The notes under the pieces are model-generated. The model was not told where the DNA came from, did no database searches, and was given only the letters and a program-made list of their open reading frames with translations. Made by a program: the position numbers and the translations under genes. A DNA stretch of 64,000 nucleotides from an uncultured Caldithrix sp. (lineage in GTDB: Bacteria; Electryoneota; AABM5-125-24; Hatepunaeales; Hatepunaeaceae): NCBI GenBank assembly GCA_964355675.1, contig CAYHEC010000010.1:41160-105159 (forward strand), given 5' to 3'. Positions within the stretch are counted from its first letter, which is position 1, and each line of letters begins with the position of its first letter. Positions 1 to 64,000 of this stretch are shown here, in pieces.

Positions 1-102
1 CAGAAGGCTTCCCTTTTGGGATAGGCATTGTCCGATTATTTCGAGACAATATTCGCAACCGTTTGGGGTACGCACGATTTCTGGAGCGGTAAAGATTGTC
101 AT

Positions 103-1554
103 TTAAGGAATAACATCCACGCGCTGTAATAGAATGTAATCTTTGTTCCATCCGCGTTCTAATTCGTTTTCGCTAACAGTAAGTGTCGGGGGACCATATA
201 CCGATGCTCTTGCCACAGGCTTATACAGGTGCGATAAAATTGTATCATTCAGTACTTCGCGATATTCAGTACCTACATTGAGATATGCCCAATGGGGGTG
301 GAGATTCCTAAGTATATCTGCGTTTGAATCATACCTATAATAATCCTTCCAGACTAACCCATGTCTGTCAAGAAGTATCGCCTTGCTGATAAAACCGAAT
401 ACGCCGACGTCAGACACACATACTGTGTCTGATGGGTGCACAAATGTTCGAGATATTTCTTGCACTTGTGGTATGAGATACTCAGTTTCCCCGGATTTTC
501 CGTCGCGGACGACTCTGTGGGTCCAATAGAGAATTGGTAAGAGCAGTACTATGGACAGAGCCGCAATTTTCCAAGTTCTCGCAAAATATTTCTCAATAAA
601 ATAGGCTATGCCAAACGCGATAACAGCCGATCTAACAAAAAAAAGAGGCAATCCATACCAAACCCATAATGGAGGTCTCATTACGATGTAAAATAATAGA
701 TAGACCAGCGACCAGATGGTTATAAAAGTAAATTCTCTGCTGAGACGAATCACGACCGGGAGAAATCCAATCATTGCCAATGTCATTACAATCCATGGCC
801 AAGAATTTTTTCCACCAGCCCAAAAAAAGAAAGCGAGTACTTGGTTGATTGTCAGTTTATTCTCAATGGACTTTGCGGCGACAGATTGCGGTATAACGCT
901 ACCGTAAATCCAGTAGATAAAGATTGCAGGGACAATTACTACAAGCGACGCCGCGACAATTTTGGGAATTCGGTTACTTTCTTTATGAAGAAGCAGATAA
1001 ATTCCTAATATTCCTGTTAAAAGAAATCCCTCAGGGCGCACCCAAATAGCCATACTGCTAATTATCAGTGCATTACCGATGCGTCCAGACGAAGCATAGA
1101 ATAAAGCTACAATCGTGATAACAAGAAAAAGGGGACTTTCCATTCCACCAATCACGTCTCTTGTGTAAACTCTATCCGCTAAAATAATCGCGCAGAATAT
1201 AACCCACCCACTGATCATATCCATTCGTTTGGCAATCAACCAAACAAAGAAGAGTAGCGTCAATTCTGATAGAAGAGCCAAGAGTAATGCAGCTGTTTCG
1301 ATAGGAACATGGAAGAATACAGGAACGGCTAAGAGCAACGCGTACAACGGCGAGGTTGTACCCAGCAAAGATTGGCCTATATTGAAGGTAAGACCATGTC
1401 CATCCACAAAATTCGAAGTGTGTCTAAACGTGATATATGCGTCATCAAAAAATGGAGTGACATATATTGCAAGCATTCTACTGCTTAGATAGACCAATAA
1501 GGTTGTCGCACACAATATATTGTTATTAAGAGATTTAATTGAATTAATGTTCAT
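103..1554 (-). CDS. Polytopic integral membrane protein, candidate GT-C-type (ArnT/PMT-like) glycosyltransferase
   Basis: 483-aa ORF, hydrophobic throughout with many predicted TM helices; acidic 'DDAYITFRH' motif near the N-terminus as in GT-C enzymes; lies in a glycan locus. Confidence 0.4.
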   Translation of the reverse strand: MNINSIKSLNNNILCATTLLVYLSSRMLAIYVTPFFDDAYITFRHTSNFVDGHGLTFNIGQSLLGTTSPLYALLLAVPVFFHVPIETAALLLALLSELTLLFFVWLIAKRMDMISGWVIFCAIILADRVYTRDVIGGMESPLFLVITIVALFYASSGRIGNALIISSMAIWVRPEGFLLTGILGIYLLLHKESNRIPKIVAASLVVIVPAIFIYWIYGSVIPQSVAAKSIENKLTINQVLAFFFWAGGKNSWPWIVMTLAMIGFLPVVIRLSREFTFITIWSLVYLLFYIVMRPPLWVWYGLPLFFVRSAVIAFGIAYFIEKYFARTWKIAALSIVLLLPILYWTHRVVRDGKSGETEYLIPQVQEISRTFVHPSDTVCVSDVGVFGFISKAILLDRHGLVWKDYYRYDSNADILRNLHPHWAYLNVGTEYREVLNDTILSHLYKPVARASVYGPPTLTVSENELERGWNKDYILLQRVDVIP

Positions 1555-1778
1555 TATTCTTCATTTTAAGTTGGGATTCCTTGTTCCTCGTTTTCTCTAA
1601 AGTCCTTAGAGGAGTTGATTGAATATTCGAATGGACGGTTGGTGAGGTGATGTCAGGTTATGGCTTAGAGTCGCTTCGACGATTGAAGAGCGGGCGTTTC
1701 GCTCCGATGCGAGGTTTAAAAAGCTCATTTGCGAACACTTCCGAATGAGCAATTTCGGTTTGGTAAAATTTCGGCCCA

Positions 1779-3422
1779 TTACTCGGTTAGTGCAACCTCA
1801 CTGTGTATGGCCGTAAACGGACCAAGAATAGTGAAATTTTCTTTCTGTTTGTTGTACATCATCCGCAAGTCAGACGAATATCCAAAAATACATATTGAAT
1901 TTTCAAAAGCATTATGCAAGGTAGAGTCATTGTCGATTGAGTTCAGATTTTTAACCTTCAGAACTGTGATGTTGGTTTGATTATTGTAAAATATCTGTCG
2001 ATTCTGTGTATAATGATTAGTTGTTAAATAGCCCATTCTATTTAGACATAAAGCCACACTTCCTCCAACGCCGGCACGAATAGCCATAATCGGATAGCCT
2101 TTTTCAATTCCGGTTTGGACAGCAGTCTCAATTTCCAAGTTCTGCTTCTTGACGAAATCTCGCCAATCACCACCGAATAGTGTGTAGAAATGTCCCCATA
2201 ACGGTCTGGGACCTTCAGACGTCGGTAATGCGCTCCCACTTTTTAATCCTAGCCGTATATACATTTCGGTTATAGAAACGGTATCCGCCCTTCTGACCTC
2301 AAAACCAGGTCCCCAAAGGGTTCTGGGTATATTAACCTGTAATCCGACGAACCAAGGGAGTACAAGCAGGAGCAGGAAGCCTGTTCGCCAAAGTAATTTG
2401 GATCGATCTCTATACCAGATCGTTCTGAAGCCAAAGTATGCAACCGCTATCCATAGAGGCCAGGCAGGTAAGAAAAACTTAGGCTCAGATGCGAAAGGAA
2501 GGGCGACAATTGTCGCTATGCACCACAGATATGCAGTTGGTCGGGAAGTTTGAAAAACTTGTATAATTCCAAACAAGAAAAGAAGAACAAATGCTGGAGT
2601 CAGAAATGAGGGGTATGATCTAAAGAAACCTTCAATTCGTTCCTGCAATCCAGGACCTATCGATTGGGATGAGTAAGTAAAAGCCAACCCTCCTTTGGCG
2701 ATATCATAAAGATCTGTTGGCCCGTAGCCTGATATTGCAAGAAAAAGAAATGTTGAGCAAAGTAATGCTATCATCCAATATGAAATGAACGCGAGGCTTC
2801 GCCGCCATTTGGCAAGTCCCATAATAAGTTGCATATCGAAGGCGATGACAGCGGCGTAAACGATCATGCTCCACCTGAATGATACCCCAAGACCAAACAT
2901 CAATGTCGCTAACGTCAACATCGTAATCTTTCTGCCATTCAGAACAACAGGATAATCGCTCTTTGCTGAATATTCTTCAAGTAATATCGACCTGAAGATA
3001 ATATGTGACCAAAGGATGAATGCCATCGAAACTATTGAAGGGTCATAAATAAGGCCTAAATATATAATTTCTGGAACAGAAAGCAGTAATACCATCGAGA
3101 ATACCAAACCATCTCTTTTTGTTGCCAAGCCGCTGATCGAAAGTGACAGCATCACGAGAAGCGTAGTAAAAAAGACTGCTGAGATCGCAGACAATCCAAC
3201 AGCCCATTTCCATAAAATTTCAGCTCTTGCGGGAAGGAATGACAGGATGTACTCAAACATGCTGTGATATTGAATCTGAAGCATCAGATCAGGATTTCGA
3301 CCGGACGTCTGAAATGCAATAGTAGTAGCGTCATCGCCTTCCACCACGCCAAGGGTTAGACTGCAACTATAGATAACTGCGAAAACTATTGCAATTAATA
3401 GAAATATACGCCAGGTTGACAT
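1779..3422 (-). CDS. Polytopic membrane protein, function unknown (possible GT-C-like glycan assembly protein)
   Basis: 547-aa ORF, N-terminal two thirds strongly hydrophobic with multiple TM segments, C-terminal ~150 aa soluble; no recognisable catalytic motif. Confidence 0.3.
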   Translation of the reverse strand: MSTWRIFLLIAIVFAVIYSCSLTLGVVEGDDATTIAFQTSGRNPDLMLQIQYHSMFEYILSFLPARAEILWKWAVGLSAISAVFFTTLLVMLSLSISGLATKRDGLVFSMVLLLSVPEIIYLGLIYDPSIVSMAFILWSHIIFRSILLEEYSAKSDYPVVLNGRKITMLTLATLMFGLGVSFRWSMIVYAAVIAFDMQLIMGLAKWRRSLAFISYWMIALLCSTFLFLAISGYGPTDLYDIAKGGLAFTYSSQSIGPGLQERIEGFFRSYPSFLTPAFVLLFLFGIIQVFQTSRPTAYLWCIATIVALPFASEPKFFLPAWPLWIAVAYFGFRTIWYRDRSKLLWRTGFLLLLVLPWFVGLQVNIPRTLWGPGFEVRRADTVSITEMYIRLGLKSGSALPTSEGPRPLWGHFYTLFGGDWRDFVKKQNLEIETAVQTGIEKGYPIMAIRAGVGGSVALCLNRMGYLTTNHYTQNRQIFYNNQTNITVLKVKNLNSIDNDSTLHNAFENSICIFGYSSDLRMMYNKQKENFTILGPFTAIHSEVALTE

Positions 3423-3731
3423 TAGAGTTTTTCTCTGATCGGTTTCAATAAAGTAGGTTTTCGGTTAATAGAAATATTTGGTGAAGCAGTGGTTATGGGA
3501 GGAATGGGCAAAATGGTGCACATTTGACTGTTTGTGAAGAGGGCTGAAATGAATGTATTTATCAACAGGGGATTTATATGAATTTGGATACACAAGCGAT
3601 CCACCTCTTTCATACCCGTAAGAAAACGAGCTGAAATTCAAGTTTAAGACCATTGTATAACCACACGGAGAGAATCACCCGTGCTGCCACCTCAACCTCT
3701 TCCTGACCCATTAATGGTTTAATGATAGGGA

Positions 3732-4712
3732 TCATGTCTTCACTTCTACCGTTTGTTCAGCTTTCCACCAATCCACAAGTTGTCGTAAGCCATCATGCAA
3801 CGAAACTTGAGCTTGAAAGCCAAGCAATTCCATAGCTTTGACGGTACCTGCCAATCTTCTGGTTACGGAATTGGTAAGGCGAGTCTCGCGATGCTCAACG
3901 GTAAGTCCCTTTGCTCCCATAACGGAGAGAAGTTCATTGGCAAGTTGAAGCAGGCTCGTCTCGGTTCCAGATGCAACATTAAAGACCTGGTCAGTGGCAT
4001 TCGATTTTGCCGCAAGGATATTGGAACGAGCAATGTCGTCGATATAAATGAAATCCATTGTTTGGAGCCCGTCACCGAAGATAAGCGGCGGCTGACCGGC
4101 GACGATCCGTTCCATCCAGCGGATTAAGACTTCGGTATATTTTCCATAAATGTCCATGCGGGGGCCATAGACGTTAAAGTAGCGAAGCGCAACATAATCA
4201 AGCCCATACATCGCGTGGAAGCTCCGCAACATTCCCTCGAGATAGACTTTAGCGGCTCCATAAATGGTGTCATTGGCGTATGGGTGATGATCTTCGAGAG
4301 TGGGAAATGCTTCCGCCAAGCCGTAAATGGAAGCGGAGGAGGCGGCGACGACTTTACGAACTTTAGCGTTCACAGCCGCTTCGAGTACGTTGTAAGTTCC
4401 TGTGGCGAGAACGTCATGGGCAAGCTGGGGTTGTTCGGCGCACTGAGTGATACGAATCGCCGCTTGATGAAAGAGAGTGTCGATCCCGGTGCAGATTTTC
4501 GCGAGAAGCTCTATGTCGCGAATATCTCCTTCGACAATGGTTACGTTGCCATTAGCGATTGCCCAAGACAGATTCTCCATTCGGCCACGTGTAAAGTTGT
4601 CGATGATGACAATTTCTGCCGCACCTTCTTTAACCAACAGGTCGGCGATATGCGATCCAACGAGACCAGCGCCGCCGGTGATTAAGTGGCGTTTGCCTAA
4701 AAGATTACTCAA
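3732..4712 (-). CDS. NAD-dependent nucleotide-sugar epimerase/dehydratase (extended SDR)
   Basis: N-terminal Rossmann motif 'ITGGAGLVGSH'; catalytic YxxxK 'YGAAK'; about 325 aa as in UDP-sugar 4-epimerase-like enzymes. Confidence 0.8.
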   Translation of the reverse strand: MSNLLGKRHLITGGAGLVGSHIADLLVKEGAAEIVIIDNFTRGRMENLSWAIANGNVTIVEGDIRDIELLAKICTGIDTLFHQAAIRITQCAEQPQLAHDVLATGTYNVLEAAVNAKVRKVVAASSASIYGLAEAFPTLEDHHPYANDTIYGAAKVYLEGMLRSFHAMYGLDYVALRYFNVYGPRMDIYGKYTEVLIRWMERIVAGQPPLIFGDGLQTMDFIYIDDIARSNILAAKSNATDQVFNVASGTETSLLQLANELLSVMGAKGLTVEHRETRLTNSVTRRLAGTVKAMELLGFQAQVSLHDGLRQLVDWWKAEQTVEVKT

Positions 4713-5668
4713 GTTTCCTCACGATTTATTTTGGATTCTTCCATTCCTACTTCCTCTTCGATTATGTATCTCGGCCGACCACGAGACTCATCGAGCGCAC
4801 GCCAAAGATATTCCCCCAAGACGCCCATCATCAGCATCTGCAAGCCTCCAATTACTAGCACCACGACCATCAGGGATGTCCAACCCTGCACCGGATTTCC
4901 TCCGGCAATAGCGTTATATATGATGAACGATGCATAAATAAATCCGATGAGGGCTAAAACAGCACCGACGATGGACATAAGACGGATAGGCAAAAAGCTG
5001 AAAGATATAACTGAATCGACGACAAGCTTGATCTTTTTGCTGACGCTCCACCCTGAACTGCCGTGAAGTCGAGCTTGTTTATCATATTGAATGCTGTCTT
5101 GACGGAAGCCCATCCAAGTGAGCAAAGGAATGAGGCTTATGTTTAGTTCCTTGAATCGACCAATCGAATCCACAACTTTCCGGTCGAGGAGAAAGAAATC
5201 TGCACCGGTGGGTGGTAAGCCTTTAACGCCGACGAATTTCCGCATGATCAAGTAGTATAATCTTGAAAACGCGCGAGTTGACATTGATTCGCCTTCGCGT
5301 TTTGCTCGCACTGCCCAGACAATTTGTGCTCCGCCATGCCATTTTTCTAAAAGTAATGGAATTGTTTCTGGGGGGTCTTGAAGATCTGCCGCGAGGACAA
5401 CAGCGCAATCACCTGTGGCATAGGTGAGTCCGCACATAATGGCACTAAAAGAGCCTATATTTCTCGAGAGTCTTATGCCCTTCAGTTTGAAATTATTTTT
5501 TGCAAGAGCTCGAACAATCTCGAAAGTCGCATCCGGCGAATGGTCATCAACAATGATCCATTCCCATTCGACATCCAAAGTTGACATTACGGTAAAAAGT
5601 CGTTGAGAAAGTACATTTAAATTATTGCTTTCGCGATAAGTGGGAACAATAATAGAAAGCTTGTCCAT
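4709..5668 (-). CDS. GT2 polyprenyl-phosphate sugar transferase (ArnC/GtrB/Dpm1-like)
   Basis: N-terminal 'LSIIVPTYRE...IIVDDHSPDAT' GT2 signature; two C-terminal TM helices typical of ArnC/GtrB family. Confidence 0.8.
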   Translation of the reverse strand: MDKLSIIVPTYRESNNLNVLSQRLFTVMSTLDVEWEWIIVDDHSPDATFEIVRALAKNNFKLKGIRLSRNIGSFSAIMCGLTYATGDCAVVLAADLQDPPETIPLLLEKWHGGAQIVWAVRAKREGESMSTRAFSRLYYLIMRKFVGVKGLPPTGADFFLLDRKVVDSIGRFKELNISLIPLLTWMGFRQDSIQYDKQARLHGSSGWSVSKKIKLVVDSVISFSFLPIRLMSIVGAVLALIGFIYASFIIYNAIAGGNPVQGWTSLMVVVLVIGGLQMLMMGVLGEYLWRALDESRGRPRYIIEEEVGMEESKINREET

Positions 5669-5674
5669 ACTACC

Positions 5675-6607
5675 TTACCAACCTTTAGAATGAGCTTCAG
5701 CGACTCTCTTGATTCCTTCACGTAAATTTACGCTGGGCATATAGTCAAGTAGATGTGTAGTCCTTTCAATCAACCCGATATGATTAGATCGAGGAGGATC
5801 TGGTAAATGATCAATAATAGGATCATTGAAAGTCACTTCTCCAATTAGATTCAATAGCTGTTTCAAAGATACCGATTCTAAACCAGCAAAATGAAACACA
5901 CCCTTTTCAGACGAATCGACCGTAGCAACAACCCCACGAGCCAAATCTTCAACCCAGACGGGATTCAGCATGAGGCCACTCTCGCCCTCGATTGTGACCT
6001 TCTTATGCTCCAATACATTGTGGATCAGCCGATTTACAAGGAACTGATCACCAAAAGGACCAAATGGATGAAAAAATCGTAGAACTGCAACCGAGAGTTC
6101 CTCGATGTAGGATTTTGCCAATATTTCTGAACAGGCTTTAGCGGCACCATAGAAACTCAAAGGTCGATACTCAACACTATCTTCGTATAAGGGATTCTTG
6201 CTCTCACCAATTGCGTCGCCTGAGGAGGCTATCGCCACTCGCTTGATTCCATTTTTCCAAGCCTGATCCAAAAGACGAAACGGCGCCGCGACACCCAATT
6301 CGAACATCGCTTTAACATTTCCGGGGAACTCTTTTAAGTCGGTTGGATTTGCCAAATGGATGATTGCATCAATTTCTTGCCAGTGAACTTCTGGGAGTGG
6401 TTCGCGCAAAGTATCCCATACAACCCATTTGAGGGAATTTGATATATGCAAATTCTCAAGTGGAATGTGGGTTGTAGCTGTTATACAGAAATTCTGCCGA
6501 AGCAATTCCAAGATCACTGCCCGACCAATGAATCCCGATCCTCCGGTGACCAGTACGTGTGGATTCCCGATCTGAAAAACGGAATCCGTGGCTACTCGCC
6601 GATTCAC
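5675..6607 (-). CDS. NAD-dependent epimerase/dehydratase family protein (SDR)
   Basis: 'VLVTGGSGFIGRA' Rossmann motif and 'YGAAKACSE' YxxxK motif. Confidence 0.7.
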   Translation of the reverse strand: MNRRVATDSVFQIGNPHVLVTGGSGFIGRAVILELLRQNFCITATTHIPLENLHISNSLKWVVWDTLREPLPEVHWQEIDAIIHLANPTDLKEFPGNVKAMFELGVAAPFRLLDQAWKNGIKRVAIASSGDAIGESKNPLYEDSVEYRPLSFYGAAKACSEILAKSYIEELSVAVLRFFHPFGPFGDQFLVNRLIHNVLEHKKVTIEGESGLMLNPVWVEDLARGVVATVDSSEKGVFHFAGLESVSLKQLLNLIGEVTFNDPIIDHLPDPPRSNHIGLIERTTHLLDYMPSVNLREGIKRVAEAHSKGW

Positions 6608-6728
6608 TTGAGTAATCGAAAATTGAGTTTACCGACTCTATGATAGATGACGGTGCCGAAATATTTTGCCGTTCGATAGCCTCGAATTGTTATGCCGAGG
6701 AAGAGTGTACCTATTGTTGGAGGCAATT

Positions 6729-7826
6729 CTATAGCGATCTCAAAAGGATTTGAATCACTTCATTAATCATCTCGCCGGTCAGTTCCGGGAACATTGGCAA
6801 CGACAGTTCCTCATCGCCAAGCTGTTCAGCGACCGGAAAATCACCTCGTTTGTAGCCAAGTTCGGCGAAGCAGCCGAGGAGGTGTATCGGAATCGGGTAG
6901 TGAATTCCAACTCCAACGCCCGCTTCCTGCAACTTCTTCAGTACACCATCCCGGTTCTTCACCCGGACTGCATAAACGTGGTTGACATGGCGGGCATAGT
7001 CCATCTCTTTGGGAGCAATAACTCCGGGGACGGCGTTCAATAATTCACAGTAAAGCTTGCCAGCCTTCCGGCGTCCTTCCGTCCATGATTCAATGTGGGC
7101 CATCTTGACGCCCAGCACTGCGCCCTGAATGCCTTCCATCCGGTAGTTATAGCCCTTCAGGTCGTGATAGTATTTCTTCTCGGCTCCCCAGTCGCGCAGA
7201 ATTTTGACGGTCTTGGCGAATTCTTCGTTGTTGGTAGTGACCGCACCGCCTTCGCCATACGCGCCAAGATTCTTGCCGGGGTAGAAGCTGAAACCGGCGA
7301 TGTCACCCATCGACCCGCAGCGCCGGCCTTTGTATTCAGCGCCGTGAGCTTGAGCGGCGTCTTCGATGACGATCAGGTTGTGTCGTTTGGCGATTTCGAG
7401 GATCGGGTCCATATCCGCTGACTGGCCGTAGAGGTGAACTGGCATGATAGCCTTGGTTCGAGGTGTAATGGCGGCTTCGATTTTGGCTGGATCGATAGTA
7501 TAACTTTCCGGATGAATGTCAACGCAGACGGGTTTGGCGCCGGTGTAATCCACTGCCATGGCCGTTGCTACGAAGGTCATTGCCGGGATAATAACTTCAT
7601 CGCCGCGCTTGATCCCAGCGGCAAGCAACGCCAGATGAAGAGCGCTGGTTCCGGAATTAACCGCCATGGCATGTTTACAGCCGGCGTAGGGTGCGAACTT
7701 GGCCTCGAAATCAGCTACGGCGGGTCCAAGGACAAATGAGGCGTTTTCAAGAACTTTGCCGATTGCGGCGTCGATCTCGGGTTTGATACTGCGATATTGA
7801 GCTTTCAGGTCCACAAAGGGTATCAT
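6729..7826 (-). CDS. DegT/DnrJ/EryC1/StrS-family PLP-dependent sugar aminotransferase (WbpE/ArnB-like)
   Basis: 'MIPFVDLKAQY' start, 'AVNSGTSALHLAL' and 'GDEVIIPAMTFVATA' motifs typical of the DegT family; canonical ATG at 7826. Confidence 0.9.
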   Translation of the reverse strand: MIPFVDLKAQYRSIKPEIDAAIGKVLENASFVLGPAVADFEAKFAPYAGCKHAMAVNSGTSALHLALLAAGIKRGDEVIIPAMTFVATAMAVDYTGAKPVCVDIHPESYTIDPAKIEAAITPRTKAIMPVHLYGQSADMDPILEIAKRHNLIVIEDAAQAHGAEYKGRRCGSMGDIAGFSFYPGKNLGAYGEGGAVTTNNEEFAKTVKILRDWGAEKKYYHDLKGYNYRMEGIQGAVLGVKMAHIESWTEGRRKAGKLYCELLNAVPGVIAPKEMDYARHVNHVYAVRVKNRDGVLKKLQEAGVGVGIHYPIPIHLLGCFAELGYKRGDFPVAEQLGDEELSLPMFPELTGEMINEVIQILLRSL

Positions 7827-7837
7827 TCGATAATCTC

Positions 7838-8851
7838 CTAATTGTTTAATTCGATAAGGCTGCCGCGCTGGCTCATAGACTCAGTGGCGGCTTCGAGAAT
7901 GCGGACAATTCGTAATCCGGAATCGGCATTGGTGATCGGTTTCTCGCCAGTTTGAATGCAGTGTAGAAAGTGTTTTGCCATCAAGCCTAATGCTTCACTG
8001 CCGTCCAGTTTAGGACACCACATATCACCAGAACGATAGCCGACTCTCATTTCATAGATATTCTTGGGATCATTGTCGAATGTAATCCCTTTATCATATA
8101 TTTTGATTTTTTCAGTTGGTTCGATGTCATCATAGAGGATCATCTTCTGACTGCCACCGATCAATGTCTGCCGCAGCTTTACGGGTGAGAGCCAATTCAC
8201 GTGGATGTGTGCGATGATCGGCTGTTCAAAAAAAAGTGTAAGATAGGCGACATTCTCCGGCTTGCCCGGGACATGCTTGATACCGGTCGCTGATACCGAA
8301 ACCGGCTTCTCTGTGAAGATAAAGTCGAGGATCGAAAGATCATGGACTGCCAGATCCCAGAGGACGTTCACATCATGTTGAAAAAGCCCAAGATTAACTC
8401 GGACAGAATCATAATAATAAATGTCGCCTAATTGACCGCTTGAAACCAGCTCCTGAATTTTCCTTACCGCGCCGGTAAAAGGAAAAGTGTGATCGACCAT
8501 GAGGATCAGATTGCGTCGAGACGCTTCTTCAATCAGTAGTTTTGCTTTCTTCGAAGAGTCTGATAGTGGTTTTTCGACCAGAACGTGCTTGCCTGCCAAG
8601 AGCGCCGCCATTGCCAGATCGAAGTGGGTAGATACAGGCGTTGCGATAGCAACCGCATCGACTTCTTTGCTGGTGAGTAACTCGTTGAAATTAGTAGTAG
8701 TTTTAATTGATGGATATCGATTTTTTACCTGAGCGAGTCGTGATTCGATCATGTCAGAAACCCAGGTGACCTGCGCTCCGGCCGACTCCATAAAATTGCG
8801 GACCAAATTAGGTCCCCAGTAACCGTAGCCGATGACTCCTATACGGAGCAT
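7838..8851 (-). CDS. Gfo/Idh/MocA-family NAD(P)-dependent sugar oxidoreductase (WbpB-like)
   Basis: N-terminal 'LRIGVIGYGYWGPN' Rossmann motif and 'EKP' motif characteristic of Gfo/Idh/MocA. Confidence 0.85.
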   Translation of the reverse strand: MLRIGVIGYGYWGPNLVRNFMESAGAQVTWVSDMIESRLAQVKNRYPSIKTTTNFNELLTSKEVDAVAIATPVSTHFDLAMAALLAGKHVLVEKPLSDSSKKAKLLIEEASRRNLILMVDHTFPFTGAVRKIQELVSSGQLGDIYYYDSVRVNLGLFQHDVNVLWDLAVHDLSILDFIFTEKPVSVSATGIKHVPGKPENVAYLTLFFEQPIIAHIHVNWLSPVKLRQTLIGGSQKMILYDDIEPTEKIKIYDKGITFDNDPKNIYEMRVGYRSGDMWCPKLDGSEALGLMAKHFLHCIQTGEKPITNADSGLRIVRILEAATESMSQRGSLIELNN

Positions 8852-8870
8852 AATTGTAATTCCTTCCTTT

Positions 8871-9266
8871 TTATGCGCGTGCGATGATAATTATTCCAGC
8901 CAATATGACGAGAATTCCGGTAGCTTTGATCATATTGAAAGACTCATGAAATAATGGTACTGCCCCGGCTGTTACCAAGACAAAAGTCATTCCAACAAGA
9001 ATCGGGTAACTGGTGCTGATCTCAGCAATGGATAAAACTTTAAACCAGACTAGAGAAGCGATTCCATAGCAAATTATCCCTAAAACGAACACAGGTTGTA
9101 AAGCAAGCCGGAGCGCCATTTCCCAGGCTCCCCCAGAGAGTGTAAAGCCGCCGACCTTCAGCAGACCGTAGCGCATGGTCAAGTTTGCGGCCACGGTCAA
9201 TAAGGCGCTTATTACAATCAGGACGAATATCTGAAGAGTCAACCTATTTCGCCCGGTTTCGAACAT
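8871..9266 (-). CDS. Small 4-TM membrane protein, EamA/SMR-like (ArnE/ArnF-like flippase subunit candidate)
   Basis: Track ORF 8871..9344 overlaps the upstream gene by 100 nt; an internal Met (9266) gives a ~130-aa hydrophobic protein; family assignment is by architecture only. Confidence 0.45.
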   Translation of the reverse strand: MFETGRNRLTLQIFVLIVISALLTVAANLTMRYGLLKVGGFTLSGGAWEMALRLALQPVFVLGIICYGIASLVWFKVLSIAEISTSYPILVGMTFVLVTAGAVPLFHESFNMIKATGILVILAGIIIIARA

Positions 9267-9777
9267 CCCCGCGCAAGCGCGCCGGGACGCCAGCGACAAC
9301 TGCATGAGCTTCGACACTTTTTGTGACGACGGCTCCTGCGCCAATCATTGCATTCTCTCCAATAGTAATGCCTGCCAGAATTACTGCTCCAGAGCCAATC
9401 GAAGCGCCTCTTTTAATTCTTGTGGGAATTACAACCCAGTCAGCCTCAGTCTGAAGTTGTCCCTCGGAAGTAGCGCGTGGAAAAAGATCGTTGATGAACA
9501 TAACTCCGTGTCCAACAAAGACATCATCTTCAATAGTTACTCCTTCGCAGACAAACGTGTGTGAGGATATCTTGCAACGGGCTCCGATAAAGGCGTTTTT
9601 TTGAATCTCGACAAAAGCACCAATTTTGGTTTCATCACCAATTTGGCATCCATATAGATTAACCAGCTCGGGTTGAAATATGCGAACGTCCTTTCCGAGT
9701 ATGACGTTGTTACTTACGGGCATAGATTGACTCCATTGGTTTATAATAAAGTGGTGCACATCTTGTGATGCGCTCAA
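9244..9777 (-). CDS. Hexapeptide-repeat (left-handed beta-helix) sugar N-acetyltransferase (WbpD/WlbB-like)
   Basis: Repeated [LIV]-G-x-x-x-x hexapeptides ('IGAGAVVTKSV', 'IGSGAVILAGITIGENAMIGAGAVV'); ~175 aa; adjacent to DegT and Gfo/Idh/MocA genes. Confidence 0.85.
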   Translation of the reverse strand: MSASQDVHHFIINQWSQSMPVSNNVILGKDVRIFQPELVNLYGCQIGDETKIGAFVEIQKNAFIGARCKISSHTFVCEGVTIEDDVFVGHGVMFINDLFPRATSEGQLQTEADWVVIPTRIKRGASIGSGAVILAGITIGENAMIGAGAVVTKSVEAHAVVAGVPARLRGDVRNRAK

Positions 9778-9784
9778 GAAAACA

Positions 9785-11002
9785 CTACGGATTTGAATAA
9801 GGATGCATTAATTCGATCAGCTGTTTTGTGGTAACTTCTACATTGAAATCGGTCATAACACGACGCCTGCCAGCCTCGCCGATTTGCTGTCTAAGTTCTT
9901 GGTTCTGAATCAACGATTCAATCGCGTCAGCCAATGCCTGGCTATCACGAGGAGGCACGAGTATTCCAGCTTCATCGTGTAACAATTCTAGTATTCCACC
10001 AGTTGTAGTCGAGATTACTGGTATGCCATAAGACATTGCTTCCATAAGCGCGACAGGTATTCCTTCATGCACGCCGAAATCTAATTCAATACTTGGGAGA
10101 ATTACTATATCTACGGAATTGCTCGAATAGCGATTCAGTAACTCTGCATGTTCAAGATGCCCCACAAATTCAACACAACCTCCTATTCCAAGGGTAGTCG
10201 TTAAGGCACGAAGCTCAGCCTCCAAGAATCCAAATCCAGCGAGGATCAATCTACAAAAAACATTTCGTTTGATTAATATAGCCAGAGCGTTAAATAAGTA
10301 AATATGACCTTTGACGGGATACAAATGTGCTGGACAAAATAAAATAATCTCTTCATTTAAATCAAGCAACTTTTGCTTAGATGTTGGGGGAATCCTTATT
10401 CCCATATGAATTACTTTGCAGGATTCGGGCATTTTTTCACGTTGAAGGGATTGACAGAGGTGCAATCCACTTAATGAAATAAACCGAGCAAAGACTGAAC
10501 TCTTCAGCTTCTTATTAAACATATTATTATCAACGATGTCCCACCGGTGTGCAGTGAAACTCCATGGTATTCCTGTCAGATTACTGGCAATCATTGCCAT
10601 GGTTGAAGTTGCAGAAGCCCATTGCGCATGAATATGGTTCACTTTATTTTGAATAGCTACTTGAGACAACCACAGCGCCTTAGGGAAAACCAACATGTTC
10701 TTCGTAAGATGAGTTAAAGAATTACTCTTTCGAATGATTAATAAAAATAGTGAAATTACGTTTATTGGATGTTTCAACAGAACTATAATAGAACTTAATA
10801 ATATCTGAAGCGAGAAGAGTGGTTGAAAAATACAGAATTCTTGTAGTTTCGTTGCACGGTCTTGGACCACCCGACGACTGTCTGGAGATCGTGGAATTAT
10901 CAGTAGGTCTATGTCTTGATTGATAAGTTCCAGCATTTCATCAAGAAAGAACTCCTCTCCCGACCCAAGCGGTGTTCGAACTGTAAGATAAATTAATCTC
11001 AT
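9785..11002 (-). CDS. GT4-family (GT-B fold) glycosyltransferase
   Basis: C-terminal 'EGIPVALMEAMSYGIPVISTTTGGILEL' motif (E-x7-E type) typical of GT4. Confidence 0.85.
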   Translation of the reverse strand: MRLIYLTVRTPLGSGEEFFLDEMLELINQDIDLLIIPRSPDSRRVVQDRATKLQEFCIFQPLFSLQILLSSIIVLLKHPINVISLFLLIIRKSNSLTHLTKNMLVFPKALWLSQVAIQNKVNHIHAQWASATSTMAMIASNLTGIPWSFTAHRWDIVDNNMFNKKLKSSVFARFISLSGLHLCQSLQREKMPESCKVIHMGIRIPPTSKQKLLDLNEEIILFCPAHLYPVKGHIYLFNALAILIKRNVFCRLILAGFGFLEAELRALTTTLGIGGCVEFVGHLEHAELLNRYSSNSVDIVILPSIELDFGVHEGIPVALMEAMSYGIPVISTTTGGILELLHDEAGILVPPRDSQALADAIESLIQNQELRQQIGEAGRRRVMTDFNVEVTTKQLIELMHPYSNP

Positions 11003-11071
11003 AATTCAATTGAATTTAATAATAACAAAAGAGGATTATCAATAAATATATTCTTGAACATAGGTTGAAAG

Positions 11072-12160
11072 TTAGGAAGCATTGGTCAGTAATTTTTGAT
11101 AGTAATCAAATAACTGATCTATAGTAATCGAGTAGTCGTATTCAGCCAAAACCTTATCCCGACCTCGTTTGCCAAAATCCAGGACAAGTTGTGGATTATG
11201 TATCAATTGAATTAGAAGCTCAACAAGACCGTGAACATCACCCGGCGAAAATAAAAAACCTGTAACACCATGCTCAACAAGAAGTGGTATATCGCCAACA
11301 GAAGTTGCAACGACCGCTCTGCCGACAGCCATGGCTTCCATCACGGCGTTGGGCATCCCTTCATCTAAAGATGGATGGACTAAAACAGACGACTTAGCTA
11401 TTTCATGGTGAATATCAAGTGAAATACCTTTCAGTTGTATTACATCAGCGGAATTGTGTTGCTCGATTAGGTCGGATAGGTTGCCGCGCTCAGGTCCATC
11501 TCCAAACATTTCCAAGGATACGGATTCCCCCAATTCCCTCAATGTAAGAACAGCTTGGATCAATGTTGACCAATTTTTGTTCACAAGCAACGATCCAACT
11601 CCTATAATACGAAATGGATCTGTATTTGGCACAGTGTATTCAGGAAGATCTGATTTGCTTAATCCATTTGGAAGAAAGTGAACATGTCGAGGTCGATAAC
11701 GGTGATCAATACAATTTGCTTCGTTTGCTACCGCCATGCTATTGTATGTCATATGCATGGGCCACTTAGCCGAGATTATTCCCTTGAAGGAGCCGGTGCA
11801 TGTTATGGAATGTGCAATACTTCCGCGGATCGAACCCACCGGTAAGGTGGAATTGCCTAAAGAAGCTAATTGAGCAATAAAATTTGTAAAAAACGACCAT
11901 GAGTGTAAAATATGGGGTTGATACGATTCGATTAATTCTCTAAGCCATAGAATTTTACGCCATGAAGGCCAAGCATAATTTGGTAGAAAGAGTGGAATTT
12001 TCGATTCATTTAATCTGCTTTGATAGACAGTATCAGGCGTAGAATTCCAAACAGCTACAGCAATTTGGTGTTTATTGCGATCTATATTATTAACTAATTC
12101 ATATAATTGACGTTCCGAGCCGCCATAACTCATCTGACCGATAAGATAAAGTACTCTCAT
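11072..12160 (-). CDS. GT4-family glycosyltransferase
   Basis: 'MRVLYLIGQMSYGGSERQ' N-terminus and C-terminal 'DEGMPNAVMEAMAVGRAVVATSVGDIPLLV' GT4 motif. Confidence 0.8.
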   Translation of the reverse strand: MRVLYLIGQMSYGGSERQLYELVNNIDRNKHQIAVAVWNSTPDTVYQSRLNESKIPLFLPNYAWPSWRKILWLRELIESYQPHILHSWSFFTNFIAQLASLGNSTLPVGSIRGSIAHSITCTGSFKGIISAKWPMHMTYNSMAVANEANCIDHRYRPRHVHFLPNGLSKSDLPEYTVPNTDPFRIIGVGSLLVNKNWSTLIQAVLTLRELGESVSLEMFGDGPERGNLSDLIEQHNSADVIQLKGISLDIHHEIAKSSVLVHPSLDEGMPNAVMEAMAVGRAVVATSVGDIPLLVEHGVTGFLFSPGDVHGLVELLIQLIHNPQLVLDFGKRGRDKVLAEYDYSITIDQLFDYYQKLLTNAS

Positions 12161-12190
12161 GGGGATTGGAATGTCATAAATTATTAACTT

Positions 12191-13702
12191 TTAAGCGACA
12201 ATAGTTTGTTTCTTATTAATCAATTTGGTAAATGAGTGTACTGGATTCCCTTTGAGATCAATACGTGCAGTCTTCGAGTATTTGACGGATAGCGCATACG
12301 ATTGAACCATATTATAACAAGCTATTGACGAGCCCATACTGAACCAGAGTAGTTTATCATAGCTGCCTTGTGTAGTCAAATTACCTAATAACAATATCAT
12401 GAAAATACTCTGCCATGCTCCGTTAATTGCGTTTAGATGCTTAAATCGGGTTTTATTGGCCACATAAAATAAATAGCCAGCACTCCCGAACATCAGCAAA
12501 TACAGTGCTAATCCAACCGAGCCGGTCTCTGCTAAAATAGAGATATAGCCATTATGTGCAACCAAGCGCAAGTGGCCCTGGTCGAGGGTAGTGGCGGCAT
12601 ATTTTGGTAATAGTGTTTGATAATTTCCAATTCCAACTCCGGCAATAGGGTTGTCCTTCCACATATTGATAGCAGCTTTCCATAGCTCAAATCTCAATCC
12701 TACCGTGTCAGTTTTATTCACAATCGAAGGGATCAGTTTCTCTTGCAAAAAATTCAAATATGCTGGCGGTATAATTACTGCCACAGTGATCAGCAGAATG
12801 GCAATCTTACTTAATACTGGTAAATGTAATATATTTCTATATATATATATATTCAATAGAATTGCTATTAGGAGTAGTAGTATACCGGTTCTCGAACCAG
12901 TGTAAACGGTTCCCATCACCAAAATTAATGCTGCAATCAGATAATGTATATTTTGGGTTCGTTTTGGTTGATTAACCCATAAGTAAATAACCATAATTAG
13001 CGCCACCACAAAATATCGGGCAGACGAGTTCGCTGCACTCATCAATCCGCCTGATCTGATAAACACATCCGTTGAGATTTCGCCAACGAGAATTGCTGCT
13101 ATGGCGGAAATACAGCACGATATTGTAAACCAAATAAATACGAATCGGTTTGAATCAATTGAATTTAGCATGCCTTTTACCATCCAAGCCATTGCGAGCA
13201 ATTGTAAGAAAGTAAGAGTCCAAATTCTACCACCTGTTGGTAACAAAGCTTCAAAATAGGTAATAGTGATCCAAACGGTAAGTAATAACCCATATAGCAA
13301 AGGATAACTATTAGTAAATTTTTTACTCGATTGCGGTAAGATAGTGGGTGATTTAACTATAATAAAAGAGATAATAGTTAAAAAGCCAATAATTAAGTAC
13401 AGTGATGATAAATATGGTATATCAGGAAGAAGATTCTCAATCGGTAATAATATCATTATAAATGCAAGTCCGATAAGTGGTTTTTTAGTAATAATTATTA
13501 TACTTGTTATTGTAAATATAGTCAATCCAATAATTGGGGCAAAGCTAAAAATTGATTTAAAAGACGAAATACCTACTGCTAATCCAGCCGAGAGCAATAA
13601 CGCAATCACCCTTCTGTTGTTCGAGACAGGTCTTGAGGTATCACGACGAATAGCATAAGGATTACGAGGAGCTACTCGTTGTTTTGCTATATTATACTGC
13701 AT
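12191..13702 (-). CDS. O-antigen ligase / polymerase family membrane protein (Wzy_C domain)
   Basis: About 12 TM segments; conserved 'HNGYISILAETGSVGLALYLLMF' motif of the O-antigen ligase/Wzy family; very AT-rich coding sequence. Confidence 0.75.
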   Translation of the reverse strand: MQYNIAKQRVAPRNPYAIRRDTSRPVSNNRRVIALLLSAGLAVGISSFKSIFSFAPIIGLTIFTITSIIIITKKPLIGLAFIMILLPIENLLPDIPYLSSLYLIIGFLTIISFIIVKSPTILPQSSKKFTNSYPLLYGLLLTVWITITYFEALLPTGGRIWTLTFLQLLAMAWMVKGMLNSIDSNRFVFIWFTISCCISAIAAILVGEISTDVFIRSGGLMSAANSSARYFVVALIMVIYLWVNQPKRTQNIHYLIAALILVMGTVYTGSRTGILLLLIAILLNIYIYRNILHLPVLSKIAILLITVAVIIPPAYLNFLQEKLIPSIVNKTDTVGLRFELWKAAINMWKDNPIAGVGIGNYQTLLPKYAATTLDQGHLRLVAHNGYISILAETGSVGLALYLLMFGSAGYLFYVANKTRFKHLNAINGAWQSIFMILLLGNLTTQGSYDKLLWFSMGSSIACYNMVQSYALSVKYSKTARIDLKGNPVHSFTKLINKKQTIVA

Positions 13703-13804
13703 AATTCTTGCATAATTAATCTGGTCACTTTATAGGGGTCTTTTAGGGCGGACAGGAATGTCCGTTCTCCAAGTGAAGTTAAAATATTCTGCCTCCCTTA
13801 ATAA

Positions 13805-14791
13805 TCATGGGTGATTTGGGATGCTTTTCCATCTCATGATGCCATTATATAATCCAAATAGTCCGCCGGTAAATCTCGCCCAACCCGCTACCTGAAAAGG
13901 TCTTCTGATAATATCCCAATAAATAGCGCGAATTAATTCAAGAGATGCAACTCGATACCACTCGCTACGGTAGCTTTTCAAATCGGTTGCCAGCCAGCGC
14001 ATAATATGAGCCCTGCCCCAAGTTTCGTTTACACCTTGCCTCCAACCATTAAGAGCATAAGATTTTGTTGATTTAATAATAGATGGATGGATCGCTAAAG
14101 GCTCATTTAGAAGAAAAAGTTTACCATATCTTCCTGCGGAGAAACTGATAATTGCATCTTCGCCGGTCACTTTAAATTTGAGATCAATAGCAATCAAATT
14201 ATTCAATGATCCGATTTTCTTAATAATGTTTGAGGGGTATGACATCCCACGGCCACTTAATCTATCGACCTCAATCATGTCACAATTATGATCGATATTT
14301 TTAAATAGTAATGACTGTCCGCCAGGAGTCACAATTGGTTTATCACTGATTTCAAATCCCAAATATTTGAGAGTCCAATTATTAGGAATTTCTGTTTCAT
14401 AGTCATACTCCTCGATCTTTACAGTCAAGCCTATTCCCGCAATATTTGTTCCATTTTCATAAAGTAATTCGTACGATTTGACCAATTTATCAATAGTATG
14501 ATCATTGAGTCGAATATCGTCGTCGATAAATAGTACAACGTCGCTAACTGAGTGCTTAAACGCCCATAAACGCTGGTAAGGTAATGATGAGCATTCAGAT
14601 TTTACATATCTAATCGTTAAAGAAGGATTTTCTGCGGCAAACTTATTAATCAGGTCTTCTGTCTCAGTACCAGCAGAGGAATCGCTTACGATTACCTCGT
14701 CCGGTAGTCTTGTTTGCGAGGCAATTGACTGAAGAGTAGGGGTGATTAGAAACGCTCGCTCATGGGTTGCGATACACACACTAATCGTCAT
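13805..14791 (-). CDS. GT2-family glycosyltransferase
   Basis: 'ISVCIATHER...VIVSDSS' and 'DDD' GT-A motifs near the N-terminus. Confidence 0.7.
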   Translation of the reverse strand: MTISVCIATHERAFLITPTLQSIASQTRLPDEVIVSDSSAGTETEDLINKFAAENPSLTIRYVKSECSSLPYQRLWAFKHSVSDVVLFIDDDIRLNDHTIDKLVKSYELLYENGTNIAGIGLTVKIEEYDYETEIPNNWTLKYLGFEISDKPIVTPGGQSLLFKNIDHNCDMIEVDRLSGRGMSYPSNIIKKIGSLNNLIAIDLKFKVTGEDAIISFSAGRYGKLFLLNEPLAIHPSIIKSTKSYALNGWRQGVNETWGRAHIMRWLATDLKSYRSEWYRVASLELIRAIYWDIIRRPFQVAGWARFTGGLFGLYNGIMRWKSIPNHP

Positions 14792-16056
14792 TTTGTAACC
14801 TTGTCATTTTGTATTGATTTATAAAATCTTTGGAAGCTATTAGGCGTGATTCTTTTTCTACTTTTACTCTTCCCAAGCCCGAACTGCTGGACACAATCAC
14901 TGTAATGTTGCTCCACTTGGTCAAGAATTTTAGAAACCGAAAATTGTGATTCGGCTTTTAACCTGCCTGCAAGTCCAAGTCTGGCGGCAAGTTCCTTATC
15001 ATTAAGAAGCTTGATAATTGCCTCGGCAATCTCATCAGGACTTTCAGGGCTAATTAAGAGACCATCCCTCCCATCATCAATTAACTCCTCTCCACTGGTG
15101 CTTCGAGAATAAATTGTTGGGCACTCACAAGTCATCGCCTCGAGCGCCGCCAGACTGAAAGCTTCTGCGAACGAGGGAAGAATTACAACTCCGGCCTGAG
15201 GCAGAACCTCTGATATCAATTGGGAGCGATCAACTGCGCCGTGCATAAAGACGTTGTTACTTTCAGTAGCGCCATATTGCCTCATCAGCATCTCACTCAT
15301 CTTTTCTCCTGATGGTAAGATGGTATCTTTACCAAAAACATGCAATTCGGCTTCGGGCGATTCAATCCTAACTTTAGCCCAGGCAATAACAAGAGATATT
15401 ATACCTTTCTTCTCGGTCATCGTCCCAAAGAAAACGACTTTCAGTGGATCTCTAACAATTGTTGACTTCTTCATAATTATTTCGGCTGGATTGTAAATGA
15501 CATGAATATAACGCTTGTCAAGTTCATAGATTTTATTGAATATTTTGGCTGTATATGCACTGACCGCAATCCTATAGTCTGCGCGATAAAAGGAAGAATA
15601 ATCCAAGAGCGCGGTGATTCGATCTAACTCTCGATTCAATATCGCAGCAAAATACGTGGAAGAGCCGTTACAACGCATAATTACCGGAATTGGTAAGTCG
15701 CCCCAAAATGCACACCAACCACCGTAATCTGGAACTTCGATGAGATCGATTTCGCCTGACAGCGCCCAATCACAAATTTGATGGAATAATTTCCAACGCA
15801 TTCCGATCCAACTAAATCGCATCGAAGGAGCACGTAACCGAAATACTTGTACGCCCTGATCGTTTTCCGAATCAGGAGCTGGGTAAGACTTTGGATAGAC
15901 TCCCACGACACGAACCTGATGGCCACGTCGTGCAAGTTCTCTGGCGAAAAGCTGGACCATCGTGCCTATACCACCATGTGGACCAGGAGGGTATTCGGAA
16001 CAGATAAAACAAATTTTCATTATTTTATTGTTACTCAAAAGACTGATCGATGACAT
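14788..16056 (-). CDS. GT4-family glycosyltransferase
   Basis: 'MKICFICSEYPPGPHGGIGT' N-terminus and C-terminal 'EAFSLAALEAMTCECPTIYS' motif; true start probably the internal Met. Confidence 0.8.
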   Translation of the reverse strand: MSSISLLSNNKIMKICFICSEYPPGPHGGIGTMVQLFARELARRGHQVRVVGVYPKSYPAPDSENDQGVQVFRLRAPSMRFSWIGMRWKLFHQICDWALSGEIDLIEVPDYGGWCAFWGDLPIPVIMRCNGSSTYFAAILNRELDRITALLDYSSFYRADYRIAVSAYTAKIFNKIYELDKRYIHVIYNPAEIIMKKSTIVRDPLKVVFFGTMTEKKGIISLVIAWAKVRIESPEAELHVFGKDTILPSGEKMSEMLMRQYGATESNNVFMHGAVDRSQLISEVLPQAGVVILPSFAEAFSLAALEAMTCECPTIYSRSTSGEELIDDGRDGLLISPESPDEIAEAIIKLLNDKELAARLGLAGRLKAESQFSVSKILDQVEQHYSDCVQQFGLGKSKSRKRITPNSFQRFYKSIQNDKVTK

Positions 16057-17422
16057 TGACTATCCGCTTGCCTGCTTCTCCATCAACTTGCCCACAAATT
16101 AAATCTCGAACGGCAACTCGTTCTTGACGTCTCTTTCCAGGCAGTAATATTGCTTCCTCAACAAATTCGATCAACTCAGAAATGTCATTGGCAGTTGGAG
16201 CGGCTCCGGAAGCATTTATAGGTTCATAATGATGACAATGACAAATATTGTTATAGAAATCATGCTCCTTGGACTCCCTATCAACGTGAAAACCAATATT
16301 TACAAAGGGACGATCCAAAACAGCACAATCGAGCGCTATTGAGGAAGTCATGCTGAATACAACGGTAGCATACCTGATACTATTCGTAAGTAAAGCCATT
16401 TCATATAATCCAGGTGAAGCCCAGATGTTTTGGAGAGATTGACTACTTGCCCAAGGTAAGGACAACGTTACTTCTGGATAGGTCTGAATCAGATTTTGCC
16501 ATCTTGCGAAATTGTCAAACGGGTGGAGACGTAATACCCACTTTATGTCTTTACCATTTTGTATTTTACGAGTATTTTCGATAATAAAGGCTAAATTCTC
16601 TGATTCACGTGGTGTTAAGCTTTGATGATTGGCACAATACAGGAAATATTCCTGGTTTGAGACTAAACCTAATTCACTAAGTGTGTGTTGCAAATCCCAT
16701 TGAAATTTTGGTAAAATATGATAATCAAATTGAGGTGTTCCGGTTATCGTTATTTTACTCTTTGATATATTATAGAATTCAATTAGCTCTTTGGTCATCA
16801 ATTCACTCCATGTCATGTAATGATCAAATTTCGACCAAGGTCGATAACCTGCACTGGTCAGATTGTCAAAAGATAAAATGTGGGTAACAGTTGGTATGCC
16901 GATTTTTTGAAGGGCGCGGAAAGTCAGCCATTCGGATATTGTGCGAAAATTTGTTGAGAATGCAAGTGATAGCTTCAATTTTTCAAGATCCCTAAGCATA
17001 CTTTTAGAAATTAAGGTATTAAATATCTTCTCTTCGAAATTCTTTATTAGTAAATAACCTTTTTCAAAATCAGCGATAGGCGACGCAAGTTTATAATAAT
17101 GTTGACTTAATCTATCATGCAATGATTTGGTATTTAACTGAAATTTATTTTTGACCAAACTGTCGCCAGTATTGATTTGATGGCGATTAAAAAATGATTT
17201 AGTAAGGGAATCCAAAGCTAATCTATGCAGTCTTTTTGACGGATAATCCTGCAATAACCATATCTCAGCTTGTTTCCCCATTGAATTTCGAAAGCTCTCC
17301 TCTGCTTGTGGCGGGATCCCCCAGATAACTTCATATTTTGATTTCAATGAATCAGCAATGCCAGAATTGATAACATTTCTATAAGAAAACGAACTCGGAA
17401 TACTTACCAATATTCTATTCAA
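16031..17422 (-). CDS. Hypothetical GT-B-like transferase (TagF/KpsS/polysialyltransferase-like architecture), candidate nonulosonic-acid transferase
   Basis: 463 aa; C-terminal 'LRLHPFDN ... ALLTNSIRYATVVFSMTSSIALDCAVLDRPFVNIGF' resembles the HP / donor-binding region of TagF- and KpsS-like enzymes; weak call. Confidence 0.3.
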   Translation of the reverse strand: MNRILVSIPSSFSYRNVINSGIADSLKSKYEVIWGIPPQAEESFRNSMGKQAEIWLLQDYPSKRLHRLALDSLTKSFFNRHQINTGDSLVKNKFQLNTKSLHDRLSQHYYKLASPIADFEKGYLLIKNFEEKIFNTLISKSMLRDLEKLKLSLAFSTNFRTISEWLTFRALQKIGIPTVTHILSFDNLTSAGYRPWSKFDHYMTWSELMTKELIEFYNISKSKITITGTPQFDYHILPKFQWDLQHTLSELGLVSNQEYFLYCANHQSLTPRESENLAFIIENTRKIQNGKDIKWVLRLHPFDNFARWQNLIQTYPEVTLSLPWASSQSLQNIWASPGLYEMALLTNSIRYATVVFSMTSSIALDCAVLDRPFVNIGFHVDRESKEHDFYNNICHCHHYEPINASGAAPTANDISELIEFVEEAILLPGKRRQERVAVRDLICGQVDGEAGKRIVNVIDQSFE

Positions 17423-17437
17423 GAAACGATCTCATTA

Positions 17438-19279
17438 TCAAAATTGTTTGTTTATAAACTGTCTGTGCCACAGCTCGACATTGATCCATTGCCAAATAAA
17501 AAAGGCATTGCTGTTATCACCTTTGCAATAACCATCAAATAGTCGCTTCACTTCAGAAACTTTAAAGTACCCTCTGTTTGCAAATTCTGAACTATTAATC
17601 AATTCGATAACCCAAGATCGCAATGGACCTAAAAACCACTCACGCTGTGGAGAGACTACTGCCCGTTTGCCCGACCAACAGAGTTGCCGAGGCAATTTTT
17701 CAGTCATCGTCCTGCGCAAAAGATATTTACCTAAACCATTCTTGATTCGTAAATGACCTGGTAAGCGAAACAAATACTCTACGATTCGATGATCTAAATA
17801 GGGTTCGCGCAATTCGCGGCTAAATGCCATCGATAACCGATCATTCATGCGCAAAACTCTTGGCAATTTTGTCCAACGCAGGTCACGAAATAATATTCTT
17901 CTTAACGAATCAGGGTATGAGCTATCGAAATTTGGCGCCACCATGCCGTGATCGGCTATATCATTACTTACTCCTTCTGGACGAAGGTGGTTTGTACCGT
18001 CTTGATACACATTTATCCAGCCACCATTGCTGAGGATGGATTTTGCCTGAGATAATTCAGTTTTCCAACTTTTACCCAAGCCACGAAGATTGGCATGAAG
18101 CTCCGCCCATATACGATTATGTATTAAATCTGCAAGATAATAGGGTCTCATATAATTATAGCCTGCCAGCATTTCATCGACTCCCTGTCCTTCGAGCAGT
18201 ACCGTAACTCCCATCTCTTTTGCTAATTTATGTTGATAATGATAGGCTATCGTCGAAACCCCACCGAACGGAGCTTCCTGATGCCACATAACCTCATCGG
18301 CAAGCTTTATCACATCGACTGGGGCGAGCCTTTGGTAATTCCTTTTCCAATTTGAATGAGTTATAATACTATCGGCAAATCCCTTTTCGTCATATTGTGG
18401 ATCATCATATCCGGCTGTAAATGTTTGTATTTCGCCATCTTTATCAATAATATCATCGACCGTAACAAGCAGACTTGCCGAATCCAGTCCTCCACTTAGA
18501 TTAACACCTACCGGGACATCACTTCGCAGGCGCAAACGAACCGAATCATTCAATAACCTACGAAATTCTTTCACGACCTCGTCCTCAGGAGCATTTACAA
18601 TATCTAAGGTTAAATCAGCCAAGTCCCAATATCGACAAATAGTGATTTCGCCATCGTTAACTGTCAGCGTACATCCGGGAGGGAGTACCTTTATCCCAGC
18701 GAAAAAGGTGTCGTCTGAATGATCAAAATAGCCATGTACAAGGTAATCTGCCCAAATTCGATGGTTTGGTTCGGCTTTGAAACCAGAGGCCAGAATTGCC
18801 TTGATTTCTGAGGCAAATAGGAACAAATTACTGTTAACTACATAGTGAAATGGCTTGATTCCAAGACGATCACGCGCGCAAAACAAGCAGTTTTTACGCG
18901 GGTCCCAAATTGCAAATGCAAACATGCCGATAAAGTGGTCAACACATTTTTCACCCCATCGATCGTAAGCGGCTAATACTACTTCTGTATCAGTTGCGCT
19001 TCGATAGGGGTAATCAAATAGTTCTTGTTTTAATTCAATATAATTATATATTTCACCATTCAGTACGATCCATCTTCCACTACGCGAATCTTCCATTGGT
19101 TGACTTCCAGAGGTCGAAAGATCGATGATGCTGAGTCGATTGTGACCCAAGCCAACCCGTCCGTCGTCAGAAATCCATGTTCCGTCTGAATCAGGACCGC
19201 GATGATGTTGAACTTTGACCATCGCCAACAAGTCCGGGAGCCGCCAACCCTTGCCGATTATCCCTGAGATGCCACACAT
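17438..19279 (-). CDS. Asparagine synthetase B-like glutamine amidotransferase (WbpS-like sugar amidotransferase)
   Basis: N-terminal nucleophile 'MCGISG' (class II GATase) plus PP-loop 'LSGGLDSAS'; 613 aa. Confidence 0.9.
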   Translation of the reverse strand: MCGISGIIGKGWRLPDLLAMVKVQHHRGPDSDGTWISDDGRVGLGHNRLSIIDLSTSGSQPMEDSRSGRWIVLNGEIYNYIELKQELFDYPYRSATDTEVVLAAYDRWGEKCVDHFIGMFAFAIWDPRKNCLFCARDRLGIKPFHYVVNSNLFLFASEIKAILASGFKAEPNHRIWADYLVHGYFDHSDDTFFAGIKVLPPGCTLTVNDGEITICRYWDLADLTLDIVNAPEDEVVKEFRRLLNDSVRLRLRSDVPVGVNLSGGLDSASLLVTVDDIIDKDGEIQTFTAGYDDPQYDEKGFADSIITHSNWKRNYQRLAPVDVIKLADEVMWHQEAPFGGVSTIAYHYQHKLAKEMGVTVLLEGQGVDEMLAGYNYMRPYYLADLIHNRIWAELHANLRGLGKSWKTELSQAKSILSNGGWINVYQDGTNHLRPEGVSNDIADHGMVAPNFDSSYPDSLRRILFRDLRWTKLPRVLRMNDRLSMAFSRELREPYLDHRIVEYLFRLPGHLRIKNGLGKYLLRRTMTEKLPRQLCWSGKRAVVSPQREWFLGPLRSWVIELINSSEFANRGYFKVSEVKRLFDGYCKGDNSNAFFIWQWINVELWHRQFINKQF

Positions 19280-19998
19280 TATTTATCTATTCCCAATTTT
19301 TTACGCATTAGGACTTCAACCATTGCCATATCGTTTTCGTCATCGACGCCTACAGAGCGTTCGGGAGGCATTATATAAGGAATAATCTTGTGACCCCAGA
19401 TTGAATTTTCTTCCAGTAGAACATCGCGCCGCGTAAGATAAATTGCACCATTCCGCATATACGCTGGGGGAGAGTAATCTTGTCTTCTTGTGCCCTCTTT
19501 TTCCTCAATACAAAATGGCTGAAGGTATCCTTCTTCGATCTTCTTCATTAACATAGGGTGAACCGAAAATACCTGGACTACGCTAATCACAGAGTCGCCA
19601 TTACCTTGTACACCAAGTTTTATGGCTTCCTCAATATCTTGCACTGTTCGGAAAGGTTCTGTTGGCTGTAAAAGGCATATCCAGTCAAGTCTTTGATTAT
19701 CACGCTGTTCAATGAAATGGGCTGAATGCTGGAGAACGGGTATCATGGGAACTTTATCATGGGACAGCTCTGGTGGCCTAATAAATGGAACAGTTGCCCC
19801 TGCTTCCCTCGATATTTGTGCTATCTCCTGATCATCAGTAGAAACAACAATATCGCAGAAAAGGTGCTTTGCGGCAAGAGCGGTTTCTATGGTATAAACG
19901 ATCATCGGTTTACCGCATACCTCGCGCACATTCTTCCGGTGAACGCCTTTTGATCCACCTCGTGCAGGGATAACTGCCAATATTCTTGGGTCTGCCAT
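19279..19998 (-). CDS. Acylneuraminate cytidylyltransferase family (CMP-nonulosonic acid synthetase, NeuA/LegF/PseF-like)
   Basis: 'ILAVIPARGGSKGVHRKN' signature; canonical ATG at 19998 overlapping the upstream stop (TAATG). Confidence 0.85.
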   Translation of the reverse strand: MADPRILAVIPARGGSKGVHRKNVREVCGKPMIVYTIETALAAKHLFCDIVVSTDDQEIAQISREAGATVPFIRPPELSHDKVPMIPVLQHSAHFIEQRDNQRLDWICLLQPTEPFRTVQDIEEAIKLGVQGNGDSVISVVQVFSVHPMLMKKIEEGYLQPFCIEEKEGTRRQDYSPPAYMRNGAIYLTRRDVLLEENSIWGHKIIPYIMPPERSVGVDDENDMAMVEVLMRKKLGIDK

Positions 19999-21149
19999 TA
20001 GTAGGTAAGTTTTTTGTCGATTTTTAATTCGATTGTAGATAGAATATCAGCGATTCGGTCTCCGGCACAGCCATCGCCGTATAGACTATCTGATGGGTAA
20101 TGTCCATGTGCAAGCTGGTGGGCAATTGCTTCTGTAATCTCTTGATGATCGTATCCGACATCCAACACATTCGAAGCGCGATCCCGACCACCCTGCCGAC
20201 TACCAATATTTACCACAGGAACTCCCAAGAAGGAAGATTCCCGTATTCCAACGCTTGAATTGCCAATTAGACAACGAGCTTGAGTGAGTAGATTCAGAAA
20301 ATCTTCAGGTGGTAAATTCTTATAAAAATATATATTACGAATATCATTTTGCTCGCGGAATAATCTCATCCCTTTAGAGATATGGTCAGAACCTGCGTCA
20401 ACATTGGGCCAGAACCAGAAAGTCGGCAGGTCAAGAGTTTTGACAGCCTTAAGGGTTTCGGTAATTTGAAAGAGCCCCTCATCGACTTCGGTCGTCACCG
20501 GATGTTGCATTACAATCAAATATCCGTTTTCAAGATTGAATGTGTGCCCAACTCCGCCATATTTGACCAAAGGGTTAAAATGCGAAATTGGATTCTTCTT
20601 GACTCGATCAGCCAAATCTATGGATGGACAACCGGTAATGAAAATCGTAGTAGGATCTTCCCCCATTTTTTCCACACGAACTTTGGCTTGAGAGTTAGAA
20701 ACGAAGTGAAAATTTGAGAGTTTGGTTACAGCATGCCGGACTTTCTCATCGATAGAGCCTGTTACTTCCCCGCCTTGAACGTGAGCAACGGTGATATTCA
20801 AATAGGATGCGGCTATAGCCGTTGCGATTGTCTCGTATCGATCTGCAACAGTTACAACAATATCAGGCTTGAGATTATCGAAAATCGTAGCAAGCTCAAC
20901 AACGCCTAATCCGGTTGATTTGGCGGCGGTGACAAGATTCTCACCCTCCAAAACCATATAGACAACGGCGTCGGGTGTAAAGCCATCACTCCGAATAACA
21001 TCGATGACAGGTCCATAACGCTCCAGGAGCGCCGAGGCGCCTACCACCAATTGTAATTTTAAATCCGGATGCAACTGCACAGCCTCCAGAACAGTCTTAA
21101 TACGAGAATAGCTTGGGCGCGCGGTTACAACGATACAGATATTTCGGAT
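19998..21149 (-). CDS. UDP-N-acetylglucosamine 2-epimerase, NeuC/WecB family; 5' end extended beyond the track ORF, candidate ATC start
   Basis: 'HVQGGEVTGSIDEKVRHAVTKLS' core motif; in-frame upstream codons encode 'RNICIVVTARPSYSRIKTVLEAV', which is the conserved NeuC/WecB N-terminus, with no ATG/GTG/TTG between the in-frame TAA TAA (21162-21167) and the GTG at 21080. Confidence 0.8.
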   Translation of the reverse strand: MRNICIVVTARPSYSRIKTVLEAVQLHPDLKLQLVVGASALLERYGPVIDVIRSDGFTPDAVVYMVLEGENLVTAAKSTGLGVVELATIFDNLKPDIVVTVADRYETIATAIAASYLNITVAHVQGGEVTGSIDEKVRHAVTKLSNFHFVSNSQAKVRVEKMGEDPTTIFITGCPSIDLADRVKKNPISHFNPLVKYGGVGHTFNLENGYLIVMQHPVTTEVDEGLFQITETLKAVKTLDLPTFWFWPNVDAGSDHISKGMRLFREQNDIRNIYFYKNLPPEDFLNLLTQARCLIGNSSVGIRESSFLGVPVVNIGSRQGGRDRASNVLDVGYDHQEITEAIAHQLAHGHYPSDSLYGDGCAGDRIADILSTIELKIDKKLTY

Positions 21150-22111
21150 AGTAAAATACCTTTATTAAAATTTGATGTTGAAATAAAAGACATTAGCTTT
21201 TCAGCCATAAATCGCTCTGTCGCATGCATCGACTGCCATGTTGCGCCACCGAGATGAGGTGTGATTAACAAATTCTCATTGGTTCTTGCATAATCGATCA
21301 GTATGTTCGAAGTATCAGTATTTGTTCTTTCCTCTGACAATACATCGAGTGCGGCGCCGGCTAAATGACCAGATTTCAGATGCTCAAGAAGTGCCGGATC
21401 ATCAATAATTGCTCCCCGCGAAGTATTTATCAATAATGATCCTTTGGGTAGCCAATCGAATTCTTCGGAACCGACCATCCCGGATGTATCTGCATTTAAA
21501 GGGACATGGATCGAAAGGACATCACAATTCTGAAAAAGCTCCTTCATGGTGTTATAGCGAACAAGACTGGGATGATTAAAATCCTCAATATCAAAATATC
21601 CAACCGACATCTTGAAAGCTTGCCCGAAACTTGCGACTTGTTTCCCCACTCGACCAAGACCAAGGATGCCAAGCCGTTTTCCAGCTAATTCAATTCCTTT
21701 AAAACGATCGCGATCCCACTGACCTTCACAAACAGAATTGAAGGCTTGAGGTATATTTCTCGCAAGTGAAAGTAATAGCGCCCAGGTATGCTCGGCAGTG
21801 GCGCGAATTGAAGAAAGAAACTCGTACTCACCACGAAGACTTAATACGGTAATCCCCAATTGCTTAGCAGAGTCCATGTCGATATGATCGACTCCGGTCG
21901 TTGGTGTGACTATCACTTTTAGTCTATGCCCTGAAGACATAAGTTCTTTATCAATATTGTGTTTCAGTCGTGTAATTAACACTTCGATAGACGGGATTTC
22001 GGTCAATAGCTCTTGTCTGGTCAGCTCTCCTTCACAATATTCACCCAACTTCTTATAAATATTCTGCGCTTCTGATGAGTAGTCAGACGGTTCAAGATTC
22101 CATATTCGCAC
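21125..22111 (-). CDS. D-isomer-specific 2-hydroxyacid dehydrogenase family (NAD-binding)
   Basis: 'GKRLGILGLGRVGKQVA' Rossmann motif and 'NTSRGAIID' / 'AALDV' catalytic region typical of D-2-hydroxyacid dehydrogenases. Confidence 0.8.
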   Translation of the reverse strand: MRIWNLEPSDYSSEAQNIYKKLGEYCEGELTRQELLTEIPSIEVLITRLKHNIDKELMSSGHRLKVIVTPTTGVDHIDMDSAKQLGITVLSLRGEYEFLSSIRATAEHTWALLLSLARNIPQAFNSVCEGQWDRDRFKGIELAGKRLGILGLGRVGKQVASFGQAFKMSVGYFDIEDFNHPSLVRYNTMKELFQNCDVLSIHVPLNADTSGMVGSEEFDWLPKGSLLINTSRGAIIDDPALLEHLKSGHLAGAALDVLSEERTNTDTSNILIDYARTNENLLITPHLGGATWQSMHATERFMAEKLMSFISTSNFNKGILLSEISVSL

Positions 22112-23118
22112 TATGCGAAGTCCTCTTCAGTTACCGGTCTGTTTTCGAGAACATCGTTCTTCAGTCTGCGTCCAATAATGGTTTCCAATTTGTCGAATCG
22201 CAAGCCTGCTCCGGCTTTCTTTAGAGTAACATCGTTCCTGGCTAAAACGCTCCCGGCTTTAAGATCATGAGAAGCAACCAGACTTTTTGCGAATATACTC
22301 CGAGTGGTTGAAAGCTCTTCGGCTATGGTATTTTTGGTCACGGGATTATTCTGGACCGTTTCGATAAACCTCACACCTGCCACCAAGTCTTTCAATTCCG
22401 AGGTAGTTATCGATGAGGAAACATCGGGGCCAAACATTTCTCGAGATAGGGTCACATGCACTTCAATTAGATCGACGCCGAGCATCGCAGAAGCAATCCC
22501 GGGATAGATTGTACCGCTGTGGTCGGAAAGCCCAACTTTACAACCGTAACGATTTTTATACAGCGGTATCAAATTCAATCCGACCTTTTCGGGAGGCGTA
22601 GGATACATCGATGTGCATTGTAATAAAGTAAGTTCATTCCCAAGAGTCTTGATGTACGATACAATTTCGTCTAATTCGGAAAGAGAACTCATTCCAGTAG
22701 AAATCCAAATTGGTAAAGCGGTGTCTGCCATCAATTGAAGTAGTGGCTTATTGGTGACTTCACCTGAGCCAACTTTCCATGCGGCGACACCGATTTTCGA
22801 GAGCATCTCGGCGGCTTCCATGGAAAAGGGAGAGCTTAAGAACAGCAAATTTTGTTCAACAGCATGTGCATTTAGCCCAAGCCACTGCTCCTGAGTGAAT
22901 TCCATTCGGCGCCAGTAATCATATCTGGTAGAGTCCTGATAACTGAATTTGACCCGCCATGGTTCGCTGGGAGTGCTTTCTGCCGCGGCAATATGCGTTT
23001 GAAACTTTATGCCATCAGCCCCGGTCCGTGCGACCGCATCGATGAAGGCATGGGCTTGGCCAAGACTGCCATCGTGGGTTTGGGAAACTTCGGCGATGAT
23101 CAGGATACTGTTTTTCAT
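22111..23118 (-). CDS. N-acetylneuraminate synthase family (NeuB/LegI/PseI-like nonulosonic acid synthase) with C-terminal SAF domain
   Basis: 'ILIIAEVSQTHDGSL' TIM-barrel start, 'GLSDHSG' metal-binding motif, C-terminal SAF/antifreeze-like domain. Confidence 0.9.
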   Translation of the reverse strand: MKNSILIIAEVSQTHDGSLGQAHAFIDAVARTGADGIKFQTHIAAAESTPSEPWRVKFSYQDSTRYDYWRRMEFTQEQWLGLNAHAVEQNLLFLSSPFSMEAAEMLSKIGVAAWKVGSGEVTNKPLLQLMADTALPIWISTGMSSLSELDEIVSYIKTLGNELTLLQCTSMYPTPPEKVGLNLIPLYKNRYGCKVGLSDHSGTIYPGIASAMLGVDLIEVHVTLSREMFGPDVSSSITTSELKDLVAGVRFIETVQNNPVTKNTIAEELSTTRSIFAKSLVASHDLKAGSVLARNDVTLKKAGAGLRFDKLETIIGRRLKNDVLENRPVTEEDFA

Positions 23119-23124
23119 CGAATA

Positions 23125-24180
23125 TTAATTTAAGCTATCTCTCAAATAACTTTCGAGTGTTTTCTCTATGTCCGGTCGATGCCGTATATTATAGTAATGG
23201 CGCATTTTCAATATCTTCAACTGAAGCGTACTCAAACTACTCAGGATCCGGTAGTGGGTCACAATATCGGCTGAAGCGCCGCTTTGTGCCATGTGGTTTA
23301 TTGCCAATTCAGCAGTCTGGCGAGAGTTCGCTAACAATTCCCATAATGCGATTTTTGCCCAGAACTGTTGACGTTCCCATGAATACTCGGGATTGAGGAT
23401 TTTCCTGATTAGCCACCTGAGCCTTGCTTTCCCTCTTACTTCCTTTATATTCGATACCCATTCCCCAGTTATCGGCTCTTTCTTATAATAGTCAGGAAAG
23501 TACTTTGCCCTTACTCGATTTCCTTCAATCTGTGTAGAGGTCATACTATTTGCTGATAAAGAAACAAGATATAAAGGCTCAGCTATTTCATAACCATTTG
23601 CAACTTGCAATATTCTTATCCAGAGCGGTACATCACCCATAGTAAAATCTGTATCATAACCACCGACGCTCAAAGCTACTTTCCGGTCGAAAATCACTGT
23701 AGCATCACCAAATCGGCGTCTTTTGAAAAATTGTCCAGTTAACATTTCGACACTAAGTTTTCTGGATTTAAATCTATTCTGAAAGACCTCTTCAAAAATA
23801 TGATTAAAAGGGGTTAAATACATAAAGCCAGTACCGACCATTTTATATTCGGGATTTTCTTTTAAGAATGACATTTGTTTTTCGATTCGGAGTGGGAAAC
23901 TAATATCATCAGCATCCATTCGTGCAATCCACTCCGTTGTAGCATTATCCAAACCCCATTGTAAAGCTCCCTGAAATCCAACGGGACCCAATTCAAATAC
24001 TTTTACACGGTGATCTGTTAAGAAAGTGCGGGCAATTTCGGCAGTGTTATCCGATGATCCGTTCTCTAAAACCCATAATTCAAAATCAGAGAAGGTCTGA
24101 TTAAGAATACTCCGAATCGCTGGGCGTATCGTGGATTCGGCATTATGGGCAGGAAGGAAAACTGTTAATGCAGAATTAAT
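23125..24180 (-). CDS. GT2-family glycosyltransferase; conserved N-terminus lies upstream of the track ORF, candidate ATT start
   Basis: Track ORF starts at TTG 23991 inside the domain ('RMDADD' follows); in-frame upstream codons encode 'LTVFLPAHNAESTIRPAIRSILNQTFSDFELWVLENGSSDNTAEI' (GT2 N-terminal motif) back to TAA at 24241-24243, with no ATG/GTG/TTG. Confidence 0.65.
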   Translation of the reverse strand: MNSALTVFLPAHNAESTIRPAIRSILNQTFSDFELWVLENGSSDNTAEIARTFLTDHRVKVFELGPVGFQGALQWGLDNATTEWIARMDADDISFPLRIEKQMSFLKENPEYKMVGTGFMYLTPFNHIFEEVFQNRFKSRKLSVEMLTGQFFKRRRFGDATVIFDRKVALSVGGYDTDFTMGDVPLWIRILQVANGYEIAEPLYLVSLSANSMTSTQIEGNRVRAKYFPDYYKKEPITGEWVSNIKEVRGKARLRWLIRKILNPEYSWERQQFWAKIALWELLANSRQTAELAINHMAQSGASADIVTHYRILSSLSTLQLKILKMRHYYNIRHRPDIEKTLESYLRDSLN

Positions 24181-24250
24181 TTCTAATTCTCTGACCGAAC
24201 GAGGTTCAAATTGAATATTCGAAGAACTGAATATGAAGCCTTAAAATCAA

Positions 24251-25306
24251 TTAATTTCCAAAGACACGAAGCGCTAAACGCTTACAAAAAAGTAAAGTTG
24301 AACGCGGCCATCCAGCAAGCAGAAAATAATACCAACTACTATTAGAATTTGGACTTATTTGGCGAAGCGCCGTTCTCGGATGACAAATTATTGAACGGAT
24401 AAAGTACAAACGAAACTCTGACAATTTGTGAATACTAAGTTTATCTCGCGCACATGCCATATATGCCGCAGCTTTGAACGACTTAATTTCAAAATCCTTA
24501 ATGCCCCATTTTTGCTTATCATTTTCCAATAATTGAGCGATTTTTAAAGTATCTCGTCCGAAGCCAACAACTGATGATGTTTTTGATGCCTGATGGAGTC
24601 GAAATAACGATAAAATCCGTGGTATAAATACGAAGCGCAAATCAGATAATTCTGTTATTAACCAATAATATAAATCCGCAGTCATGTCCATATCTTCGTT
24701 CAAGAATCCGACAGACTCGAAAGTCTGCCGCGTTATGAAAGTTGAAGGTTGGGCAATAGAATTGCCGCCGCGCTTGAGCGCATCAACAATGGGAGTATCT
24801 CGGCCAGAGAGTCCTACTGAGCGTCCCGTTTGGTCTATTATGACCGCTTGCCCATGAATTAAGCCAACATCAGGATTTTCTGCCCAGCAGGTGGCTACAA
24901 GGCGCATCGCCCCCAAACTGTATTGATCATCACTGTTTAGCCAGCCGATAAGATTGCCTGTCGAGATATTCCATCCTCTATTGACAGCAGGCAATTGTCC
25001 ATTGTCTTTCTCACTCACCCACTGGGTTAACCAAGGTTCGTATTTTCTGATAATATCGACGCTGTCGTCGTTGCTACCTCCATCCATAACAAAATACTCA
25101 AGATCTGGATATCCTTGTAATAAGACGGATCGAATCGTTTCTTCGATAAATTCGCCCTGATTATAGGATGGAGTACTGACACTGATTCTTGGCCAGTTAC
25201 GTCCATCAGGCATCGTGTCAGGTAACTGAGCGCTTTCCTCGTTCCATGGCCAGCCGTTTTTTCCCGTGGGCGGGGATGGCAACTCACTCAATGTAGGGCA
25301 ACGCAA
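24251..25306 (-). CDS. GT2-family glycosyltransferase
   Basis: 'ISVSTPSYNQGEFIEETIRSVLLQGYPDLEYFVMDGGSND' GT-A signature; true start probably internal Met. Confidence 0.75.
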   Translation of the reverse strand: MRCPTLSELPSPPTGKNGWPWNEESAQLPDTMPDGRNWPRISVSTPSYNQGEFIEETIRSVLLQGYPDLEYFVMDGGSNDDSVDIIRKYEPWLTQWVSEKDNGQLPAVNRGWNISTGNLIGWLNSDDQYSLGAMRLVATCWAENPDVGLIHGQAVIIDQTGRSVGLSGRDTPIVDALKRGGNSIAQPSTFITRQTFESVGFLNEDMDMTADLYYWLITELSDLRFVFIPRILSLFRLHQASKTSSVVGFGRDTLKIAQLLENDKQKWGIKDFEIKSFKAAAYMACARDKLSIHKLSEFRLYFIRSIICHPRTALRQISPNSNSSWYYFLLAGWPRSTLLFCKRLALRVFGN

Positions 25307-25389
25307 TTCTAATTTCCCCTGAACAAAATATTCCAGCTAATTCGGCAAGAAATCATAATAGTGCCCTAAGCTTAGCGAAACATAACACG

Positions 25390-26409
25390 TCATCTCCCAC
25401 GGTAAATGTTTTCGCTTTTTCCGTGTAGCTCCAAATCAAGAATCGCGATATCAGCATCAACCATCAGTTTGACCAGTTGATCAAATCGTATTTTTGGTTC
25501 CCAACCAAAATCTCGCTTTGCTTTCGACGCATCGCCGCATAGCAAATCAACTTCTGTCGGGCGAAAATAATTTGAGTCCACTTCCACGTAGTCCTTCCAA
25601 TCTAAATCGACATGGGAAAATGCCGCGTCCAAGAACTCCCTGATCGTGTGGGTTTCTCCGGTTGCACATATATAGTCGCCCGGATTATCTTGTTGCAGCA
25701 TCATCCACATCGCTTCGACATACTCAGGCGTATAACCCCAATCCCTTTTGGCGTCGAGATTGCCTAAATATAATTTTTTATCAAGTCCAGCCATGATTCG
25801 AGCCAGAGCTCGAGTGATTTTTCGCGTTACAAACGTTGGACCTCGTCGAGGAGACTCGTGGTTGAATAAAATGCCATTGCTGGCAAATATTCCGTATGCT
25901 TCGCGGTAATTCACCGTCATCCAATAGGCGTAAACTTTGGCAATTCCGTAGGGACTGCGTGGATAAAATGGGGTCGTTTCCTTCTGAGGAGTCTCGACCA
26001 CCTTACCAAACATCTCCGAGCTTGAGGCTTGATAAAAACGACATTTTAGGTTTGTCTCACGAATTGCTTCGAGTAGTCGGATAGTTCCCAGAGCGGTGAT
26101 ATCTCCAGTGTATTCAGGGATTTCAAAGCTAACCTTGACATGGCTTTGAGCGCCTAAATGATAGATTTCATCGGGTGAAAAGCGATACAAAAGTTTGATG
26201 AGACTGGTGGAATCGCTTAAATCAGCATAGTGGAGGAATAACTTGACGCCATTGATATGCGGGTCCCGGTAGAGATGATCGATGCGCTGAGTATTGAAGG
26301 TGCTGGCTCGACGGATGATTCCATGAACTTCATATCCCTTGTTGAGGAGGAACTCCGCGAGGTACGATCCGTCCTGTCCAGTGATTCCGGTGATTAAGGC
26401 TGTTTTCAT
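25390..26409 (-). CDS. gmd: GDP-mannose 4,6-dehydratase
   Basis: '[34 protein letters not shown]' is the classic Gmd N-terminus; 339 aa. Confidence 0.95.
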
Positions 26410-26410
26410 A

Positions 26411-27604
26411 TTAAGGCAATGGCTGAGTTTGTGGTTTGTGGTGCAATCCAGAATTTATAATTGCTTGTTTTAACTCTCTCGCAATCATGTCTGGATCGAT
26501 TTCTTGGATACAGCGCGTTGTATCATATTTGCATTTCCAACTGCAGTTGTAACAATCCATTTTATGATTAGCTACCCTATTTATTTTTGGATTACCCCAT
26601 GGGTAGAATCGCCCAAAGTGGCCGCCACCCATTATCCCAACAGTAGGTTTACGCAATGCAACACCGGCATGGAGACCGGCAGATTCGACGCTTAAAACAG
26701 CATCCGAGGATTCTATGGCGCTGATGAATTCCCTTGTTGATGTTTTGCCGCAATGACTAGCGGCAGACTTAACATTAGCACAGGAATCAAGATACTTCAA
26801 TATCTGTTCTCCTATTATTCTGTCCTCTGGAGCCCCTAAGATATTGATGCTGAAGCGAAATTCGCTCAGCTTTTCGAGCACGAGTCTGTACTTCTCTGCA
26901 GGGTAAACTCTTGTTTGAACTGCGGCGCCCGGACAAAGGGTAAGCTTAATGCAATCAGGCTTGGCAGTAATTCTTTCCGTTGCCCATTCCTTATCTGAAC
27001 CATTGAGCCAGAATTCAGGCCAAATGTCAATCGGCTCAACTTGCATGCCCAGCATGTTGAGAAACCTTGCTGTCACCACTAATTCATGAATAAGTTCTTC
27101 ATCTTTTGTCAACTTCAATTGGGTCGAATAATACGGGGCGGCAAACTCATCCTCATGTAATGATTGATTGCAATAATCGCCTGAAATTCCGTATTTGAGC
27201 GGTGATCTAATCGACTTGAGCAACGAATGATGACCGTTTATCTTTCCGGTTGGCGAGCGAACTGGTAAAATAAGTAAATCGCATTTATATTTTCTGTTGA
27301 TACTTCTTCTGATCAGCATTCTCAAAGTATCGCTACGATAGAGCCTCCAAACTCCTTTGGAATTCTGAAACGGCAGAGTCAATAAATCTTCCCATAGAAT
27401 TATCTTATCGACGTATGGACACAATTCAATTAAATTGCGAATTCGTTCTTTAACACATATTGTGATTTCTGCATTTGGATAGAAATTCCGAATGTGCCGT
27501 AATGCACCAGAGAAAAGAATTACGTCGCCAAGGTTATCAGGACGTAATATTAAAATTCGTTTAATTATATGACTATACGATGTTAAATTGGGATTCACAT
27601 GCAT
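26411..27604 (-). CDS. GT9-family glycosyltransferase (heptosyltransferase-like)
   Basis: '[23 protein letters not shown]' N-terminal motif typical of GT9 (RfaF/RfaC-like). Confidence 0.65.
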
Positions 27605-27611
27605 TAATTAA

Positions 27612-29699
27612 TTATCTAAATAGTAGCGAATCTATTTTTTGCGGTATCCTCCGGATACGCTTATATAATTTTCCATGTCTAATAGAACCATATGATAAAC
27701 CAAACCCTATATATTTCTGCGCAGGCACGCCGATCTTGTTGGATATTTTAGCATAATTTAAAATTGCCGTCGCGTGTTCTGCTAAACCTACCGACCACTT
27801 TCCGCCATCCCATTTAAGGTCTGTGCGGCAACCTTTTTGTTCAAATGCATTTGCCAGCTTGGGTTCGCGATTAATGTAGTACGAGATAACATATTCGAAA
27901 CTTTCCGGGTTCAGCCAAATATTGGGAGGTACATTACTCAAATCATTTAGTTCCTTGGCTAATTTCTCAGTAATTTGCCAATCTGATATAAACCGATAAT
28001 AACTCCTGCCTTTATTGTTATCGAGAATGTCGCGCTTTTTCTGCAAAGGTATTGTGCTTAAAATCGACTCATTTACAGTCGCAACCAATTGCAAGGCGGA
28101 AATAATTGATGTCTTAGTTAATTCCTCCAGTATGCGGTATTTGTTTTCGTCCATCGTAAACCATTCTTGCCTCAAGTTATCCACGAGAGCCGACGAATGT
28201 TCATGTTTATTTTCTACCGAAATACCAGACCGTTCAGCAAGTGAATAAGTGTATTTAAGACTATTTAACATACAAAGAAGGACTCGAATCCGGACGGGAC
28301 TACTATACGCAATCCAAATTATGTCATGCGGTATTTTTACTAATAAGTAATCTACCAACATACCGAAAAAGGCGCCTTGCGAAACTGACGACGATGAAAC
28401 ATCGCCTAAGTCTATTCCAGAAAGAAGCCTATAATTAAATATAGGAAATAGCTTTGGGAGTATTCCAATAGCACCTTCCGTGCAGACGTATGGTGGATGC
28501 GTCATGAGTAATCGAACCCATTGAGGAAAGTTTTCAGGCTTGTAATTTTGCCAGGTCAATTTCACATCGTCTGGGTACACAATCAAATAATCAAGGTCGG
28601 AAATGCCAGGTGCACCAACTTGTCCAATTTGATATATTGCAATCGGTTTTGGGGCAAGTGAGTTCCAGAATTTCGTTACAAGTTCAGTCGTTTCTTGATA
28701 ACGTTGGTCTTGAATTTGAAGAGGTAGATCAGTTACCGGGCGAGAGAAAACACGTGGACCAGGTTCCTTGGGAGCGACATCTCGTATTTTTGTTTGCATG
28801 CTATGGAGTAATGCAAGTACACGTCGCGGGAAATCTTCTCCTAAAACATTTTGAACATCGATGACTTGCTTACTATTTCGAGAATTCCGTCTTGCAATCT
28901 TTTGTAATAACGATGGACGATGAATTTGGAGCGCAAACCAAACTAATATCCGTGATGGCTTATGTCGCGGCCCAAGAGTTGCCCTTAAATTTGTCGCTAA
29001 TACTATTGGTTCCCATTCTTCTTTCGTGAAGTATTTTTCTGCGATAGGGAATGTGTCCCTTTTGTATCTAAATTCTCCTGTCATACGTTGGAGAAATAAG
29101 GCTGGTAAAATCATCAGATTCCCCAAGCAGTGTTCCACATCGTAATAATCTCTCATCATAAATGGTTTCGAACTCCAAGCATTGAAGTAACCAGAAAACA
29201 TTACAAGCATGGAATCTGTAATTTCGTTGGAAGGTACGACCATCACTTCGATTGGATCATTGGATTCAAAAAGATCAACGCCATAATTAAAGAGTATCAG
29301 TGGAAATTTCGCTTCTGGATAAGAGGACAACTCGCTTTGCATTAGATAATAGGGTTCATGATGCATAAAAGGATCGAAGGCATAAGTTAAGGCAAGAATC
29401 TCGCTACGAAGCTTATTATACTTACTCTGCATTCGCGTATCTGTTAAAGTCGAATCCTTCACAATAAACGTCAAATCTAAGTCGCTAAATCCTTCAACAT
29501 CATCAAGTGTCGCGACACTTCCATGAATAATCGCCCGTAAAAACAGATCTTTGTTTTGGTTTGCCAATTTATGCAACTTCCATACGGGCCAATATTTTGA
29601 CTGGCTGCCACCTCTGTCAAGCCATGATTGATAATTTGTGCCAGATGGAACTTGATGGATCATAATCTGTTTATCAGACTTATTCAACTTGCTTGCCAT
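27612..29699 (-). CDS. Uncharacterised protein with two Pol-beta-like nucleotidyltransferase-fold motifs
   Basis: 695 aa; 'HGSVATLDDVEGFSDLDLTFIV' and 'IGQVGAPGISDLDYLIVYPDD' both fit the G[GS]-x(9-13)-D-h-D-h nucleotidyltransferase signature; no closer family recognised. Confidence 0.4.
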   Translation of the reverse strand: MASKLNKSDKQIMIHQVPSGTNYQSWLDRGGSQSKYWPVWKLHKLANQNKDLFLRAIIHGSVATLDDVEGFSDLDLTFIVKDSTLTDTRMQSKYNKLRSEILALTYAFDPFMHHEPYYLMQSELSSYPEAKFPLILFNYGVDLFESNDPIEVMVVPSNEITDSMLVMFSGYFNAWSSKPFMMRDYYDVEHCLGNLMILPALFLQRMTGEFRYKRDTFPIAEKYFTKEEWEPIVLATNLRATLGPRHKPSRILVWFALQIHRPSLLQKIARRNSRNSKQVIDVQNVLGEDFPRRVLALLHSMQTKIRDVAPKEPGPRVFSRPVTDLPLQIQDQRYQETTELVTKFWNSLAPKPIAIYQIGQVGAPGISDLDYLIVYPDDVKLTWQNYKPENFPQWVRLLMTHPPYVCTEGAIGILPKLFPIFNYRLLSGIDLGDVSSSSVSQGAFFGMLVDYLLVKIPHDIIWIAYSSPVRIRVLLCMLNSLKYTYSLAERSGISVENKHEHSSALVDNLRQEWFTMDENKYRILEELTKTSIISALQLVATVNESILSTIPLQKKRDILDNNKGRSYYRFISDWQITEKLAKELNDLSNVPPNIWLNPESFEYVISYYINREPKLANAFEQKGCRTDLKWDGGKWSVGLAEHATAILNYAKISNKIGVPAQKYIGFGLSYGSIRHGKLYKRIRRIPQKIDSLLFR

Positions 29700-30921
29700 A
29701 TTTTAAAATGAGCCACATCTTAATTATGAACTTTTCAATAATGAGTGGGAAGTAAGTCAAAACAATAAAGCGCAAAGCCACACTTTCAGGCATATATCGA
29801 CGTGCCTGACGCAGTTCGTCTCTGGCAAGGGTTTGATAGCCAGCGAGTCTTAATGCATTACCCCACTTCAAATGGAATTTAGACGCACTCACCTTAGCTT
29901 CTTGAAGCTCACTCTCTGGAAGTTGAACAGGTTGACGACCTCGAACGGGGTTTCTTTCTAATTGCTCAAAGATCGAATTCAATCGAATTAGCCAGGTGTG
30001 ATCTTTCAGACATCTTTCTCTGCCGCGTCTGGCAATTTGCTCTCTTTCTTCGTCATGCGATAGATAGTATTCGATCTTTCGGCGAGCCTCATCTGGATCT
30101 CTGAAGCAAACTACTTCCTGATCCAACACAAAACAATCTTCCAATCCGTCGGTGTATTCGGTAAGCAAAAATCCACCGCACATACAAACCTCAAAGACAC
30201 GTGCTTTGAGTGTCTTGATATTTTTGTTATGCACATCTTTTGCAAAATCCAGGTTAATTTTGCTGACATTAAAAACCCTGACCATCTCATCAAAAGGCAG
30301 GAAGCGATTCCAACCTCCGCCAAACTTTTCGATCTTCAGATCCGTCGTTTCTATGGCTGTCATAAACGCCTCGCGGTCAGCTATCTTGGTCCCAACAAAG
30401 GAAACATCATATTCATAGGTAACATTAATCTTCTTAAATAATTCTGGAGATGCGGCGGGGGGAACATAAAAATAGGGGATTTTCAACGACTGGTATTTTT
30501 CTATCACTGATGGTGCTACGGTAACACAATAATCCAGATGAGGGATATAGAGCTTGGTAAAACTATCAAAAGCGGAGTGATCGTCCCAAAACCAACAAAT
30601 TACGATGCAACCTTGCGACCTTATAAAATCAAAAGTCTCTTCCATAACTTCAAATCCCCAGCGTTGGGCGAGCCACAAGACGTATTTAGGTCGCTCCCTT
30701 TTAACCAAATCAATAATTTCTTGGTTGGTTTTCTTCATCCCAACATCGAAATATCTTTTGAACCAATCGTAGCGAACAAATTTTGAAAATACTTGAGGTA
30801 GCGCTTCTGAAAAAGGTCGGTCCTTATCAAAACGCACCAACCCTATAATGCCGTTTTTTCCGGCTAAAGGGTGCTGGCTATAATCGCTGTTGGTCAGCAA
30901 TAATATCTTAGCGTCGATCAT
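29680..30921 (-). CDS. CgeB-like glycosyltransferase (Glyco_trans_1_2 / DUF3880-type)
   Basis: 'KARVFEVCMCGGFLLTEYTDGLEDCF' matches the CgeB-family C-terminal motif. Confidence 0.55.
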   Translation of the reverse strand: MIDAKILLLTNSDYSQHPLAGKNGIIGLVRFDKDRPFSEALPQVFSKFVRYDWFKRYFDVGMKKTNQEIIDLVKRERPKYVLWLAQRWGFEVMEETFDFIRSQGCIVICWFWDDHSAFDSFTKLYIPHLDYCVTVAPSVIEKYQSLKIPYFYVPPAASPELFKKINVTYEYDVSFVGTKIADREAFMTAIETTDLKIEKFGGGWNRFLPFDEMVRVFNVSKINLDFAKDVHNKNIKTLKARVFEVCMCGGFLLTEYTDGLEDCFVLDQEVVCFRDPDEARRKIEYYLSHDEEREQIARRGRERCLKDHTWLIRLNSIFEQLERNPVRGRQPVQLPESELQEAKVSASKFHLKWGNALRLAGYQTLARDELRQARRYMPESVALRFIVLTYFPLIIEKFIIKMWLILKYGKQVE

Positions 30922-30969
30922 ACGGCGTCGCCTTTAACAGGGATTTCAGGTCGTGCTGGTTCTGTGTCC

Positions 30970-32124
30970 TTAGAAGAAATTATCCATAATGCCTTCAAGT
31001 ATGGTAAGCCTCCCATCGTTGACGGACTGATTGTTGCCTATATAGAAGGCGTTGGTGTGTAGGAAATCTGCGTTTTTAAATCCTTCGGCGTTATAGTGTT
31101 TCTTCAGGAAAGGTTGGCGCAGGAGGTTTCCGGCAACGAGTGGGCGGGACTCGATGCCAGCATCGGCAATAATCTTCTGAAACCTTTTCTTTTGTTCACA
31201 GTCCTTAAACAGAAATTGAAGAACAAAAGAGGATATCCCTTCGGATTCCGCTACAATAAGGGCGTCGCTATATTTCTTACATATCTCAACAAAACGGCTA
31301 TAGTTGCGATTCCTTATTTCAATGAATTGGTCTAATTTGTCAAGTTGTGTTAGACCCAAAACCGCGTGGAGTTCAGTGTTTCGAACATTGAACCCGTCGG
31401 TAAGAAATAGAAATTGAAAATCAATGTACGGATACTTAGTTTTGATGTCGTCATGGTATTCAATCGGCAGTTCGCGAGCCAGTCCATGCGACCTTTTCAA
31501 CAACAACAACCGGTATAATTCTTCGTTGTTGGTGCAGACCATGCCGCCTTCGACTGTAGTCATGTGGTGACCCCAGTAAAAGCTGAAGGTGCTGCCTATT
31601 CCGAAGTTCCCAACCTTTACCTTGTCAATAGTGGCTCCATTTGCTTCACAGCAATCCTCCATGATCAAAATGCCACGATCGCCGATGATTTTCTTGATGC
31701 GGGAAATGTTAGCTGGAAACCCGATCAGGTGAGTAATAAATATCGCTTTTGTTCTGTCGGTGATGCATTTCTGAAGCTGATCGTAATCAAAGGAGAAATC
31801 CTGAAGATTGACGTCAACAAAGACAGGTTTCAACCCGCTCTGCATTACCGGGGTAACATTGGTTGTCCATGTAACGGCGGGTACGACAACTTCATCGCCA
31901 TCATTCAAGCCATACATCTCCTTCAAAGCATTGATTAATACCAGATTGGCTGAACTGCCCGAATTGACAAACACGCTATACTTACATCCCTGCCATTTGG
32001 AATAGCGGTTCTCAAATTCTTTTACTTTTGAAAATTGAGTAAATCTGGTTGTTTCCCTGATAAAGGAGACAAGAGTGCTAAGGTCATCTTGACTCAATAT
32101 ATCTTCTTGTAGTTTCCAGAGCAA
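30970..32124 (-). CDS. DegT-family PLP/PMP-dependent sugar 3-dehydratase (ColD / E1-like)
   Basis: DegT-family motifs 'VNSGSSANLVL', 'GDEVVVPAVTWTTN'; the usual Schiff-base Lys is replaced by His in 'GSTFSFYWGHHMTTVEGG', the hallmark of ColD/E1 3-dehydratases. Confidence 0.75.
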   Translation of the reverse strand: MLWKLQEDILSQDDLSTLVSFIRETTRFTQFSKVKEFENRYSKWQGCKYSVFVNSGSSANLVLINALKEMYGLNDGDEVVVPAVTWTTNVTPVMQSGLKPVFVDVNLQDFSFDYDQLQKCITDRTKAIFITHLIGFPANISRIKKIIGDRGILIMEDCCEANGATIDKVKVGNFGIGSTFSFYWGHHMTTVEGGMVCTNNEELYRLLLLKRSHGLARELPIEYHDDIKTKYPYIDFQFLFLTDGFNVRNTELHAVLGLTQLDKLDQFIEIRNRNYSRFVEICKKYSDALIVAESEGISSFVLQFLFKDCEQKKRFQKIIADAGIESRPLVAGNLLRQPFLKKHYNAEGFKNADFLHTNAFYIGNNQSVNDGRLTILEGIMDNFF

Positions 32125-32186
32125 TTTATAAATTCCCCATGGTTGTTTTGCCCGATTTGATCAGTATTCCAGTTTGAAAGTCCATT

Positions 32187-33137
32187 TCAAACCCTGATAT
32201 ATGGGTAATTGGCTACAAACCAATTAATGGTATTTTCAATTCCTTGTTCTATCTTAGTGTATTCGAAATTAGGAAGATATTTCGCCAATTTGGAAGTGTC
32301 GGCAGGTTTGCGGTATTGTCCATCAGACTTGGATGTATCCCAAATCACCTTACCCATAAATCCGATTTTTTCGACTATAGTTTCAATCAGATATTTTATC
32401 GTTACTTCTTCTCCAGTGGAGAAATTAATTGGGGTTTCTTCTTCGTAATATTTCAGTGCCCAAACGGCCAATTTGGCGGCGTCATCAGATAACAAAAACT
32501 CCCTTAATGGCGTCCCGCTCCCCCAGACAATAAAGTCCGTATTATTCTTTTTGGCTAAATAACACTTGTGAATTAGTGATGGAATAGCATGTCCATCTTC
32601 CAGATTCCAGTTATCATTTGGCCCGTACATGTTTGTTGGTATGGCAGTAATGAAATTGCAACCCCATTCGTTCCGGTATGCCCGACTCTGCACATCTAAC
32701 ATCCTTTTTGCATAGGAGTATCCATAATTAGACGGGTGGGGTTGACCGTCATGGATCGCCTCTTCTTTTAACGGGAAGGCAATATTATCGGGATAAACAC
32801 ATGTCGATAGAAAAGACATTAATTTATTTACCTTGATTAGGCGAGAGCATTCTAATACATTAGTATTTATCAATATATTGCTTCTATAGAATTCACCGAG
32901 ATGTGCCATATTTCCGCCCAATCCACCGACTCGAGCCGCCAAATGAATCACGCCTTCGGGATGGATATCCTTAATTATTTTTAAGGTTTCATCAAATTTC
33001 GTAAGGTCGGCATCCTTATGTGTGATAAATACAAAATTCGGGAGATTTAACCTCTGGATGGCGTGACCAACCAATCCATCTCCACCGGTCACTAAAATTC
33101 TACTCATTGATTGCTCCCTGATTGAGATTCCACTCAA
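32187..33137 (-). CDS. GDP-L-fucose synthase-like 3,5-epimerase/4-reductase (Fcl / ColC family)
   Basis: 'RILVTGGDGLVGHAI', 'LAARVGG', 'PTNMYGPNDNW', 'VWGSGTPLREFL' closely match the Fcl family. Confidence 0.8.
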   Translation of the reverse strand: MSGISIREQSMSRILVTGGDGLVGHAIQRLNLPNFVFITHKDADLTKFDETLKIIKDIHPEGVIHLAARVGGLGGNMAHLGEFYRSNILINTNVLECSRLIKVNKLMSFLSTCVYPDNIAFPLKEEAIHDGQPHPSNYGYSYAKRMLDVQSRAYRNEWGCNFITAIPTNMYGPNDNWNLEDGHAIPSLIHKCYLAKKNNTDFIVWGSGTPLREFLLSDDAAKLAVWALKYYEEETPINFSTGEEVTIKYLIETIVEKIGFMGKVIWDTSKSDGQYRKPADTSKLAKYLPNFEYTKIEQGIENTINWFVANYPYIRV

Positions 33138-34116
33138 TCGTTCGTTGTAAACCGTCTTTAAAAGAAATAAACTGCTTTATTTTAAATTCATTACACACTT
33201 TGCTTACGTCAAGCTTTACGATGCCCGGGGCATCCTTCATCATCTTTCCCGTGCCAGCTTCGCACGTTGCTCCATATACTTCAGCAATTAACTGGGCCAT
33301 TTCGTAAATAGATACGGTTTCTGTTGCCCCGACGTTATATAGTAACTCTTTTCCTTCAAGCATTATCTTGAACATCATAAATAGTGCGTCTGAAATATAA
33401 CAATACGAACGAAGATCTTTTCCTTCATCCATTAGTTTGATGTGCTTATCAATAAAGGCTTTTTTCATAAAGTTGCCCATCGCCCGTTCATCATGGATTG
33501 AAAGACCAGGTCCATAGACTAAGGCTACGCGTGCGATCTTGGCATCTACACCAAACTTTCGATTATAGATAAAGCACAGCGCTTCCCCGACTTTTTTAGA
33601 CTCAATATAAGAGGCTCTGCCACTTGAAGTCAGGGAATTTCCTGGATATGATTCCTTCGTCGGTATTTCATTCGGAGGCGGGTTTCCATAAACTTCACTG
33701 GTGCTAAGGAGAAGAAATTTTGCGTTATTTGCCTTGCTGATATCTAATAGGTCTTTGGTAGCGTTTACATTCAGTGAGATAGTTTTTAGTTCATCCCCCA
33801 AGAACATTTTTGGCCCGCTATAACAGGCGGAATGAATTACGAAATCAACAGGATGTGAAAATGAGAAGGGTTGTGAAAGGTCATGAGTGATATAATTAAA
33901 TCTATCATCCTTCCATACCGGAGGATTCTTACTGACACAATGTGCCATAATATTCGCATTATAATATTCATTAGCAGTACTTAACAAGTTCACTATGTAA
34001 TTTCCAATAAGTCCGTTACTGCCTGTTACGAGAAAACGTTTATCGAACAGTGCTTCGAAGTTGCCAAAATTCGTTAGCAGGTTTCGGCAATCTTCTCTAA
34101 TCAAGGTTGAATTCAT
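33100..34116 (-). CDS. NAD-dependent epimerase/dehydratase (UDP-glucuronate decarboxylase-like SDR)
   Basis: 'FLVTGSNGLIGNYI' Rossmann motif and 'YIESKKVGE' YxxxK motif; start taken at internal Met 34116, giving an ATGA stop/start overlap with the upstream gene. Confidence 0.7.
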   Translation of the reverse strand: MNSTLIREDCRNLLTNFGNFEALFDKRFLVTGSNGLIGNYIVNLLSTANEYYNANIMAHCVSKNPPVWKDDRFNYITHDLSQPFSFSHPVDFVIHSACYSGPKMFLGDELKTISLNVNATKDLLDISKANNAKFLLLSTSEVYGNPPPNEIPTKESYPGNSLTSSGRASYIESKKVGEALCFIYNRKFGVDAKIARVALVYGPGLSIHDERAMGNFMKKAFIDKHIKLMDEGKDLRSYCYISDALFMMFKIMLEGKELLYNVGATETVSIYEMAQLIAEVYGATCEAGTGKMMKDAPGIVKLDVSKVCNEFKIKQFISFKDGLQRTIEWNLNQGAINE

Positions 34117-35006
34117 ATTAGCCGTTCGATTTTGTTTTTTATTCCTGGCGCATCCAAGCCCAAGGCAGAACAATGCTGCTCATAGCTTCCATAGTTTGTC
34201 AGGAATTTGTCTTCTATCCCCAAACGAAACTGCCGGACATTTTCAAGACCTTCAAGCGCTCTGGACACTTCATCACCAAGTCCCCCGATAATGTTATGTT
34301 CTTCGATGGTTAGCACCTTGCCAGTTTTAATAGCGCTTTGCCTTATAAGCTCAATGTCCAGTGGTTTGATCGTATGAATGTAAATAATTTCTGCATCCAT
34401 TAATTTCGCTACTGTGATAACATCTTTAAGTTGAGGCCCCGTAACAATGATCGAAAGAGATTTACCTTCTTTAATCTTAATGCCTTCGCCAACCTTTATC
34501 TGGATCGAATCAAATTGAACGCCATGTTTTACCGCGGGTAATCTAAAATAGGTTGGATTGCAATTATTGTAAGTTTGTTTAAAAAGTTCATCGAACTCAA
34601 GCTCGGAGGTTGGATATACAATTTGCATCCCAGACAAGGGTTTTAAAATGGCAAAATCCTCATAACAGTGATGAGTACATCCGAGCGAAGCGTAATCAAA
34701 TGCTGAACCGACGCTAATTATGCTGGCGCCTAACTTTTGATAGCAAAGATCTACTTTGATTTGTTCATAACATCTTTCGAGAATGAAAGGCGCAATGCTG
34801 TGCACTACAGGATACATGCCAGTTGCCGATAAACCAGCCGCCATGCTGATAATTGTTTGCTCGCAAATTCCCAAGTTGTAAAATCGTTCGGGATGTTTAT
34901 TTTGAAAATTCCGTAATAGAAATACACTGATATCGCCCATCAATACGACTAATTTTTCGTCAAAATCGCCGACAGCTTCAATTGTCCGAGAAAATTGATT
35001 TCTCAC
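34113..35006 (-). CDS. Transketolase, C-terminal (pyrimidine-binding) subunit of a split transketolase
   Basis: Pyrimidine-binding and C-terminal regions recognisable; ~300-aa size typical of split TktB-type subunits. Confidence 0.8.
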   Translation of the reverse strand: MRNQFSRTIEAVGDFDEKLVVLMGDISVFLLRNFQNKHPERFYNLGICEQTIISMAAGLSATGMYPVVHSIAPFILERCYEQIKVDLCYQKLGASIISVGSAFDYASLGCTHHCYEDFAILKPLSGMQIVYPTSELEFDELFKQTYNNCNPTYFRLPAVKHGVQFDSIQIKVGEGIKIKEGKSLSIIVTGPQLKDVITVAKLMDAEIIYIHTIKPLDIELIRQSAIKTGKVLTIEEHNIIGGLGDEVSRALEGLENVRQFRLGIEDKFLTNYGSYEQHCSALGLDAPGIKNKIERLI

Positions 35007-35827
35007 TCCAATTCCTTCAGGATGACCTTTAATTCTTCCTCAGTTGGGCTCCTGTGGTGCCAAGTGAAGCCGTTGTTTTCCAAAGTCTTCGATCCTTTCC
35101 CTTTTACCGTGCGAGCGATTACCATTGAAGGTCTATCCGTTTTACAGTTTGAAATAGTTCTAAAGGTTTGTTTCAGCTCATTGATATCATGGCCGTTGAC
35201 ATCATAGACTTTCCAGCCAAACGCTGACCATTTTTCGACCGGGTTAGTAATTGGCAAGCACCTGCTGGTTGATTCATTCAAATCTAAAATTCCAATAAAA
35301 TTATTCAATTTACAATTTGCGGCAACCATAGCGGTTTCCCAGATAGTTCCTTCGTTACACTCTCCATCACCGATCAGAGAATAAACATAATTGGGTTTAC
35401 ATTTTATTTTCATGCTTAACGCGATACCGGCAGCGAATGGAAAACCGTGTCCGAGGGATCCAGTGGAAGCCTCGACTCCCGGAACTTTGTTTCTATCGGG
35501 GTGTCCGCCGAGTGGGCTGTCATATTTACCGAAAGTGATAAGATCATTCTCGGAAATATATCCTGCCTTTTGTAATACCGCATACAAAGCAACGGAAGCA
35601 TGACCTTTACTGAGAATAAAATAATCTCTATCCTCCCAATCCGGGTTTTCCGGGTGATATTTCAGCACATCCTTATAGAGAACAGTCAGTATATCCACGA
35701 TCGAGAAAGAGCTGGGGATATGACCTTCTTTTGCTTCAAAACACAATTTCAGAATTGATTTTCTGATTTCGATTGGATTTATCATTTTAGAGCAATATTT
35801 GGAAAACCGTGAGCGTTTACGGACCAT
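35003..35827 (-). CDS. Transketolase, N-terminal TPP-binding subunit
   Basis: 'GHASVALYAVL' and TPP-binding 'GDGECNEG' motif; overlaps partner subunit by 4 nt. Confidence 0.85.
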   Translation of the reverse strand: MVRKRSRFSKYCSKMINPIEIRKSILKLCFEAKEGHIPSSFSIVDILTVLYKDVLKYHPENPDWEDRDYFILSKGHASVALYAVLQKAGYISENDLITFGKYDSPLGGHPDRNKVPGVEASTGSLGHGFPFAAGIALSMKIKCKPNYVYSLIGDGECNEGTIWETAMVAANCKLNNFIGILDLNESTSRCLPITNPVEKWSAFGWKVYDVNGHDINELKQTFRTISNCKTDRPSMVIARTVKGKGSKTLENNGFTWHHRSPTEEELKVILKELE

Positions 35828-35839
35828 CTCTTGAAATAC

Positions 35840-36657
35840 TTAAGATAATTTGCTTTTAAATCTTTCCATTTCAATAAATATTGAATCTCTACCATTATCA
35901 TAAACCATTAAATAATTTAAGCTTGATAAGTAATTATTGATATTATGATAGTTATAATGGACCGTCTCCACAATCAGAAGACTTGGACGGTATTTTCCCC
36001 AATCATTACTCTTCAATACTTCTAATTCATATCCTTCAACATCTATTGACATAAAATCAATAGTGTCAGATGGTTTCAAGTATTTTTCTAAAATATTAGA
36101 TAAAGGTGCCACTTCGACTTCTATTGTTTTTATGGCGGAAGCTTTATGCCAGATAAATGATTTTCTGCCATTTTATTATTGAAAGAAGATCCGTTACTAA
36201 ATCCTTCTATCATATAAAAATCAGCTTTGCCCAACATTGGACCAATGCCAATGTTCAGATTAATATCTTCTGGCCTAGCCTCAACTAGTTTATTAAAAGG
36301 ACTTAATTGTGGTTCAATGTTAATTCCTCGCCAGCCTTTTAAGTAGAACCTAGTAGCATGAGAAGGAAACTCGTTGGGATCATTGGCTCCTATCTCAACA
36401 TAATACCCATGACTCTTAAAATCTAGGAGAAAATCTATCAACAGATCCTCATGATCATAACCATCATAAGATCCGAAAACCTTATGTATGAATTTTTTGC
36501 CTCTCCCAGAAAAGTCATTATAGTTCGGATCATTGCATTCCTCAGCGTTTTTTGCCAGAATGTTTTTTGCCAGAATAGACTTTATTTTCCTCAAGATTCT
36601 GACAATTAGAGGTGGTATAAAATCTAATAGTGTAATGTGTTTGTTAAAGATCTTCAT
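35840..36657 (-). pseudogene. FkbM-family methyltransferase interrupted by a frameshift (two ORFs 36130..36657 and 35840..36112)
   Basis: Upstream ORF carries 'YYVEIGANDPNEF' (SAM-binding), downstream ORF carries 'IDFMSIDVEGYELEVL' (FkbM C-terminal motif); the two are in different frames, junction near the A5 run around 36127-36131. Confidence 0.55.
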
Positions 36658-36792
36658 GAAAGGTAGTTCCTTGTTGTTTCATGTGAGTATGTGAAAAGGT
36701 TATCTGTTATTTTGTTGCTTCGATTGTCCGTGTCAAAAGCAATATTGTATTTCATGACTCTATGTCATTAAATTTTATGTTGTTCAAAATGA

Positions 36793-38067
36793 TTATTTTA
36801 AACTTAAGCTCCAATTTGTCCCACCCAGAACACAGCTAAAATGCCTCGCTACTGCGCCATAGCGTGCCATTGTGGAACCGGTTTCTATGATGTTAAAACT
36901 TGAAACATTTTTACGTGTATCAATGCTTAGCTTGTTTGGATTGTGTGCAGAAATATAAACAGTATACATGTCAGGGACAAGAAAGTTCTCCCTTATCCGA
37001 ATGGTTGCTTGATACAAACCGGGCTTAAGTTCCACAAACGCCTTATTATTTCCATCAGATAAACTACTAAATAATACATTAACATCATTAGAATTAGATA
37101 ACATAAAAGTGATTTCAGTATCTGTAGTGTGGCGCAATACTCTGAATTCAAGTCCAATCATAAACGGATTCAGAACATCTATATCCGCGCTCAGATTACC
37201 TTGATGGTCAGTTATCCAAACTTTTGTAAAGGATACGTTGGCGTCCAATTGAGGAACCAACGTAACAACTTTAGTTGTTTCTACTCTTTTATCAGTTATA
37301 TACTGGCTTATAATATCAGATACTACTCCAGTACCAGATATTCTGCCATTATCAAGTAATATCGCTTGAGTACACAATGACCGTACCGCTCCCATATTAT
37401 GACTCACAAACAGCACCGTCCGACCCTCGTGCGCGACTTCTCCCATTTTCCCAAGGCATTTTTTCTGAAACTCAACATCGCCAACGGCGAGTACTTCGTC
37501 AATAACAAGTATCTCCGGGTCCAGATGCGCCGCCACCGCGAATGCCAGGCGCACCTTCATGCCCGACGAATACCGCTTGACAGGAGTATCGATAAATTGC
37601 TCAACGCCGGAAAAGTCAACAATCTCATCGAACTTTCTGGTCACTTCAGCTTTTGTCATTCCAAGGATCGCGCCATTCAGAAATACATTCTCCCTACCCG
37701 TCAATTCCGGGTGAAATCCAGTCCCGACCTCAAGCAAAGCCCCGATTCGTCCTTTTATCTTGATCTCACCTGAGGTTGGCGCAGTTATATGTGAGATGAT
37801 TTTTAATAATGTTGACTTACCAGAACCATTCTTGCCGATAATGCCGAGTACCTCACCTTGATTAACTTCAAAGTTTATATCGCGCAACGCCCAGATGTAT
37901 TCGCCGCTCTTGTTGCCATGATCCATCTCGCCGATTTTTAGCAGTGGGTCAGGTTTGCCTCTCGCTCTCGCCCACCAGCGACTAAGGTCTCCTGACAATG
38001 TACCTCCCCCGATAAGTCCCAATTTATAGAACTTAGAGAGGTTTTCGACCTTGATAACGACACTCAT
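36793..38067 (-). CDS. ABC transporter ATP-binding protein for glycan export (Wzt/TagH/KpsT-like) with C-terminal extra domain
   Basis: Walker A 'GKNGSGKST', signature 'YSSGMKVRLAFA', Walker B 'ILVIDEV'; ~180-aa C-terminal extension as in Wzt carbohydrate-binding domains. Confidence 0.9.
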   Translation of the reverse strand: MSVVIKVENLSKFYKLGLIGGGTLSGDLSRWWARARGKPDPLLKIGEMDHGNKSGEYIWALRDINFEVNQGEVLGIIGKNGSGKSTLLKIISHITAPTSGEIKIKGRIGALLEVGTGFHPELTGRENVFLNGAILGMTKAEVTRKFDEIVDFSGVEQFIDTPVKRYSSGMKVRLAFAVAAHLDPEILVIDEVLAVGDVEFQKKCLGKMGEVAHEGRTVLFVSHNMGAVRSLCTQAILLDNGRISGTGVVSDIISQYITDKRVETTKVVTLVPQLDANVSFTKVWITDHQGNLSADIDVLNPFMIGLEFRVLRHTTDTEITFMLSNSNDVNVLFSSLSDGNNKAFVELKPGLYQATIRIRENFLVPDMYTVYISAHNPNKLSIDTRKNVSSFNIIETGSTMARYGAVARHFSCVLGGTNWSLSLK

Positions 38068-38107
38068 TGCGCGCTCAACAGGTCGATGATTGCAGTTACT
38101 ATGCCGC

Positions 38108-38959
38108 TCAAATTGTGTCCTCGAAAGTCCGTTCGACGCGGTTAAACAACGAGATTCCGATCAGAAGGATAGTGATAGACATCACAGCGCTATAGGAAAG
38201 ATAAATTAAATCAGCTTTACCGGCTCCTAAGAAGGCATAACGGAAAGTCTCGATCACTGGCGCCATCGGGTTGGCAACAACAATCCACTTGTATCGTTCG
38301 GGAATGCTCGACACCGGATAAATCACTGGCGTCGCATACATGAACAGGTGAATTCCAAAAGTCACCAAAAATCTTAAATCGCGGTAACGAATCGTCAACG
38401 AGGAGACGATTATGCCTAAGCCCAATCCGAGACTACCCATGATGATCAGAAGAACGGGAGTAAGTAAAATCCAAATATTCGGAGATACGCTGGCTCCGTT
38501 GATCAGAAAATAGATGAGAAAACCAATGAAAAAAAGGAACTGAATTCCGAAGGCTATAATATTAGAAATTACAATACTTACAGGCATTACGAGCCGTGGG
38601 AAATATACTTTGCCGAAGATGGCGGAATTTGCAAGAAATGTTTCCGCTGATTTGGTGATAACATTTGAGAAGTATGTCCAGGCGACCGTGCCAGACATAT
38701 AGAAAAGGAAGGGCGGCAGTCCATCAGTGGATAACTTCGCAACCTTGCCGAATATAATAGTGAACACTACGGACGTCAACAACGGCTGAATTATGTGCCA
38801 GAGCGGGCCGAGAATTGTCTGTTTGTACTGCGCCACAAAGTCGCGCCGCACAAATAGCGATACCAAATCTCTGTAGCGCCACAATTCTTTAAGACGAAGA
38901 TCAAACCACTTGCCCCGTGGCTGAATTACCGTCGTCCACTCAGTCTGGGTTTCCATCAT
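38108..38959 (-). CDS. ABC-2 type permease for glycan export (Wzm/TagG/KpsM-like)
   Basis: 283 aa, six hydrophobic segments, 'RDFVAQYKQTILGPLWHIIQP' N-terminal motif typical of ABC-2 permeases; adjacent to the ATPase. Confidence 0.85.
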   Translation of the reverse strand: MMETQTEWTTVIQPRGKWFDLRLKELWRYRDLVSLFVRRDFVAQYKQTILGPLWHIIQPLLTSVVFTIIFGKVAKLSTDGLPPFLFYMSGTVAWTYFSNVITKSAETFLANSAIFGKVYFPRLVMPVSIVISNIIAFGIQFLFFIGFLIYFLINGASVSPNIWILLTPVLLIIMGSLGLGLGIIVSSLTIRYRDLRFLVTFGIHLFMYATPVIYPVSSIPERYKWIVVANPMAPVIETFRYAFLGAGKADLIYLSYSAVMSITILLIGISLFNRVERTFEDTI

Positions 38960-39088
38960 TTAGTTAATGTCGTGATTATGTCGTTTTCGAGATCCGAACC
39001 AATTTCATCGATTTTGTTCGCCCGGAAAACAGGCATCGTTATCTCGTGATTAGAACGCAAATTATGATTTCCTCCGATGCTATGCAAA

Positions 39089-39970
39089 TTAGTTTTCCAC
39101 ATCATAAGTACTCAGTATATTTTCTAATTCTGATAGAAGTTGTCGTAATGAATCGAGAGAGTCATAACGAAGACTTATGCGGTTTTTAAAGATGTGGACA
39201 GAATCATTAGCTTTGGCGAATTGTTTTAGTTCGGGCAGGACATCCCATTTCTCGTTTGGGTTCCTCTTTTGTTTGCGACGGATAATTTCGTCATCGATCA
39301 ATTGCTTGAATTGCTCCAAGTCAAGGCTGGCGCCTCTCAAGATCAGCTTTGCCCTAAGGCGCTCAATAGGAATCTTCGATAATGCCAGCGCTTTCTTCAA
39401 TGAAAGGGTCTTGTCGGCGATTGCCTTTTTCAGGTCCGCTGGTAGAAGCAAGAGTGATAAGCGATCATTCACAAAAGACGCAGACTTACCGATTTTGGTG
39501 GCAATATCCCGGTAGGTTAATCCAAGTTGTTCGATTAATTGCTTGATGGCTCTGGCTTCCTCCATCGGTTCCAAGTCAGAGCGTTGCAAGTTCTCTATCA
39601 GGGAATATAGAAGGAAATCTTCTTGTGACAGATCTAACACAATACAAGGAACAGCTGTCAATTCTGCGCGCTTGGCCGCTTCCAATCTACGGTGACCAGC
39701 AATCAGAATATAGTGCTTGCGACCTTTGCGAATAACCAGCAAAGGCTCAAGGACCCCAACGTCTTTTATTGAGGCGGTGAGCTCATCAAGCGAGCGTTGG
39801 TCGTTCTCAACCCGTAGTGGAAATGAATTGGGGTAAAGAAATCCAATCGGCATCAGTTGGGCGTTCTGAAGAGGTTCAGGTTTGTTCGATGGAAGAGTTT
39901 GACCGAACGCTTCATGAAGTTCAGGCGCCTGCAGACCTATTGCAGGATTGTTATCAGGGTCGTAAGGCAA
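39089..39970 (-). CDS. ParB/Spo0J-family protein (ParB N-terminal CTP-binding domain + HTH), orphan
   Basis: 'LEPLLVIRKGRKHYILIAGHRRLEAAKRA' (GxRR box) and HTH-like 'LTYRDIATKIGKSASFVNDRLSLL'; no ParA gene in the window. Confidence 0.8.
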   Translation of the reverse strand: MPYDPDNNPAIGLQAPELHEAFGQTLPSNKPEPLQNAQLMPIGFLYPNSFPLRVENDQRSLDELTASIKDVGVLEPLLVIRKGRKHYILIAGHRRLEAAKRAELTAVPCIVLDLSQEDFLLYSLIENLQRSDLEPMEEARAIKQLIEQLGLTYRDIATKIGKSASFVNDRLSLLLLPADLKKAIADKTLSLKKALALSKIPIERLRAKLILRGASLDLEQFKQLIDDEIIRRKQKRNPNEKWDVLPELKQFAKANDSVHIFKNRISLRYDSLDSLRQLLSELENILSTYDVEN

Positions 39971-40302
39971 CGTTTTTGATCAGTCCGAAAGTCGATTGTG
40001 AAATCCAACTGTTTCATTGCTACAAATATCACATACTTATCGTTTGAATAAATATGTATCACAATGATGCAGTTTTCAAAAGTGCGAACACTCAAAGTAA
40101 CTATTTTCATTGTTAAAGTCAAGATTAGCATGGAAATTGTAAGATGTGGCGTCTTTTTTGATTGGTCTATCCTTGATAGATGTCTGTTGAAAAAGTCCTC
40201 GCAAGACCAAGCGGACGCGGATGTCCGCTTGAACACATCCGAGTGAATATCGATGATTTAAAGAACCGATACTAACGAAGTCGAAATTTTGTGCCTTACT
40301 AA

Positions 40303-40331
40303 TTGACATGTACTTGACATTAAGGAATATA
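40303..40331 (+). promoter_or_regulatory. Candidate sigma70-like promoter upstream of the giant gene
   Basis: TTGACA (40303-40308), 17-nt spacer, AATATA (40326-40331); about 90 nt upstream of the ATG at 40419; consensus of this lineage unknown. Confidence 0.2.
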
Positions 40332-40418
40332 GAGACTAACTTGAATATGCCGTCACAAAGTAGCCATAAACCAATTCTATTATAAGTTTTACGAAACAGT
40401 CACCATAAGGTCAAACTA

Positions 40419-43400
40419 ATGAAAACGATCACTGGAATGCTACTCGCAGTAGTTCTTGTTTTGGTGGTGCCGCAGTTCGGTTTCGCCAGAATAATCAACG
40501 TCCCCGAAGAAAATCAGACTATTCAGGCGGCTATTAATACTGCAGAAGCAGGAGATACCGTTCTGGTTCAGCCGGGAATATACGGTGAAAATATTCTTTT
40601 TAACGGAATCGATATTGTCGTTGGCAGTCTGCTCCTGACGACCGGCGATCATGCTTATATCGACTCGACAATTATTGATGGAAACGCCAGCGCATCGGTT
40701 GTTAGAATCCGTACTGGTGAAACTGATGCTACTGTATTAACAGGCTTTACGATTATTAACGGCAGAGCAAATTATGGCGGCGGAGTTTATATTAACGCCG
40801 CCAGCCCGACACTCGATCATCTCATTATAACTCGAAATCACGCGATCAGAGACGGCGGCGGGATTTACTGCACGCATAACGCCAATCCCATTTTTAAACA
40901 TTTGACCGTGTCAGCCGATACTGCCGAACGGAGTAACGGCGGTCTGTTTACCTTTGATAATTCTTCAGCCACTATAATCAACTCCATCTTCAGGAGTAAC
41001 ATCCCTATCGGAACTCCTGCAGGACAAACGATTACCTTTTCCAACATTCAAAATGGTTACGCCGGACAGGGCAATATAAACAGTAATCCCCTCTTCGTCG
41101 ATCCGGGAAATGGTAACTTCCATCTGCAAGAAAATTCGCCGTGTATCGACGCTGGCGATCCGAATTCGCCTCCCGATCAAGATGAGTCTCGCGCTGATAT
41201 AGGGGCTTTTTATTTTGACCAGACTCCCTATCCGCGTATAGTTGCCTCGCATGACTCATTGGACTTCGGAGGCGTTCTTCCCGGTGCAGAACTTGCCAGA
41301 ATAATTACAATTATTAATCAAGGCGACGCCGACCTAATCGTTCAGCATCCCACGACCGACGGCGAACCTTTCCATGCCGATCCGGAGGATTGGGAGTCCG
41401 TTACTCTCGAACCGTTAGATACGCTCGAAGCCGAAGTTTTTTTCGCTCCAACCGAAATCGGGGATTTCGTGGGGCATTTCATCATCGAATCAAATGACCC
41501 TGATAACGAGACTCTTGATATAATACTCATCGGAAGTGGTGCTGTCCCGATCATAGCCGTAGCTTCTGATTCGCTTGATTTTGGTGTTGTTTTAATTGAT
41601 AATAGCTCCGAACTGCCTCTCGTCGTGAGCAATAATGGGGGAGCCGATCTGACAATAAGCGACGCCAGCGTTCAAGGAGATAACTACTCGATTGATTTTG
41701 GTGGTGAGTTTACCGTTCATCCCGATGAATCTGCTGAGATAATTGTCACATTTTCCCCGTCAGAAGCAGGCGGCTTCGATGGGGAAGTCACGATCACTTC
41801 TGATGATCCAGAGAATGCCGAAATGACTGTGGCCCTGGTCGGAGTCGGCAGAGAGCGAACCATCACAGAATTAGGGGCAATCGATACGCCGGGACAAGCG
41901 CTGGGAGTTGCTATCGTTGGATCTCTTGCACTCTTGTCCGACGGTCAGGGCGGTCTTCGAATAATCGATTATTCCGATCCTGCTAATCCTGCCGAAATTA
42001 GCTCCATCGAAACGCCGGGCAACGCCAGAGATATTGTTGTAGTAAATGGTTTAGCTTTTATCGCTGATGAGGAAAGCGGGCTGAGGATGATTGATTTCTC
42101 CGATCCCGAGCATCCTGCCGAAGTCTGGACGTTCGACACGCCCGGTCGGGCTTATGGAGTTGCGGTTGTTGGTTCGTTTGCTTATGTAGCCGATTACGAG
42201 GGAGGGCTCCGTATCGTAGATATTTCTGACCCCGAATCTCCCCATGAAGTAGGGGCATCCGAAACGAACGGCAATGCTCGAGCGGTAGCCATACTCGGTG
42301 ATTATGCGTACATAGCCGCGGAAGAGGGTGGCTTGGAAATAATCGATATTTCTGATCCGGAAAGTCCCCACCGAATTGGTTCTGTCGAAACTCCGGGGAG
42401 TGCCTATGGAATTATAGCTCGGGGAGGTTATGTTTATGTGGCCGATGGAGATAATGGTCTTTGTGTGATCGATGTTTCCACACCTGCTAACCCATCAGTA
42501 ATTACCAGCTACAACACGCCGGGGATTGCGTCCAACGTCACATCGACAGGTGAATTGATCTACGTTGCTGATTCGACCACTGGTATTCAAGTGATTAATA
42601 TAGCTGATCTTGAAAATATTGAAACGGTTGGTACATTCAACACGCATGCCGAAGCTTGTGATATTGCCATTCTTGGCGACTACTGTTTCGTCGCCGATGG
42701 AGAAAGCGGACTTCATGTATTGGACGTCTCGGAGATTGCTCAATACCCGGTTGTTTCCGTCACCCCAGAGGCGCTGAGGTTTCAGCGTACCGTTACCGGC
42801 TATAGTTCAGATATCACGTTGACAATCCATAATCGCGGTAATTGTACGTTGAATATTTTCGCGGTAGCGGTCGAGGGAAATTACTTCGAAAGTGAAATCG
42901 CAAATCCGGTGGCGATTGAGCCAATGGAGAGCTATGATTTGGCAGTTACTTTCACTCCGGAAGAAGCCGGCGATTTTGCTGGAACGCTAACAATTATTTC
43001 GGATGATCCATACCAACCTCACAAGCAAATCTCGTTGTCGGGAAGCGGGCTGGTCTTTGATCTTATCGAAGAGACCGGTTCACTCTTAGAGTTTTTCGCC
43101 GGAACTGAAGATGGATGCGCGTATGACAACTGGGTAAGCCATATCTCCGAGGGGGTTGCCCGAGACGGTTACAACGAATACTGTCCTCCGGAACTTGACC
43201 GGCAGACGAACGGCTTCGGCTCATTTACGATAATCGATAGTCTCGAAAATCCGGACGAAATAACCGCGAGTTGGTATGAGATATTTTCCAGCCTGTATCA
43301 TGGGGACATCGAAACCGCACGCGTAACCCTTGCTCTATCAAGTTTCAGCGATAAGTATCAGATAGTTCGTCTCGAAGATGGTGAGAAGAACTATGTAATC

Positions 43401-46400
43401 TTGAGAGAAAACCTGAATAATGAATACTTTGATGACAATGGTACTCAGGACGCCGCCGATGACGTTCGCGGGTCGTTCGACTTGGGATGGGGGTTGTTTG
43501 TCTTCGATCTTGACCCTTTCACGCCGGATGTTATCATCGAAGTACCTCACCCGGAAGACGATTTTCTTGCTCCTCCATCTGGGATCGATGCATTTTTTAC
43601 GATTGGCGCGAGAGCGCTCTTCGTAGCAGGAGCCGGTCGTGAAGTCAGCTGGACCGGTGAGGGAAACTATACAAATCTGAAGTCATTTTCAGATCCTACA
43701 CGCATTGAGGGTAGTGCTTTCAATCAAGCACATAAAGCGGGGGTGGACTTGATTGATCAGGAATTTGTCATCCAGATTCACAGTTACGACAGCGAATCGC
43801 ATCCCACTTTGATGCCCGCCGAACTTTCCACACGGCTCGACTACTATCCTAATCGCCCAGTTCTGGATTTTGAGAATCACTTCGATATCGTAAGTCTCAC
43901 GCCGGAGATTCCGGTTCCCGCCAATTCAACTGGACATGAAAACCACGATTCGCTACGGGTCGATGATTTCTATGCTGTCTGGTATGATATCGACGTCTTA
44001 GGTACTTATCGCTATCACAATCGCTTGGATATATCGAACGACGTGGTGATGTTCGCATCGAGCATGAATGAACAGATGCTTTACTCGATGGCTGGCCATG
44101 ATACTCTGCGGGACGATGAAAAATGGCTTCATGTCGAACAGGACGAATTTCCAAATGTCATTACTGAGGATATTCTAAACTATTATAGCGCTGGCGGAGC
44201 TATGACCTACCATAATTTCAGCCCAGCAGTTCAGTTTTACCGCCCGGTGTACACGGCGGTAAGAAACTATTACCATCATAGAACCCTGCATAACGTTCCT
44301 GATGATTATCAGACAATCCAGGCCGCTGTTGACGCTTCAGTCAGTGGAGACACAGTGCTGGTTCAGCCCGGGACTTACGTTGAAACCGTCAACTTCAAGG
44401 GCAAAGACATCACGGTGGGAAGCCTCTTCCTGAACACCGGAGACCAAGCCTACATAGAATCAACTATCATAGATGGCAACCGCAACGGCAGTGTGGTGAG
44501 ATTTGACAGTGGTGAGACCAATAATGCCTTGTTGACCGGATTCACTATTCGAAACGGTTCCGGTTCCATCGATGCTGAAAATGACATCAGCGGCGGGGGG
44601 ATACATTGCCACAACGCATCGCCCCGTCTGAATTATCTCAAAATTGTTAACAATAATGCCTGGTATGCCGCGGGTATTTATTGCGAATTAGGTTCCGATG
44701 CGATTATCGATCATTGTCTGATTACTAACAACGTCGCCGCTATTGCTGGTGGTGGTATGGATTGCTATGCCGCCAGCCCCACCATGAGCAACTGTACCAT
44801 TGCGGATAATCAGGCAATCAGGGGAGGCGGGCTCTACCTATTCGATGGCTGTAATCTGACTATTACGAACAGTATCTTCTGGAATAACGCTCCGCAAGAA
44901 CTTCTTTATTCACTTAGCGGAGTTCCCGATACGGTTATATTTCAGTACACTGACATTATGGGTGGTGAGCGTCGAGTCAACACTCACCGTAACGGCGCTG
45001 TCATCTGGGGAGAAGGCAACATCGATCAGGATCCCCGATTTGTTGCCCCTGAGGAGGGTGACTACTCTCTAAGCGAAGGAAGCCCCTGCCAAGACGCCGG
45101 AAATCCTGGCGATACACGTGATCCCGATGACACGTGGATCGATATGGGAGCGCTCTATTCTCCTTATGAGCGAGACAATCAGCCGCGCATGGTTGTTAAT
45201 TCTAATAGATTTGGCTTCGGAACTGTCGAAGTCGGGCAGAACCTTCACTTGATATTGCAGATTCACAACACGGGCTATGCCGCTCTTACGGTTTCAGAGA
45301 TGAGGCTATCAGGAGATCATCCCGACGACTTCAGCGCAGACTTCGGACAGGAGTTAACGGTCGATCCCGGTCAGATTCGCAACGTCACATTGACATTTGC
45401 CCCCGGCGATGCAGGTCGTCGAGAAGCCAATATGGTCGCCACAAGTAATGATCCGGTGCAGGCAGAGACTCAAATGGCACTTGGTGGATTCGGATTAATC
45501 CGTGGAGATCGTCATTTATGGATTGTTCCGGATGACCTTGAAAGAATTCAGGAAGCTATTGATATATCAGTCGATGGCGATACTATTCTCGTTAGATCGG
45601 GTGTTTACCAGGAGAATATCGATTTTTCGGGCAAAGCGCTTGTAGTAGGTAGCTTCTTCCTGACCGATCGTGACCCGGAATTGATCACAAATACCGTTAT
45701 CCGAGGCGACAACAGCGGCGGAGTGGTTTCTTTCATCAGCGGAGAGGATACGAACTCTGTATTATCAGGATTCACAATAACGGGTGGGCAAGATGGAGTT
45801 TACAGCGCGTCTTCAAATCCAACTATAAGTTATTGTGTTATAAATAGTAACGCGGCAGTGAACACCGGCGGCGCGGGATTGTACTGCCGCGGTGGCGCTT
45901 CGCCAAGCCTTCTTAACTGTACTTTGGTTGATAATTCAGCTCGATGGGGCGGTGGTATGTACATTCGAGAAGGAAGTGGCGTCACCTTGACCAACTGTAT
46001 TGTTTGGGCAAATGATCCAAACACAGTTTACTCATCGGGTAACGGCGTAAGAAATCGACTTTCGGTGGATCACTCGAATATTGAGGGTGATCGACAGGGG
46101 GTTGTTACCAACAATAATTGTCAGGTCACCTGGGGCGAAGGCAATATCAACACAGATCCTCTGTTTGTTGATTTGGGTAATGGAGACTTCCGTCTGGGAG
46201 CCAACAGTCCCTGCGTCGATGCAGGCAATGCCAATTCGCCGCTCGATGCCGACAGCACCCGCGCCGATCTTGGCGCTCTTTACTATGACCATCGGACGCC
46301 TCGTATCGCTGTGGAGCCTGCCGAGCTCGATTTTGAACTGACAAGAATAGGCGAATTGTCAGAGAAAGAGATAGTTATCTTTAACAGGGGTGTTGCTGAC

Positions 46401-48908
46401 CTGACCGTTACAAATCTCCCCATAGAAGGCGAATACTTCTCTTGCGATTTCAGGCAGGAACTCGTGATCCACCCGGATGACTCTACCGTTGTCACTGTAG
46501 CCTTCATACCTGAGGTGCAAGGCGATTTCGAAGCTGTTCTGACGATTTTGTCCGATGACCCTAACAATTGGGCGATTCCTGTTCGTCTTCATGGTGTTAG
46601 TGGGAGCCAACCACCGGAAATCATCAGCGAGATAGGAGATCTGTCCTACCCAGAAGACTCTGGTCCCTGGACAATCGCCGATCTCGATACGGTCTTCAAT
46701 GATCCGGAGGGAGATAACCTGACTTTCAGCGCTATAGCGCCTGACCCGTTGACGGTGTTAATTGGGAACGAAGATCATGTCTTGGTTCTTGAAGCGCCCG
46801 CCAACTTTAACACCGAAGGACTCGAAATTCAAGTTACCGCATCGGATAGTATTGGCGGAAGACGGGTGATGATAATAAGGACTTTACGCGGAACCGCTAA
46901 TCAAATGGTACGGCTTACAGATTTAGGCTCAGTACAGCCGAAAGATGTCGGCAGTACCAATGAAGGAATTAATTCCTCATCGACCCCATTCAAAATTCAC
47001 CAGATCAGTCGCGATGGATCAGCAGAGGATATATTTACGCTTGTTATAGAACCAATCAACGATGAACCAGTGTGGGTGAATTACCCGCAAGAGATCATCC
47101 GAGTCGAGAGTGGTGGCGTTATCGAGTTTGTAGTAGTAACGGAAGACGTCGATGGTGATCGGTTGAATTTGAGGATGATTGGCAACGATCTCCCGGATGA
47201 AGTCCAGTTTGTCGTAACTGAAAATGGCCGAGGTCGCTTAAATTGGCAAACCACAATTGAAACGGTTGGTCATTTTGAAGTAGTCCTGTCGGTTTCTGAC
47301 GGTGCGGTTTCGTCGGAGATCACTGTAAACGTGATTGTCATCCACCCGCCTCAGCACTTCACGGAATTTGACCAGACAGAGCAAAGCCACAATTTGCATG
47401 TAACAGGCGTCTCAATCAACGGTGACCCGGTCTCTGCTGGCTGGGAAGTCGGCGTCTTTACGCCTGCCGGTGTTTTGGCAGGTGGGGACGCTTGGACGGA
47501 AGTTGAGATGGATCTGCCAGTCTGGGGCGCTGATGACAACCATCAGGATTATTTCCACGAAGGCGAGACAATGAGTCTCAAGTTGTGGGACTACCAAGCT
47601 GATGCGGAGTGGGATGGTGGGGCAGTGGTCGAAGAAGGTGAAATGAATTGGGTGAATAACGGCAATACCGTTCTTACTGTCGAAAGCAACAGCCTAAAAA
47701 CATTGGAAGTAGCCATGCGTCTGGGCTGGAAACTGATTTCGGTCAACGTGATCCCATCCGATCAGGATTTCTGGGCTGGCGACCCCGGTCCTGAAATTGT
47801 TCCGATGATGTCCCAGCTCCGCCGTCCGAACAACGGAGCACATCATCTAATTCTGATGAAGGATGAGCGTGGGCGGTTCTATATACCGGAACGTGGTTTC
47901 GGCAATATGTCTTATTGGAATCTCGCAGAGAGCTATCAGGTTCGTATCGACTCCGCTATGTCGGCATTCTGGACAGGAACGCCGATCAATCCACAAGCCG
48001 ATGTTCCGATTACCCGTGGTTGGAATTATATTGCTTACTTTCCGGATTATCAACTTTCTGCGTACAGCAGAGATGGTTGCTATGTGTTATCGCCGATCAT
48101 CGATCACGTTCTCCTAGCCAAGGACGGCCTTGGTAACTTTATGATCCCGTCACGCGGATTCTTCAGCAATATGCCGCCATGGCGGGAAGGACAGGGCTAC
48201 CAGATCAATGTCGATCAAGATGTTGTCCTGAATTACCCACAAGCACAGAATCAGGCCGCGGCATTGTCAGTCGATCCTGAGTCTGTCAAGGGTCGTTGGG
48301 CCGATGTACCTTCGACCGGTGCAAACATGAGCGTGTTGGTCACCAAGGTATCGGGCGTCGATCTTTCGACTTCCGACCAGGTTGCCGCGTTCAGCCCGTC
48401 CGGTCTTATGGTTGGCGTAGGCCGAGTAATCGATGGACAGATTGGTATTGCAGTCTGGGGCGACGACGCCTCAACCCAAGCGGTGGACGGCCTGAAAGAC
48501 GGCGAAGCGTTCACGCTGAAGTTGTGGAATGCCGCTGAAGACGTAGTTGTCGATCTTAGTTCGCGGGTTATCGAAGGCGACCGCCTTGTCTATTTGACAG
48601 ACGGTTTCACGGTAATCGACGCGTCTGTAACGACAGCACTTCCGACCGAGTTCTATCTCAGTCAGAACTACCCGAACCCGTTCAATGCAGTGACTCGTGT
48701 AGCCTTCGGCTTGCCGGAAGCATCACGTGTGACGGTTCGCGTGTTCGATCTGTCTGGACGTGAAGTATCGACGTTGGTGAGTGGTGAGCTTCAGGCTGGC
48801 CATCACAGTGTCGTGTTGGATGGCGAATCGATGGTATCGGGCGTTTACATCGTCAAGATGGAAGCGACGAACTTCAGCGCCGTTCGTAAAGTAATGCTCG
48901 TGAAGTAA
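40419..48908 (+). CDS. Giant secreted multidomain surface protein: signal peptide, three parallel beta-helix (Pmp/pectin-lyase-like) modules, Ig-like domains, LVIVD beta-propeller, T9SS C-terminal sorting domain
   Basis: 2829-aa uninterrupted ORF; signal peptide 'MKTITGMLLAVVLVLVVPQFGFA'; module 'VP..QTIQAA...GDTVLVQPG.Y.E...F.G.DI.VGS' occurs three times; GGG[IV]Y / F..N repeats; C-terminal 'NYPNPFNAVTRVAFGLPEASRVTVRVFDLSGREV...SGVYIVKMEATNFSAVRKVMLVK'. Confidence 0.85.
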   Translation: MKTITGMLLAVVLVLVVPQFGFARIINVPEENQTIQAAINTAEAGDTVLVQPGIYGENILFNGIDIVVGSLLLTTGDHAYIDSTIIDGNASASVVRIRTGETDATVLTGFTIINGRANYGGGVYINAASPTLDHLIITRNHAIRDGGGIYCTHNANPIFKHLTVSADTAERSNGGLFTFDNSSATIINSIFRSNIPIGTPAGQTITFSNIQNGYAGQGNINSNPLFVDPGNGNFHLQENSPCIDAGDPNSPPDQDESRADIGAFYFDQTPYPRIVASHDSLDFGGVLPGAELARIITIINQGDADLIVQHPTTDGEPFHADPEDWESVTLEPLDTLEAEVFFAPTEIGDFVGHFIIESNDPDNETLDIILIGSGAVPIIAVASDSLDFGVVLIDNSSELPLVVSNNGGADLTISDASVQGDNYSIDFGGEFTVHPDESAEIIVTFSPSEAGGFDGEVTITSDDPENAEMTVALVGVGRERTITELGAIDTPGQALGVAIVGSLALLSDGQGGLRIIDYSDPANPAEISSIETPGNARDIVVVNGLAFIADEESGLRMIDFSDPEHPAEVWTFDTPGRAYGVAVVGSFAYVADYEGGLRIVDISDPESPHEVGASETNGNARAVAILGDYAYIAAEEGGLEIIDISDPESPHRIGSVETPGSAYGIIARGGYVYVADGDNGLCVIDVSTPANPSVITSYNTPGIASNVTSTGELIYVADSTTGIQVINIADLENIETVGTFNTHAEACDIAILGDYCFVADGESGLHVLDVSEIAQYPVVSVTPEALRFQRTVTGYSSDITLTIHNRGNCTLNIFAVAVEGNYFESEIANPVAIEPMESYDLAVTFTPEEAGDFAGTLTIISDDPYQPHKQISLSGSGLVFDLIEETGSLLEFFAGTEDGCAYDNWVSHISEGVARDGYNEYCPPELDRQTNGFGSFTIIDSLENPDEITASWYEIFSSLYHGDIETARVTLALSSFSDKYQIVRLEDGEKNYVILRENLNNEYFDDNGTQDAADDVRGSFDLGWGLFVFDLDPFTPDVIIEVPHPEDDFLAPPSGIDAFFTIGARALFVAGAGREVSWTGEGNYTNLKSFSDPTRIEGSAFNQAHKAGVDLIDQEFVIQIHSYDSESHPTLMPAELSTRLDYYPNRPVLDFENHFDIVSLTPEIPVPANSTGHENHDSLRVDDFYAVWYDIDVLGTYRYHNRLDISNDVVMFASSMNEQMLYSMAGHDTLRDDEKWLHVEQDEFPNVITEDILNYYSAGGAMTYHNFSPAVQFYRPVYTAVRNYYHHRTLHNVPDDYQTIQAAVDASVSGDTVLVQPGTYVETVNFKGKDITVGSLFLNTGDQAYIESTIIDGNRNGSVVRFDSGETNNALLTGFTIRNGSGSIDAENDISGGGIHCHNASPRLNYLKIVNNNAWYAAGIYCELGSDAIIDHCLITNNVAAIAGGGMDCYAASPTMSNCTIADNQAIRGGGLYLFDGCNLTITNSIFWNNAPQELLYSLSGVPDTVIFQYTDIMGGERRVNTHRNGAVIWGEGNIDQDPRFVAPEEGDYSLSEGSPCQDAGNPGDTRDPDDTWIDMGALYSPYERDNQPRMVVNSNRFGFGTVEVGQNLHLILQIHNTGYAALTVSEMRLSGDHPDDFSADFGQELTVDPGQIRNVTLTFAPGDAGRREANMVATSNDPVQAETQMALGGFGLIRGDRHLWIVPDDLERIQEAIDISVDGDTILVRSGVYQENIDFSGKALVVGSFFLTDRDPELITNTVIRGDNSGGVVSFISGEDTNSVLSGFTITGGQDGVYSASSNPTISYCVINSNAAVNTGGAGLYCRGGASPSLLNCTLVDNSARWGGGMYIREGSGVTLTNCIVWANDPNTVYSSGNGVRNRLSVDHSNIEGDRQGVVTNNNCQVTWGEGNINTDPLFVDLGNGDFRLGANSPCVDAGNANSPLDADSTRADLGALYYDHRTPRIAVEPAELDFELTRIGELSEKEIVIFNRGVADLTVTNLPIEGEYFSCDFRQELVIHPDDSTVVTVAFIPEVQGDFEAVLTILSDDPNNWAIPVRLHGVSGSQPPEIISEIGDLSYPEDSGPWTIADLDTVFNDPEGDNLTFSAIAPDPLTVLIGNEDHVLVLEAPANFNTEGLEIQVTASDSIGGRRVMIIRTLRGTANQMVRLTDLGSVQPKDVGSTNEGINSSSTPFKIHQISRDGSAEDIFTLVIEPINDEPVWVNYPQEIIRVESGGVIEFVVVTEDVDGDRLNLRMIGNDLPDEVQFVVTENGRGRLNWQTTIETVGHFEVVLSVSDGAVSSEITVNVIVIHPPQHFTEFDQTEQSHNLHVTGVSINGDPVSAGWEVGVFTPAGVLAGGDAWTEVEMDLPVWGADDNHQDYFHEGETMSLKLWDYQADAEWDGGAVVEEGEMNWVNNGNTVLTVESNSLKTLEVAMRLGWKLISVNVIPSDQDFWAGDPGPEIVPMMSQLRRPNNGAHHLILMKDERGRFYIPERGFGNMSYWNLAESYQVRIDSAMSAFWTGTPINPQADVPITRGWNYIAYFPDYQLSAYSRDGCYVLSPIIDHVLLAKDGLGNFMIPSRGFFSNMPPWREGQGYQINVDQDVVLNYPQAQNQAAALSVDPESVKGRWADVPSTGANMSVLVTKVSGVDLSTSDQVAAFSPSGLMVGVGRVIDGQIGIAVWGDDASTQAVDGLKDGEAFTLKLWNAAEDVVVDLSSRVIEGDRLVYLTDGFTVIDASVTTALPTEFYLSQNYPNPFNAVTRVAFGLPEASRVTVRVFDLSGREVSTLVSGELQAGHHSVVLDGESMVSGVYIVKMEATNFSAVRKVMLVK
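41880..42735 (+). repeat. Seven tandem LVIVD-type repeats (beta-propeller) within the giant protein
   Basis: Recurring ~40-aa unit 'TPG.A.GVA..G..AY.AD...GL.I.D.SDP..P' seen seven times. Confidence 0.7.
48651..48905 (+). other. T9SS (Por secretion system) C-terminal sorting domain of the giant protein
   Basis: Final ~85 aa begin 'FYLSQNYPNPFNAVT' and end 'KVMLVK', matching the conserved type-A CTD pattern. Confidence 0.8.
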
Positions 48909-48929
48909 AGAAGTAGTAGCTCAAGCAGT

Positions 48930-48951
48930 GGGGCGGATTGCAATCCGCCCC
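48930..48951. terminator. GC-rich hairpin between convergent genes (candidate bidirectional terminator)
   Basis: GGGGCGGAT-TGCA-ATCCGCCCC, 9-bp perfect stem with 4-nt loop, 22 nt after the giant gene stop; no clean U-tract. Confidence 0.4.
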
Positions 48952-48988
48952 TACGGCAATTCAATATTCTATCGAATTCAACTTAATA

Positions 48989-50485
48989 TTAGAAATTATG
49001 GGAAATCATTAGCTGGTGAAATCCGCCTCCATAGGGAGCGCTGGCTCCTCGAGTCGTTGGCGCAGGCGACGCCGCGGGTAAACTGCGACGCCAGGTTTTT
49101 ACCGGGATTAATTGTGTGAATTGGTAGCTGACCCCTAATCCAATTAGAGTAGTGGAAATCTCAAGCTGTGGAATGCATCCCAAAATTCGGCGAACCGGAA
49201 GTTCGGAGTGTTGCAAATCATCTTGACCGAAGATCAGGAATTCAGGTCGCCAATGTTCGAGCGTAGCTTTTGGCCGAACATCGAACAGATGCGTTCCGAA
49301 CGACCATCTGAAAATATCGTTGCCTGCTTCAGATTTAAATCTGCTGAAGTGGGCTAAATAAAGTCTCCAAAGCGTCCCTTCAGAAGAGGTAATGAAGTAT
49401 CGCCTCATGCCGAGTAAATCAATAAATCCACTGGTGAAGGGCCAGAACTCTATGTGTCCCCGGCTTGCCGCGTCCCATTGAAAATACTCCAGTTCACCCT
49501 TCATCGACCGCGACGCCAATTTAGATAACTCACTATCAAACCCGGCAAAAATAGTTCGGACGTCAGTATCGAAACGGGTGATCTTGGCAAAGGATGACCC
49601 TCCCTCCAGTCCGCGAGCCTGAAGGCGCGACACATGCCCGCGACTCCCGACCCAAAACAAGTGACCTTCCTTCCCATATTCGATTGCCGCCCGATAATTT
49701 TTCACGATTCCAGTCGGTTCAAAGTTTGGAATAGGGGACATTTTATCAGGTGATCGAAGGCTACTCTGACTATATGAGGCGACGGCTTTAAAACCTCTCA
49801 GCTTGGGTGTGCGCAGAGAAATGCCATAAGTATCGTAGGATAGTGGTAGCTCGACTGCGGCGTTCTCTTCCTGCCAATCTCCTGACAGCCTCCATAAATC
49901 ACTCTGCCGCCGCCACCTGAATGTTACCCCACCGTCGCGATATGCCAACAACCTGCCGGCAATATCGAAACCAGCCGGATTGCTATAATTGTTGACGTCG
50001 GACTTTAACGTGACGTCTGCTTCCGCTCGGACAGCTAACTTCGACGTGGCAACACTGCCAGCAATCCCAAGCTTGGCTCCTTCAATATCGATGTGAATGA
50101 TTTGCTGAGCGAGACGTTGTTGGAGTTTCATCGACGTTCGGCTTGCAGAAGTTCCGACTTCGAGAGTCCAATCTGCCATCCCTTTTCTGCTGACAAACGC
50201 CTTCCCAAGAACCCTTCTGCCGAAGGATGCGCTCGGCCTCTCGATAGCGCCTTGACGGTAATAATCTGAATAGGTCGAAAAGAGAGAGAACCCTCCGGTC
50301 AGCCGCGAGCGGCCAACCGGAGGGTCTGTGACATTTGAATTGGGAAGACGATGCAACTCTGCCTCTGTCATCCATACGGATTCGTGTGTGGTCAGCAGGT
50401 AGTCGATGAAGGGATCAATCGTCAATGCTGACAAATTGCTCGCGGTCAAAAGCACCGCACCAAGCGCAATAATCAGCAGTGGCAA
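48989..50485 (-). CDS. Secreted protein, probable outer-membrane beta-barrel, function unknown
   Basis: N-terminal signal-peptide-like 'MPLLIIALGAVLLTASNLSA'; alternating amphipathic strands with many aromatic residues; no catalytic motif. Confidence 0.4.
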   Translation of the reverse strand: MPLLIIALGAVLLTASNLSALTIDPFIDYLLTTHESVWMTEAELHRLPNSNVTDPPVGRSRLTGGFSLFSTYSDYYRQGAIERPSASFGRRVLGKAFVSRKGMADWTLEVGTSASRTSMKLQQRLAQQIIHIDIEGAKLGIAGSVATSKLAVRAEADVTLKSDVNNYSNPAGFDIAGRLLAYRDGGVTFRWRRQSDLWRLSGDWQEENAAVELPLSYDTYGISLRTPKLRGFKAVASYSQSSLRSPDKMSPIPNFEPTGIVKNYRAAIEYGKEGHLFWVGSRGHVSRLQARGLEGGSSFAKITRFDTDVRTIFAGFDSELSKLASRSMKGELEYFQWDAASRGHIEFWPFTSGFIDLLGMRRYFITSSEGTLWRLYLAHFSRFKSEAGNDIFRWSFGTHLFDVRPKATLEHWRPEFLIFGQDDLQHSELPVRRILGCIPQLEISTTLIGLGVSYQFTQLIPVKTWRRSLPAASPAPTTRGASAPYGGGFHQLMISHNF

Positions 50486-50498
50486 TGCCTTAAACAGA

Positions 50499-52118
50499 TC
50501 AGTTTCCCATGCCGAAATCTTTCTGCCAATCTTCCTCAGTAAAACCCATAATCCGCTTCAAACGGCTGTCGGTCATACCGGGCAGAAGTCCACCTACCGT
50601 CGGGTTGGGAAAAATCCACTCAGCATAGCTATTAGCCTGCCAGGTGATATGCGGCGAATACCTCCACTTGGTTGACTCATTATATTGGCAACTTATGTTA
50701 GCCATCACATTTTGAACGCCAGCATCCAACCACCAGCCGTTAAAACTAATACGGATATAGGCATTGGATTTAGAGCTGTATTGCGCCACCCAACGGTCGA
50801 ATTCTATATCCCATGCCGGTGCGGGGAATGATTTTTCCTCACGGTATTCCTGCAATTGACCATTGTCATAATAAGCATAGCGACTCCAATAGTAAACGCC
50901 CGATGTGGGAATTTCTACTCCTGCCACTACCTGAGAGTCGATATAGTGATACTCCGTCTCTGACTCCACCGTGTCGAGGGTGACGCTGTAAGCGGGTAAC
51001 AGGGACTTCAAATCATTGACCGGGTGGTTGAACATTGCCGAAAGAGCGATAGCAAGGTCTTCGTCACCATCGCCAAAATCAACCTTGAATGTCTCTTGTC
51101 CCGTCAGAGCGCGCCGTACACGCGGGATGTAGGCTTTCAGAGAGTCAAGATCGGCGTCGTTATCGTGGTCCAATTTAATCAGGTCATTGTCTTGATCATC
51201 GGTTTCGCTCTCAAGGAAAGCGACGCCGCTTTCTACACTGTTCGCCGCGTCGAGCCAGGCTTGCCCGGCGGCTCCCATACGGATTGCCCCACTGGAGCGA
51301 AGCGCCATAAACGGCGAACCTTGGGTCAGCGCGACCCGCATTGCATTGCCGGTCCAGTCGCCCATATCATAGCTGTAGGCACAAAACTGGTTCAACAGCG
51401 CGAGCTGTACATCGACAGCAGTGATGGCGGCATAGATCTCGGTCAGGTCGAGCTCCAATGCATCTTCGTTGGGATCGCCCTGCATGCGTGGGGTAATCAT
51501 GAACTTGAAGTCAGGATGAGAAGTGATTTTTTTCAGCCTCGCAACGGCCCACTCAAGACGCGGAATCAGTTCGCTTGCCAGCAGATCCTGAAACTCCCCG
51601 ATGGTCGGATCACCCGCGGCGGCCGCTCGACTCATATTGGTTTCCATTCTCAGTACAGCAGAGATGGGCAGAACCGTCTCGGTAAGCCGGAGCGATAGTC
51701 CTGGGCCTGGTCTGGGAGCTCCCGCCATACCCGGTACTTCGAAGAAGGCGCCGCTATCCATAAAAGTCTTGGCGCGATCGAAGAAATCTTGAAAATCATG
51801 ATCCTGACTGATCATAATGATTTCCAGCACCCCTGCTCCAAAGTTGGCGGCTGGATTGGAGTCATCTGCTTCGAGGGCTTTCATATAAGCACTGTAAGGA
51901 CCGGTCAAGTCAACATCATCAGGCTTTTCCGGATTCTGGCCGTTGATTAGATCCATAAGGACGGCTTCAAGCTGAGTGTTGCCAGTCCCGACCCATGCAT
52001 TTGCGGCGGTGGTATCAGTCGGCGTTGAGACAGTTGGATTATCTTCGCCGCATCCAATAGTTAAAGCCATCCCGACGAAGAATACGATTGCGATTGATAA
52101 ACGAGTTATTGCAGACAT
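50499..52118 (-). CDS. Lipoprotein, function unknown
   Basis: Internal Met at 52118 gives 'MSAITRLSIAIVFFVGMALTIGCGEDNP' with lipobox L-T-I-G-C; track ORF extends 52 codons further upstream. Confidence 0.5.
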   Translation of the reverse strand: MSAITRLSIAIVFFVGMALTIGCGEDNPTVSTPTDTTAANAWVGTGNTQLEAVLMDLINGQNPEKPDDVDLTGPYSAYMKALEADDSNPAANFGAGVLEIIMISQDHDFQDFFDRAKTFMDSGAFFEVPGMAGAPRPGPGLSLRLTETVLPISAVLRMETNMSRAAAAGDPTIGEFQDLLASELIPRLEWAVARLKKITSHPDFKFMITPRMQGDPNEDALELDLTEIYAAITAVDVQLALLNQFCAYSYDMGDWTGNAMRVALTQGSPFMALRSSGAIRMGAAGQAWLDAANSVESGVAFLESETDDQDNDLIKLDHDNDADLDSLKAYIPRVRRALTGQETFKVDFGDGDEDLAIALSAMFNHPVNDLKSLLPAYSVTLDTVESETEYHYIDSQVVAGVEIPTSGVYYWSRYAYYDNGQLQEYREEKSFPAPAWDIEFDRWVAQYSSKSNAYIRISFNGWWLDAGVQNVMANISCQYNESTKWRYSPHITWQANSYAEWIFPNPTVGGLLPGMTDSRLKRIMGFTEEDWQKDFGMGN

Positions 52119-52326
52119 TGTTACCTCATGTAATAATTTGCACAAGATTGAGGTGTTTCTGTGATTGGATGTGCGACCAATTTCACAAGATTGCCTATAA
52201 AGGCCACCTCCGACGTTTAATATAAATACAATAGTTGAGGAACTCAAGTTGAAATCAAAAGAATCTAAAAACAAGTTAGTTAAGTGGCGCGATTTATAGT
52301 AATGATCAGGTCAAATTAGTGTAGTA

Positions 52327-52359
52327 CTAGGCGAGCGGCTTGAAAAGTCGCTCGCCTAG
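52327..52359. terminator. Strong palindromic hairpin downstream of the minus-strand glycosyltransferase gene ending at 52379
   Basis: CTAGGCGAGCG-(GCTTGAAAAGT)-CGCTCGCCTAG, perfect 11-bp stem; no adjacent U-tract on either strand. Confidence 0.35.
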
Positions 52360-52378
52360 AGACCGAAACAATACAAAC

Positions 52379-54610
52379 TCATTTAATTAATTCTACGTAA
52401 AGATTTATAATCTTCGACGCATCCTCTTCAATTCCCTTTACTGGTTTTATATTCTGACGAAAGGTATCGATAATCTTCTGATTATCTAATACATACGTCA
52501 TCTTCTCAGCAAGATCTTCCATGTTCCCTGCTTCGAAGAGCAATCCATTCGAGCCATCCTCGATTAATTCAGGCAAGCCTCCTACGTTCGACGCGATTAT
52601 TGGAACACCGGCATGAAGCGCTTCGCGAGCCGTGGTCGGGTAGGTTTCAAAGCGAGAGGGAATAATGAGAACGTCATATTTCGACAGTATTTCAGGCAGA
52701 TCTTCCGGGCCGTATGAACCGCGGTAACGGACTTCGTGGTTATCGGAGAGTGATCTGAAATTGTCTTCGAGGATCTCCGGATTACGAATTTTACCGTAAA
52801 TATCAAGACTTGCCTTTGATGGATCGACCTTCGAAAAGGCCTGCAAGAGAATGTCCAATCCTTTAACAGGGGCAATGTTCCCGATAAACAAAAAACGAAC
52901 TCTATCGCTACCCTTATGGAAGATCTGGGGCTGGAAGAGGTTCATTCCAAGCGTGGAATGAATTGTTGCAGGATTTTCAAAACCATTTGCGCGTAAACGA
53001 TTAATCAGATCGAGGGAAGGAACCAACACTTTATGGAATTTCTGGTAAATTTCGCGATGTCGTCGAAGCCGGTGTGACATATATGCTTCGACATTTTCAT
53101 ACTTCTCGGCCGATGGGTTAAGCTGGCGATTCATGTAACATGTTGCACAATTCATTATAGAGGATGGTTCTTTCACACAATTATCAACACCTTCAAATTG
53201 CATGTGAATCTGGTCGCAGATCAGAAATGTATCGTGCAGGGTCAACACAAGAGGAATGCCTTTGGCGGCCACGGCATCGACGGCGGAGGTTGTCCAAAAC
53301 AACAAGTGCTGGAAATGAACGAGGTCAAAGTGATTGGCATCCAGCCACAACGAAAGCAACTGCCCCACATCAGGATAATCGACGTTATGACTTAATCTAT
53401 GCTTGGGCGGTAAGTTTAAGCCAACGGTAGTAACATTGTCATAAGTTCCCTTAGTTGCGTTTCCCACCGGTCTTGATGAATCGAATTCCGGATAGAGAAT
53501 TGTCACCTCTACACCTTTTTTCGAGATCGTACGGGCAAGATTAAGTGTGTAGAGTTCCGTTCCCGCAACTGATCGTACCAGAAAATCGTGAACTATAAAT
53601 AACACCTTGGGAAGACTATCGACGGTGCGAGAAGGCTTCACCCCACTCTCCATTGGCTCCATAATTAATTTGTTCTCGATTTCCAAGATCAATTGACTTA
53701 ATTGTTTATCGGGGTTAATTTTAAAGCAAATATTGAGATACTTCAATCCCCCTCTAAGATCACCCAAGCTGATCAACCTTATTGCAACAGTTATCAAAGC
53801 CTTTGCCTCTGAGCTTTGATTGCTGTTCCGATCCCAATCAATTTCGGGCGTTAATTCTCGTAGAGGATGACGCGCCAGTAATCCATTGACAACCAGAGCT
53901 TGGAAAGAAGTGACAACTTTTTCTTCGTTAGGGGACAGAATATCCTTGTTTCCGCGACACTTGACGACGGGGCGGGGGAGCAGTTTACAACGAATGAGTG
54001 AGGCAATGCGACTGCACCATTCATAATTGTGAGAGTGACGGAATGACTCGTCGTAATAACCGTAGGTGGCGTAACACGCTCGTTTAACCAGAGATCCAGA
54101 AAGGGGAAGGGGATCTTCAAGAAGAAACTTGGCAAGCAGTCCGGGGGAATCTGTGTACCAGTCTTTATAATTTATTTTATTAATAACATTAAGGTTGACA
54201 TCCGTTACAAACAAATTCCCATAGTAGAGCGATGCATCGGGGAATTCTGTGATTTTATCTGAGTAGCTCTGGAGTACGCCCTTTAACAACACATCACCCG
54301 AATCGAGCCAAAGAATGTATTCCCCTTTCGACTCGATAATTCCTCTGTTGCGTGCGGCTGGGGCGCAAAAATAATTCTGACGGAAGTAGCTCAGCCTTGG
54401 ATTAGAAAATCGATTGAACATTTCCGCGGTCTCATCCGTCGAACCATCATCGACAATAACCACTTCAACGGCAGGATAATCCTGCATTAGCGCGCTGTCG
54501 ATAGTTTCGGCGAGGATTTTGGCTCGATTGTGAGTCACAATGACAATGCTGATCAAAGGAGCAATCTTATGCTCCCTGATTGGTAGAGGATTTTCTTTAA
54601 ATGGGTCCAT
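52379..54610 (-). CDS. Bifunctional glycosyltransferase (N-terminal GT2 + C-terminal GT4 domain)
   Basis: N-terminal 'ISIVIVTHNRAKIL...VVIVDDGSTDET' (GT2); C-terminal 'IPSRFETYPTTAREALHAGVPIIASNVGGLPELI' (GT4 E-x7-E). Confidence 0.8.
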   Translation of the reverse strand: MDPFKENPLPIREHKIAPLISIVIVTHNRAKILAETIDSALMQDYPAVEVVIVDDGSTDETAEMFNRFSNPRLSYFRQNYFCAPAARNRGIIESKGEYILWLDSGDVLLKGVLQSYSDKITEFPDASLYYGNLFVTDVNLNVINKINYKDWYTDSPGLLAKFLLEDPLPLSGSLVKRACYATYGYYDESFRHSHNYEWCSRIASLIRCKLLPRPVVKCRGNKDILSPNEEKVVTSFQALVVNGLLARHPLRELTPEIDWDRNSNQSSEAKALITVAIRLISLGDLRGGLKYLNICFKINPDKQLSQLILEIENKLIMEPMESGVKPSRTVDSLPKVLFIVHDFLVRSVAGTELYTLNLARTISKKGVEVTILYPEFDSSRPVGNATKGTYDNVTTVGLNLPPKHRLSHNVDYPDVGQLLSLWLDANHFDLVHFQHLLFWTTSAVDAVAAKGIPLVLTLHDTFLICDQIHMQFEGVDNCVKEPSSIMNCATCYMNRQLNPSAEKYENVEAYMSHRLRRHREIYQKFHKVLVPSLDLINRLRANGFENPATIHSTLGMNLFQPQIFHKGSDRVRFLFIGNIAPVKGLDILLQAFSKVDPSKASLDIYGKIRNPEILEDNFRSLSDNHEVRYRGSYGPEDLPEILSKYDVLIIPSRFETYPTTAREALHAGVPIIASNVGGLPELIEDGSNGLLFEAGNMEDLAEKMTYVLDNQKIIDTFRQNIKPVKGIEEDASKIINLYVELIK

Positions 54611-56046
54611 TATTGGAGATTTTGACCCGAGAGAATTTCAATGCGTGGATTCATCTGAGCTTCCAGACTAAATATCCTTCGAAATGCCAGTTGCCCCTGC
54701 CGACTTAATAAAACGAGTTTGTCTGGATTGATCCGGTAGTCGTCAACAACGTCAGCAATATCTCCCGGCTCGCGTGATATTATGCGAATCTCTTCACCAT
54801 CAATCAAAGCTGAATTGAGAGAGAGTTCATCAGTACAAAACAATGCTACGCCACAAAGCCCTGCTTCGATGCAGGCTCCGGTCGGGAACCCATCAAATGC
54901 TCCGGGGCTCAACACAAATGGCACGTTGGGCGATAAGATAGCATCCATCCGGTTGTAAAATTCAGAGAAGAAATCGGTCTTTTGTGTTCCATAAAAGCGA
55001 ATCCGTTCAGCGAAGTCACTTACCTCGATATCGCTTGAGTCGAACGATCCGACAACATGGAAGCTGTAGTTACGACTCCTTTTAAGCAACTCCCTTGCGG
55101 TTTGTATGAAAACGTCATATCCCTTGTCGATGCCCTGTTCCATGTATTTATTTGCCACGAAGCAGACGTCGAATGTTTTTTTATTCGTCCCGTAATGTTT
55201 CCGCTCCGTTGGAAATGCCGATAGCTGGTTCGAGGGTAAGACACCGCCGTAAATGAACTCGATTATTTCTGGATCGCAGTACCCTTTCGATAAAAGGTAA
55301 TCACGGGTTACTCTCTGCGTTGTGATGATTTTTTTTAAGTACTTGGATGAACAGACTCGTTTCAGTTTCTCATCAGAAATATCTTGATCGAGTGCGAATC
55401 CTCCACCCGGATATAGGGTAAAGATAAAAGGAATGCCACTTCGCTCAATATCTGCAAGGAAATAATCCGCGTTATTCAAAAATATCATATAGACAAGCTC
55501 TCCCGCCAAATTTGATCCTTGCCTGTATTTGACAACGCGATTCCGGTATTGGGGGTAGTATCCAAGGTACTCCTCACGCACTTCCTCGAAAGTGCGTGAT
55601 TCGTTGATGGCTGGAAAGGTAGAGGCTGTAGATTGGACTTCCGCATCAGGGAATTCGTCAAGGAATGCATTGAATTCGGCAACGCGGAATGCAGATAACA
55701 GGTGCGGAAAGATGTCATCCAGAATTATGAGAGATTTATGGGGCTTACCGCTGATACTATTGGCACGAGGCGAGAAGTCCGAATCTTTCTTAAGAAACTC
55801 TTCAATTTTCTTTGACAGCTCCGTCAGTCTGGCAATCACGCGGGCATTTTCGACAAACCCGGGGGGAAGAGCATTAGCCAGATTCATCGACCGCTCCAAT
55901 AGTGGCGCAACAATGTCGATCTCTCCAGCCTCAATAAGGCGATCAGCCGCGTCGCATATCAAGAGAATCTTTTGGATGCTGTCCTGAATCATCGAATGAT
56001 CATATAAATCAATCTGTATTTCGAGACATTGACTTTGCTTCGGCAA
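54610..56046 (-). CDS. GT-B fold (GT4-like) glycosyltransferase
   Basis: C-terminal 'FDGFPTGACIEAGLCGVALFCTD' donor-binding-like motif; 5' end overlaps upstream gene so true start probably internal. Confidence 0.55.
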   Translation of the reverse strand: MPKQSQCLEIQIDLYDHSMIQDSIQKILLICDAADRLIEAGEIDIVAPLLERSMNLANALPPGFVENARVIARLTELSKKIEEFLKKDSDFSPRANSISGKPHKSLIILDDIFPHLLSAFRVAEFNAFLDEFPDAEVQSTASTFPAINESRTFEEVREEYLGYYPQYRNRVVKYRQGSNLAGELVYMIFLNNADYFLADIERSGIPFIFTLYPGGGFALDQDISDEKLKRVCSSKYLKKIITTQRVTRDYLLSKGYCDPEIIEFIYGGVLPSNQLSAFPTERKHYGTNKKTFDVCFVANKYMEQGIDKGYDVFIQTARELLKRSRNYSFHVVGSFDSSDIEVSDFAERIRFYGTQKTDFFSEFYNRMDAILSPNVPFVLSPGAFDGFPTGACIEAGLCGVALFCTDELSLNSALIDGEEIRIISREPGDIADVVDDYRINPDKLVLLSRQGQLAFRRIFSLEAQMNPRIEILSGQNLQ

Positions 56047-57238
56047 TAATCGAGCGAAGGGTGGTGCAAATCCGGAATATCTCGGTTTCGCCCATCGATG
56101 TGCCAGTTGGGAGGGAGATGACCCTTTCGGTCAATTTCTCCGTCACTGTCAGGAGGAGGCCGGCGTTGGGGAAATAGGAGCGATACGGTTCCATCTTGTG
56201 GCAACCCGGGTGAAAGTATCGTCTGCAGAGGATGTTCAGATCGTGCATCTTACGAACGATTTCATCACGCGAAACGCCAGTTATCTGTTCATCGATGTCC
56301 AGGATGATGTATTGGTAATTATTGCTTTCGTGCGCGGGATGTTCGACAAGATGTATCCCGGGAATTTCCGAGAGAGCGGTACGATAAAGATCGTAGTTAC
56401 ACTTGTTTACGTCGATGAATTCGTCTATGCTTTCGAGGTTTGTAAGTCCCATTATGGCAGAAATTTCGGACATTTTGCCATTAGTGCCGATGTAGATAAC
56501 ATTGTCGTAACCACTGAATCCGAAATTCTGCATTAGTCTGGTTTTCTCAGCAACTTCGTCGCTATTGGTCAATACTGCTCCTCCTTCGAAGGAGTTGAGA
56601 AATTTTGTGGCGTGGAAGCTAAGCACCTCTGCATCTCCAAAACGACCGATCATTCTGCCTTTGTAGGTACAACTGAGTGCATGTGCCGCATCGTAGATCA
56701 CTTTCAAGTTGTGTTCTTGGGCAATTTCGGCTATTTCATCGACCGGGCAGGCATGTCCCCAGATATGAACGCCGATAATGCCGGTTGTTCGCGGCGTTAT
56801 GAGCCTGCGAATCTGCGCAGGATCGATGGTATGAGTAATCGGATCAATATCGCAGAAGACCGGTGTAATTTCCTGCCATTGCAGTGCGTGCGCAGTTGCA
56901 ACAAAAGTGAATGACGGGACGATCACCTCGCCTTTCATCTCCAGTGCCCTGATTATAATCTCGAGCGCAATAGTGCCATTGCACATGGCAATGCAATGCT
57001 TTACCTGACAATATTCTGCCAGACGTGCTTCGAACTCACGCAGGAACGGCCCTCGATTGGTCAACCACCGGTTGTCGAGCATTTCATTGATGCGTTCGAA
57101 CAACCGTTTTCTATCGCCAATGTTAGGTTTGCCAACGTGTAGTGGTTCAAGATGCGCATCACTCTGATAGGAAGAAACCAGGTCGGTAGTGAATGTCTTG
57201 GTTGTATTTGCTGGAAGAGAGAAATTCCTTGCAACCAT
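56009..57238 (-). CDS. DegT/DnrJ/EryC1/StrS-family PLP-dependent sugar aminotransferase
   Basis: 'CNGTIALEIIIRAL', 'GEVIVPSFTFVATA' and lysine-containing 'SFHATKFLNSFEGG' motif. Confidence 0.9.
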   Translation of the reverse strand: MVARNFSLPANTTKTFTTDLVSSYQSDAHLEPLHVGKPNIGDRKRLFERINEMLDNRWLTNRGPFLREFEARLAEYCQVKHCIAMCNGTIALEIIIRALEMKGEVIVPSFTFVATAHALQWQEITPVFCDIDPITHTIDPAQIRRLITPRTTGIIGVHIWGHACPVDEIAEIAQEHNLKVIYDAAHALSCTYKGRMIGRFGDAEVLSFHATKFLNSFEGGAVLTNSDEVAEKTRLMQNFGFSGYDNVIYIGTNGKMSEISAIMGLTNLESIDEFIDVNKCNYDLYRTALSEIPGIHLVEHPAHESNNYQYIILDIDEQITGVSRDEIVRKMHDLNILCRRYFHPGCHKMEPYRSYFPNAGLLLTVTEKLTERVISLPTGTSMGETEIFRICTTLRSIIAEAKSMSRNTD

Positions 57239-57405
57239 AGGATCGCCTCGGATTATTAAGGTTTGATGTTAAAAAAAATCGAACGAATGCAATACTGTAT
57301 TTAGGGAAAATTTGGAATAATAATGTCATCTGTAAATACTAAAATAGGTGTCTCTATGCGAGGACGAGTTCTTCGAATTATTCTGAATTTGCGCCGACAT
57401 GTCCA

Positions 57406-57433
57406 CGCGGACGCCCTCGTCCGCGCTTTTTTT
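57406..57433 (+). terminator. Intrinsic-terminator-like hairpin with T7 tract on the plus strand
   Basis: CGCGGACG-CCCT-CGTCCGCG (8-bp stem) followed by C + TTTTTTT (57427-57433); a second interrupted hairpin + T5 at 57448-57479; both flanking genes are minus-strand. Confidence 0.45.
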
Positions 57434-57502
57434 GTGCTCGAATGTTCGGCGGCCGTAGGCGTCCGCCTGGACACTTTTTGGCATAAAGTTCGTCTGTGAA
57501 TA

Positions 57503-60259
57503 CTAACATCTGTGCTTCATTGTGAAGACGTTCTGCGGCAGGAAATCATCCCGTTTTGCTTGCTTCAACTTTTTTAACTTTTGCATGAGGGTATTCGTAT
57601 CCTCGGAAGGAACAAGTTCATAACTTCTGGCTATCACCTCGAGCGCCGCCGTTACATCATTCGATTGTAAAAATTGTTCTGCCGCTAAAAGTAAGGCAGA
57701 AGCTTTGGCTTCTTTTTCAGGTAGAGTCTTCCACTGAATTTCCGGGAAAACATCCATCAGCGAATGAGCGCCTAACAATATTTTTAATACCCGAACCCGC
57801 GATGCTGTATCCAGTTGATTGCTTTCGGACCCAGGCTTGTCGTTGAGAATTTTGCAAATCGGAAACCCAATGTGTTTGATTTTCAACGATCCGATATTTT
57901 GCGCCCAGAACTTGTGATCGAATTGAAAAGTTCCTGTGTCTTCACCCCTCTTCAGTTCGCTAAGGCGACGTCTTCTTATCATCAAACCGGAGGACGGCAA
58001 GCAATCCCCTGATCTTAGTTTGGCGACGAGGAGCCTTTCACGATTATACCAATCCTCGTACCTTTTAGCCGATTTGACTCGCATGTTTTCATCTACAAGC
58101 ATAGAATCGCCGTACAGCACGTCGGCCGTGGGGATGATAGAATGTGCCTTTACCAAATTGTCTATCGCGTGAGGAAGCAGAACGCTGTCTCGATCAAGCC
58201 AGACGAGAAATTCCCCCTTTACCTCCGAAGTACCTGATCGAAAAATTGTGTCGAAGGCATCTTCGGTTACACTCTGCACGCGGTTATCCAAAACATAGGC
58301 ATCGCCCGATTGATCTACCAGAAAAACATCGAAGAAGGGATAATTTTGTGACAGAACACTATGCAGAGATTGCTCAAATAATGCTGATTCACGATTCGCG
58401 AACAATACTACCGTAATGTGCGGAGTAGGATCGATCTCATCGATTGTCCCGGCAATAGGAGCTGAATCGAAGACGATCTGTTTAAATTGATTAATCTCGG
58501 AATCGAGATTGAAGCGCTCCTCGACGAAATTTCTATATTCAATCGGTTGATGGTCATCTGAAAGAATCAGTTGGGCGGCCTCTTCAGGAGTGTCGAAGAT
58601 ATATTTGGTGTCGAACGACTCGCCTTGATTACCCAAATAATTATGAATAATGGGCTTCAGCCCAAGAGCCATGCCTTCGATAATTTCAAAGTGGTTGTTT
58701 TCGACTATACTGGTCGAAAGGATAAAATCCTTGTCACTCAACCACTCAATCATATTTTCGACCTGACCGTCGTAAGTAAAGTTCTGCTCGATTTTCAATT
58801 TCTTAATAACATCGATTATATAGCGATGCAGGGTTAAGTCTCTTATTCGACCGGCCATAAACAGATGATAGGACGGATCATTTTTCACAATCTGATTAAG
58901 TATCAAAGGCATTAGGGCTGGATTCATTTCACTATGGAAGTCGGACAAATAGGCAATTCGCTTTTCGCAACCCCTCTCGATCATATTAAATTCTCTTAAA
59001 TCAATGCCGTACGGAATTACATGAACTTGAGTATTTTGATCGATGTTACCTTGCAGTAATTGTTCGAAAAGTGCCCTGATCGATTTGCTCACGAAAATGA
59101 GATGGTCGATATTTTGCCAGTTGATCTGGCTTGGGGCTGGGGAGAATACTTCGGTGTTATGGAGCCGGCAAATCATTTTGCACACTTTGGGCATTCTTGA
59201 TGCCGGGATTACCGGGCCATTAGCCCATTCGAACCAGGAGACGTCGCTCCATTTCATCTGTTCGTGAAGCGTTTGCAAGGACAAATCAGTCGATTCAATA
59301 ACACGTACTTCACAGCCATCTAATCTCAATAAAGATGTGAATTCATTGATATATTTAAAATTATTATTGTCACCTGCAAAAAAAGCAAATTTGAAGGAGC
59401 TTGAAGCTCGAAGCACAGATTTTGGCGCGGAATTAACAATGGAGCGTGGTTGGAGCGTGGTTTTTGAGTTTGGGTCAGCAGATTTTAGTTTTGAAATCTC
59501 GGCCTGTCTCGATTCAATATTCGGAAGTATAATTTTGGAATACTTTCCCTTAAAATGGTCATTTACCTTAACATACATATCGATATCAACTTCACATTGT
59601 CGAATTCGCGAAAGAGACGTCCACATACCCGCGGTGTGGATTCGGTAATTTGCCATTATTTCATTAATATATCCGATTTTACCATGCTCTGCGTTCATAA
59701 TGTGGAGCGGCCAGTCACCCATCAATGTGGTTAAATACCATTCTGGAAAATCTTTTATTAATCCATTTCGGAACATTACCGAACATGTGGGGATGAAATT
59801 TCCGTGAAGAAGATCCTCAAGAGTTGAGATCGGTTTCTGGTTTCTTTGACAGTACTCCCAAGGCTGTTTACTGCCATCTTCGTAAAAACAGATGATGTTG
59901 TGAAATGAAATTGCTAATTCAGGATTTGCATCAAGCATATCCACTTGCTTCTGAAGCTTGTCCGGCGATATCCAGTAATCATCTCCCTCCAACATGGCGA
60001 TATACTCGCCTTGGCATGAGGCGAGAACTGATAAAAAATTCTTCGATGCGCCGAGATTCTTCTGTCGTAAAATGGGTCTGATCTTTTCGGGATTCTTGAT
60101 CGCCAATTCACGAATGATTTCCTGGGTTCGATCAGTCGAACAGTCATCACCAATAACAATTTCGTAGTCGAAATCTGTTAGTTGGAAAAGAGCGCTCTTC
60201 ACGGCCTGCGCGATAAACTTCTCATGATTGTAGGTTAGCATGATGATGCTAACTTTCAT
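57503..60259 (-). CDS. Large multidomain glycosyltransferase (GT2 - GT-B - GT2), WbdA-like polymerising transferase candidate
   Basis: N-terminal 'VSIIMLTYNHEKFI...IVIGDDCSTDRT' (GT2); second GT2-like 'ITVVLFANRESALFEQSLHSVLSQNY...DVFLVDQSGD' near residue 620; intervening GT-B-like region; 918 aa. Confidence 0.75.
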   Translation of the reverse strand: MKVSIIMLTYNHEKFIAQAVKSALFQLTDFDYEIVIGDDCSTDRTQEIIRELAIKNPEKIRPILRQKNLGASKNFLSVLASCQGEYIAMLEGDDYWISPDKLQKQVDMLDANPELAISFHNIICFYEDGSKQPWEYCQRNQKPISTLEDLLHGNFIPTCSVMFRNGLIKDFPEWYLTTLMGDWPLHIMNAEHGKIGYINEIMANYRIHTAGMWTSLSRIRQCEVDIDMYVKVNDHFKGKYSKIILPNIESRQAEISKLKSADPNSKTTLQPRSIVNSAPKSVLRASSSFKFAFFAGDNNNFKYINEFTSLLRLDGCEVRVIESTDLSLQTLHEQMKWSDVSWFEWANGPVIPASRMPKVCKMICRLHNTEVFSPAPSQINWQNIDHLIFVSKSIRALFEQLLQGNIDQNTQVHVIPYGIDLREFNMIERGCEKRIAYLSDFHSEMNPALMPLILNQIVKNDPSYHLFMAGRIRDLTLHRYIIDVIKKLKIEQNFTYDGQVENMIEWLSDKDFILSTSIVENNHFEIIEGMALGLKPIIHNYLGNQGESFDTKYIFDTPEEAAQLILSDDHQPIEYRNFVEERFNLDSEINQFKQIVFDSAPIAGTIDEIDPTPHITVVLFANRESALFEQSLHSVLSQNYPFFDVFLVDQSGDAYVLDNRVQSVTEDAFDTIFRSGTSEVKGEFLVWLDRDSVLLPHAIDNLVKAHSIIPTADVLYGDSMLVDENMRVKSAKRYEDWYNRERLLVAKLRSGDCLPSSGLMIRRRRLSELKRGEDTGTFQFDHKFWAQNIGSLKIKHIGFPICKILNDKPGSESNQLDTASRVRVLKILLGAHSLMDVFPEIQWKTLPEKEAKASALLLAAEQFLQSNDVTAALEVIARSYELVPSEDTNTLMQKLKKLKQAKRDDFLPQNVFTMKHRC

Positions 60260-60752
60260 CTTATGTTCCTTGCGTTGATGGATAGGATGGACAGAGTAGT
60301 CCAGAGACCGAGCTTTAGCTTGGATTGAGCAAACCCAATGCCATAGGAATTAATGGAAAGATAGGTGGAGGAGTTGAAATTCGAGAGGCAGTTATTGCTG
60401 AAAGGGATTCCCAACAGAGACAAATGGGAAAATATTGCCGATGTGTTTATACTATTGAGTCGGTTGAAAAACTCCCCGTCTTACCGAGTAAAATGTTCAA
60501 CCTCCTGACTTTTTCAGCAGACTCATAATGTCATTCTTCAATTTAGATTGATACTGCATAGAGATCAATCCGCTGTATTGCGGCAGATTGTGTCTTAACC
60601 CAAAACAAAATGCTTATTGGCACGAAGCGGTTTGACGACCGCTTCGGCCTCTAAGCGAAATGGGCGTATAGAGAGATACATCTTGATGAGCCCAACCTAC
60701 TGATATTCGTGGGCAGATATACATGAGTTTTTCTGAACAACTCACGGCACGA

Positions 60753-61415
60753 TCAGCCATCGCTCATATGCCACCCCTTCTCCATGGCCTTCACAGCCTT
60801 CCCAGGGCAACCAACAACAGTCGTGTTAGGCTCCACTGGATTGATTATGGTGCTACCAGCCCCAATGCGCGACCACTCGCCGATAGGGAGTTTCTCGAGT
60901 ATATTTGCTCCTGTTCCGATGAATGCTCCCTCATTGATACTCACATTTCCCGAAATGTGACATCCAGGTGAGACGGTAACAAAATCCGCGATTGTTGAAT
61001 CGTGCCCGATGGTACAGTCCAAATTGACATGAACATGCTTCCCGATCGTTATGTTCGTCGTGAGAATGCACCCGGCAGTGATGATACTTCCCTCACCAAT
61101 TACCACGCGACGAGTCACTATCGCCCGCGGATGCACGATGGAGCAGTACTTTGCCCCAAGAGTCTCCAACCGCTTGATCATACGATATCTGAGGTCAGGT
61201 GTACCTATCGCGCACGTCAACTCAACCCTGTTGACGTTTTTGGCGATCCACCTTGTATCTCCGAGGATTGGCAGTCCATTTATCAGTGTTCCCGGCGTTC
61301 CATATTGTCCATCAACTATGAACCCGATGCACTCCACCGAATTATCTCTCTCTTGGATGGCTTCGACAACATCAAGGACCTCGCGCGCGAAGCCGCCAGC
61401 GCCAATGATTGCAAT
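60753..61415 (-). CDS. NeuD/PglD-family sugar N-acyltransferase (hexapeptide repeat); N-terminus upstream of track ORF, candidate ATT start
   Basis: Hexapeptide repeats 'IGEGSIITAGCIL', 'IGTGANILEKLPIGEWSRIGAGSTI'; in-frame upstream codons encode 'KQIAIIGAGGFAREVLDVVEAIQ' (NeuD/PglD N-terminal motif) with no ATG/GTG/TTG back to TAG at 61515-61517. Confidence 0.7.
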   Translation of the reverse strand: MAIIGAGGFAREVLDVVEAIQERDNSVECIGFIVDGQYGTPGTLINGLPILGDTRWIAKNVNRVELTCAIGTPDLRYRMIKRLETLGAKYCSIVHPRAIVTRRVVIGEGSIITAGCILTTNITIGKHVHVNLDCTIGHDSTIADFVTVSPGCHISGNVSINEGAFIGTGANILEKLPIGEWSRIGAGSTIINPVEPNTTVVGCPGKAVKAMEKGWHMSDG

Positions 61416-62134
61416 TTGTTTTGGTTTGTTCGTTTTTAATCCATTTGTTTGGTAAACTTCGCAAGTCTGGCATGTTACGCTACATGCTGATTTCTCTGTC
61501 GCAAGGGAAAACTAAAACTCGTTTTTTCATATCAGTAATAATTTGCCATTTAGGTTTTTATTTGCTACTGTCTCGAAGATTATTTTTCGCAAGCTGAATC
61601 TGTTGACAGCAAAATAAGATACACCTGTATTTAGAAAAATCGATTTATAATCAGGTTTTTCGATTTACGAAATTTATTTAGGGTCTGCTGAAAAAGTCTA
61701 GCGACATTCAGGGAGTTGCCCTCGTCTGCTATTCCAGCGTACTTGACCAAACGGCTGACAAGGACATCCGAATGAACTCCATGTGCCGTCACGCGACAGC
61801 TTGGCCCGCCCAGCTATGCTGTGCGGGCTACTCGCCACGATTTTTATCATTTGGAATTTGGGCAATAGCCCCTCTTAGTCTTGCAATAGCATTGCTGATT
61901 CACTATCCTTGACATTGGTGAGGATGAATATTATCTTTGCAGTTTATATGAAGGTTGCGTGATTCTTGGCGACCTGGCAGAATAAGCATCCCGCTTACTT
62001 TCGCAATTGCCGTAAAACAATCTCAGTTAAGACCTGCCAAGAATAGGGTACGGCTTAAATGTAAGAGGAGTTTCCCAACTTATGGAGTTGCAGAAGGAAA
62101 GTAGAAGCCTCGAATCGGTTGAAGCACATTAGGC

Positions 62135-63340
62135 GTGAGAAAGCCGTTCGGGTTGCCATATCTGAAAATCAAAGGAATCCTATTCGATGAGCATCGCATC
62201 TATATGAGCGAATTTCTAACGAGTCTTCCACAAAAAGGGAGATTCACTGTCCGACTGCTTCTCTTCTGCTTGCTTTTTCTACTGATCTCTGAGATGGGGA
62301 TTCGTGTCTTTATCCCTACTTCAGATCCCCTCGCTTCAATCGCAGACAGTCACTATCTGATCAAACGCTATGATCCATCACAATACCACGAGGGAAGGTG
62401 GGTCTCAGGAAACCTTGCGCAGATCATTGGTCGATGGCGAGTCAACAACCTCGGCTACTTGTCTGAAATCGACTTTTCCCCCGATTCAATCCGCGTCAAA
62501 CCGGCGATTGGGTTGATCGGTGATTCCCATGTCGAGGCGTTTCAAGTTGATTTTAACAGACAGATGTCAGCGTTCCTTCAGAGTGAATTCGGCGATTCAA
62601 TTCTGGTTTATCGATATGGTAGATCGGGGTGGGCGTTTTCCCAATATCTCCACCAGACTCGCGTCGCGATGGCGGAAGTCTCATTAGATGCAATAATTTA
62701 TCTTTGTGCTCCAGAAGATATTTGGAATAGCGATTATTCAATAAATCACACACCATTTAATGTTCTGTTGAAGATAACCCCGACCGGAATTCAAGAAACC
62801 ACGCCAGTGATCGAGCAGAGATCGACGCTTGAACTGAGATTAATGCATAGTGCTATTCTACGGTACTTGGTATGGAACCGCAAATTCGACTTCGCCACTG
62901 GGTTGCATAGAAAGTCGGTAAAACTGATCCAAAATTCGGCCCCCCCTACAAATCATTCAAGTTATGACGACGAACAGAAGATGCGCATGATTACCGACTA
63001 CATCGTCGGATCACTTCGGCGAGAATTTCTCGGCACGCCGATTCTGTTCGTTATTAAACCTGAAAATGATCGTGCTCCTGAAGAGGAGGCAATTCTCCGG
63101 ATGATTGTGAGAGCGGCGGCTACGAATAACTGCGGGTACCTCGATTTGACAAGCGCTTTTAAGACTGCCAGTGAACAAGGCATTAAAGTTCGATTCGAAG
63201 GAGATTCTCATTTTACGGAGGCAGGGCATCAAGTTGCGGCAAAGGCGATCAAAGATTATCTCAGTTCATGGGAAGAATTCAGATCCAACTTCCGTCTCTC
63301 GCCAGACCCACTGTTTGATCGGCAAGAGTCTGCCCGATGA
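62135..63340 (+). CDS. SGNH/GDSL-type hydrolase-like protein (AlgX/AlgJ/PatB-like O-acetyltransferase partner)
   Basis: N-terminal signal anchor, 'GLIGDSHVEAF' GDS(H) block, C-terminal 'GDSHFTEAGH'; directly precedes an MBOAT gene with ATGA overlap. Confidence 0.55.
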   Translation: MRKPFGLPYLKIKGILFDEHRIYMSEFLTSLPQKGRFTVRLLLFCLLFLLISEMGIRVFIPTSDPLASIADSHYLIKRYDPSQYHEGRWVSGNLAQIIGRWRVNNLGYLSEIDFSPDSIRVKPAIGLIGDSHVEAFQVDFNRQMSAFLQSEFGDSILVYRYGRSGWAFSQYLHQTRVAMAEVSLDAIIYLCAPEDIWNSDYSINHTPFNVLLKITPTGIQETTPVIEQRSTLELRLMHSAILRYLVWNRKFDFATGLHRKSVKLIQNSAPPTNHSSYDDEQKMRMITDYIVGSLRREFLGTPILFVIKPENDRAPEEEAILRMIVRAAATNNCGYLDLTSAFKTASEQGIKVRFEGDSHFTEAGHQVAAKAIKDYLSSWEEFRSNFRLSPDPLFDRQESAR

Positions 63341-64000
63341 ACTTCACATCCACAATATTCTATCTGTTTTTCCCATTGGTGTTGGCGGCTTATTATCTGA
63401 TGGGAGTCGAAAAGCGTTTGCAGAACGGCATATTACTTATAGCGAGCGCAGTTTTCTATTGCTGGTTTGATTGGCGTATCTACGGATTGCTCATCGTGAG
63501 CGCTACGCTCGATTTTCTTATTGCGCGGATGATCTCCATACAATCCAGTCAGACTCAAAAGCGTGGATGGTTTATTGTCAGCATATTGGTTAACTTGCTT
63601 CCTTTGATATTTCTAAAGTATGCAACACTTTTGTTAGGGTCTTTAACCAGCGTAGCAGTCGCCATCGGCTTCAAGGACGGTTACAGGCTTGCTCCATTGA
63701 TGATACCTCTCGGGATCAGTTACTTCACCTTCGTGAAAATCAGCTACATGTCGGACATCTATCGAGGTAATCGTTCTCCTGAACGGAACTACCTTGATTT
63801 CATTGCCTTTATAACGTTCTTTCCAACCATCATTGCCGGCCCTATCGAACGATCCAAAACTCTACTCGATCAGTTGAAGGTGAAACGACTATTCGACGAT
63901 CAAAGGATGAGAACCGGATTGCGAATGATTTTATGCGGGTTTTTCAAGAAGTTGGTGATTGCAGATAATCTGGAACCGGTTATAAGCCGGGTATTCGCAA
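63337..64000 (+). CDS. MBOAT-family membrane-bound O-acyltransferase (AlgI/DltB/PatA-like), 3' end beyond window
   Basis: ATG at 63337; translation contains 'GISYFTF' and 'FFPTIIAGPIER' conserved MBOAT motifs; ORF runs to the window end and is therefore absent from the track. Confidence 0.85.
   Translation, partial: MNFTSTIFYLFFPLVLAAYYLMGVEKRLQNGILLIASAVFYCWFDWRIYGLLIVSATLDFLIARMISIQSSQTQKRGWFIVSILVNLLPLIFLKYATLLLGSLTSVAVAIGFKDGYRLAPLMIPLGISYFTFVKISYMSDIYRGNRSPERNYLDFIAFITFFPTIIAGPIERSKTLLDQLKVKRLFDDQRMRTGLRMILCGFFKKLVIADNLEPVISRVFA

Follow-up and report, generated by a model that had tools for sequence, protein, structure and literature searches.

Four genes on the minus strand (6729..9777) of the window, i.e., of the whole 64-kb stretch of Caldithrix DNA analysed here, raise the question of which sugar they make and where this sugar is delivered. 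The sequence-only reading took them for a Wbp set, as used for UDP-2,3-diacetamido-2,3-dideoxy-uronic acids, or else for part of an Arn-like lipid-linked amino-sugar route, and all four genes it described were found: a DegT aminotransferase, a Gfo/Idh/MocA oxidoreductase, a four-helix membrane protein, and a hexapeptide acetyltransferase. They belong to a gene module (103..9723, minus strand) with which a glycan locus of ~39 kb ends; this locus contains Wzy_C, Wzm/Wzt, and many glycosyltransferases (GTs), with several GT4 genes situated directly upstream of the module. The module comprises:

103..1554, minus strand: GT-C membrane glycosyltransferase of an AftB-like family, 483 aa
1779..3422, minus strand: GT-C fold membrane glycosyltransferase of a rare family with no Pfam match, 547 aa
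3610..3735, minus strand: remnant (41 codons) of a second C4 aminotransferase similar to ArnB and perosamine synthase (DegT2)
3732..4712, minus strand: extended SDR (SDR326), 326 aa; predicted UDP-hexose/UDP-HexNAc 4-epimerase, WbpP/WbgU-like
4709..5668, minus strand: GT2 polyprenyl-phosphate glycosyltransferase of the GtrB/ArnC/PgfS type with C-terminal membrane helices, 319 aa
5675..6607, minus strand: divergent extended SDR, 310 aa (Pfam Epimerase, E=2e-25)
6729..7826, minus strand: DegT/DnrJ/EryC1 PLP aminotransferase, 365 aa; predicted sugar C3 aminotransferase (Pfam DegT_DnrJ_EryC1, E=2e-126)
7838..8851, minus strand: Gfo/Idh/MocA NAD-dependent oxidoreductase, 337 aa; predicted UDP-HexNAc C3 dehydrogenase (Pfam, E=1e-26, and both C-terminal domains)
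8871..9242, minus strand: SMR-fold four-helix membrane protein, 123 aa, start TTG 9242; predicted ArnE/ArnF-like flippase
9244..9723, minus strand: hexapeptide (LbH) N-acetyltransferase, 159 aa, start ATG 9723 (Pfam Hexapep, E=5e-19)

The small membrane ORF had been thought to overlap the 3' end of the acetyltransferase gene, but the apparent overlap (ORFs 8871..9344 and 9244..9777) is an artefact of reading the longest ORFs, and its start site is settled. Homologs of the small protein are mostly 124-132 aa long and begin with 'MT...', and this N-terminus aligns with TTG 9242 (read M-T-L-Q-I), such that, with the acetyltransferase stop at 9244..9246, a single base lies between the two genes. 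Their junction is equally tight elsewhere (a gap of 1-2 nt or an overlap of 4 nt), and they are predicted to be translationally coupled here and in other genomes; public gene callers are split on the small gene (144 aa, 82 aa, or uncalled). For the acetyltransferase, the most probable start is ATG 9723 (159 aa), not TTG 9777: the former agrees with the public gene calls and with full-length orthologs, which measure 159-163 aa.

Concerning the chemistry of the triad, C3 oxidation, C3 transamination, and 3-N-acetylation were all matched as proposed, but the uronic-acid product was not. The aminotransferase reaches PDB bit scores of 392 with 7b0d, 360 with QdtB, 350 with DesV, 279 with WbpE, and 177 with ArnB, and is predicted to be of the C3 type, not of the ArnB type, with QdtB, DesV, and WbpE as its closest solved relatives. 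The best solved relatives of the acetyltransferase are 3-amino-sugar N-acetyltransferases (7s3u, 4mzu, i.e., FdtD annotated as WxcM-like, 3mqg, which we take to be WlbB, and QdtC); the enzyme is predicted to act on the 3-amino group of a nucleotide sugar, and its orthologs (62-74% identity, 159-163 aa) keep its position in other phyla. The oxidoreductase, homologs of which exist in many phyla (58-72% identity), matches best in NCBIfam the archaeal UDP-N-acetylglucosamine 3-dehydrogenase (E=7.7e-51, 173 bits, cut-off 450), and in the PDB 3c1a ranks first and GnnA (7bvj) second at 71 bits, whereas WlbA is absent from its 60 best PDB matches. Because their scores fall below the curated NCBIfam cut-offs, the oxidoreductase, the small protein, and the GT2 are regarded as relatives, not as assigned members, of the families named.

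The Wbp/Wlb pathway (WbpA, B, E, D, and I, leading to UDP-ManNAc3NAcA; PMC10622841) likewise employs a dehydrogenase, a PLP aminotransferase, and an LbH N-acetyltransferase at C3. In a classical version of it, the triad would act on UDP-GlcNAcA to yield UDP-GlcNAc3NAcA or UDP-ManNAc3NAcA for O-antigen, with the 6-dehydrogenase and the 2-epimerase situated elsewhere in the genome. The enzyme classes of the triad are indeed identical to WbpB, WbpE, and WbpD, the solved relatives include WbpE and the presumed WlbB entry (279 and 74 bits), and, the window being a mere 64 kb of the genome, a 6-dehydrogenase could be encoded beyond it. Nevertheless, we consider this explanation improbable. The oxidoreductase is nearer to the UDP-GlcNAc 3-dehydrogenases (the archaeal family topping its NCBIfam matches, and GnnA) than to WlbA, whose absence from the best matches has to be set against the 49-60% identity of accepted Wbp orthologs between Pseudomonas and Thermus (PMC10622841), and the aminotransferase is nearer to QdtB and DesV than to WbpE. 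A WbpA-like 6-dehydrogenase was looked for, but no ORF of the window possesses a UDP-glucose/GDP-mannose dehydrogenase domain, and a motif scan for the catalytic cysteine of 6-dehydrogenases gave no hit, either in the window or in 25 related loci. Equally, the window contains no WbpI-type, non-hydrolysing 2-epimerase, its only 2-epimerase being of the hydrolysing NeuC type beside NeuB. Of the two readings, the Arn-like one is the better.

In mechanism, an Arn-like lipid-linked amino-sugar route is borne out by an ArnE/F-like SMR-fold protein, a GT2 of the GtrB/ArnC family, two GT-C enzymes, and synteny across phyla. The best NCBIfam matches of the small protein are ArnF (E=2.8e-14) and ArnE (E=6e-9), both under the curated cut-offs, and Pfam yields weak matches to SMR, EamA, and TMEM234. 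Its AlphaFold model (pLDDT 92.5) exhibits four long helices and a short loop helix, for which Foldseek returns Gdx-Clo and EmrE at the top (query TM-score ~0.67, target TM-score 0.79-0.82, probability 1.00); on inspection of the sequence, helix 1 holds no acidic residue. The GT2 aligns over its full length to GtrB (sll0501; E=2.5e-69, 237 bits, residues 3-311) and to ArnC (E=4e-44, 154 bits) in the PDB, and in NCBIfam to PgfS (best match, 206 bits, cut-off 500) and ArnC (169 bits), both again under the cut-offs. The 547-aa GT-C protein (AlphaFold pLDDT 90, pTM 0.91) is, according to Foldseek, structurally most similar to ALG12 and ArnT (5ezm/5f15; E~1e-4, TM~0.5), followed by AglB, ALG6, AftA, and EmbC; its residues E28-G29-D30-D31 after helix 1 are invariant or nearly so in the family, of which some members match Pfam PMT_2 and one is labelled RgtA/B/C/D-like. 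The family of the 483-aa protein is large (7609 cluster representatives at E<=1e-3), its profile matches the arabinosyltransferase AftB (9dlf; E=1.2e-16), a few members match PMT_2 or Mannosyl_trans4, and after helix 1 D37 is nearly invariant and D38 invariant.

The Arn pathway (ArnA/B/C/D/E/F/T), which attaches L-Ara4N to lipid A in enterobacteria and Pseudomonas, resembles the module in that a UDP amino sugar is made and N-acylated, loaded onto undecaprenyl phosphate by a GT2, moved by a small four-helix flippase, and transferred by a GT-C enzyme. Despite this similarity, the module is not the Arn pathway proper, as ArnA-type, ArnB-type, and ArnD-type functions are not present, and there are further differences between them: a Gfo/Idh/MocA dehydrogenase acts at C3 here, whereas ArnA carries out oxidative decarboxylation at C4; the acyl group comes from an acetyl-type LbH transferase here and from a formyltransferase there; no ArnD-type deacylase exists here, and a single small membrane gene takes the place of the ArnE/ArnF pair; and the module possesses two unrelated GT-C genes in a polysaccharide-locus context. 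A true lipid A modification, in which the lipid-linked sugar would be deacylated to a cationic amino sugar and placed on lipid A phosphates for resistance to cationic peptides, is very unlikely. The parts resemble ArnC, ArnE/F, and ArnT, and the 547-aa GT-C protein has ArnT among its closest matches in structure; however, in none of the large ORFs of the window was a deformylase or deacetylase (Polysacc_deac_1, YdjC) found, an ArnA-type formyltransferase/decarboxylase is likewise absent, the aminotransferase is C3-type, not ArnB-type, the module closes a long polysaccharide locus (Wzy_C, Wzm/Wzt, many GTs), and an N-acetylated product would be neutral.

The best family and structure matches of the oxidoreductase come from the MMP0352 pathway of Methanococcus maripaludis (UDP-GlcNAc3NAc) and from GnnA/GnnB (lipid A GlcN3N), whose enzymes use UDP-GlcNAc directly, with no prior C6 oxidation. 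In the archaeal route, reportedly described by Namboori and Graham in 2008, an aminotransferase and an acetyltransferase follow the dehydrogenase. The score of 173 bits is, however, far under the 450-bit cut-off of the archaeal family, identity to GnnA is low (71 bits), and these routes have no tie to a flippase, a polyprenyl-phosphate GT2, or a GT-C enzyme. That oxidoreductase and aminotransferase merely supply UDP-GlcNAc3N for a 2,3-diamino-glucose lipid A backbone, as the second rank of GnnA among the solved relatives might suggest, is highly improbable, since that match amounts to just 71 bits, an N-acetyltransferase is coupled to and conserved with the pair, N-acetylation at C3 would prevent the N-acylation needed by lipid A, and no lpx genes are situated nearby.

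The four-gene cassette, which runs from the acetyltransferase via the small gene and the oxidoreductase to the aminotransferase, recurs in several phyla, as a rule together with a GT2 ortholog and frequently with GT-C genes. Its conservation was compared among 17 non-self loci, 16 of them retrieved by the small protein alone and one (L007, from WOR-3) via the oxidoreductase. The order acetyltransferase, small gene, oxidoreductase is kept in 11 loci, three contain the same genes in different order, and in one the contig stops immediately after the small gene; the neighbours being the same in 15 of the 17, the grouping is not due to chance. According to their record titles, the loci belong to Verrucomicrobiota, Acidobacteria-related groups (Candidatus Acidiferrales, Terriglobales), delta-proteobacteria, Smithella, Desulfobulbia, Anaerolineae, a cyanobacterium, Burkholderiales/Betaproteobacteria, and Acidimicrobiia, in addition to WOR-3, and the cassette is also found in further metagenome contigs. 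An ortholog of the GT2 (53-60% identity) lies beside it in eight of the 17 loci (L007, L010, L012, L017, L019, L020, L021, L023), and PMT/PMT_2 or GT87 GT-C genes adjoin it in L010, L016, and L020. In no other genome did a GT-C gene of the window's own families turn up next to the cassette, and hence conservation as a unit does not extend to the acceptor step. Two ocean contigs (L026/L027) carry the four-gene cassette with no GT2 in the flanking sequence that the contigs offer (~6 kb and ~10 kb on the two sides).

From these sequence comparisons, we consider it probable that the triad and the small gene constitute the front half of a three-component, Arn/Gtr-like module for periplasmic glycosylation, which would be a plausible uncharacterised variant of known bacterial surface-glycan decoration. 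The folds and families of all parts and their conserved linkage being as described, it is from synteny and from the families to which the parts belong that we infer the order of steps, the sugar, its flipping, and the acceptor. The Gfo/Idh/MocA enzyme would first oxidise C3 of a cytoplasmic UDP-HexNAc, for which UDP-GlcNAc, or its 4-epimer provided by the WbpP-like SDR, is the likeliest candidate; the 3-keto sugar would then be transaminated by the DegT enzyme, and N-acetylation by the hexapeptide transferase would give a non-uronic UDP-2,3-diacetamido-2,3-dideoxy-hexose. The GtrB/ArnC-type GT2 would transfer the diacetamido hexose to undecaprenyl phosphate, the 123-aa SMR-fold protein, probably dimeric like other SMR proteins, would carry the lipid-linked product across the inner membrane to its outer face, and the two GT-C enzymes would hand the sugar to acceptors in the periplasm, most plausibly the polysaccharide of the ~39-kb locus and less likely the lipid A-core.

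Alternatively, the functions could be split, the UDP-2,3-diacetamido sugar entering the repeat unit via the neighbouring GT4/GT2 cytoplasmic Leloir glycosyltransferases, and the GT2, the small protein, and the GT-C enzymes forming a separate Gtr-like side-branch system for Glc or GlcNAc. In an ABC-transporter-type glycan locus of Chroococcidiopsis, the triad (62-69% identity) occurs with neither the small gene nor a GT2 ortholog, and therefore it can also supply ordinary cytoplasmic glycosyltransferases. Several GT4 genes lie directly upstream of the module, and the nearest solved relative of the GT2 is GtrB (237 bits, against 154 for ArnC), an undecaprenyl-phosphate glucose synthase (PMC11127046). 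The small gene, however, is situated within the triad, coupled to the acetyltransferase, a position kept in 11 of the 17 independent loci, whereas a generic Gtr flippase would be expected beside the GT2 and not in an amino-sugar cassette; the split thus appears unlikely, although it deserves some weight.

Among known systems, the Gtr systems (GtrA/GtrB/Gtr*) of Shigella and Salmonella and the three-component pentofuranose system of Citrobacter youngae O1/O2 likewise combine a synthase for polyprenyl-phosphate-linked sugar with a small flippase and a GT-C enzyme in a polysaccharide or O-antigen locus. Of the solved structures, GtrB is nearest to the GT2 (237 bits), and in the Citrobacter system a four-helix EmrE/ArnE-like protein is the proposed flippase (PMC11127046). 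The Gtr systems rely on a flippase of the GtrA family and on UDP-Glc, and the Citrobacter system starts from PRPP (PMC11127046), whereas here the donor would be a diacetamido hexose from the module's own three-enzyme cassette, with the flippase gene embedded therein. PgfS, the best NCBIfam match of the GT2 (206 bits), belongs to the protein glycosylation system of Streptococcus mutans (PgfS, PgfM1, PgfE, PgfM2). Two large membrane proteins stand alongside a GT2 and a 4-epimerase in that system, a part list that resembles the run of GT2, SDR326, and two GT-C genes; however, the score is well under the 500-bit cut-off, and Pgf contains neither an amino-sugar triad nor an SMR-like gene.

Concerning the two SDRs of the module, SDR326 matches best 6dnt, 4zrm (a UDP-glucose 4-epimerase), WbgU, 6wjb, and WbpP in the PDB, and its orthologs occur in canonical clusters (57-69% identity). 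On inspection, its motif ASSASIYG...YGAAK resembles that of epimerases, without the Asp/Glu that marks 4,6-dehydratases and decarboxylases. The 310-aa SDR has 6dnt as its best PDB match at only 75 bits, with MoeE5 and UXS weaker, yielded no ortholog in the related loci, and shares only 22% identity with an SDR of equal length in L028; it is probably a sugar-directed epimerase or reductase. The relic ORF, which recurs with its 41 aa in three independent assemblies, opens in an ATGA overlap with the stop of SDR326, and its residues 1 to 26-34 align with the N-terminus of DegT2 of L010 and L005 (53-54% identity, 32-34 bits), where DegT2 comes after the SDR326 ortholog and has perosamine synthetase and ArnB as its best PDB relatives. 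The Caldithrix copy has thus lost an ArnB-like C4 aminotransferase, with some decay, and is a trimmed form of a commoner cassette that also adds a C4 acetamido group via an ArnB-like aminotransferase and a PglD-like acetyltransferase.

The four genes that the sequence-only reading had recognized at 6729..9777, i.e., an aminotransferase, an oxidoreductase, a small hydrophobic ORF, and an acyltransferase, were confirmed, the three enzymes by Pfam domains. They form a cassette that continues on the same strand into a module with two short-chain dehydrogenases/reductases (SDR310 and SDR326, of 310 and 326 aa), a glycosyltransferase (GT2), and two large membrane proteins:

9723 (ATG, most likely start) to 9244 (stop TAG 9246..9244), minus strand: hexapeptide-repeat acyltransferase, 159 aa, as in public calls and orthologs
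8871..9242, minus strand: small hydrophobic membrane protein, 123 aa, start TTG 9242 (M-T-L-Q-I)
7838..8851, minus strand: Gfo/Idh/MocA oxidoreductase (Pfam)
6729..7826, minus strand: DegT/DnrJ/EryC1 aminotransferase (Pfam, E=2e-126)
5675..6607, minus strand: SDR310
4709..5668, minus strand: GT2
3732..4712, minus strand: SDR326
3610..3735, minus strand: N-terminal relic of a second aminotransferase (DegT2), an ORF of 41 codons with an ATGA overlap with the SDR326 stop
1779..3422, minus strand: membrane protein of 547 aa, putative GT-C transferase
103..1554, minus strand: membrane protein of 483 aa, putative GT-C transferase

Between about 39 kb and base 103, no sizeable ORF lies on the plus strand. 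Promoter and terminator scans gave scores no better than those of shuffled sequence.

In a listing of longest ORFs, the small ORF extends over 157 aa from TTG 9344 and would overlap the 3' end of the acetyltransferase, as had been read from the sequence. The NCBIfam ArnF match starts only at residue 44 of this long form, and nearly all homologs of the small protein are 124-132 aa long with an N-terminal 'MT' that aligns with TTG 9242. The gene is thus placed at 8871..9242; ATG 9266 and TTG 9344 are ruled out as starts by the homologs of about 124 aa that align from this 'MT'. The proposed overlap disappears, as TTG 9242 lies one base past the acetyltransferase stop. Elsewhere, the junction of the two genes shows a 1-nt gap (in a WOR-3 genome), 4-nt overlaps (in two ocean metagenome contigs), or a 4-nt gap (in a further metagenome contig). 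In public assemblies of the window locus, the small gene is called with 144 aa, with 82 aa, or not at all. The acetyltransferase start at ATG 9723 also fits the length of its orthologs (159-163 aa).

Concerning the triad of aminotransferase, oxidoreductase, and acetyltransferase, the proposed likeness to the Wbp enzymes holds for two of the three members, which belong to the WbpE and WbpD/WlbB classes. The best solved relatives of the aminotransferase are C3 aminotransferases, well above ArnB (PDB bit scores: 7b0d 392, QdtB 360, DesV 350, WbpE 279, ArnB 177), and those of the acetyltransferase are 3-amino-sugar N-acetyltransferases, namely 7s3u, 4mzu (bifunctional FdtD), 3mqg, and QdtC. Among these, 3mqg, which we take to be WlbB, is one of the top five PDB matches (74 bits). 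The oxidoreductase does not appear to be an ortholog of WbpB/WlbA: WlbA, the solved WbpB equivalent, is absent from its 60 best PDB matches, all of at least 38 bits. Accepted Wbp orthologs of Pseudomonas and Thermus are 49-60% identical (PMC10622841). By a wide margin, the top NCBIfam match of the oxidoreductase is the archaeal UDP-N-acetylglucosamine 3-dehydrogenase (E=7.7e-51, 173 bits with a cut-off of 450), and its second-best PDB match is 7bvj (71 bits), named UDP-GlcNAc 3-dehydrogenase GnnA in a preprint. A UDP-GlcNAc dehydrogenase is also known from Methanococcus maripaludis (MMP0352). Namboori and Graham (2008) are said to have found that it oxidises C3 directly, without earlier oxidation of C6.

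A WbpA-like UDP-GlcNAc 6-dehydrogenase, the further enzyme to be looked for in a Wbp-type pathway, was not found in the window: there is no UDPG_MGDP_dh (UDP-glucose/GDP-mannose dehydrogenase) domain among the large ORFs of the 64 kb, and a motif search for the catalytic cysteine of this family found nothing in the window or in 25 related loci. Nor does the window contain a non-hydrolysing 2-epimerase (WbpI/WlbD). Its sole Epimerase_2 protein (19998..21080) is of the hydrolysing NeuC type (NeuC_NnaA 346 bits with a cut-off of 236, WecB 72 bits). It is not a WbpI but a member of a nonulosonic-acid branch, whose other genes include those for a NeuB-like synthase and for a cytidylyltransferase. 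Since the window lacks a 6-dehydrogenase, which the genome may nevertheless encode at another place, and its 2-epimerase is NeuC-type, a route to UDP-2,3-diacetamido-uronic acids is not supported, and the remoteness of the oxidoreductase from WlbA speaks against it as well. The GnnA/GnnB pair of lipid A GlcN3N synthesis needs to deliver a free 3-amino product, whereas here the oxidoreductase and aminotransferase are coupled with an N-acetyltransferase that is conserved; lpx genes, the context expected for GnnA/GnnB, were not found in the window.

The small protein is most similar to ArnF (E=2.8e-14, 53.6 bits with a cut-off of 99) and ArnE (E=6e-9, 36 bits with a cut-off of 92) among NCBIfam families, and drug-efflux SMR families rank below these, all matches being under the curated cut-offs. 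Its predicted structure (pLDDT 92.5) consists of four long helices and a short loop helix and can be overlaid on Gdx-Clo and EmrE (target TM-score about 0.8). EmrE-type drug/proton antiport relies on a membrane-embedded glutamate in helix 1; direct reading of the sequence reveals no acidic residue in helix 1 of the small protein.

An Arn-like lipid-linked route, proposed as the alternative to the uronic-acid pathway, fits these matches in its mechanism, but the ArnA, ArnB, and ArnD functions of the Arn pathway itself were not recovered. The SDRs reach at most 38 bits for ArnA, the intact aminotransferase is of the C3 type, the ArnB-like gene exists only as the relic of 41 codons, and no formyltransferase or deacetylase domain was found in the window. 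In place of the gene pair for an ArnE/ArnF heterodimer, the module has a single small gene. The 547-aa GT-C protein resembles ArnT in its fold (see below) and has no match to ArnT-type proteins at the sequence level. SDR326 resembles UDP-hexose/UDP-HexNAc 4-epimerases (4zrm, WbgU, WbpP) and carries the epimerase-like motif ASSASIYG; SDR310 is a divergent SDR.

The GT2 (319 aa) can be aligned end to end with ArnC (E=4e-44) and is closer to GtrB sll0501 (E=2.5e-69, residues 3-311 of 319). Its best NCBIfam matches are PgfS and ArnC, the latter with 169 bits (cut-off 529), and by these similarities it is assigned to the polyprenyl-phosphate glycosyltransferases. For the two large membrane proteins, searches of Pfam and NCBIfam gave no matches, and BLASTP found no significant similarity between them that would make them paralogs. 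The 547-aa protein, searched together with its family profile, remained without a match in Pfam, NCBIfam, and the PDB at the sequence level, and was placed by structure prediction only, with a model from a 31-member alignment (pLDDT 90, pTM 0.91). The best structural matches of this model are all GT-C enzymes (ALG12, ArnT, AglB, ALG6, AftA, and EmbC); ArnT 5ezm (E about 1e-4, TM about 0.5) is level with ALG12. The 483-aa protein belongs to a large family, a 56-member profile of which matches AftB, a mycobacterial arabinosyltransferase (E=1.2e-16). The GT2 and DegT genes adjoining a Fulvivirgaceae homolog of the 547-aa protein were rejected as orthologs of the window genes, being only 26-31% identical.

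With regard to its layout, the module is similar to Gtr-like three-component systems. As in these, the polyprenyl-phosphate sugar synthase (here the GT2) has C-terminal membrane helices, and an acidic motif of the kind found in the first external loop of their GT-C transferase is conserved past helix 1 in the families of both the 547-aa (EGDD) and the 483-aa protein (a DD pair). The small multi-helix candidate flippase linked to Gtr-like systems would have its counterpart in the SMR-fold protein, whose gene shows linkage to both the cassette and the GT2 in different phyla. A matching layout has been published for a three-component system that lies inside an O-antigen locus and combines a GT-C with a proposed flippase of four helices resembling EmrE/ArnE (PMC11127046).

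A profile of the small protein alone retrieved 16 genome loci, from Verrucomicrobiota/Verrucomicrobia, Candidatus Acidiferrales, Terriglobales, delta-proteobacteria, Smithella, Desulfobulbia, Anaerolineae, a cyanobacterium, Burkholderiales, a Betaproteobacteria bacterium, and Acidimicrobiia. With the WOR-3 locus added, 17 loci were mapped with the window proteins. The order acetyltransferase, small gene, oxidoreductase is found in 11 of them; in one more the contig ends directly past the small gene, and in three these genes are rearranged. A GT2 of 53-60% identity is situated nearby in 8 of the 17. Metagenome contigs (the ocean contigs L026 and L027, and L028) show the cassette pattern again. 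In L026 and L027 (in the latter at 3029..6017), the cassette lies directly past genes for a carbamoyltransferase, an SxtJ-like protein, and a DUF5989 protein, and L026 contains a second small EamA-like protein.

GT-C genes (PMT/PMT_2 or GT87) adjoin the cassette in three loci (L010, L016, and L020), and large polytopic proteins with acidic pairs past helix 1 adjoin it in others. Profile searches found no member of the two GT-C families of the window beside the cassette in these other loci, where other GT-C families occur, so that the system is variable at its transferase end; this would be expected if acceptors differ among organisms.

The commoner, fuller cassette additionally includes a PglD-like acetyltransferase, an ortholog of SDR326, and DegT2, the best solved relatives of which are the C4 enzymes perosamine synthetase and ArnB. 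No intact ortholog of DegT2 or of the PglD-like acetyltransferase was found in the window. The first 26-34 residues of the relic at 3610..3735 are 53-54% identical to the DegT2 N-terminus, and the remainder of the gene is deleted. Three independent assemblies contain this relic. From the relic and the missing intact genes, it follows that the window copy has lost its C4 branch. The G+C content is 0.46-0.50 in the module core (4001..10000) vs 0.37-0.43 in the flanking glycan genes, and even between distant phyla, the proteins of the cassette share 58-74% identity; both findings suggest that the cassette was horizontally transferred as a unit.

In Chroococcidiopsis the triad occurs without the small gene or a GT2 of the window type, and some cassettes lack a GT2 in the surrounding contig sequence available, as in L026/L027, where none of the GtrB/ArnC type was found in the contig sequence around the cassette. 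It is therefore possible that the triad functions separately from the system of GT2, small protein, and GT-C enzymes.

Most likely, all of these genes act in one pathway, whose substrate, product, flipping step, and acceptor we infer from the folds, families, and gene linkage shown here as follows: a UDP-HexNAc would be oxidised, aminated, and acetylated at C3 by the triad, the GT2 would transfer the product onto undecaprenyl phosphate, the SMR-fold protein would flip the lipid-linked sugar, and the GT-C enzymes would attach it to a periplasmic acceptor. The polysaccharide of the surrounding locus is the most plausible acceptor, because this locus carries Wzy_C, Wzm/Wzt, many GT2/GT4/GT9, and nonulosonic-acid genes. 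With a confidence falling a little short of even, we consider that the cassette marks an undescribed pathway, widespread among phyla, in which undecaprenyl-phosphate-linked di- or triacetamido sugars are attached to surface glycans beyond the cytoplasm by variable GT-C enzymes, with a dedicated, as yet unnamed family of small flippases specific for this cargo; the window would hold a copy trimmed of the C4 branch. Such a pathway would extend periplasmic glycosylation of the Arn/Gtr type to new donors, i.e., undecaprenyl-phosphate-linked 2,3-diacetamido hexoses, and the fuller cassettes would probably supply 2,3,4-triacetamido sugars as well. It would also define a new family of small proteins, one poorly handled by current gene callers and family libraries. 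The mechanism class is already well known, so that the novelty would lie in the donor sugar and in the small-protein family embedded in the cassette, with no bearing on any long-standing open question. No literature linking diacetamido sugars with a polyprenyl-phosphate GT2 or a GT-C was found in our search of journals that require no subscription, and for the PDB entries 7B0D, 7S3U, 3C1A, and 7N63 it likewise yielded no relevant paper. For annotation, a WbpB/E/D-like triad that encloses a 4-helix gene, is accompanied by a GtrB/ArnC-like GT2, and lacks a 6-dehydrogenase should not be equated with the ManNAc3NAcA pathway.

The surrounding glycan genes comprise several further groups. The nonulosonic-acid branch (17438..23118, minus strand) contains the NeuC-type 2-epimerase, the NeuB-like synthase with a SAF domain, the CMP-sugar cytidylyltransferase, a D-2-hydroxyacid dehydrogenase, and an AsnB-type amidotransferase. 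An unusual branched or dideoxy sugar may be made by the genes at 30970..35827 (minus strand), where the two halves of a split transketolase (N-terminal and pyrimidine/C-terminal) adjoin two SDRs, a GDP-fucose-synthase-like gene, and an RfbH-like DegT gene. A Wzy_C membrane protein of the polymerase/ligase family and a Wzm/Wzt ABC exporter with Wzt_C (12191..13702 and 36793..38959, minus strand) belong to one co-directional locus, with a ParB-like gene (39089..39970) at its upstream end. On the plus strand, 40419..48908 encodes a protein of 2829 aa that contains repeated modules and ends in a T9SS type A sorting domain (TIGR04183, above cut-off). An affiliation of the organism with the Fibrobacteres-Chlorobi-Bacteroidetes group is hinted at by this sorting tail. 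Next to this gene, the minus strand carries two ORFs (498 and 591 aa) without a family match. In L001, a contig that continues beyond base 1 of the window, a GT2, a Bac_transf phosphoglycosyl transferase, and another DegT aminotransferase (18951..21014) are situated downstream of the 483-aa GT-C protein, and the glycan locus thus reaches outside the window.

Follow-up and report, generated by a model that had tools for sequence, protein, structure and literature searches.

The window, the 64,000-nucleotide stretch of DNA analysed here, contains a 39-kb polysaccharide locus on the minus strand, which encodes GT2 and GT4 enzymes and a 463-aa TagF-like GT-B protein that is a candidate CMP-nonulosonate transferase (16031..17422, minus). 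The head of the same locus encodes a Wzm/Wzt ABC exporter (36793..38959, minus; ABC_tran and ABC2_membrane), and its Wzt carries a Wzt_C-like glycan-end-binding domain (28.9 bits, just under the GA of 30.4). Upstream of the candidate gene, likewise on the minus strand, are a divergent NeuB-family nonulosonate synthase (22111..23118; PF03102 plus SAF, scoring 287 bits for NeuB and 213 bits for PseI, both below cut-off), a phosphoglycerate-dehydrogenase-like D-2-hydroxyacid dehydrogenase inside this nonulosonic-acid (NulO) cassette (21125..22111; PF02826 and PF00389, below all NCBIfam equivalog cut-offs), a NeuC-type hydrolysing UDP-GlcNAc 2-epimerase (19998..21080; TIGR03568, 346 bits versus a cut-off of 236), a CMP-nonulosonate synthetase of the CTP_transf_3 type, closest to PseF (19279..19998; PF02348, with the PseF model at 162.8 bits, below the cut-off of 205.7) and, directly upstream, an AsnB-like glutamine-dependent amidotransferase (17438..19279; TIGR01536, 415 bits versus a cut-off of 267; GATase_7 and Asn_synthase). 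This gene order agrees with the first-pass annotation, which had placed the gene directly downstream of the amidotransferase and the CMP-synthetase. On its other side a GT4 glycosyltransferase gene (14788..16056, minus) lies directly downstream and overlaps the 3' end of the candidate reading frame. No AsnB-coupled NulO pathway came up in a search of the literature.

The NeuA/PseF-like CMP-synthetase is the only cytidylyltransferase of the 39-kb locus, and CMP-nonulosonate is the sole CMP-linked donor that the locus makes. The 463-aa protein is the only member of its own superfamily in the window, where none of the other genes falls into a known sialyl-, NulO- or Kdo-transferase family.

The reading frame of 463 codons called earlier at 16031-17422 is borne out as an uninterrupted frame on the minus strand. 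It opens with a TTG codon at 17422, 15 nt past the stop codon of the AsnB-like gene, and the in-frame stop at 17432-17434 leaves no room for a longer N-terminus. The existence of 99 database homologues, of 2,410 clusters in the wider family (exhaustive profile search at E≤1e-30, clustering at 50% identity) and of a confident AlphaFold2 model indicates that this is no chance feature. Public gene calls for the exact same protein begin at Met48 and thus give 416 aa, with the first 47 residues missing. However, TTG is the right start, as evidenced by homologue alignments that begin at residue ~3, by a first strand (beta1, residues 3-7) modelled with high confidence, and by the conservation of R15-N16 in the first beta-alpha loop of the N-terminal domain (17375..17380, minus; retained in 89/90 and 88/90 family sequences, respectively). 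The R15-N16 pair falls within the 47 residues absent from the public calls, and cloning from the public annotation would yield a product without the first strand of the fold. The source organism is represented by metagenomes only.

Fold and family relationships

The AlphaFold2 model (mean pLDDT 93.3, pTM 0.93) and fold searches both reveal a GT-B fold of two Rossmann-like domains, confirming the GT-B-like character that had been read from the sequence. A basic helical insertion of roughly 90 residues (~60-150) is present, and no transmembrane segment was detected (maximum Kyte-Doolittle 19-residue mean 1.51). PDB sequence searches with the protein and with a 90-sequence profile gave no relevant match, nor did a PDB match emerge for the Pfam-positive paralogue L007:5105-6628, which was tried as a bridge to TagF.

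The suggested TagF likeness was upheld by the TagF family model PF04464 (Glyphos_transf), which reaches 43.2 bits (gathering score 22.1; E 3.4e-11) and aligns residues 133-303 with profile positions 73-239 of 367. The only hits of a Pfam scan run at E≤10 were PF04464, a PF02350 (UDP-GlcNAc 2-epimerase) match below its GA (14.2 bits versus 30.6, E 0.019) and a spurious UL73, with no match to the sialyltransferase models GT38, GT42, GT52 or GT80. The further resemblance of the C-terminal region to KpsS and polysialyltransferases proposed in the first-pass annotation was not seen at the sequence level: neither GT38, GT52 and GT80 nor KpsS/KpsC (GT107) matched, and for KpsS/KpsC/KpsS1 (Capsule_synth; GT107/GT118) neither the model nor the fold did. 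Kdo-transferase families were likewise unmatched by sequence.

Among 18,950 NCBIfam models, BFO_1060_trans (NF046086) was the best match for 88 of 90 family members, followed by TIGR04396 ('surface carbohydrate biosynthesis protein'), matched by 80 of 90, with almost nothing else beyond these. For the 463-aa protein, BFO_1060_trans gives a local match of 29 bits over residues 199-238 (cut-off 200, E 5.8e-7), and the best E values, 9.1e-18 among the 90 members and 4.9e-23 in the more distant A2 group, also correspond to scores below cut-off. Because the score lies so far under the cut-off, the protein is related to the BFO_1060 family but falls outside it. A second database search with the family profile added only 15 further distant relatives, none of them named BFO_1060, and tblastn against 72,556 plasmids returned no match. 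The score for TIGR04396 is also below threshold (27.1 bits, cut-off 125), although hhalign to TIGR04396 relatives reached a probability of 99.5% over the C-terminal two-thirds, and a true TIGR04396 member (L017:6866-8296) scores 259 bits.

The family is large, unnamed and almost exclusive to uncultured bacteria. Judged by sequence, the 463-aa protein is placed in an uncharacterised group within the TagF-like superfamily that is related to, but distinct from, the pseudaminic/legionaminic acid (Pse/Leg) transferases of Tannerella forsythia, which make up the BFO_1060 family. Some members are fused to GT4 transferases or to a Wzx-like flippase and others occur as tandem modules, arrangements typical of lipid-linked-glycan transferases and not of sugar-nucleotide biosynthetic enzymes.

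Conserved residues

Counted over 90 family sequences, the sole invariant residues are D186, N187, R298, S360 and H398. The D186-N187 pair (16862..16867, minus) lies in an S-F-D-N-L-T-S motif after the N-domain strand 178-181 and reappears in the distant A2 group as S-W-D-N-L-T-S. A G-T-P-Q-F-D-Y motif at the inter-domain hinge (16721..16741, minus) has G228, P230, Q231, F232 and D233 conserved in 87-89/90 sequences and is found in the TIGR04396 family as GcPRFDfY. The HP motif noted in the first pass is indeed present, as a single copy at H300-P301 within R298-L-H-P on the second strand of the C-terminal domain (16520..16531, minus); R298 is retained in 90/90, H300 in 79/90 and P301 in 83/90, position 300 being Tyr or Ser in 10/90 members, and the TIGR04396 relatives carry the same element as (i)R(l/p)HPfE. 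S360-S361 (consensus S-T; 16340..16345, minus), with 361 being T or S in 90/90 sequences, marks the N-terminus of helix 360-368, a putative nucleotide-phosphate loop that aligns with the NSS loop of NeuC. H398, in an H-Y motif (16229..16231, minus), is the only invariant histidine (90/90). The GxPxFD, R-x-H-P and S/T-T motifs are common to this family and TIGR04396, whereas TIGR04396 proteins lack both the S-F-D-N-L-T-S motif and the H398 region.

TagF-like phosphotransferases depend on two invariant histidines, one in a Trp-His base and one contacting phosphate (PMC10901376). Such a pair is absent here: the N-domain histidine H181 is retained in 71/90 sequences only, the family has no invariant N-domain histidine, and the region of the TagF Trp-His instead contains Asp-Asn, a correspondence based on topology and motifs and not on 3D superposition. 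An invariant acid in the N-domain in place of the TagF histidine makes the family resemble the GT-B sialyltransferases, in which the HP motif contacts the CMP phosphate and a D/E-D/E-G motif supplies an acidic base (Freiberger 2007, as cited in PMC5420450 and PMC7439481). The likeness to GT38 polysialyltransferase, GT52 and GT80 comprises the fold class and the HP motif and would extend to a CMP-NulO donor and an acidic base. The sialyltransferase [DE][DE]G motif itself occurs nowhere in the 463-aa protein, the invariant acid of the family sitting in F-D-N-L.

Gene neighbourhoods of homologues

Neighbours within 10 kb were scored in a well-flanked set of 48 species-level homologue loci, each flanked by 8 kb or more on either side. 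NeuB and/or a CMP-synthetase occurred in 29 of the 48 (CMP-synthetase in 28, NeuB in 25), counts that stand without a matched control set and of which the CMP-synthetase figure comes from an HMM that may also match KdsB. The remaining 19 loci (~40%) have neither gene within this distance, among them a fairly close Verrucomicrobiia lineage (L009-L011 and L015; 35-36% identity) in which the upstream genes encode an ACP-domain protein, a deacetylase, AsnB and Wzt. Wzt was found in 30/48 loci.

At two other loci (L001 and L003) the complete six-gene module of NeuB, NeuC, CMP-synthetase, 2-hydroxyacid dehydrogenase, AsnB and 463-aa-protein homologue is retained, with protein identities of only 41-43%. 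The homologue comes right after a NeuB-family synthase at the legionaminic-type locus L017 (LegC passes its cut-off) and right after PseI/PseG at the pseudaminic-type locus L031 (PseI and PseG pass their cut-offs). Homologues adjoin NulO genes of sialic-, legionaminic- and pseudaminic-type pathways in unrelated phyla, and the sole feature common to these three pathway types is the CMP-NulO product.

AsnB is present in 29/48 loci, and in many homologue loci it follows the CMP-synthetase. It was considered as the primary link of the family and rejected, since in Gemmatimonadota and Chloroflexota loci the homologue comes directly after NeuB or PseI without AsnB. True TIGR04396 members share Leg/Pse loci with homologues in 18 cases and form a separate neighbour family (cluster c17).

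Candidate function and alternatives

The earlier suggestion of a nonulosonic-acid transferase is supported by inference from the fold, the PF04464 match, the relation to BFO_1060 and synteny, together with the lack of a rival transferase or CDP-polyol genes at the locus. On balance, the 463-aa protein is probably a GT-B transferase that moves NulO from the CMP-NulO of the neighbouring genes onto a surface polysaccharide. What we infer beyond this concerns its donor, its acceptor, its catalytic roles and the stereochemistry of transfer. The protein would be a cytoplasmic, membrane-peripheral glycosyltransferase receiving CMP-NulO from the products of the five upstream genes (NeuB-like synthase, 2-hydroxyacid dehydrogenase, NeuC, CMP-synthetase and AsnB-like amidotransferase), transferring NulO to a sugar hydroxyl of a lipid-linked polysaccharide and releasing CMP. 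The GT2 and GT4 enzymes encoded at the locus may build this acceptor, and the finished glycan would leave through its Wzm/Wzt transporter. CMP could be held in the C-terminal Rossmann domain by the R298-x-H300-P301 strand, the S360-S/T361 helix N-terminus and H398, with R298-L-H300-P301 as the proposed contact to the CMP phosphate. D186-N187, which would take the place after strand 178-181 where TagF-like enzymes have their catalytic Trp-His, is the proposed catalytic base or acceptor-positioning pair, activating or positioning the acceptor hydroxyl in the manner of the Asp/Glu base of GT-B sialyltransferases, while the basic helical insertion (~60-150) may hold the lipid-linked acceptor or the membrane.

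The nearest precedents are Tanf_01245 and TFUB4_00887 of T. forsythia, members of the BFO_1060 family whose transferase function was inferred from knock-outs in which NulO was lost from the glycan and the CMP-NulO pool remained intact (PMC5420450). Like the 463-aa protein they are TagB/GT-B-like, have an HP motif, are of similar size (442-445 aa) and are encoded right after CMP-NulO biosynthesis genes. They are, however, described with DXD and D/E-D/E-G motifs, neither of which occurs in the 463-aa protein when compared with that description, and they serve protein O-glycosylation in Bacteroidota as opposed to a Wzm/Wzt polysaccharide locus. B. subtilis SpsB, a related TagB-like protein encoded beside the genes of a legionaminic acid pathway, is not required for transfer of Leg (PMC7439481), an observation that counts against a NulO-transferase reading of the 463-aa protein. 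CMP-ulosonate transferases of ABC-transporter-dependent glycan pathways also include the retaining Kdo/Pse transferases WbbB (GT99), KpsC/KpsS (GT107) and KpsS1 (GT118). WbbB caps its O-antigen terminally with beta-Kdo, and a NulO cap at the present Wzm/Wzt locus might be functionally analogous.

An ordinary GT-B enzyme using a UDP-, GDP- or other NDP-sugar, or housekeeping CMP-Kdo, would appear beside NulO genes simply because both belong to large polysaccharide loci. We regard this as unlikely, given that no NDP-sugar GT model scores above threshold, that family genes directly abut NeuB, PseI or NeuC in several phyla, that the six-gene module persists at about 42% identity, and that the R-x-H-P and S-T motifs recur in the TIGR04396- and BFO_1060-like families found alongside NulO pathways. 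The CMP-Kdo version entails the same chemistry, that of a CMP-ulosonate transferase, and is thus a variant of the NulO-transferase explanation instead of a true rival to it.

A classical TagF/TagB-type phosphotransferase would transfer glycerol-P, ribitol-P or hexose-P from a CDP-donor onto the polysaccharide; the chemistry predicted for the 463-aa protein is instead glycosyl transfer at C2 of an ulosonic acid. Phosphoryl transfer seems improbable here: no CDP-glycerol or CDP-ribitol pathway gene (TagD, TarI, TarJ or other CDP-polyol genes) was found among the scanned reading frames of the 39-kb locus, and none for CDP-polyol synthesis among the frequent annotated neighbour families of 85 homologue loci. 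In addition, the catalytic Trp-His gives way to the invariant Asp-Asn pair, the closest curated family is one of NulO transferases and not TarF/TagB/TagF, and the gene is tightly linked to CMP-NulO genes.

The nearest structural neighbours of the 463-aa protein in fold searches are UDP-GlcNAc 2-epimerases and not transferases, and hhalign of the family against a NeuC alignment gives a probability of 96%, an alignment-based result of moderate reliability. On the basis of the fold searches we considered a second NeuC/LegG-type epimerase and downgraded it. In hydrolysing epimerases (SiaA/NeuC) three carboxylates have catalytic roles, namely the Asp of xDR, the Glu of the GGE loop and the Asp of the IDE motif. 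Two of these positions are non-acidic or deleted in the family, the xDR Asp lying opposite S-T-N and the GGE loop being absent, and only the IDE Asp aligns, with D186. The helical insertion of the 463-aa protein is a further difference from NeuC, SiaA and LegG. That the protein is a non-transferase, such as an epimerase- or hydrolase-like divergent relative of NeuC/LegG/PseG within the NulO pathway, is highly improbable, since a bona fide NeuC is already encoded 2.6 kb upstream and PseG is present in L031, PF04464 matches 49/90 members at E≤1e-3 versus 6/90 for PF02350, a pathway enzyme is not expected beside three chemically different pathways, the fusions and tandem modules point to a transferase, and knock-outs of the T. 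forsythia relatives kept their CMP-NulO pool.

Returning to the NulO-transferase reading, we tentatively raise a broader possibility, that these proteins form a new GT family of CMP-ulosonic-acid transferases on a TagF scaffold, with Asp-Asn replacing the catalytic His, that handles sialic-, legionaminic- and pseudaminic-type sugars in Acidobacteriota, Verrucomicrobiota, Gemmatimonadota, Chloroflexota and others. The NulO added might be a chain-terminating cap read by the Wzt C-terminal domain before export, and the donor might be an undescribed NulO derivative, for example an amidated one, made by the cassette of NeuB, NeuC, CMP-synthetase and AsnB with or without the 2-hydroxyacid dehydrogenase.

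To our knowledge very few transferases for sialic-acid-like nine-carbon acidic sugars have been described, and the only TagB-like NulO transferases we know of are the two genetically defined T. forsythia proteins. This scarcity of NulO-attaching enzymes is a bottleneck for understanding and engineering bacterial surface glycans. If the proposed function is correct, a phosphotransferase scaffold would have been re-tooled to glycosyl transfer by putting an acid where the histidine base had been. Some 2,400 sequence clusters would then become candidate enzymes with differing NulO specificities, and genes of the family could be used as markers of polysaccharides decorated with NulO in several phyla that are poorly studied and for the most part uncultured.

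Locus organisation and start codon

The 463-aa TagF-like ORF, a candidate nonulosonic acid (NulO) transferase, lies at 16031–17422 on the minus strand, exactly where the first-pass annotation had placed it, within a polysaccharide locus transcribed on the minus strand from ~38959 down to ~100. In transcription order, this locus opens with a Wzm and Wzt ABC exporter (36793–38959), the Wzt of which carries a Wzt_C-like domain at its C-terminus (28.9 bits, slightly below the GA of 30.4), followed by a methyltransferase-like fragment, a transketolase split into separate N-half and C-half genes with two NAD-dependent epimerase/reductases and a DegT aminotransferase (30970–35827), a Glyco_trans_1_2 protein, a 695-aa ORF (27612–29699) with no Pfam match at E ≤ 1e-4 and no PDB sequence match, a GT9 glycosyltransferase, a GDP-mannose dehydratase and two GT2 genes. 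There follow a NeuB-like synthase (22111–23118; NeuB 287 bits vs cut-off 400, PseI 213 vs 340), a PGDH-like 2-hydroxyacid dehydrogenase, a NeuC passing TIGR03568, a NeuA/PseF-like cytidylyltransferase (19279–19998; PseF 163 bits vs cut-off 206), an AsnB-like amidotransferase and the target, an order that agrees with its earlier placement directly downstream of the CMP-synthetase and amidotransferase. Beyond the target are GT4 and GT2 genes, a Wzy_C protein (12191–13702) and two further GT4 genes, and the locus ends with an acetyltransferase, an oxidoreductase, an aminotransferase, further epimerases and a GT2. The synthase and the cytidylyltransferase each fall below every NCBIfam equivalog cut-off, and thus the models do not tell which NulO is made here.

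It had been argued from the sequence that a CMP-NulO made here needs a transferase and that none of the GT2/GT4 genes clearly fits. This argument holds, with no rival candidate in the locus, because the locus contains one cytidylyltransferase, no CDP-glycerol or CDP-ribitol genes and no member of an established NulO or Kdo transferase family, and the target is the sole member of its superfamily in the window. Other features also stand out. The transketolase halves, DegT aminotransferase and epimerase/reductases (30970–35827, minus strand) form a second unusual sugar-modification module, and a transketolase also adjoins NeuB in another homologue locus (L007). Two G-S/x...D-L-D nucleotidyltransferase-like motifs were seen by eye in the 695-aa ORF, and just past a ParB-like gene (39089–39970) that comes after the locus is a giant 2,829-aa ORF (40419–48908, plus strand) with no PDB sequence match.

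The 463-aa product starts at a TTG at 17422; the AsnB-like gene stops 15 nt before it, and an in-frame stop at 17432–17434 precludes a longer N-terminus. The 3′ end abuts or overlaps the next gene, a GT4 glycosyltransferase, and this close spacing with both neighbours indicates that the gene is one cistron of a long operon on the minus strand. In public gene calls (window, L088 and L089) the identical protein starts at Met48; these calls give 416 aa, leave a 157-nt gap and so omit 47 conserved N-terminal residues (17282–17422, minus strand) including strand beta1 and R15-N16. The Met48 start is wrong and the TTG at 17422 is the correct one, since homologues align from residue ~3, R15 and N16 are kept in 89/90 and 88/90 family sequences, respectively, and the first strand (residues 3–7) is modelled by AlphaFold2 with pLDDT above 93.

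Fold, family and conserved residues

Consistent with the GT-B fold proposed earlier, an AlphaFold2 model built from a 90-sequence alignment (mean pLDDT 93.3, pTM 0.93) consists of two Rossmann-like domains and contains a basic helical insertion (17 K+R vs 9 D+E) at approximately residues 60–150. The proposed likeness to TagF, KpsS and polysialyltransferases stood for TagF only (PF04464, 43.2 bits, GA 22.1), as the sialyltransferase, Kdo-transferase and KpsS Pfam families gave zero matches even at E ≤ 10; the target is likewise not a member of GT38/42/52/80 or GT99/107/118. No solved structure was matched by sequence, whether the query was the protein alone or the family profile. Only two NCBIfam matches were meaningful, both far below cut-off: BFO_1060_trans (NF046086; 29 bits, cut-off 200) and the surface carbohydrate biosynthesis model TIGR04396 (27 bits, cut-off 125). 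These are matched by 88/90 (best E 9e-18) and 80/90 family members, respectively, and any other NCBIfam model by at most one of the 90.

A word-indexed search returned 99 homologues, all unnamed or annotated as 'hypothetical', the best non-self homologue having 44% identity. In an exhaustive HMM search, 2,410 clusters formed at 50% identity matched at E ≤ 1e-30, a number that rises to 8,981 when the limit is relaxed to E ≤ 1e-3. Relatives are present in 323 GTDB species genomes; the 80 loci listed come almost entirely from metagenome-assembled genomes, of Acidobacteriota, Verrucomicrobiota, Gemmatimonadota, Chloroflexota, Bacteroidota and others. Five residues are invariant, D186, N187, R298, S360 and H398, set among the motifs R15-N16, S-F/W-D-N-L-T-S, G-T-P-Q-F-D, Y-C-A-N-H...T-P-x-E-P, R-L-H-P, S-T...D and H-Y; the HP motif noted previously is the single one in the protein, H300-P301. 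The sequence has neither the sialyltransferase D/E-D/E-G motif nor a DXD motif. A distant group at 21–25% identity (alignment A2), some of whose members come from candidate-phyla bacteria, carries these motifs too and can be aligned with the target family over the full length (hhalign E 6e-84). With the TIGR04396 family the similarity is confined to the C-terminal two-thirds and takes in GxPxFD and R-x-H-P (probability 99.5%); the D-N motif is missing from TIGR04396 proteins. Among members from the exhaustive search, fusions to GT4 transferases (P0233, P0183), a Wzx-like flippase (P0177) and a PhyH dioxygenase (P0156) were found, as were tandem double modules (full double-module and fusion set: P0117, P0138, P0139, P0146, P0156, P0177, P0183, P0205, P0233), architectures that are typical of glycan-assembly transferases. 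PhyH genes also neighbour target homologues in loci L001 and L007.

By score the target belongs to the Pfam TagF-like family, but it lacks both the catalytic hallmark and the donor supply of these enzymes. TagF-like phosphotransferases need two invariant histidines, the first being the base in a Trp-His pair (PMC10901376), whereas the target family has no invariant N-domain histidine (H181 is present in only 71/90) and instead an invariant Asp-Asn pair a few residues past the same strand. A hydrolysing epimerase is suggested by the closest solved structures by fold, as epimerases rank first in Foldseek in agreement with the other structure search, and by profile-profile alignment with NeuC (96%, E 1e-9). 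However, the match to the epimerase family PF02350 (14.2 bits) is below the GA of 30.6, the Asp of the epimerase xDR motif lies opposite a non-acidic S-T-N segment, the GGE loop is missing, the third epimerase acid is the only one that aligns (with D186), and the window encodes a separate true NeuC.

Linkage to nonulosonic acid pathways

ORFs of 85 non-redundant homologue loci were clustered and searched with cluster-built HMMs, and neighbours were counted in the 48 loci flanked by 8 kb or more in both directions; these are raw frequencies without a matched control set. A NeuB-family synthase occurs in 25/48 loci, NeuC in 18/48 and a CMP-synthetase in 28/48 (an HMM that may also pick up KdsB), with NeuB or CMP-synthetase in 29/48 (60%). 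AsnB is found in 29/48, Wzt in 30/48, Wzy_C in 28/48 and a CapK-like ligase in 22/48. The complete NeuB/NeuC/CMP-synthetase/2-hydroxyacid dehydrogenase/AsnB/target module is kept in a JGI metagenome contig (L001, target homologue only 43% identical) and a Blastocatellia MAG (L003, 41%).

Three pathway types are linked to the family. The NeuC/NeuB type is present in the window and in many loci of Acidobacteriota and Verrucomicrobiota; L017 has a legionaminic type (nucleotidyltransferase, LegB-like, LegC passing its cut-off, CMP-synthetase and synthase), and L031 a pseudaminic type (PseG and PseI, both passing cut-offs), each followed at once by the target homologue. The common element is the product class, CMP-NulO, which fits a transferase and not a pathway-specific tailoring enzyme. 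A second TagF-like family of true TIGR04396 members (259 bits; cluster c17) occurs in these same Leg/Pse loci (L017:6866–8296, L031:3081–4559) and 16 other loci; it has GxPxFD and R-x-H-P without the D-N motif, and may be a second NulO transferase or a LegG substitute in NeuC-less loci.

In 19/48 loci there is no NulO gene within 10 kb, among them those of a Verrucomicrobiia lineage (L009–L011, L015; 35–36% identity) with an ACP-domain protein, deacetylase, AsnB and Wzt upstream; local NulO genes are likewise missing in L037, L040 and L085. Here the donor genes may lie further off, the donor may be housekeeping CMP-Kdo, or these members may have another function. Inferring function from a TagB-like gene beside NulO genes has one failure so far, B. 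subtilis SpsB, which is dispensable for legionaminic acid transfer (PMC7439481).

The NeuB/NeuC/CMP-synthetase/AsnB-like cassette, with AsnB directly after the CMP-synthetase (window 17438–23118, minus strand), recurs in L019, L045–L049, L056, L058, L061, L066, L070, L074 and L080–L082, and a PGDH-like 2-hydroxyacid dehydrogenase is added in the window, L001, L003, L066 and L084. Because a UDP-sugar 6-dehydrogenase is absent from the window locus, no locus-encoded sugar acid other than the NulO carboxylate would be available for AsnB to amidate, and the cassette product may be an undescribed NulO derivative. We found no precedent in the literature for an AsnB-linked NulO cassette.

Proposed function

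The best-supported reading, which we consider fairly probable, is that the target is a CMP-NulO:glycan NulO-transferase at the cytoplasmic membrane face. The C-terminal domain would hold CMP through R298, H300, S360-S361 and H398, D186-N187 would serve to activate the acceptor hydroxyl or to position it, and the basic helical insertion would engage the lipid-linked acceptor. The reaction would be a glycosyl transfer on the TagF scaffold, which is reusable in this way because both reactions expel CMP. More speculatively, the NulO might be a non-reducing-end, chain-terminating cap recognised before export, resembling the beta-Kdo cap added by WbbB, given the Wzt_C-like domain of the locus exporter and the frequency of Wzt in homologue loci, although the locus also encodes a Wzy_C protein.

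Similar action has been proposed for the TagB-like Tanf_01245 and TFUB4_00887 of T. forsythia (locus tag BFO_1060), on the genetic evidence that their deletion strips the O-glycan of its terminal Pse or Leg derivative and leaves the CMP-NulO pool in place (PMC5420450). The target lies outside that family, missing its HMM cut-off widely, and is unrelated to KpsS1 (GT118), which alone among Pse transferases for polysaccharides has been proven biochemically. We therefore regard the target family, large and so far unnamed, as a sister to an enzyme class that is itself barely characterised. The NulO-transferase prediction would strike a specialist as plausible more than surprising; what makes it valuable, and directly testable, is the combination of family size, association with three NulO pathways, a change from His to Asp/Asn and a corrected start codon.

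Follow-up and report, generated by a model that had tools for sequence, protein, structure and literature searches.

A 2-hydroxyacid dehydrogenase that accompanies CMP-nonulosonic acid synthetase is a candidate tailoring enzyme for a sialic-acid-like sugar

In the 64,000-nucleotide stretch of DNA from an uncultured Caldithrix sp. analysed here (the window), genes for a NeuB-like synthase, a D-2-hydroxyacid dehydrogenase (DH), a NeuC-like epimerase, and a NeuA-like synthetase lie side by side, and, judged from the sequence, 23118..19279 is a real operon for an activated sialic-acid-like sugar. The DH belongs to a widespread enzyme family that travels with NeuA in many bacteria and archaea, sometimes as a fusion protein. 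We read the whole as a co-translated cassette for a CMP-activated, Neu5Ac-type sugar, in which the DH may perform NAD-dependent redox tailoring of the sugar itself, a reading that we hold to be about evenly balanced between right and wrong. Nonulosonic acids shape the recognition of microbes by hosts, phages, and neighbours, and their environmental diversity is poorly explained at the level of genes; the DH would provide a concrete, cloneable candidate for a sialic acid modification. If the proposed role is true, it would broaden what 2-hydroxyacid dehydrogenases are known to catalyse, and a large DH subfamily now often annotated as “D-3-phosphoglycerate dehydrogenase” would carry the wrong name.

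Operon layout and the start of NeuC

Domain searches confirmed the four enzyme families named in the earlier note, at the positions it gave and on the minus strand: the NeuB-like nonulosonic acid synthase (23118..22111, 335 amino acids [aa]), the DH (22111..21125, 328 aa), the NeuC/GNE-like hydrolysing UDP-GlcNAc 2-epimerase (canonical open reading frame [ORF] 21080..19998, 360 aa, with a GTG start at 21080), and the NeuA-like CMP-nonulosonic acid synthetase (19998..19279, 239 aa; PF02348). The note had described the module as contiguous through overlapping stop and start codons, which is correct for NeuB/DH (TAGTG) and NeuC/NeuA (TAATG) but not for DH/NeuC, where 45 nt separate the canonical ORFs; the NeuB/DH overlap points to translational coupling. 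The operon also extends past 23118..19279. A further TAATG overlap links NeuA to a gene for an AsnB-like glutamine amidotransferase (19279..17438, minus strand, 613 aa; N-terminus MCGISG; GATase_7 and Asn_synthase domains; TIGR01536, 415 bits), which is apparently translationally coupled to NeuA. It is followed by a TagF/TagB-like GT-B protein (17422..16031, minus strand, 463 aa), a candidate nonulosonic acid transferase with a weak match to PF04464 (3e-11) and further weak matches to the NF046086 BFO_1060-family glycosyltransferase and TIGR04396.

A conserved NeuC N-terminus, NICIVVTARPSYSRIK, is encoded in frame upstream of the canonical ORF and overlaps the 3' end of the DH gene; it would extend the NeuC coding region to 19998..21149 (minus strand). 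It aligns with MKRKICVVVTARPSYSRIK of 40 homologues and is of the same type as the N-terminal strand-loop RVCVATCNRADYSKL of vertebrate GNE. The segment carries no ATG, GTG, or TTG, and the sole available start candidate is an ATC at 21149. The sequence is identical in four independent assemblies. Elsewhere in the window, noncanonical start candidates are an ATT at 24180 for a GT2 gene and an ATT at 61415 for an acetyltransferase gene. The NeuC frame is -1 relative to that of the DH, but a programmed -1 frameshift from DH into NeuC was rejected on two counts, namely that no slippery heptamer is present and that the NeuC frame carries a TAATAA upstream. Given that NeuC has no canonical start codon here, the pathway might be impaired in this genome.

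The dehydrogenase as a recurrent member of nonulosonic acid cassettes

The association between the DH and nonulosonic acid synthesis recurs far beyond the window. DH relatives of 35-58% identity were located at 79 genome loci, representing more than 10 phyla of bacteria and several lineages of archaea, and in 72 of these loci a nonulosonic acid cassette forms the context of the DH. Cultured carriers include Flavobacterium anhuiense, Formosa sp. L2A11, and Halovenus salina. NeuA lies within 6 kb of the DH in 69 of the 79 loci and within 100 nt in 56; 66 loci have NeuB, 61 have NeuC, and 56 hold the complete set of three. The earlier note's picture of a dehydrogenase “inserted” between NeuB and NeuC is misleading, as the DH recurs as an optional fourth member of a widespread cassette, most commonly in the order NeuB-NeuC-NeuA-DH (39 times, compared to 7 for the order of the window). 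Beyond the cassette, no gene family was conserved around the DH in 80 DH loci; an AsnB-like homologue adjoins the module in about 19 of 79 loci, and a TagF-like homologue is present in 34 of 80.

An independent, NeuB-seeded metagenome sample tied the DH to one lineage of synthase: it occurs in 14 of 27 informative loci of the clade to which the NeuB of the window belongs, compared to 0 of 14 loci with other NeuB types (Fisher p = 0.0011). About half of the same-clade cassettes are without a DH, and these revealed no recurring replacement enzyme, from which it follows that the DH is not needed for the basic sugar. A search for genes that co-occur only with the DH, covering aminotransferases, second reductases, ligases, and special transferases, returned none; TagF-like, AsnB-like, and methyltransferase genes occur both with and without it.

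The tightest link of the DH is to NeuA, to which it is also fused. At least 12 distinct clusters of NeuA-DH fusion proteins were recovered from JGI, ENA, NCBI, and Logan sources (552-603 aa, mutually 55-100% identical), along with one DH-NeuA and one DH-methyltransferase fusion. A triple-domain NeuC+NeuA+DH protein (P0395) was set aside as evidence, because on its contig NeuB is split and the NeuC domain truncated, a pattern suggestive of indel errors. An assignment of the NeuC-less DH loci to Kdn modules was not established, their NeuB-like protein being without a SAF domain and the adjacent HAD protein being phosphoglycolate phosphatase-like. In a plasmid collection, we found no close relative of the DH, the best match being serA at 34% identity.

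These patterns bear on the alternative of an ordinary Neu5Ac operon in which the DH is a passenger, a housekeeping gene of the serA kind that takes no part in making the sugar. In its favor, the operon contains all three canonical enzymes, and same-clade cassettes work without the DH; a passenger is nonetheless hard to reconcile with synteny across many bacterial phyla and archaea, restriction to one NeuB clade, repeated fusion to NeuA, and the stop/start overlap with NeuB. We regard this already disfavoured reading as most improbable. The view, advanced from the window alone, that the DH stands outside the canonical Neu5Ac pathway is correct, and its probable link to the module is strongly supported by the multiphylum synteny, the NeuB-clade specificity, and the NeuA-DH fusions.

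A probable Neu5Ac-type base sugar and a distinct clade of synthase

The window shares its three canonical enzyme families, encoded in one operon, with the CMP-Neu5Ac pathways of Escherichia coli K1 (neu) and Neisseria meningitidis (SiaA/SiaC/SiaB), to which it adds the dehydrogenase and the AsnB-like amidotransferase. Its synthase combines a TIM barrel (PF03102, 1.8e-61, residues 26-257) with a SAF (antifreeze-like) domain (PF08666, 4e-09, residues 278-334) and is about 32% identical to meningococcal NeuB. Aligned with that enzyme, H200 and H221 correspond to the metal-binding His215 and His236 and E120 to the catalytic E134, all three being invariant in a separate alignment; the bacterial-type Glu at the E120 position has been tied to the use of unphosphorylated ManNAc (PMC8208679). 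In contrast, Arg314 of the SAF domain, reported as essential in NeuB (PMC8208679), is replaced by a lysine (K301) that is invariant across the clade of the window protein. The earlier note held that firm placement of NeuB in the standard Neu5Ac clade, together with a dispensable dehydrogenase, would speak against a modified product. We found instead that the protein scores below the cut-offs of both the NeuB equivalog (TIGR03569, 287 bits, cut-off 400) and PseI (TIGR03586, 213 bits, cut-off 340), and that it falls in a separate clade of 86 sequences (“clade X”) with 96% bootstrap in a neighbor-joining tree for which two solved references were available; PseI 8H2C, about 29% identical, lies outside that clade.

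Even the truncated NeuC ORF passes the TIGR03568 cut-off (346 bits versus 236), and the best solved relative of the window NeuC is the epimerase domain of human GNE (4ZHT, 229 bits, matching over residues 7-380); LegG (5ZLR) scores lower, at 189 bits. Compared to vertebrate GNE, the cassette has no ManNAc kinase domain or kinase gene. Among solved structures, the NeuA-like protein is closest to the CMP-Neu5Ac synthetase 6IFD (1.8e-34; 1EYR, 5.5e-21), and it reaches no NCBIfam equivalog cut-off, its top match being PseF (163 bits, cut-off 206).

That PseF match is one of three observations that could point to a product of the legionaminic or pseudaminic acid type instead, the others being that many close NeuB relatives are labelled N,N'-diacetyllegionaminate synthase by JGI and that the window holds several DegT-type aminotransferases and dehydratase-like genes. 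However, the best matches of those window genes are Gmd, RfbH/ColD-like, and Fcl-like proteins, enzyme types of a GDP-dideoxyhexose route; no window protein reaches the LegB, LegC, PseB, or PseC cut-offs, and 80 loci showed no conservation of LegB/LegC/LegH or PseB/PseC/PseH genes around the cassette. A PtmE-like gene, which we take as a mark of the legionaminic acid type, was present in nine loci, all of them DH-free loci of other NeuB types in the NeuB-seeded sample, with a NeuB less than 39% identical to that of the window. Since the Leg/Pse scores stay below cut-off and human GNE is a nearer relative of NeuC than LegG is, we rejected the legionaminic and pseudaminic acid types as highly unlikely. 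The closest solved relative of NeuC being human GNE and the Leg/Pse genes being absent, the base sugar is probably Neu5Ac-type.

The dehydrogenase and its possible substrates

The DH carries both domains of its family (PF02826, 5e-49, plus PF00389) and falls well short of the equivalog models nearest to it: its best NCBIfam match is PGDH TIGR01327 (229 bits, cut-off 454), and NF008759 gives 195 bits against a cut-off of 404. Its AF2 model (pLDDT 84) has PHGDH/PGDH as best PDB folds, and the two-domain fold is shared with SerA/PHGDH, especially short forms such as 1WWK of Pyrococcus horikoshii (TM 0.69-0.84, about 31% identity). The enzyme retains the Arg-Glu-His triad (R232/E261/H286), the NAD motif GLGRVG, and D174; among 76 DH relatives, R232 and H286 are conserved in all 76, E261 in 75, and D174 in 74. 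With triad and D174 so kept, we predict from sequence that the DH is active and NAD-type. SerA/PHGDH share the triad, the Asp of the NAD motif, and Arg54 and Arg135, which align with R48 and R134 of the DH (kept in 57 and 71 of the 76 relatives, respectively). The DH differs from them in having no ACT or ASB domain and in a context of nonulosonic acid rather than serine synthesis. It also has SLRGE and a subfamily-specific 5-residue insertion in place of the N-T-P loop, and His for Asn in GxDH(I/V)D; the inserted loop covers residues 93-100. A full-text literature search combining nonulosonic or sialic acids with this dehydrogenase family found no study of the DH, its single lead being a remark on a NeuB-PGDH fusion (taken up below), and a classification paper on 2-hydroxyacid dehydrogenases does not mention glycan contexts.

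These features invite the alternative that the substrate of the DH is a small 2-keto or 2-hydroxy acid and that the enzyme provides the nonulosonic acid glycan with a hydroxy-acid substituent or acceptor. This would be the usual chemistry of its family; 3-phosphoglycerate dehydrogenases are nearest to it in sequence and fold, and the equivalents of the distal-anion arginines, R48 and R134, are mostly kept among its relatives. In human PHGDH, the corresponding arginines bind the distal anion of malate, and their retention would suit a small acid such as 3-phosphoglycerate and a sugar equally. The conserved neighbourhood of the DH includes no ligase or transferase suited to attaching a small acid, though, and the recurrent fusion partner of the DH is a cytidylyltransferase rather than an acyl- or phosphotransferase. 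The score of 229 bits, far below the PGDH equivalog cut-off of 454, and the insertion in place of the N-T-P loop also set the subfamily apart. We consider a small-acid role, for example on 3-phosphoglycerate/3-phosphohydroxypyruvate, hydroxypyruvate/D-glycerate, or 2-oxoglutarate/D-2-hydroxyglutarate, rather unlikely.

A second alternative keeps the sugar as substrate: the DH would reduce the C2 keto group of the open-chain product of NeuB to a 3-deoxy-nononic acid for nonglycosidic use. A NeuB fused to a PGDH domain has been reported in Leptospira santarosai (PMC4758666), in favor of such a step as well as of our preferred reading. The pathway yields a single 2-keto acid, the open-chain nonulosonic acid, and C2 reduction alone therefore needs no departure from family chemistry. 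The reduced acid, however, could not be CMP-activated at the anomeric centre, yet it is with NeuA that the DH has its tightest linkage and its fusions. The conserved Asp174 marks an NAD-type rather than an NADPH-type enzyme, whereas biosynthetic reductases more often use NADPH, and no such natural product is known to us. C2 reduction is thus, in our estimate, very unlikely.

Proposed pathway and precedents

Under our preferred reading of redox tailoring on the sugar, the NeuC/GNE-like epimerase would convert UDP-GlcNAc to ManNAc, the NeuB-like synthase would condense ManNAc with PEP, and NeuA would add CMP to the resulting sugar. The cassette would supply this CMP-activated Neu5Ac-type nine-carbon sugar to the surrounding polysaccharide cluster, which exports via an ABC transporter. 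The DH would be a dedicated, optional fourth enzyme working beside the cytidylyltransferase. Its redox step would act either on the free acid, immediately ahead of activation, or on the CMP-sugar, to give a sialic-acid-like sugar in dehydro (keto) or epimerised form. The analysis shows gene identities, conserved synteny, clade specificity, fusions to NeuA, and intact catalytic residues; which compound each enzyme uses, where in the route and in which direction the redox step runs, and that the end product is a modified nonulosonic acid are inferred.

Several points count against sugar tailoring, beside the DH-free cassettes, the small-acid fit of R48 and R134, and the missing canonical start of NeuC noted above. 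All family members characterised so far use, to our knowledge, substrates that are 2-hydroxy acids, 2-keto acids, or close analogues of these. CMP-Neu5Ac offers no C-H beside its carboxylate that could be oxidised. The DH also has no conserved partner enzyme, such as an aminotransferase or another reductase. The Kdo8N pathway of Shewanella is a precedent in which a 3-deoxy-2-ulosonic acid undergoes redox tailoring after the synthase step and ahead of the cytidylyltransferase step: KdnB oxidises Kdo before CMP activation, and KdnA transaminates. KdnB belongs, however, to the metal-dependent alcohol dehydrogenases rather than the 2-hydroxyacid dehydrogenases, and it works with an aminotransferase, whereas the DH of the window has no conserved partner. 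A bolder form of the tailoring reading is a widespread, unrecognised branch of sialic acid biosynthesis among bacteria and archaea of the environment, in which a PGDH-derived DH, often as a NeuA-DH fusion, acts on the nine-carbon sugar to yield a new keto or epimeric sialic acid, or performs an activation-linked oxidation of a kind not known for CMP-sugars; we put this forward tentatively, as possible but doubtful.

The remaining genes of the operon may act further along the same route, with the TagF-like enzyme possibly transferring the sugar and the AsnB-like amidotransferase possibly modifying it further. In the pseudaminic acid cluster of Tannerella forsythia, an AsnB homologue is predicted to make a 5-acetamidino group (PMC6120980). 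That cluster is Pse-type and without a 2-hydroxyacid dehydrogenase, unlike the window, but shares with it an AsnB-type amidotransferase beside the nonulosonic acid genes.

Conservation of the dehydrogenase in a CMP-sugar cassette

The D-2-hydroxyacid dehydrogenase (DH; 328 amino acids, 22111..21125, minus strand) of the NeuB/NeuC/NeuA cassette has been inherited together with the CMP-sugar cassette of a single NeuB/NeuC clade, and its fusions to the cytidylyltransferase recur. A scan with a DH alignment, using one genome per species, yielded the best 80 loci, mostly from metagenome-assembled genomes, and synteny was tabulated for the 79 of them in which the DH relative had at least 35% identity. 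These best 80 loci were spread across bacteria (Chloroflexota, Alpha- and Gammaproteobacteria, Desulfobacterota, Gemmatimonadota, Acidobacteriota, Bacteroidota, Verrucomicrobiota, Cyanobacteria, Actinomycetota, Spirochaetota, Myxococcota, and several CPR lineages) and archaea (Halobacteria, Methanoregulaceae, Asgard, and DPANN lineages). Within 6 kb of DH, a NeuA homologue was found in 69 of the 79 loci, NeuB in 66 and NeuC in 61, with all three together in 56; NeuA lay at most 100 nt from DH in 56/79 (median gap, 33 nt). The gene order was NeuB-NeuC-NeuA-DH in 39/79 loci, and the order of the window, NeuB-DH-NeuC-NeuA, recurred in 7/79. When all open reading frames (ORFs) of the best 80 loci were clustered, a TagF-like protein (34 loci) and AsnB (20 loci) were further recurrent neighbors, and no others were found. 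DH is a conserved cassette member rather than a local insertion, which makes the word “inserted” in the earlier note misleading; the synteny effectively excludes the reading of DH as a passenger serA-like gene.

A second, independent sample of metagenome contigs, seeded on NeuB and likewise comprising the best 80 loci, was divided, where flanks sufficed, into loci with a NeuB at least 39% identical to that of the window and loci with more distant types. DH was present in 14 of the 27 former and in none of the 14 latter (Fisher p = 0.0011), nine of which carried a CBS-nucleotidyltransferase that we read as PtmE-like, a gene presumably typical of legionaminic acid clusters. DH-free cassettes also occur inside clade X, the separate clade that holds the window's NeuB, and a search of these found no regular substitute for DH. 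DH is therefore accessory to a single type of cassette. Two other loci of the same clade carry different genes between NeuC and NeuA, namely a GNAT acetyltransferase with a polysaccharide deacetylase (locus L087, 10267-12302) and a SAM methyltransferase (locus L086, 10183-11085), and clade X therefore seems to serve as a base for diverse tailoring.

A minority of DH loci had no NeuC (L039, 3655-12594; L042, L062, L054, L059, and L079); besides NeuA-DH, these modules contain a NeuB-like protein that lacks SAF, together with a HAD phosphatase, a ManC-like enzyme, and a CBS-nucleotide-sugar dehydrogenase. In Chloroflexi, a bifunctional sulfate adenylyltransferase/APS kinase joins them, a hint that the ulosonic acid may be sulfated.

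A DH-profile search of 1.84 billion representative proteins returned three fusions among the top 150 matches examined: NeuA-DH (database protein P0302), DH-NeuA (P0390), and DH-methyltransferase (P0299). With P0302 as the query, a further search recovered at least 12 distinct NeuA-DH clusters of 552-603 amino acids and 55-100% mutual identity, and their occurrence in JGI, ENA, NCBI, and Logan data argues against an assembly artefact. A 969-amino-acid NeuC-NeuA-DH triple fusion (P0395; locus L168, 5414-9340) was set aside as probably an indel artefact, because its contig bears signs of such errors, with NeuB broken into two ORFs and a truncated NeuC domain. A published genome comparison reported that Leptospira santarosai has a NeuB carrying a phosphoglycerate dehydrogenase domain (PMC4758666).

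Base sugar of the module

All cassette genes lie on the minus strand: the 335-amino-acid NeuB-family protein (23118..22111; NeuB and SAF domains), DH, the 360-amino-acid NeuC, a hydrolysing UDP-GlcNAc 2-epimerase family ORF (21080..19998), and the 239-amino-acid CTP_transf_3 cytidylyltransferase NeuA (19998..19279). Downstream, NeuA adjoins an AsnB-like glutamine amidotransferase (19279..17438, minus), followed by a TagF/TagB-like GT-B protein (17422..16031, minus) with weak matches to the BFO_1060 glycosyltransferase family. The earlier claim of contiguous genes with overlapping stop and start codons holds at NeuB/DH (TAGTG) and NeuC/NeuA (TAATG), with cassette DNA identical in four independent assemblies, and needs correction at the start of NeuC; the NeuA/AsnB junction is likewise TAATG.

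The cassette would lead from UDP-GlcNAc through ManNAc and a Neu5Ac-type acid to the CMP-sugar. We infer this base pathway because of the likenesses of its three enzymes and the absence of legionaminic and pseudaminic acid enzymes. NeuC passed the NeuC_NnaA equivalog (346 bits; cut-off, 236) and among solved structures matched the human GNE epimerase domain first (4ZHT, 229 bits; legionaminic-acid LegG, 189 bits), the nearest solved relatives of NeuA are CMP-Neu5Ac synthetases, and NeuB retains the metal-binding histidines and Glu134 of the Neisseria meningitidis enzyme. No protein of the window reached the NCBIfam cut-offs for LegB, LegC, PseB, or PseC.

Judged by its sequence, NeuB itself departs from the standard Neu5Ac synthases. 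It scored 287 bits against NeuB_NnaB (cut-off, 400) and 213 bits against PseI (cut-off, 340), with about 32% identity to N. meningitidis NeuB and 29% to PseI 8H2C. Phylogenetic placement, the check proposed in the earlier note, put it in an 86-sequence clade with 96% bootstrap (neighbor-joining tree, n = 127, including two experimentally solved references), the position of which relative to N. meningitidis NeuB had just 35-45% support. Throughout clade X, an invariant Lys occupies the position of N. meningitidis Arg314, a residue reported as essential (PMC8208679).

Candidate role of the dehydrogenase

In sequence and in predicted fold, DH is nearest to the 3-phosphoglycerate dehydrogenases (AF2 model pLDDT, 84; fold matches at TM 0.69-0.84 and about 31% identity), and its score against the PGDH equivalog falls well under the cut-off (229 versus 454 bits). 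Its catalytic residues are intact: R232, H286, and the GxGxxG motif are conserved in 76/76 relatives, E261 in 75/76, and D174 in 74/76. By alignment, R48 (57/76) and R134 (71/76) correspond to PHGDH Arg54 and Arg135', the pair that holds malate by its distal carboxylate. In the DH subfamily, the N-T-P loop is replaced by an SLRGE motif with a 5-residue insertion, and a His occurs in the GxDH(I/V)D motif.

We propose that DH would take the nine-carbon sugar as its substrate at or close to the activation step, and its most likely role, which we regard as an even call, is NAD-dependent redox tailoring of a Neu5Ac-type sugar to a keto or epimeric derivative. In the main rival reading, which the PGDH-like anion site supports, DH would have kept the chemistry of small acids and would provide a hydroxy-acid substituent; against this, a conserved attaching enzyme is absent around DH, and the fusion partner is NeuA. 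The open-chain sugar could instead be reduced at its C2 keto group, a reaction that fits the chemistry of the 2-hydroxyacid dehydrogenase family but is at odds with the NeuA linkage. Within redox tailoring of the Neu5Ac-type sugar, any particular position is a considerably less likely target than the role as a whole. DH was absent from legionaminic-type loci among the best 80 of the NeuB-seeded sample, which hints at the hydroxylated C7-C9 side chain as the target, but this absence may reflect no more than shared ancestry. Full-text searches of open-access papers found no description of DH within nonulosonic acid clusters; what we describe is a known pathway with a widespread accessory enzyme, for which we offer a candidate role.

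Start codons and surrounding glycan cluster

The C-terminal 12 or more codons of DH (residues 317-328, 21125-21160) have no counterpart in homologues, are modeled at pLDDT below 50, and overlap the region encoding the NeuC N terminus, which suggests joint rearrangement of the DH stop and NeuC start. Forty NeuC homologues start MKRKICVVVTARPSYSRIK, and the in-frame sequence upstream of the window's NeuC (21080-21161, minus), beginning right after TAATAA, reads TIRNICIVVTARPSYSRIK. Initiation at GTG 21080 would lose the first strand and loop; no ATG, GTG, or TTG occurs upstream of it in frame, back to the preceding stop, and ATC 21149 is a candidate start giving MRNICIVV. Conserved N-terminal coding sequence likewise precedes, in frame, the first ATG/GTG/TTG of a GT2 gene (23991..23125, minus; 83-codon start-less extension with the GT2 N-terminal motif, 23991-24240; candidate ATT 24180) and a NeuD/PglD-like acetyltransferase gene (61337..60753, minus; 58-codon start-less extension, 61337-61511; candidate ATT 61415). 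Either ATT/ATC initiation is commoner here than gene callers assume, or these are start-loss pseudogenes.

The cassette is housed in a surface-polysaccharide gene cluster of ~35 kb with numerous glycosyltransferases (GT1, GT2, GT4, and GT9), a Wzy_C-type protein, and a Wzm/Wzt ABC exporter. It also encodes Gmd together with an RfbH/ColD-like PLP enzyme and an Fcl-like reductase, which match a GDP-3,6-dideoxyhexose (colitose-like) route by enzyme type; beside them, a transketolase is divided between genes for its N- and C-terminal subunits (jointly 25390-26409, 30970-33137, and 34113-35827) and might attach a two-carbon branch to a sugar. In the same cluster, consecutive genes for a DegT aminotransferase, a Gfo/Idh/MocA oxidoreductase, and a hexapeptide acetyltransferase (6729-9777, minus) form a trio like WbpE/WbpB/WbpD, which serve 2,3-diacetamido sugars, the top match of the oxidoreductase being UDP-GlcNAc 3-dehydrogenase, under cut-off. 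A 695-amino-acid ORF within the cluster (27612-29699, minus) had no Pfam or NCBIfam matches and is also present in sister assemblies. A 2829-amino-acid protein (40419-48908, plus) combines LVIVD repeats and many Ig-like domains with a Por_Secre_tail at its C terminus, a type IX secretion sorting domain; this suggests an FCB-group organism. The G+C content of its region is 0.49-0.52, versus about 0.40-0.44 in the glycan cluster.
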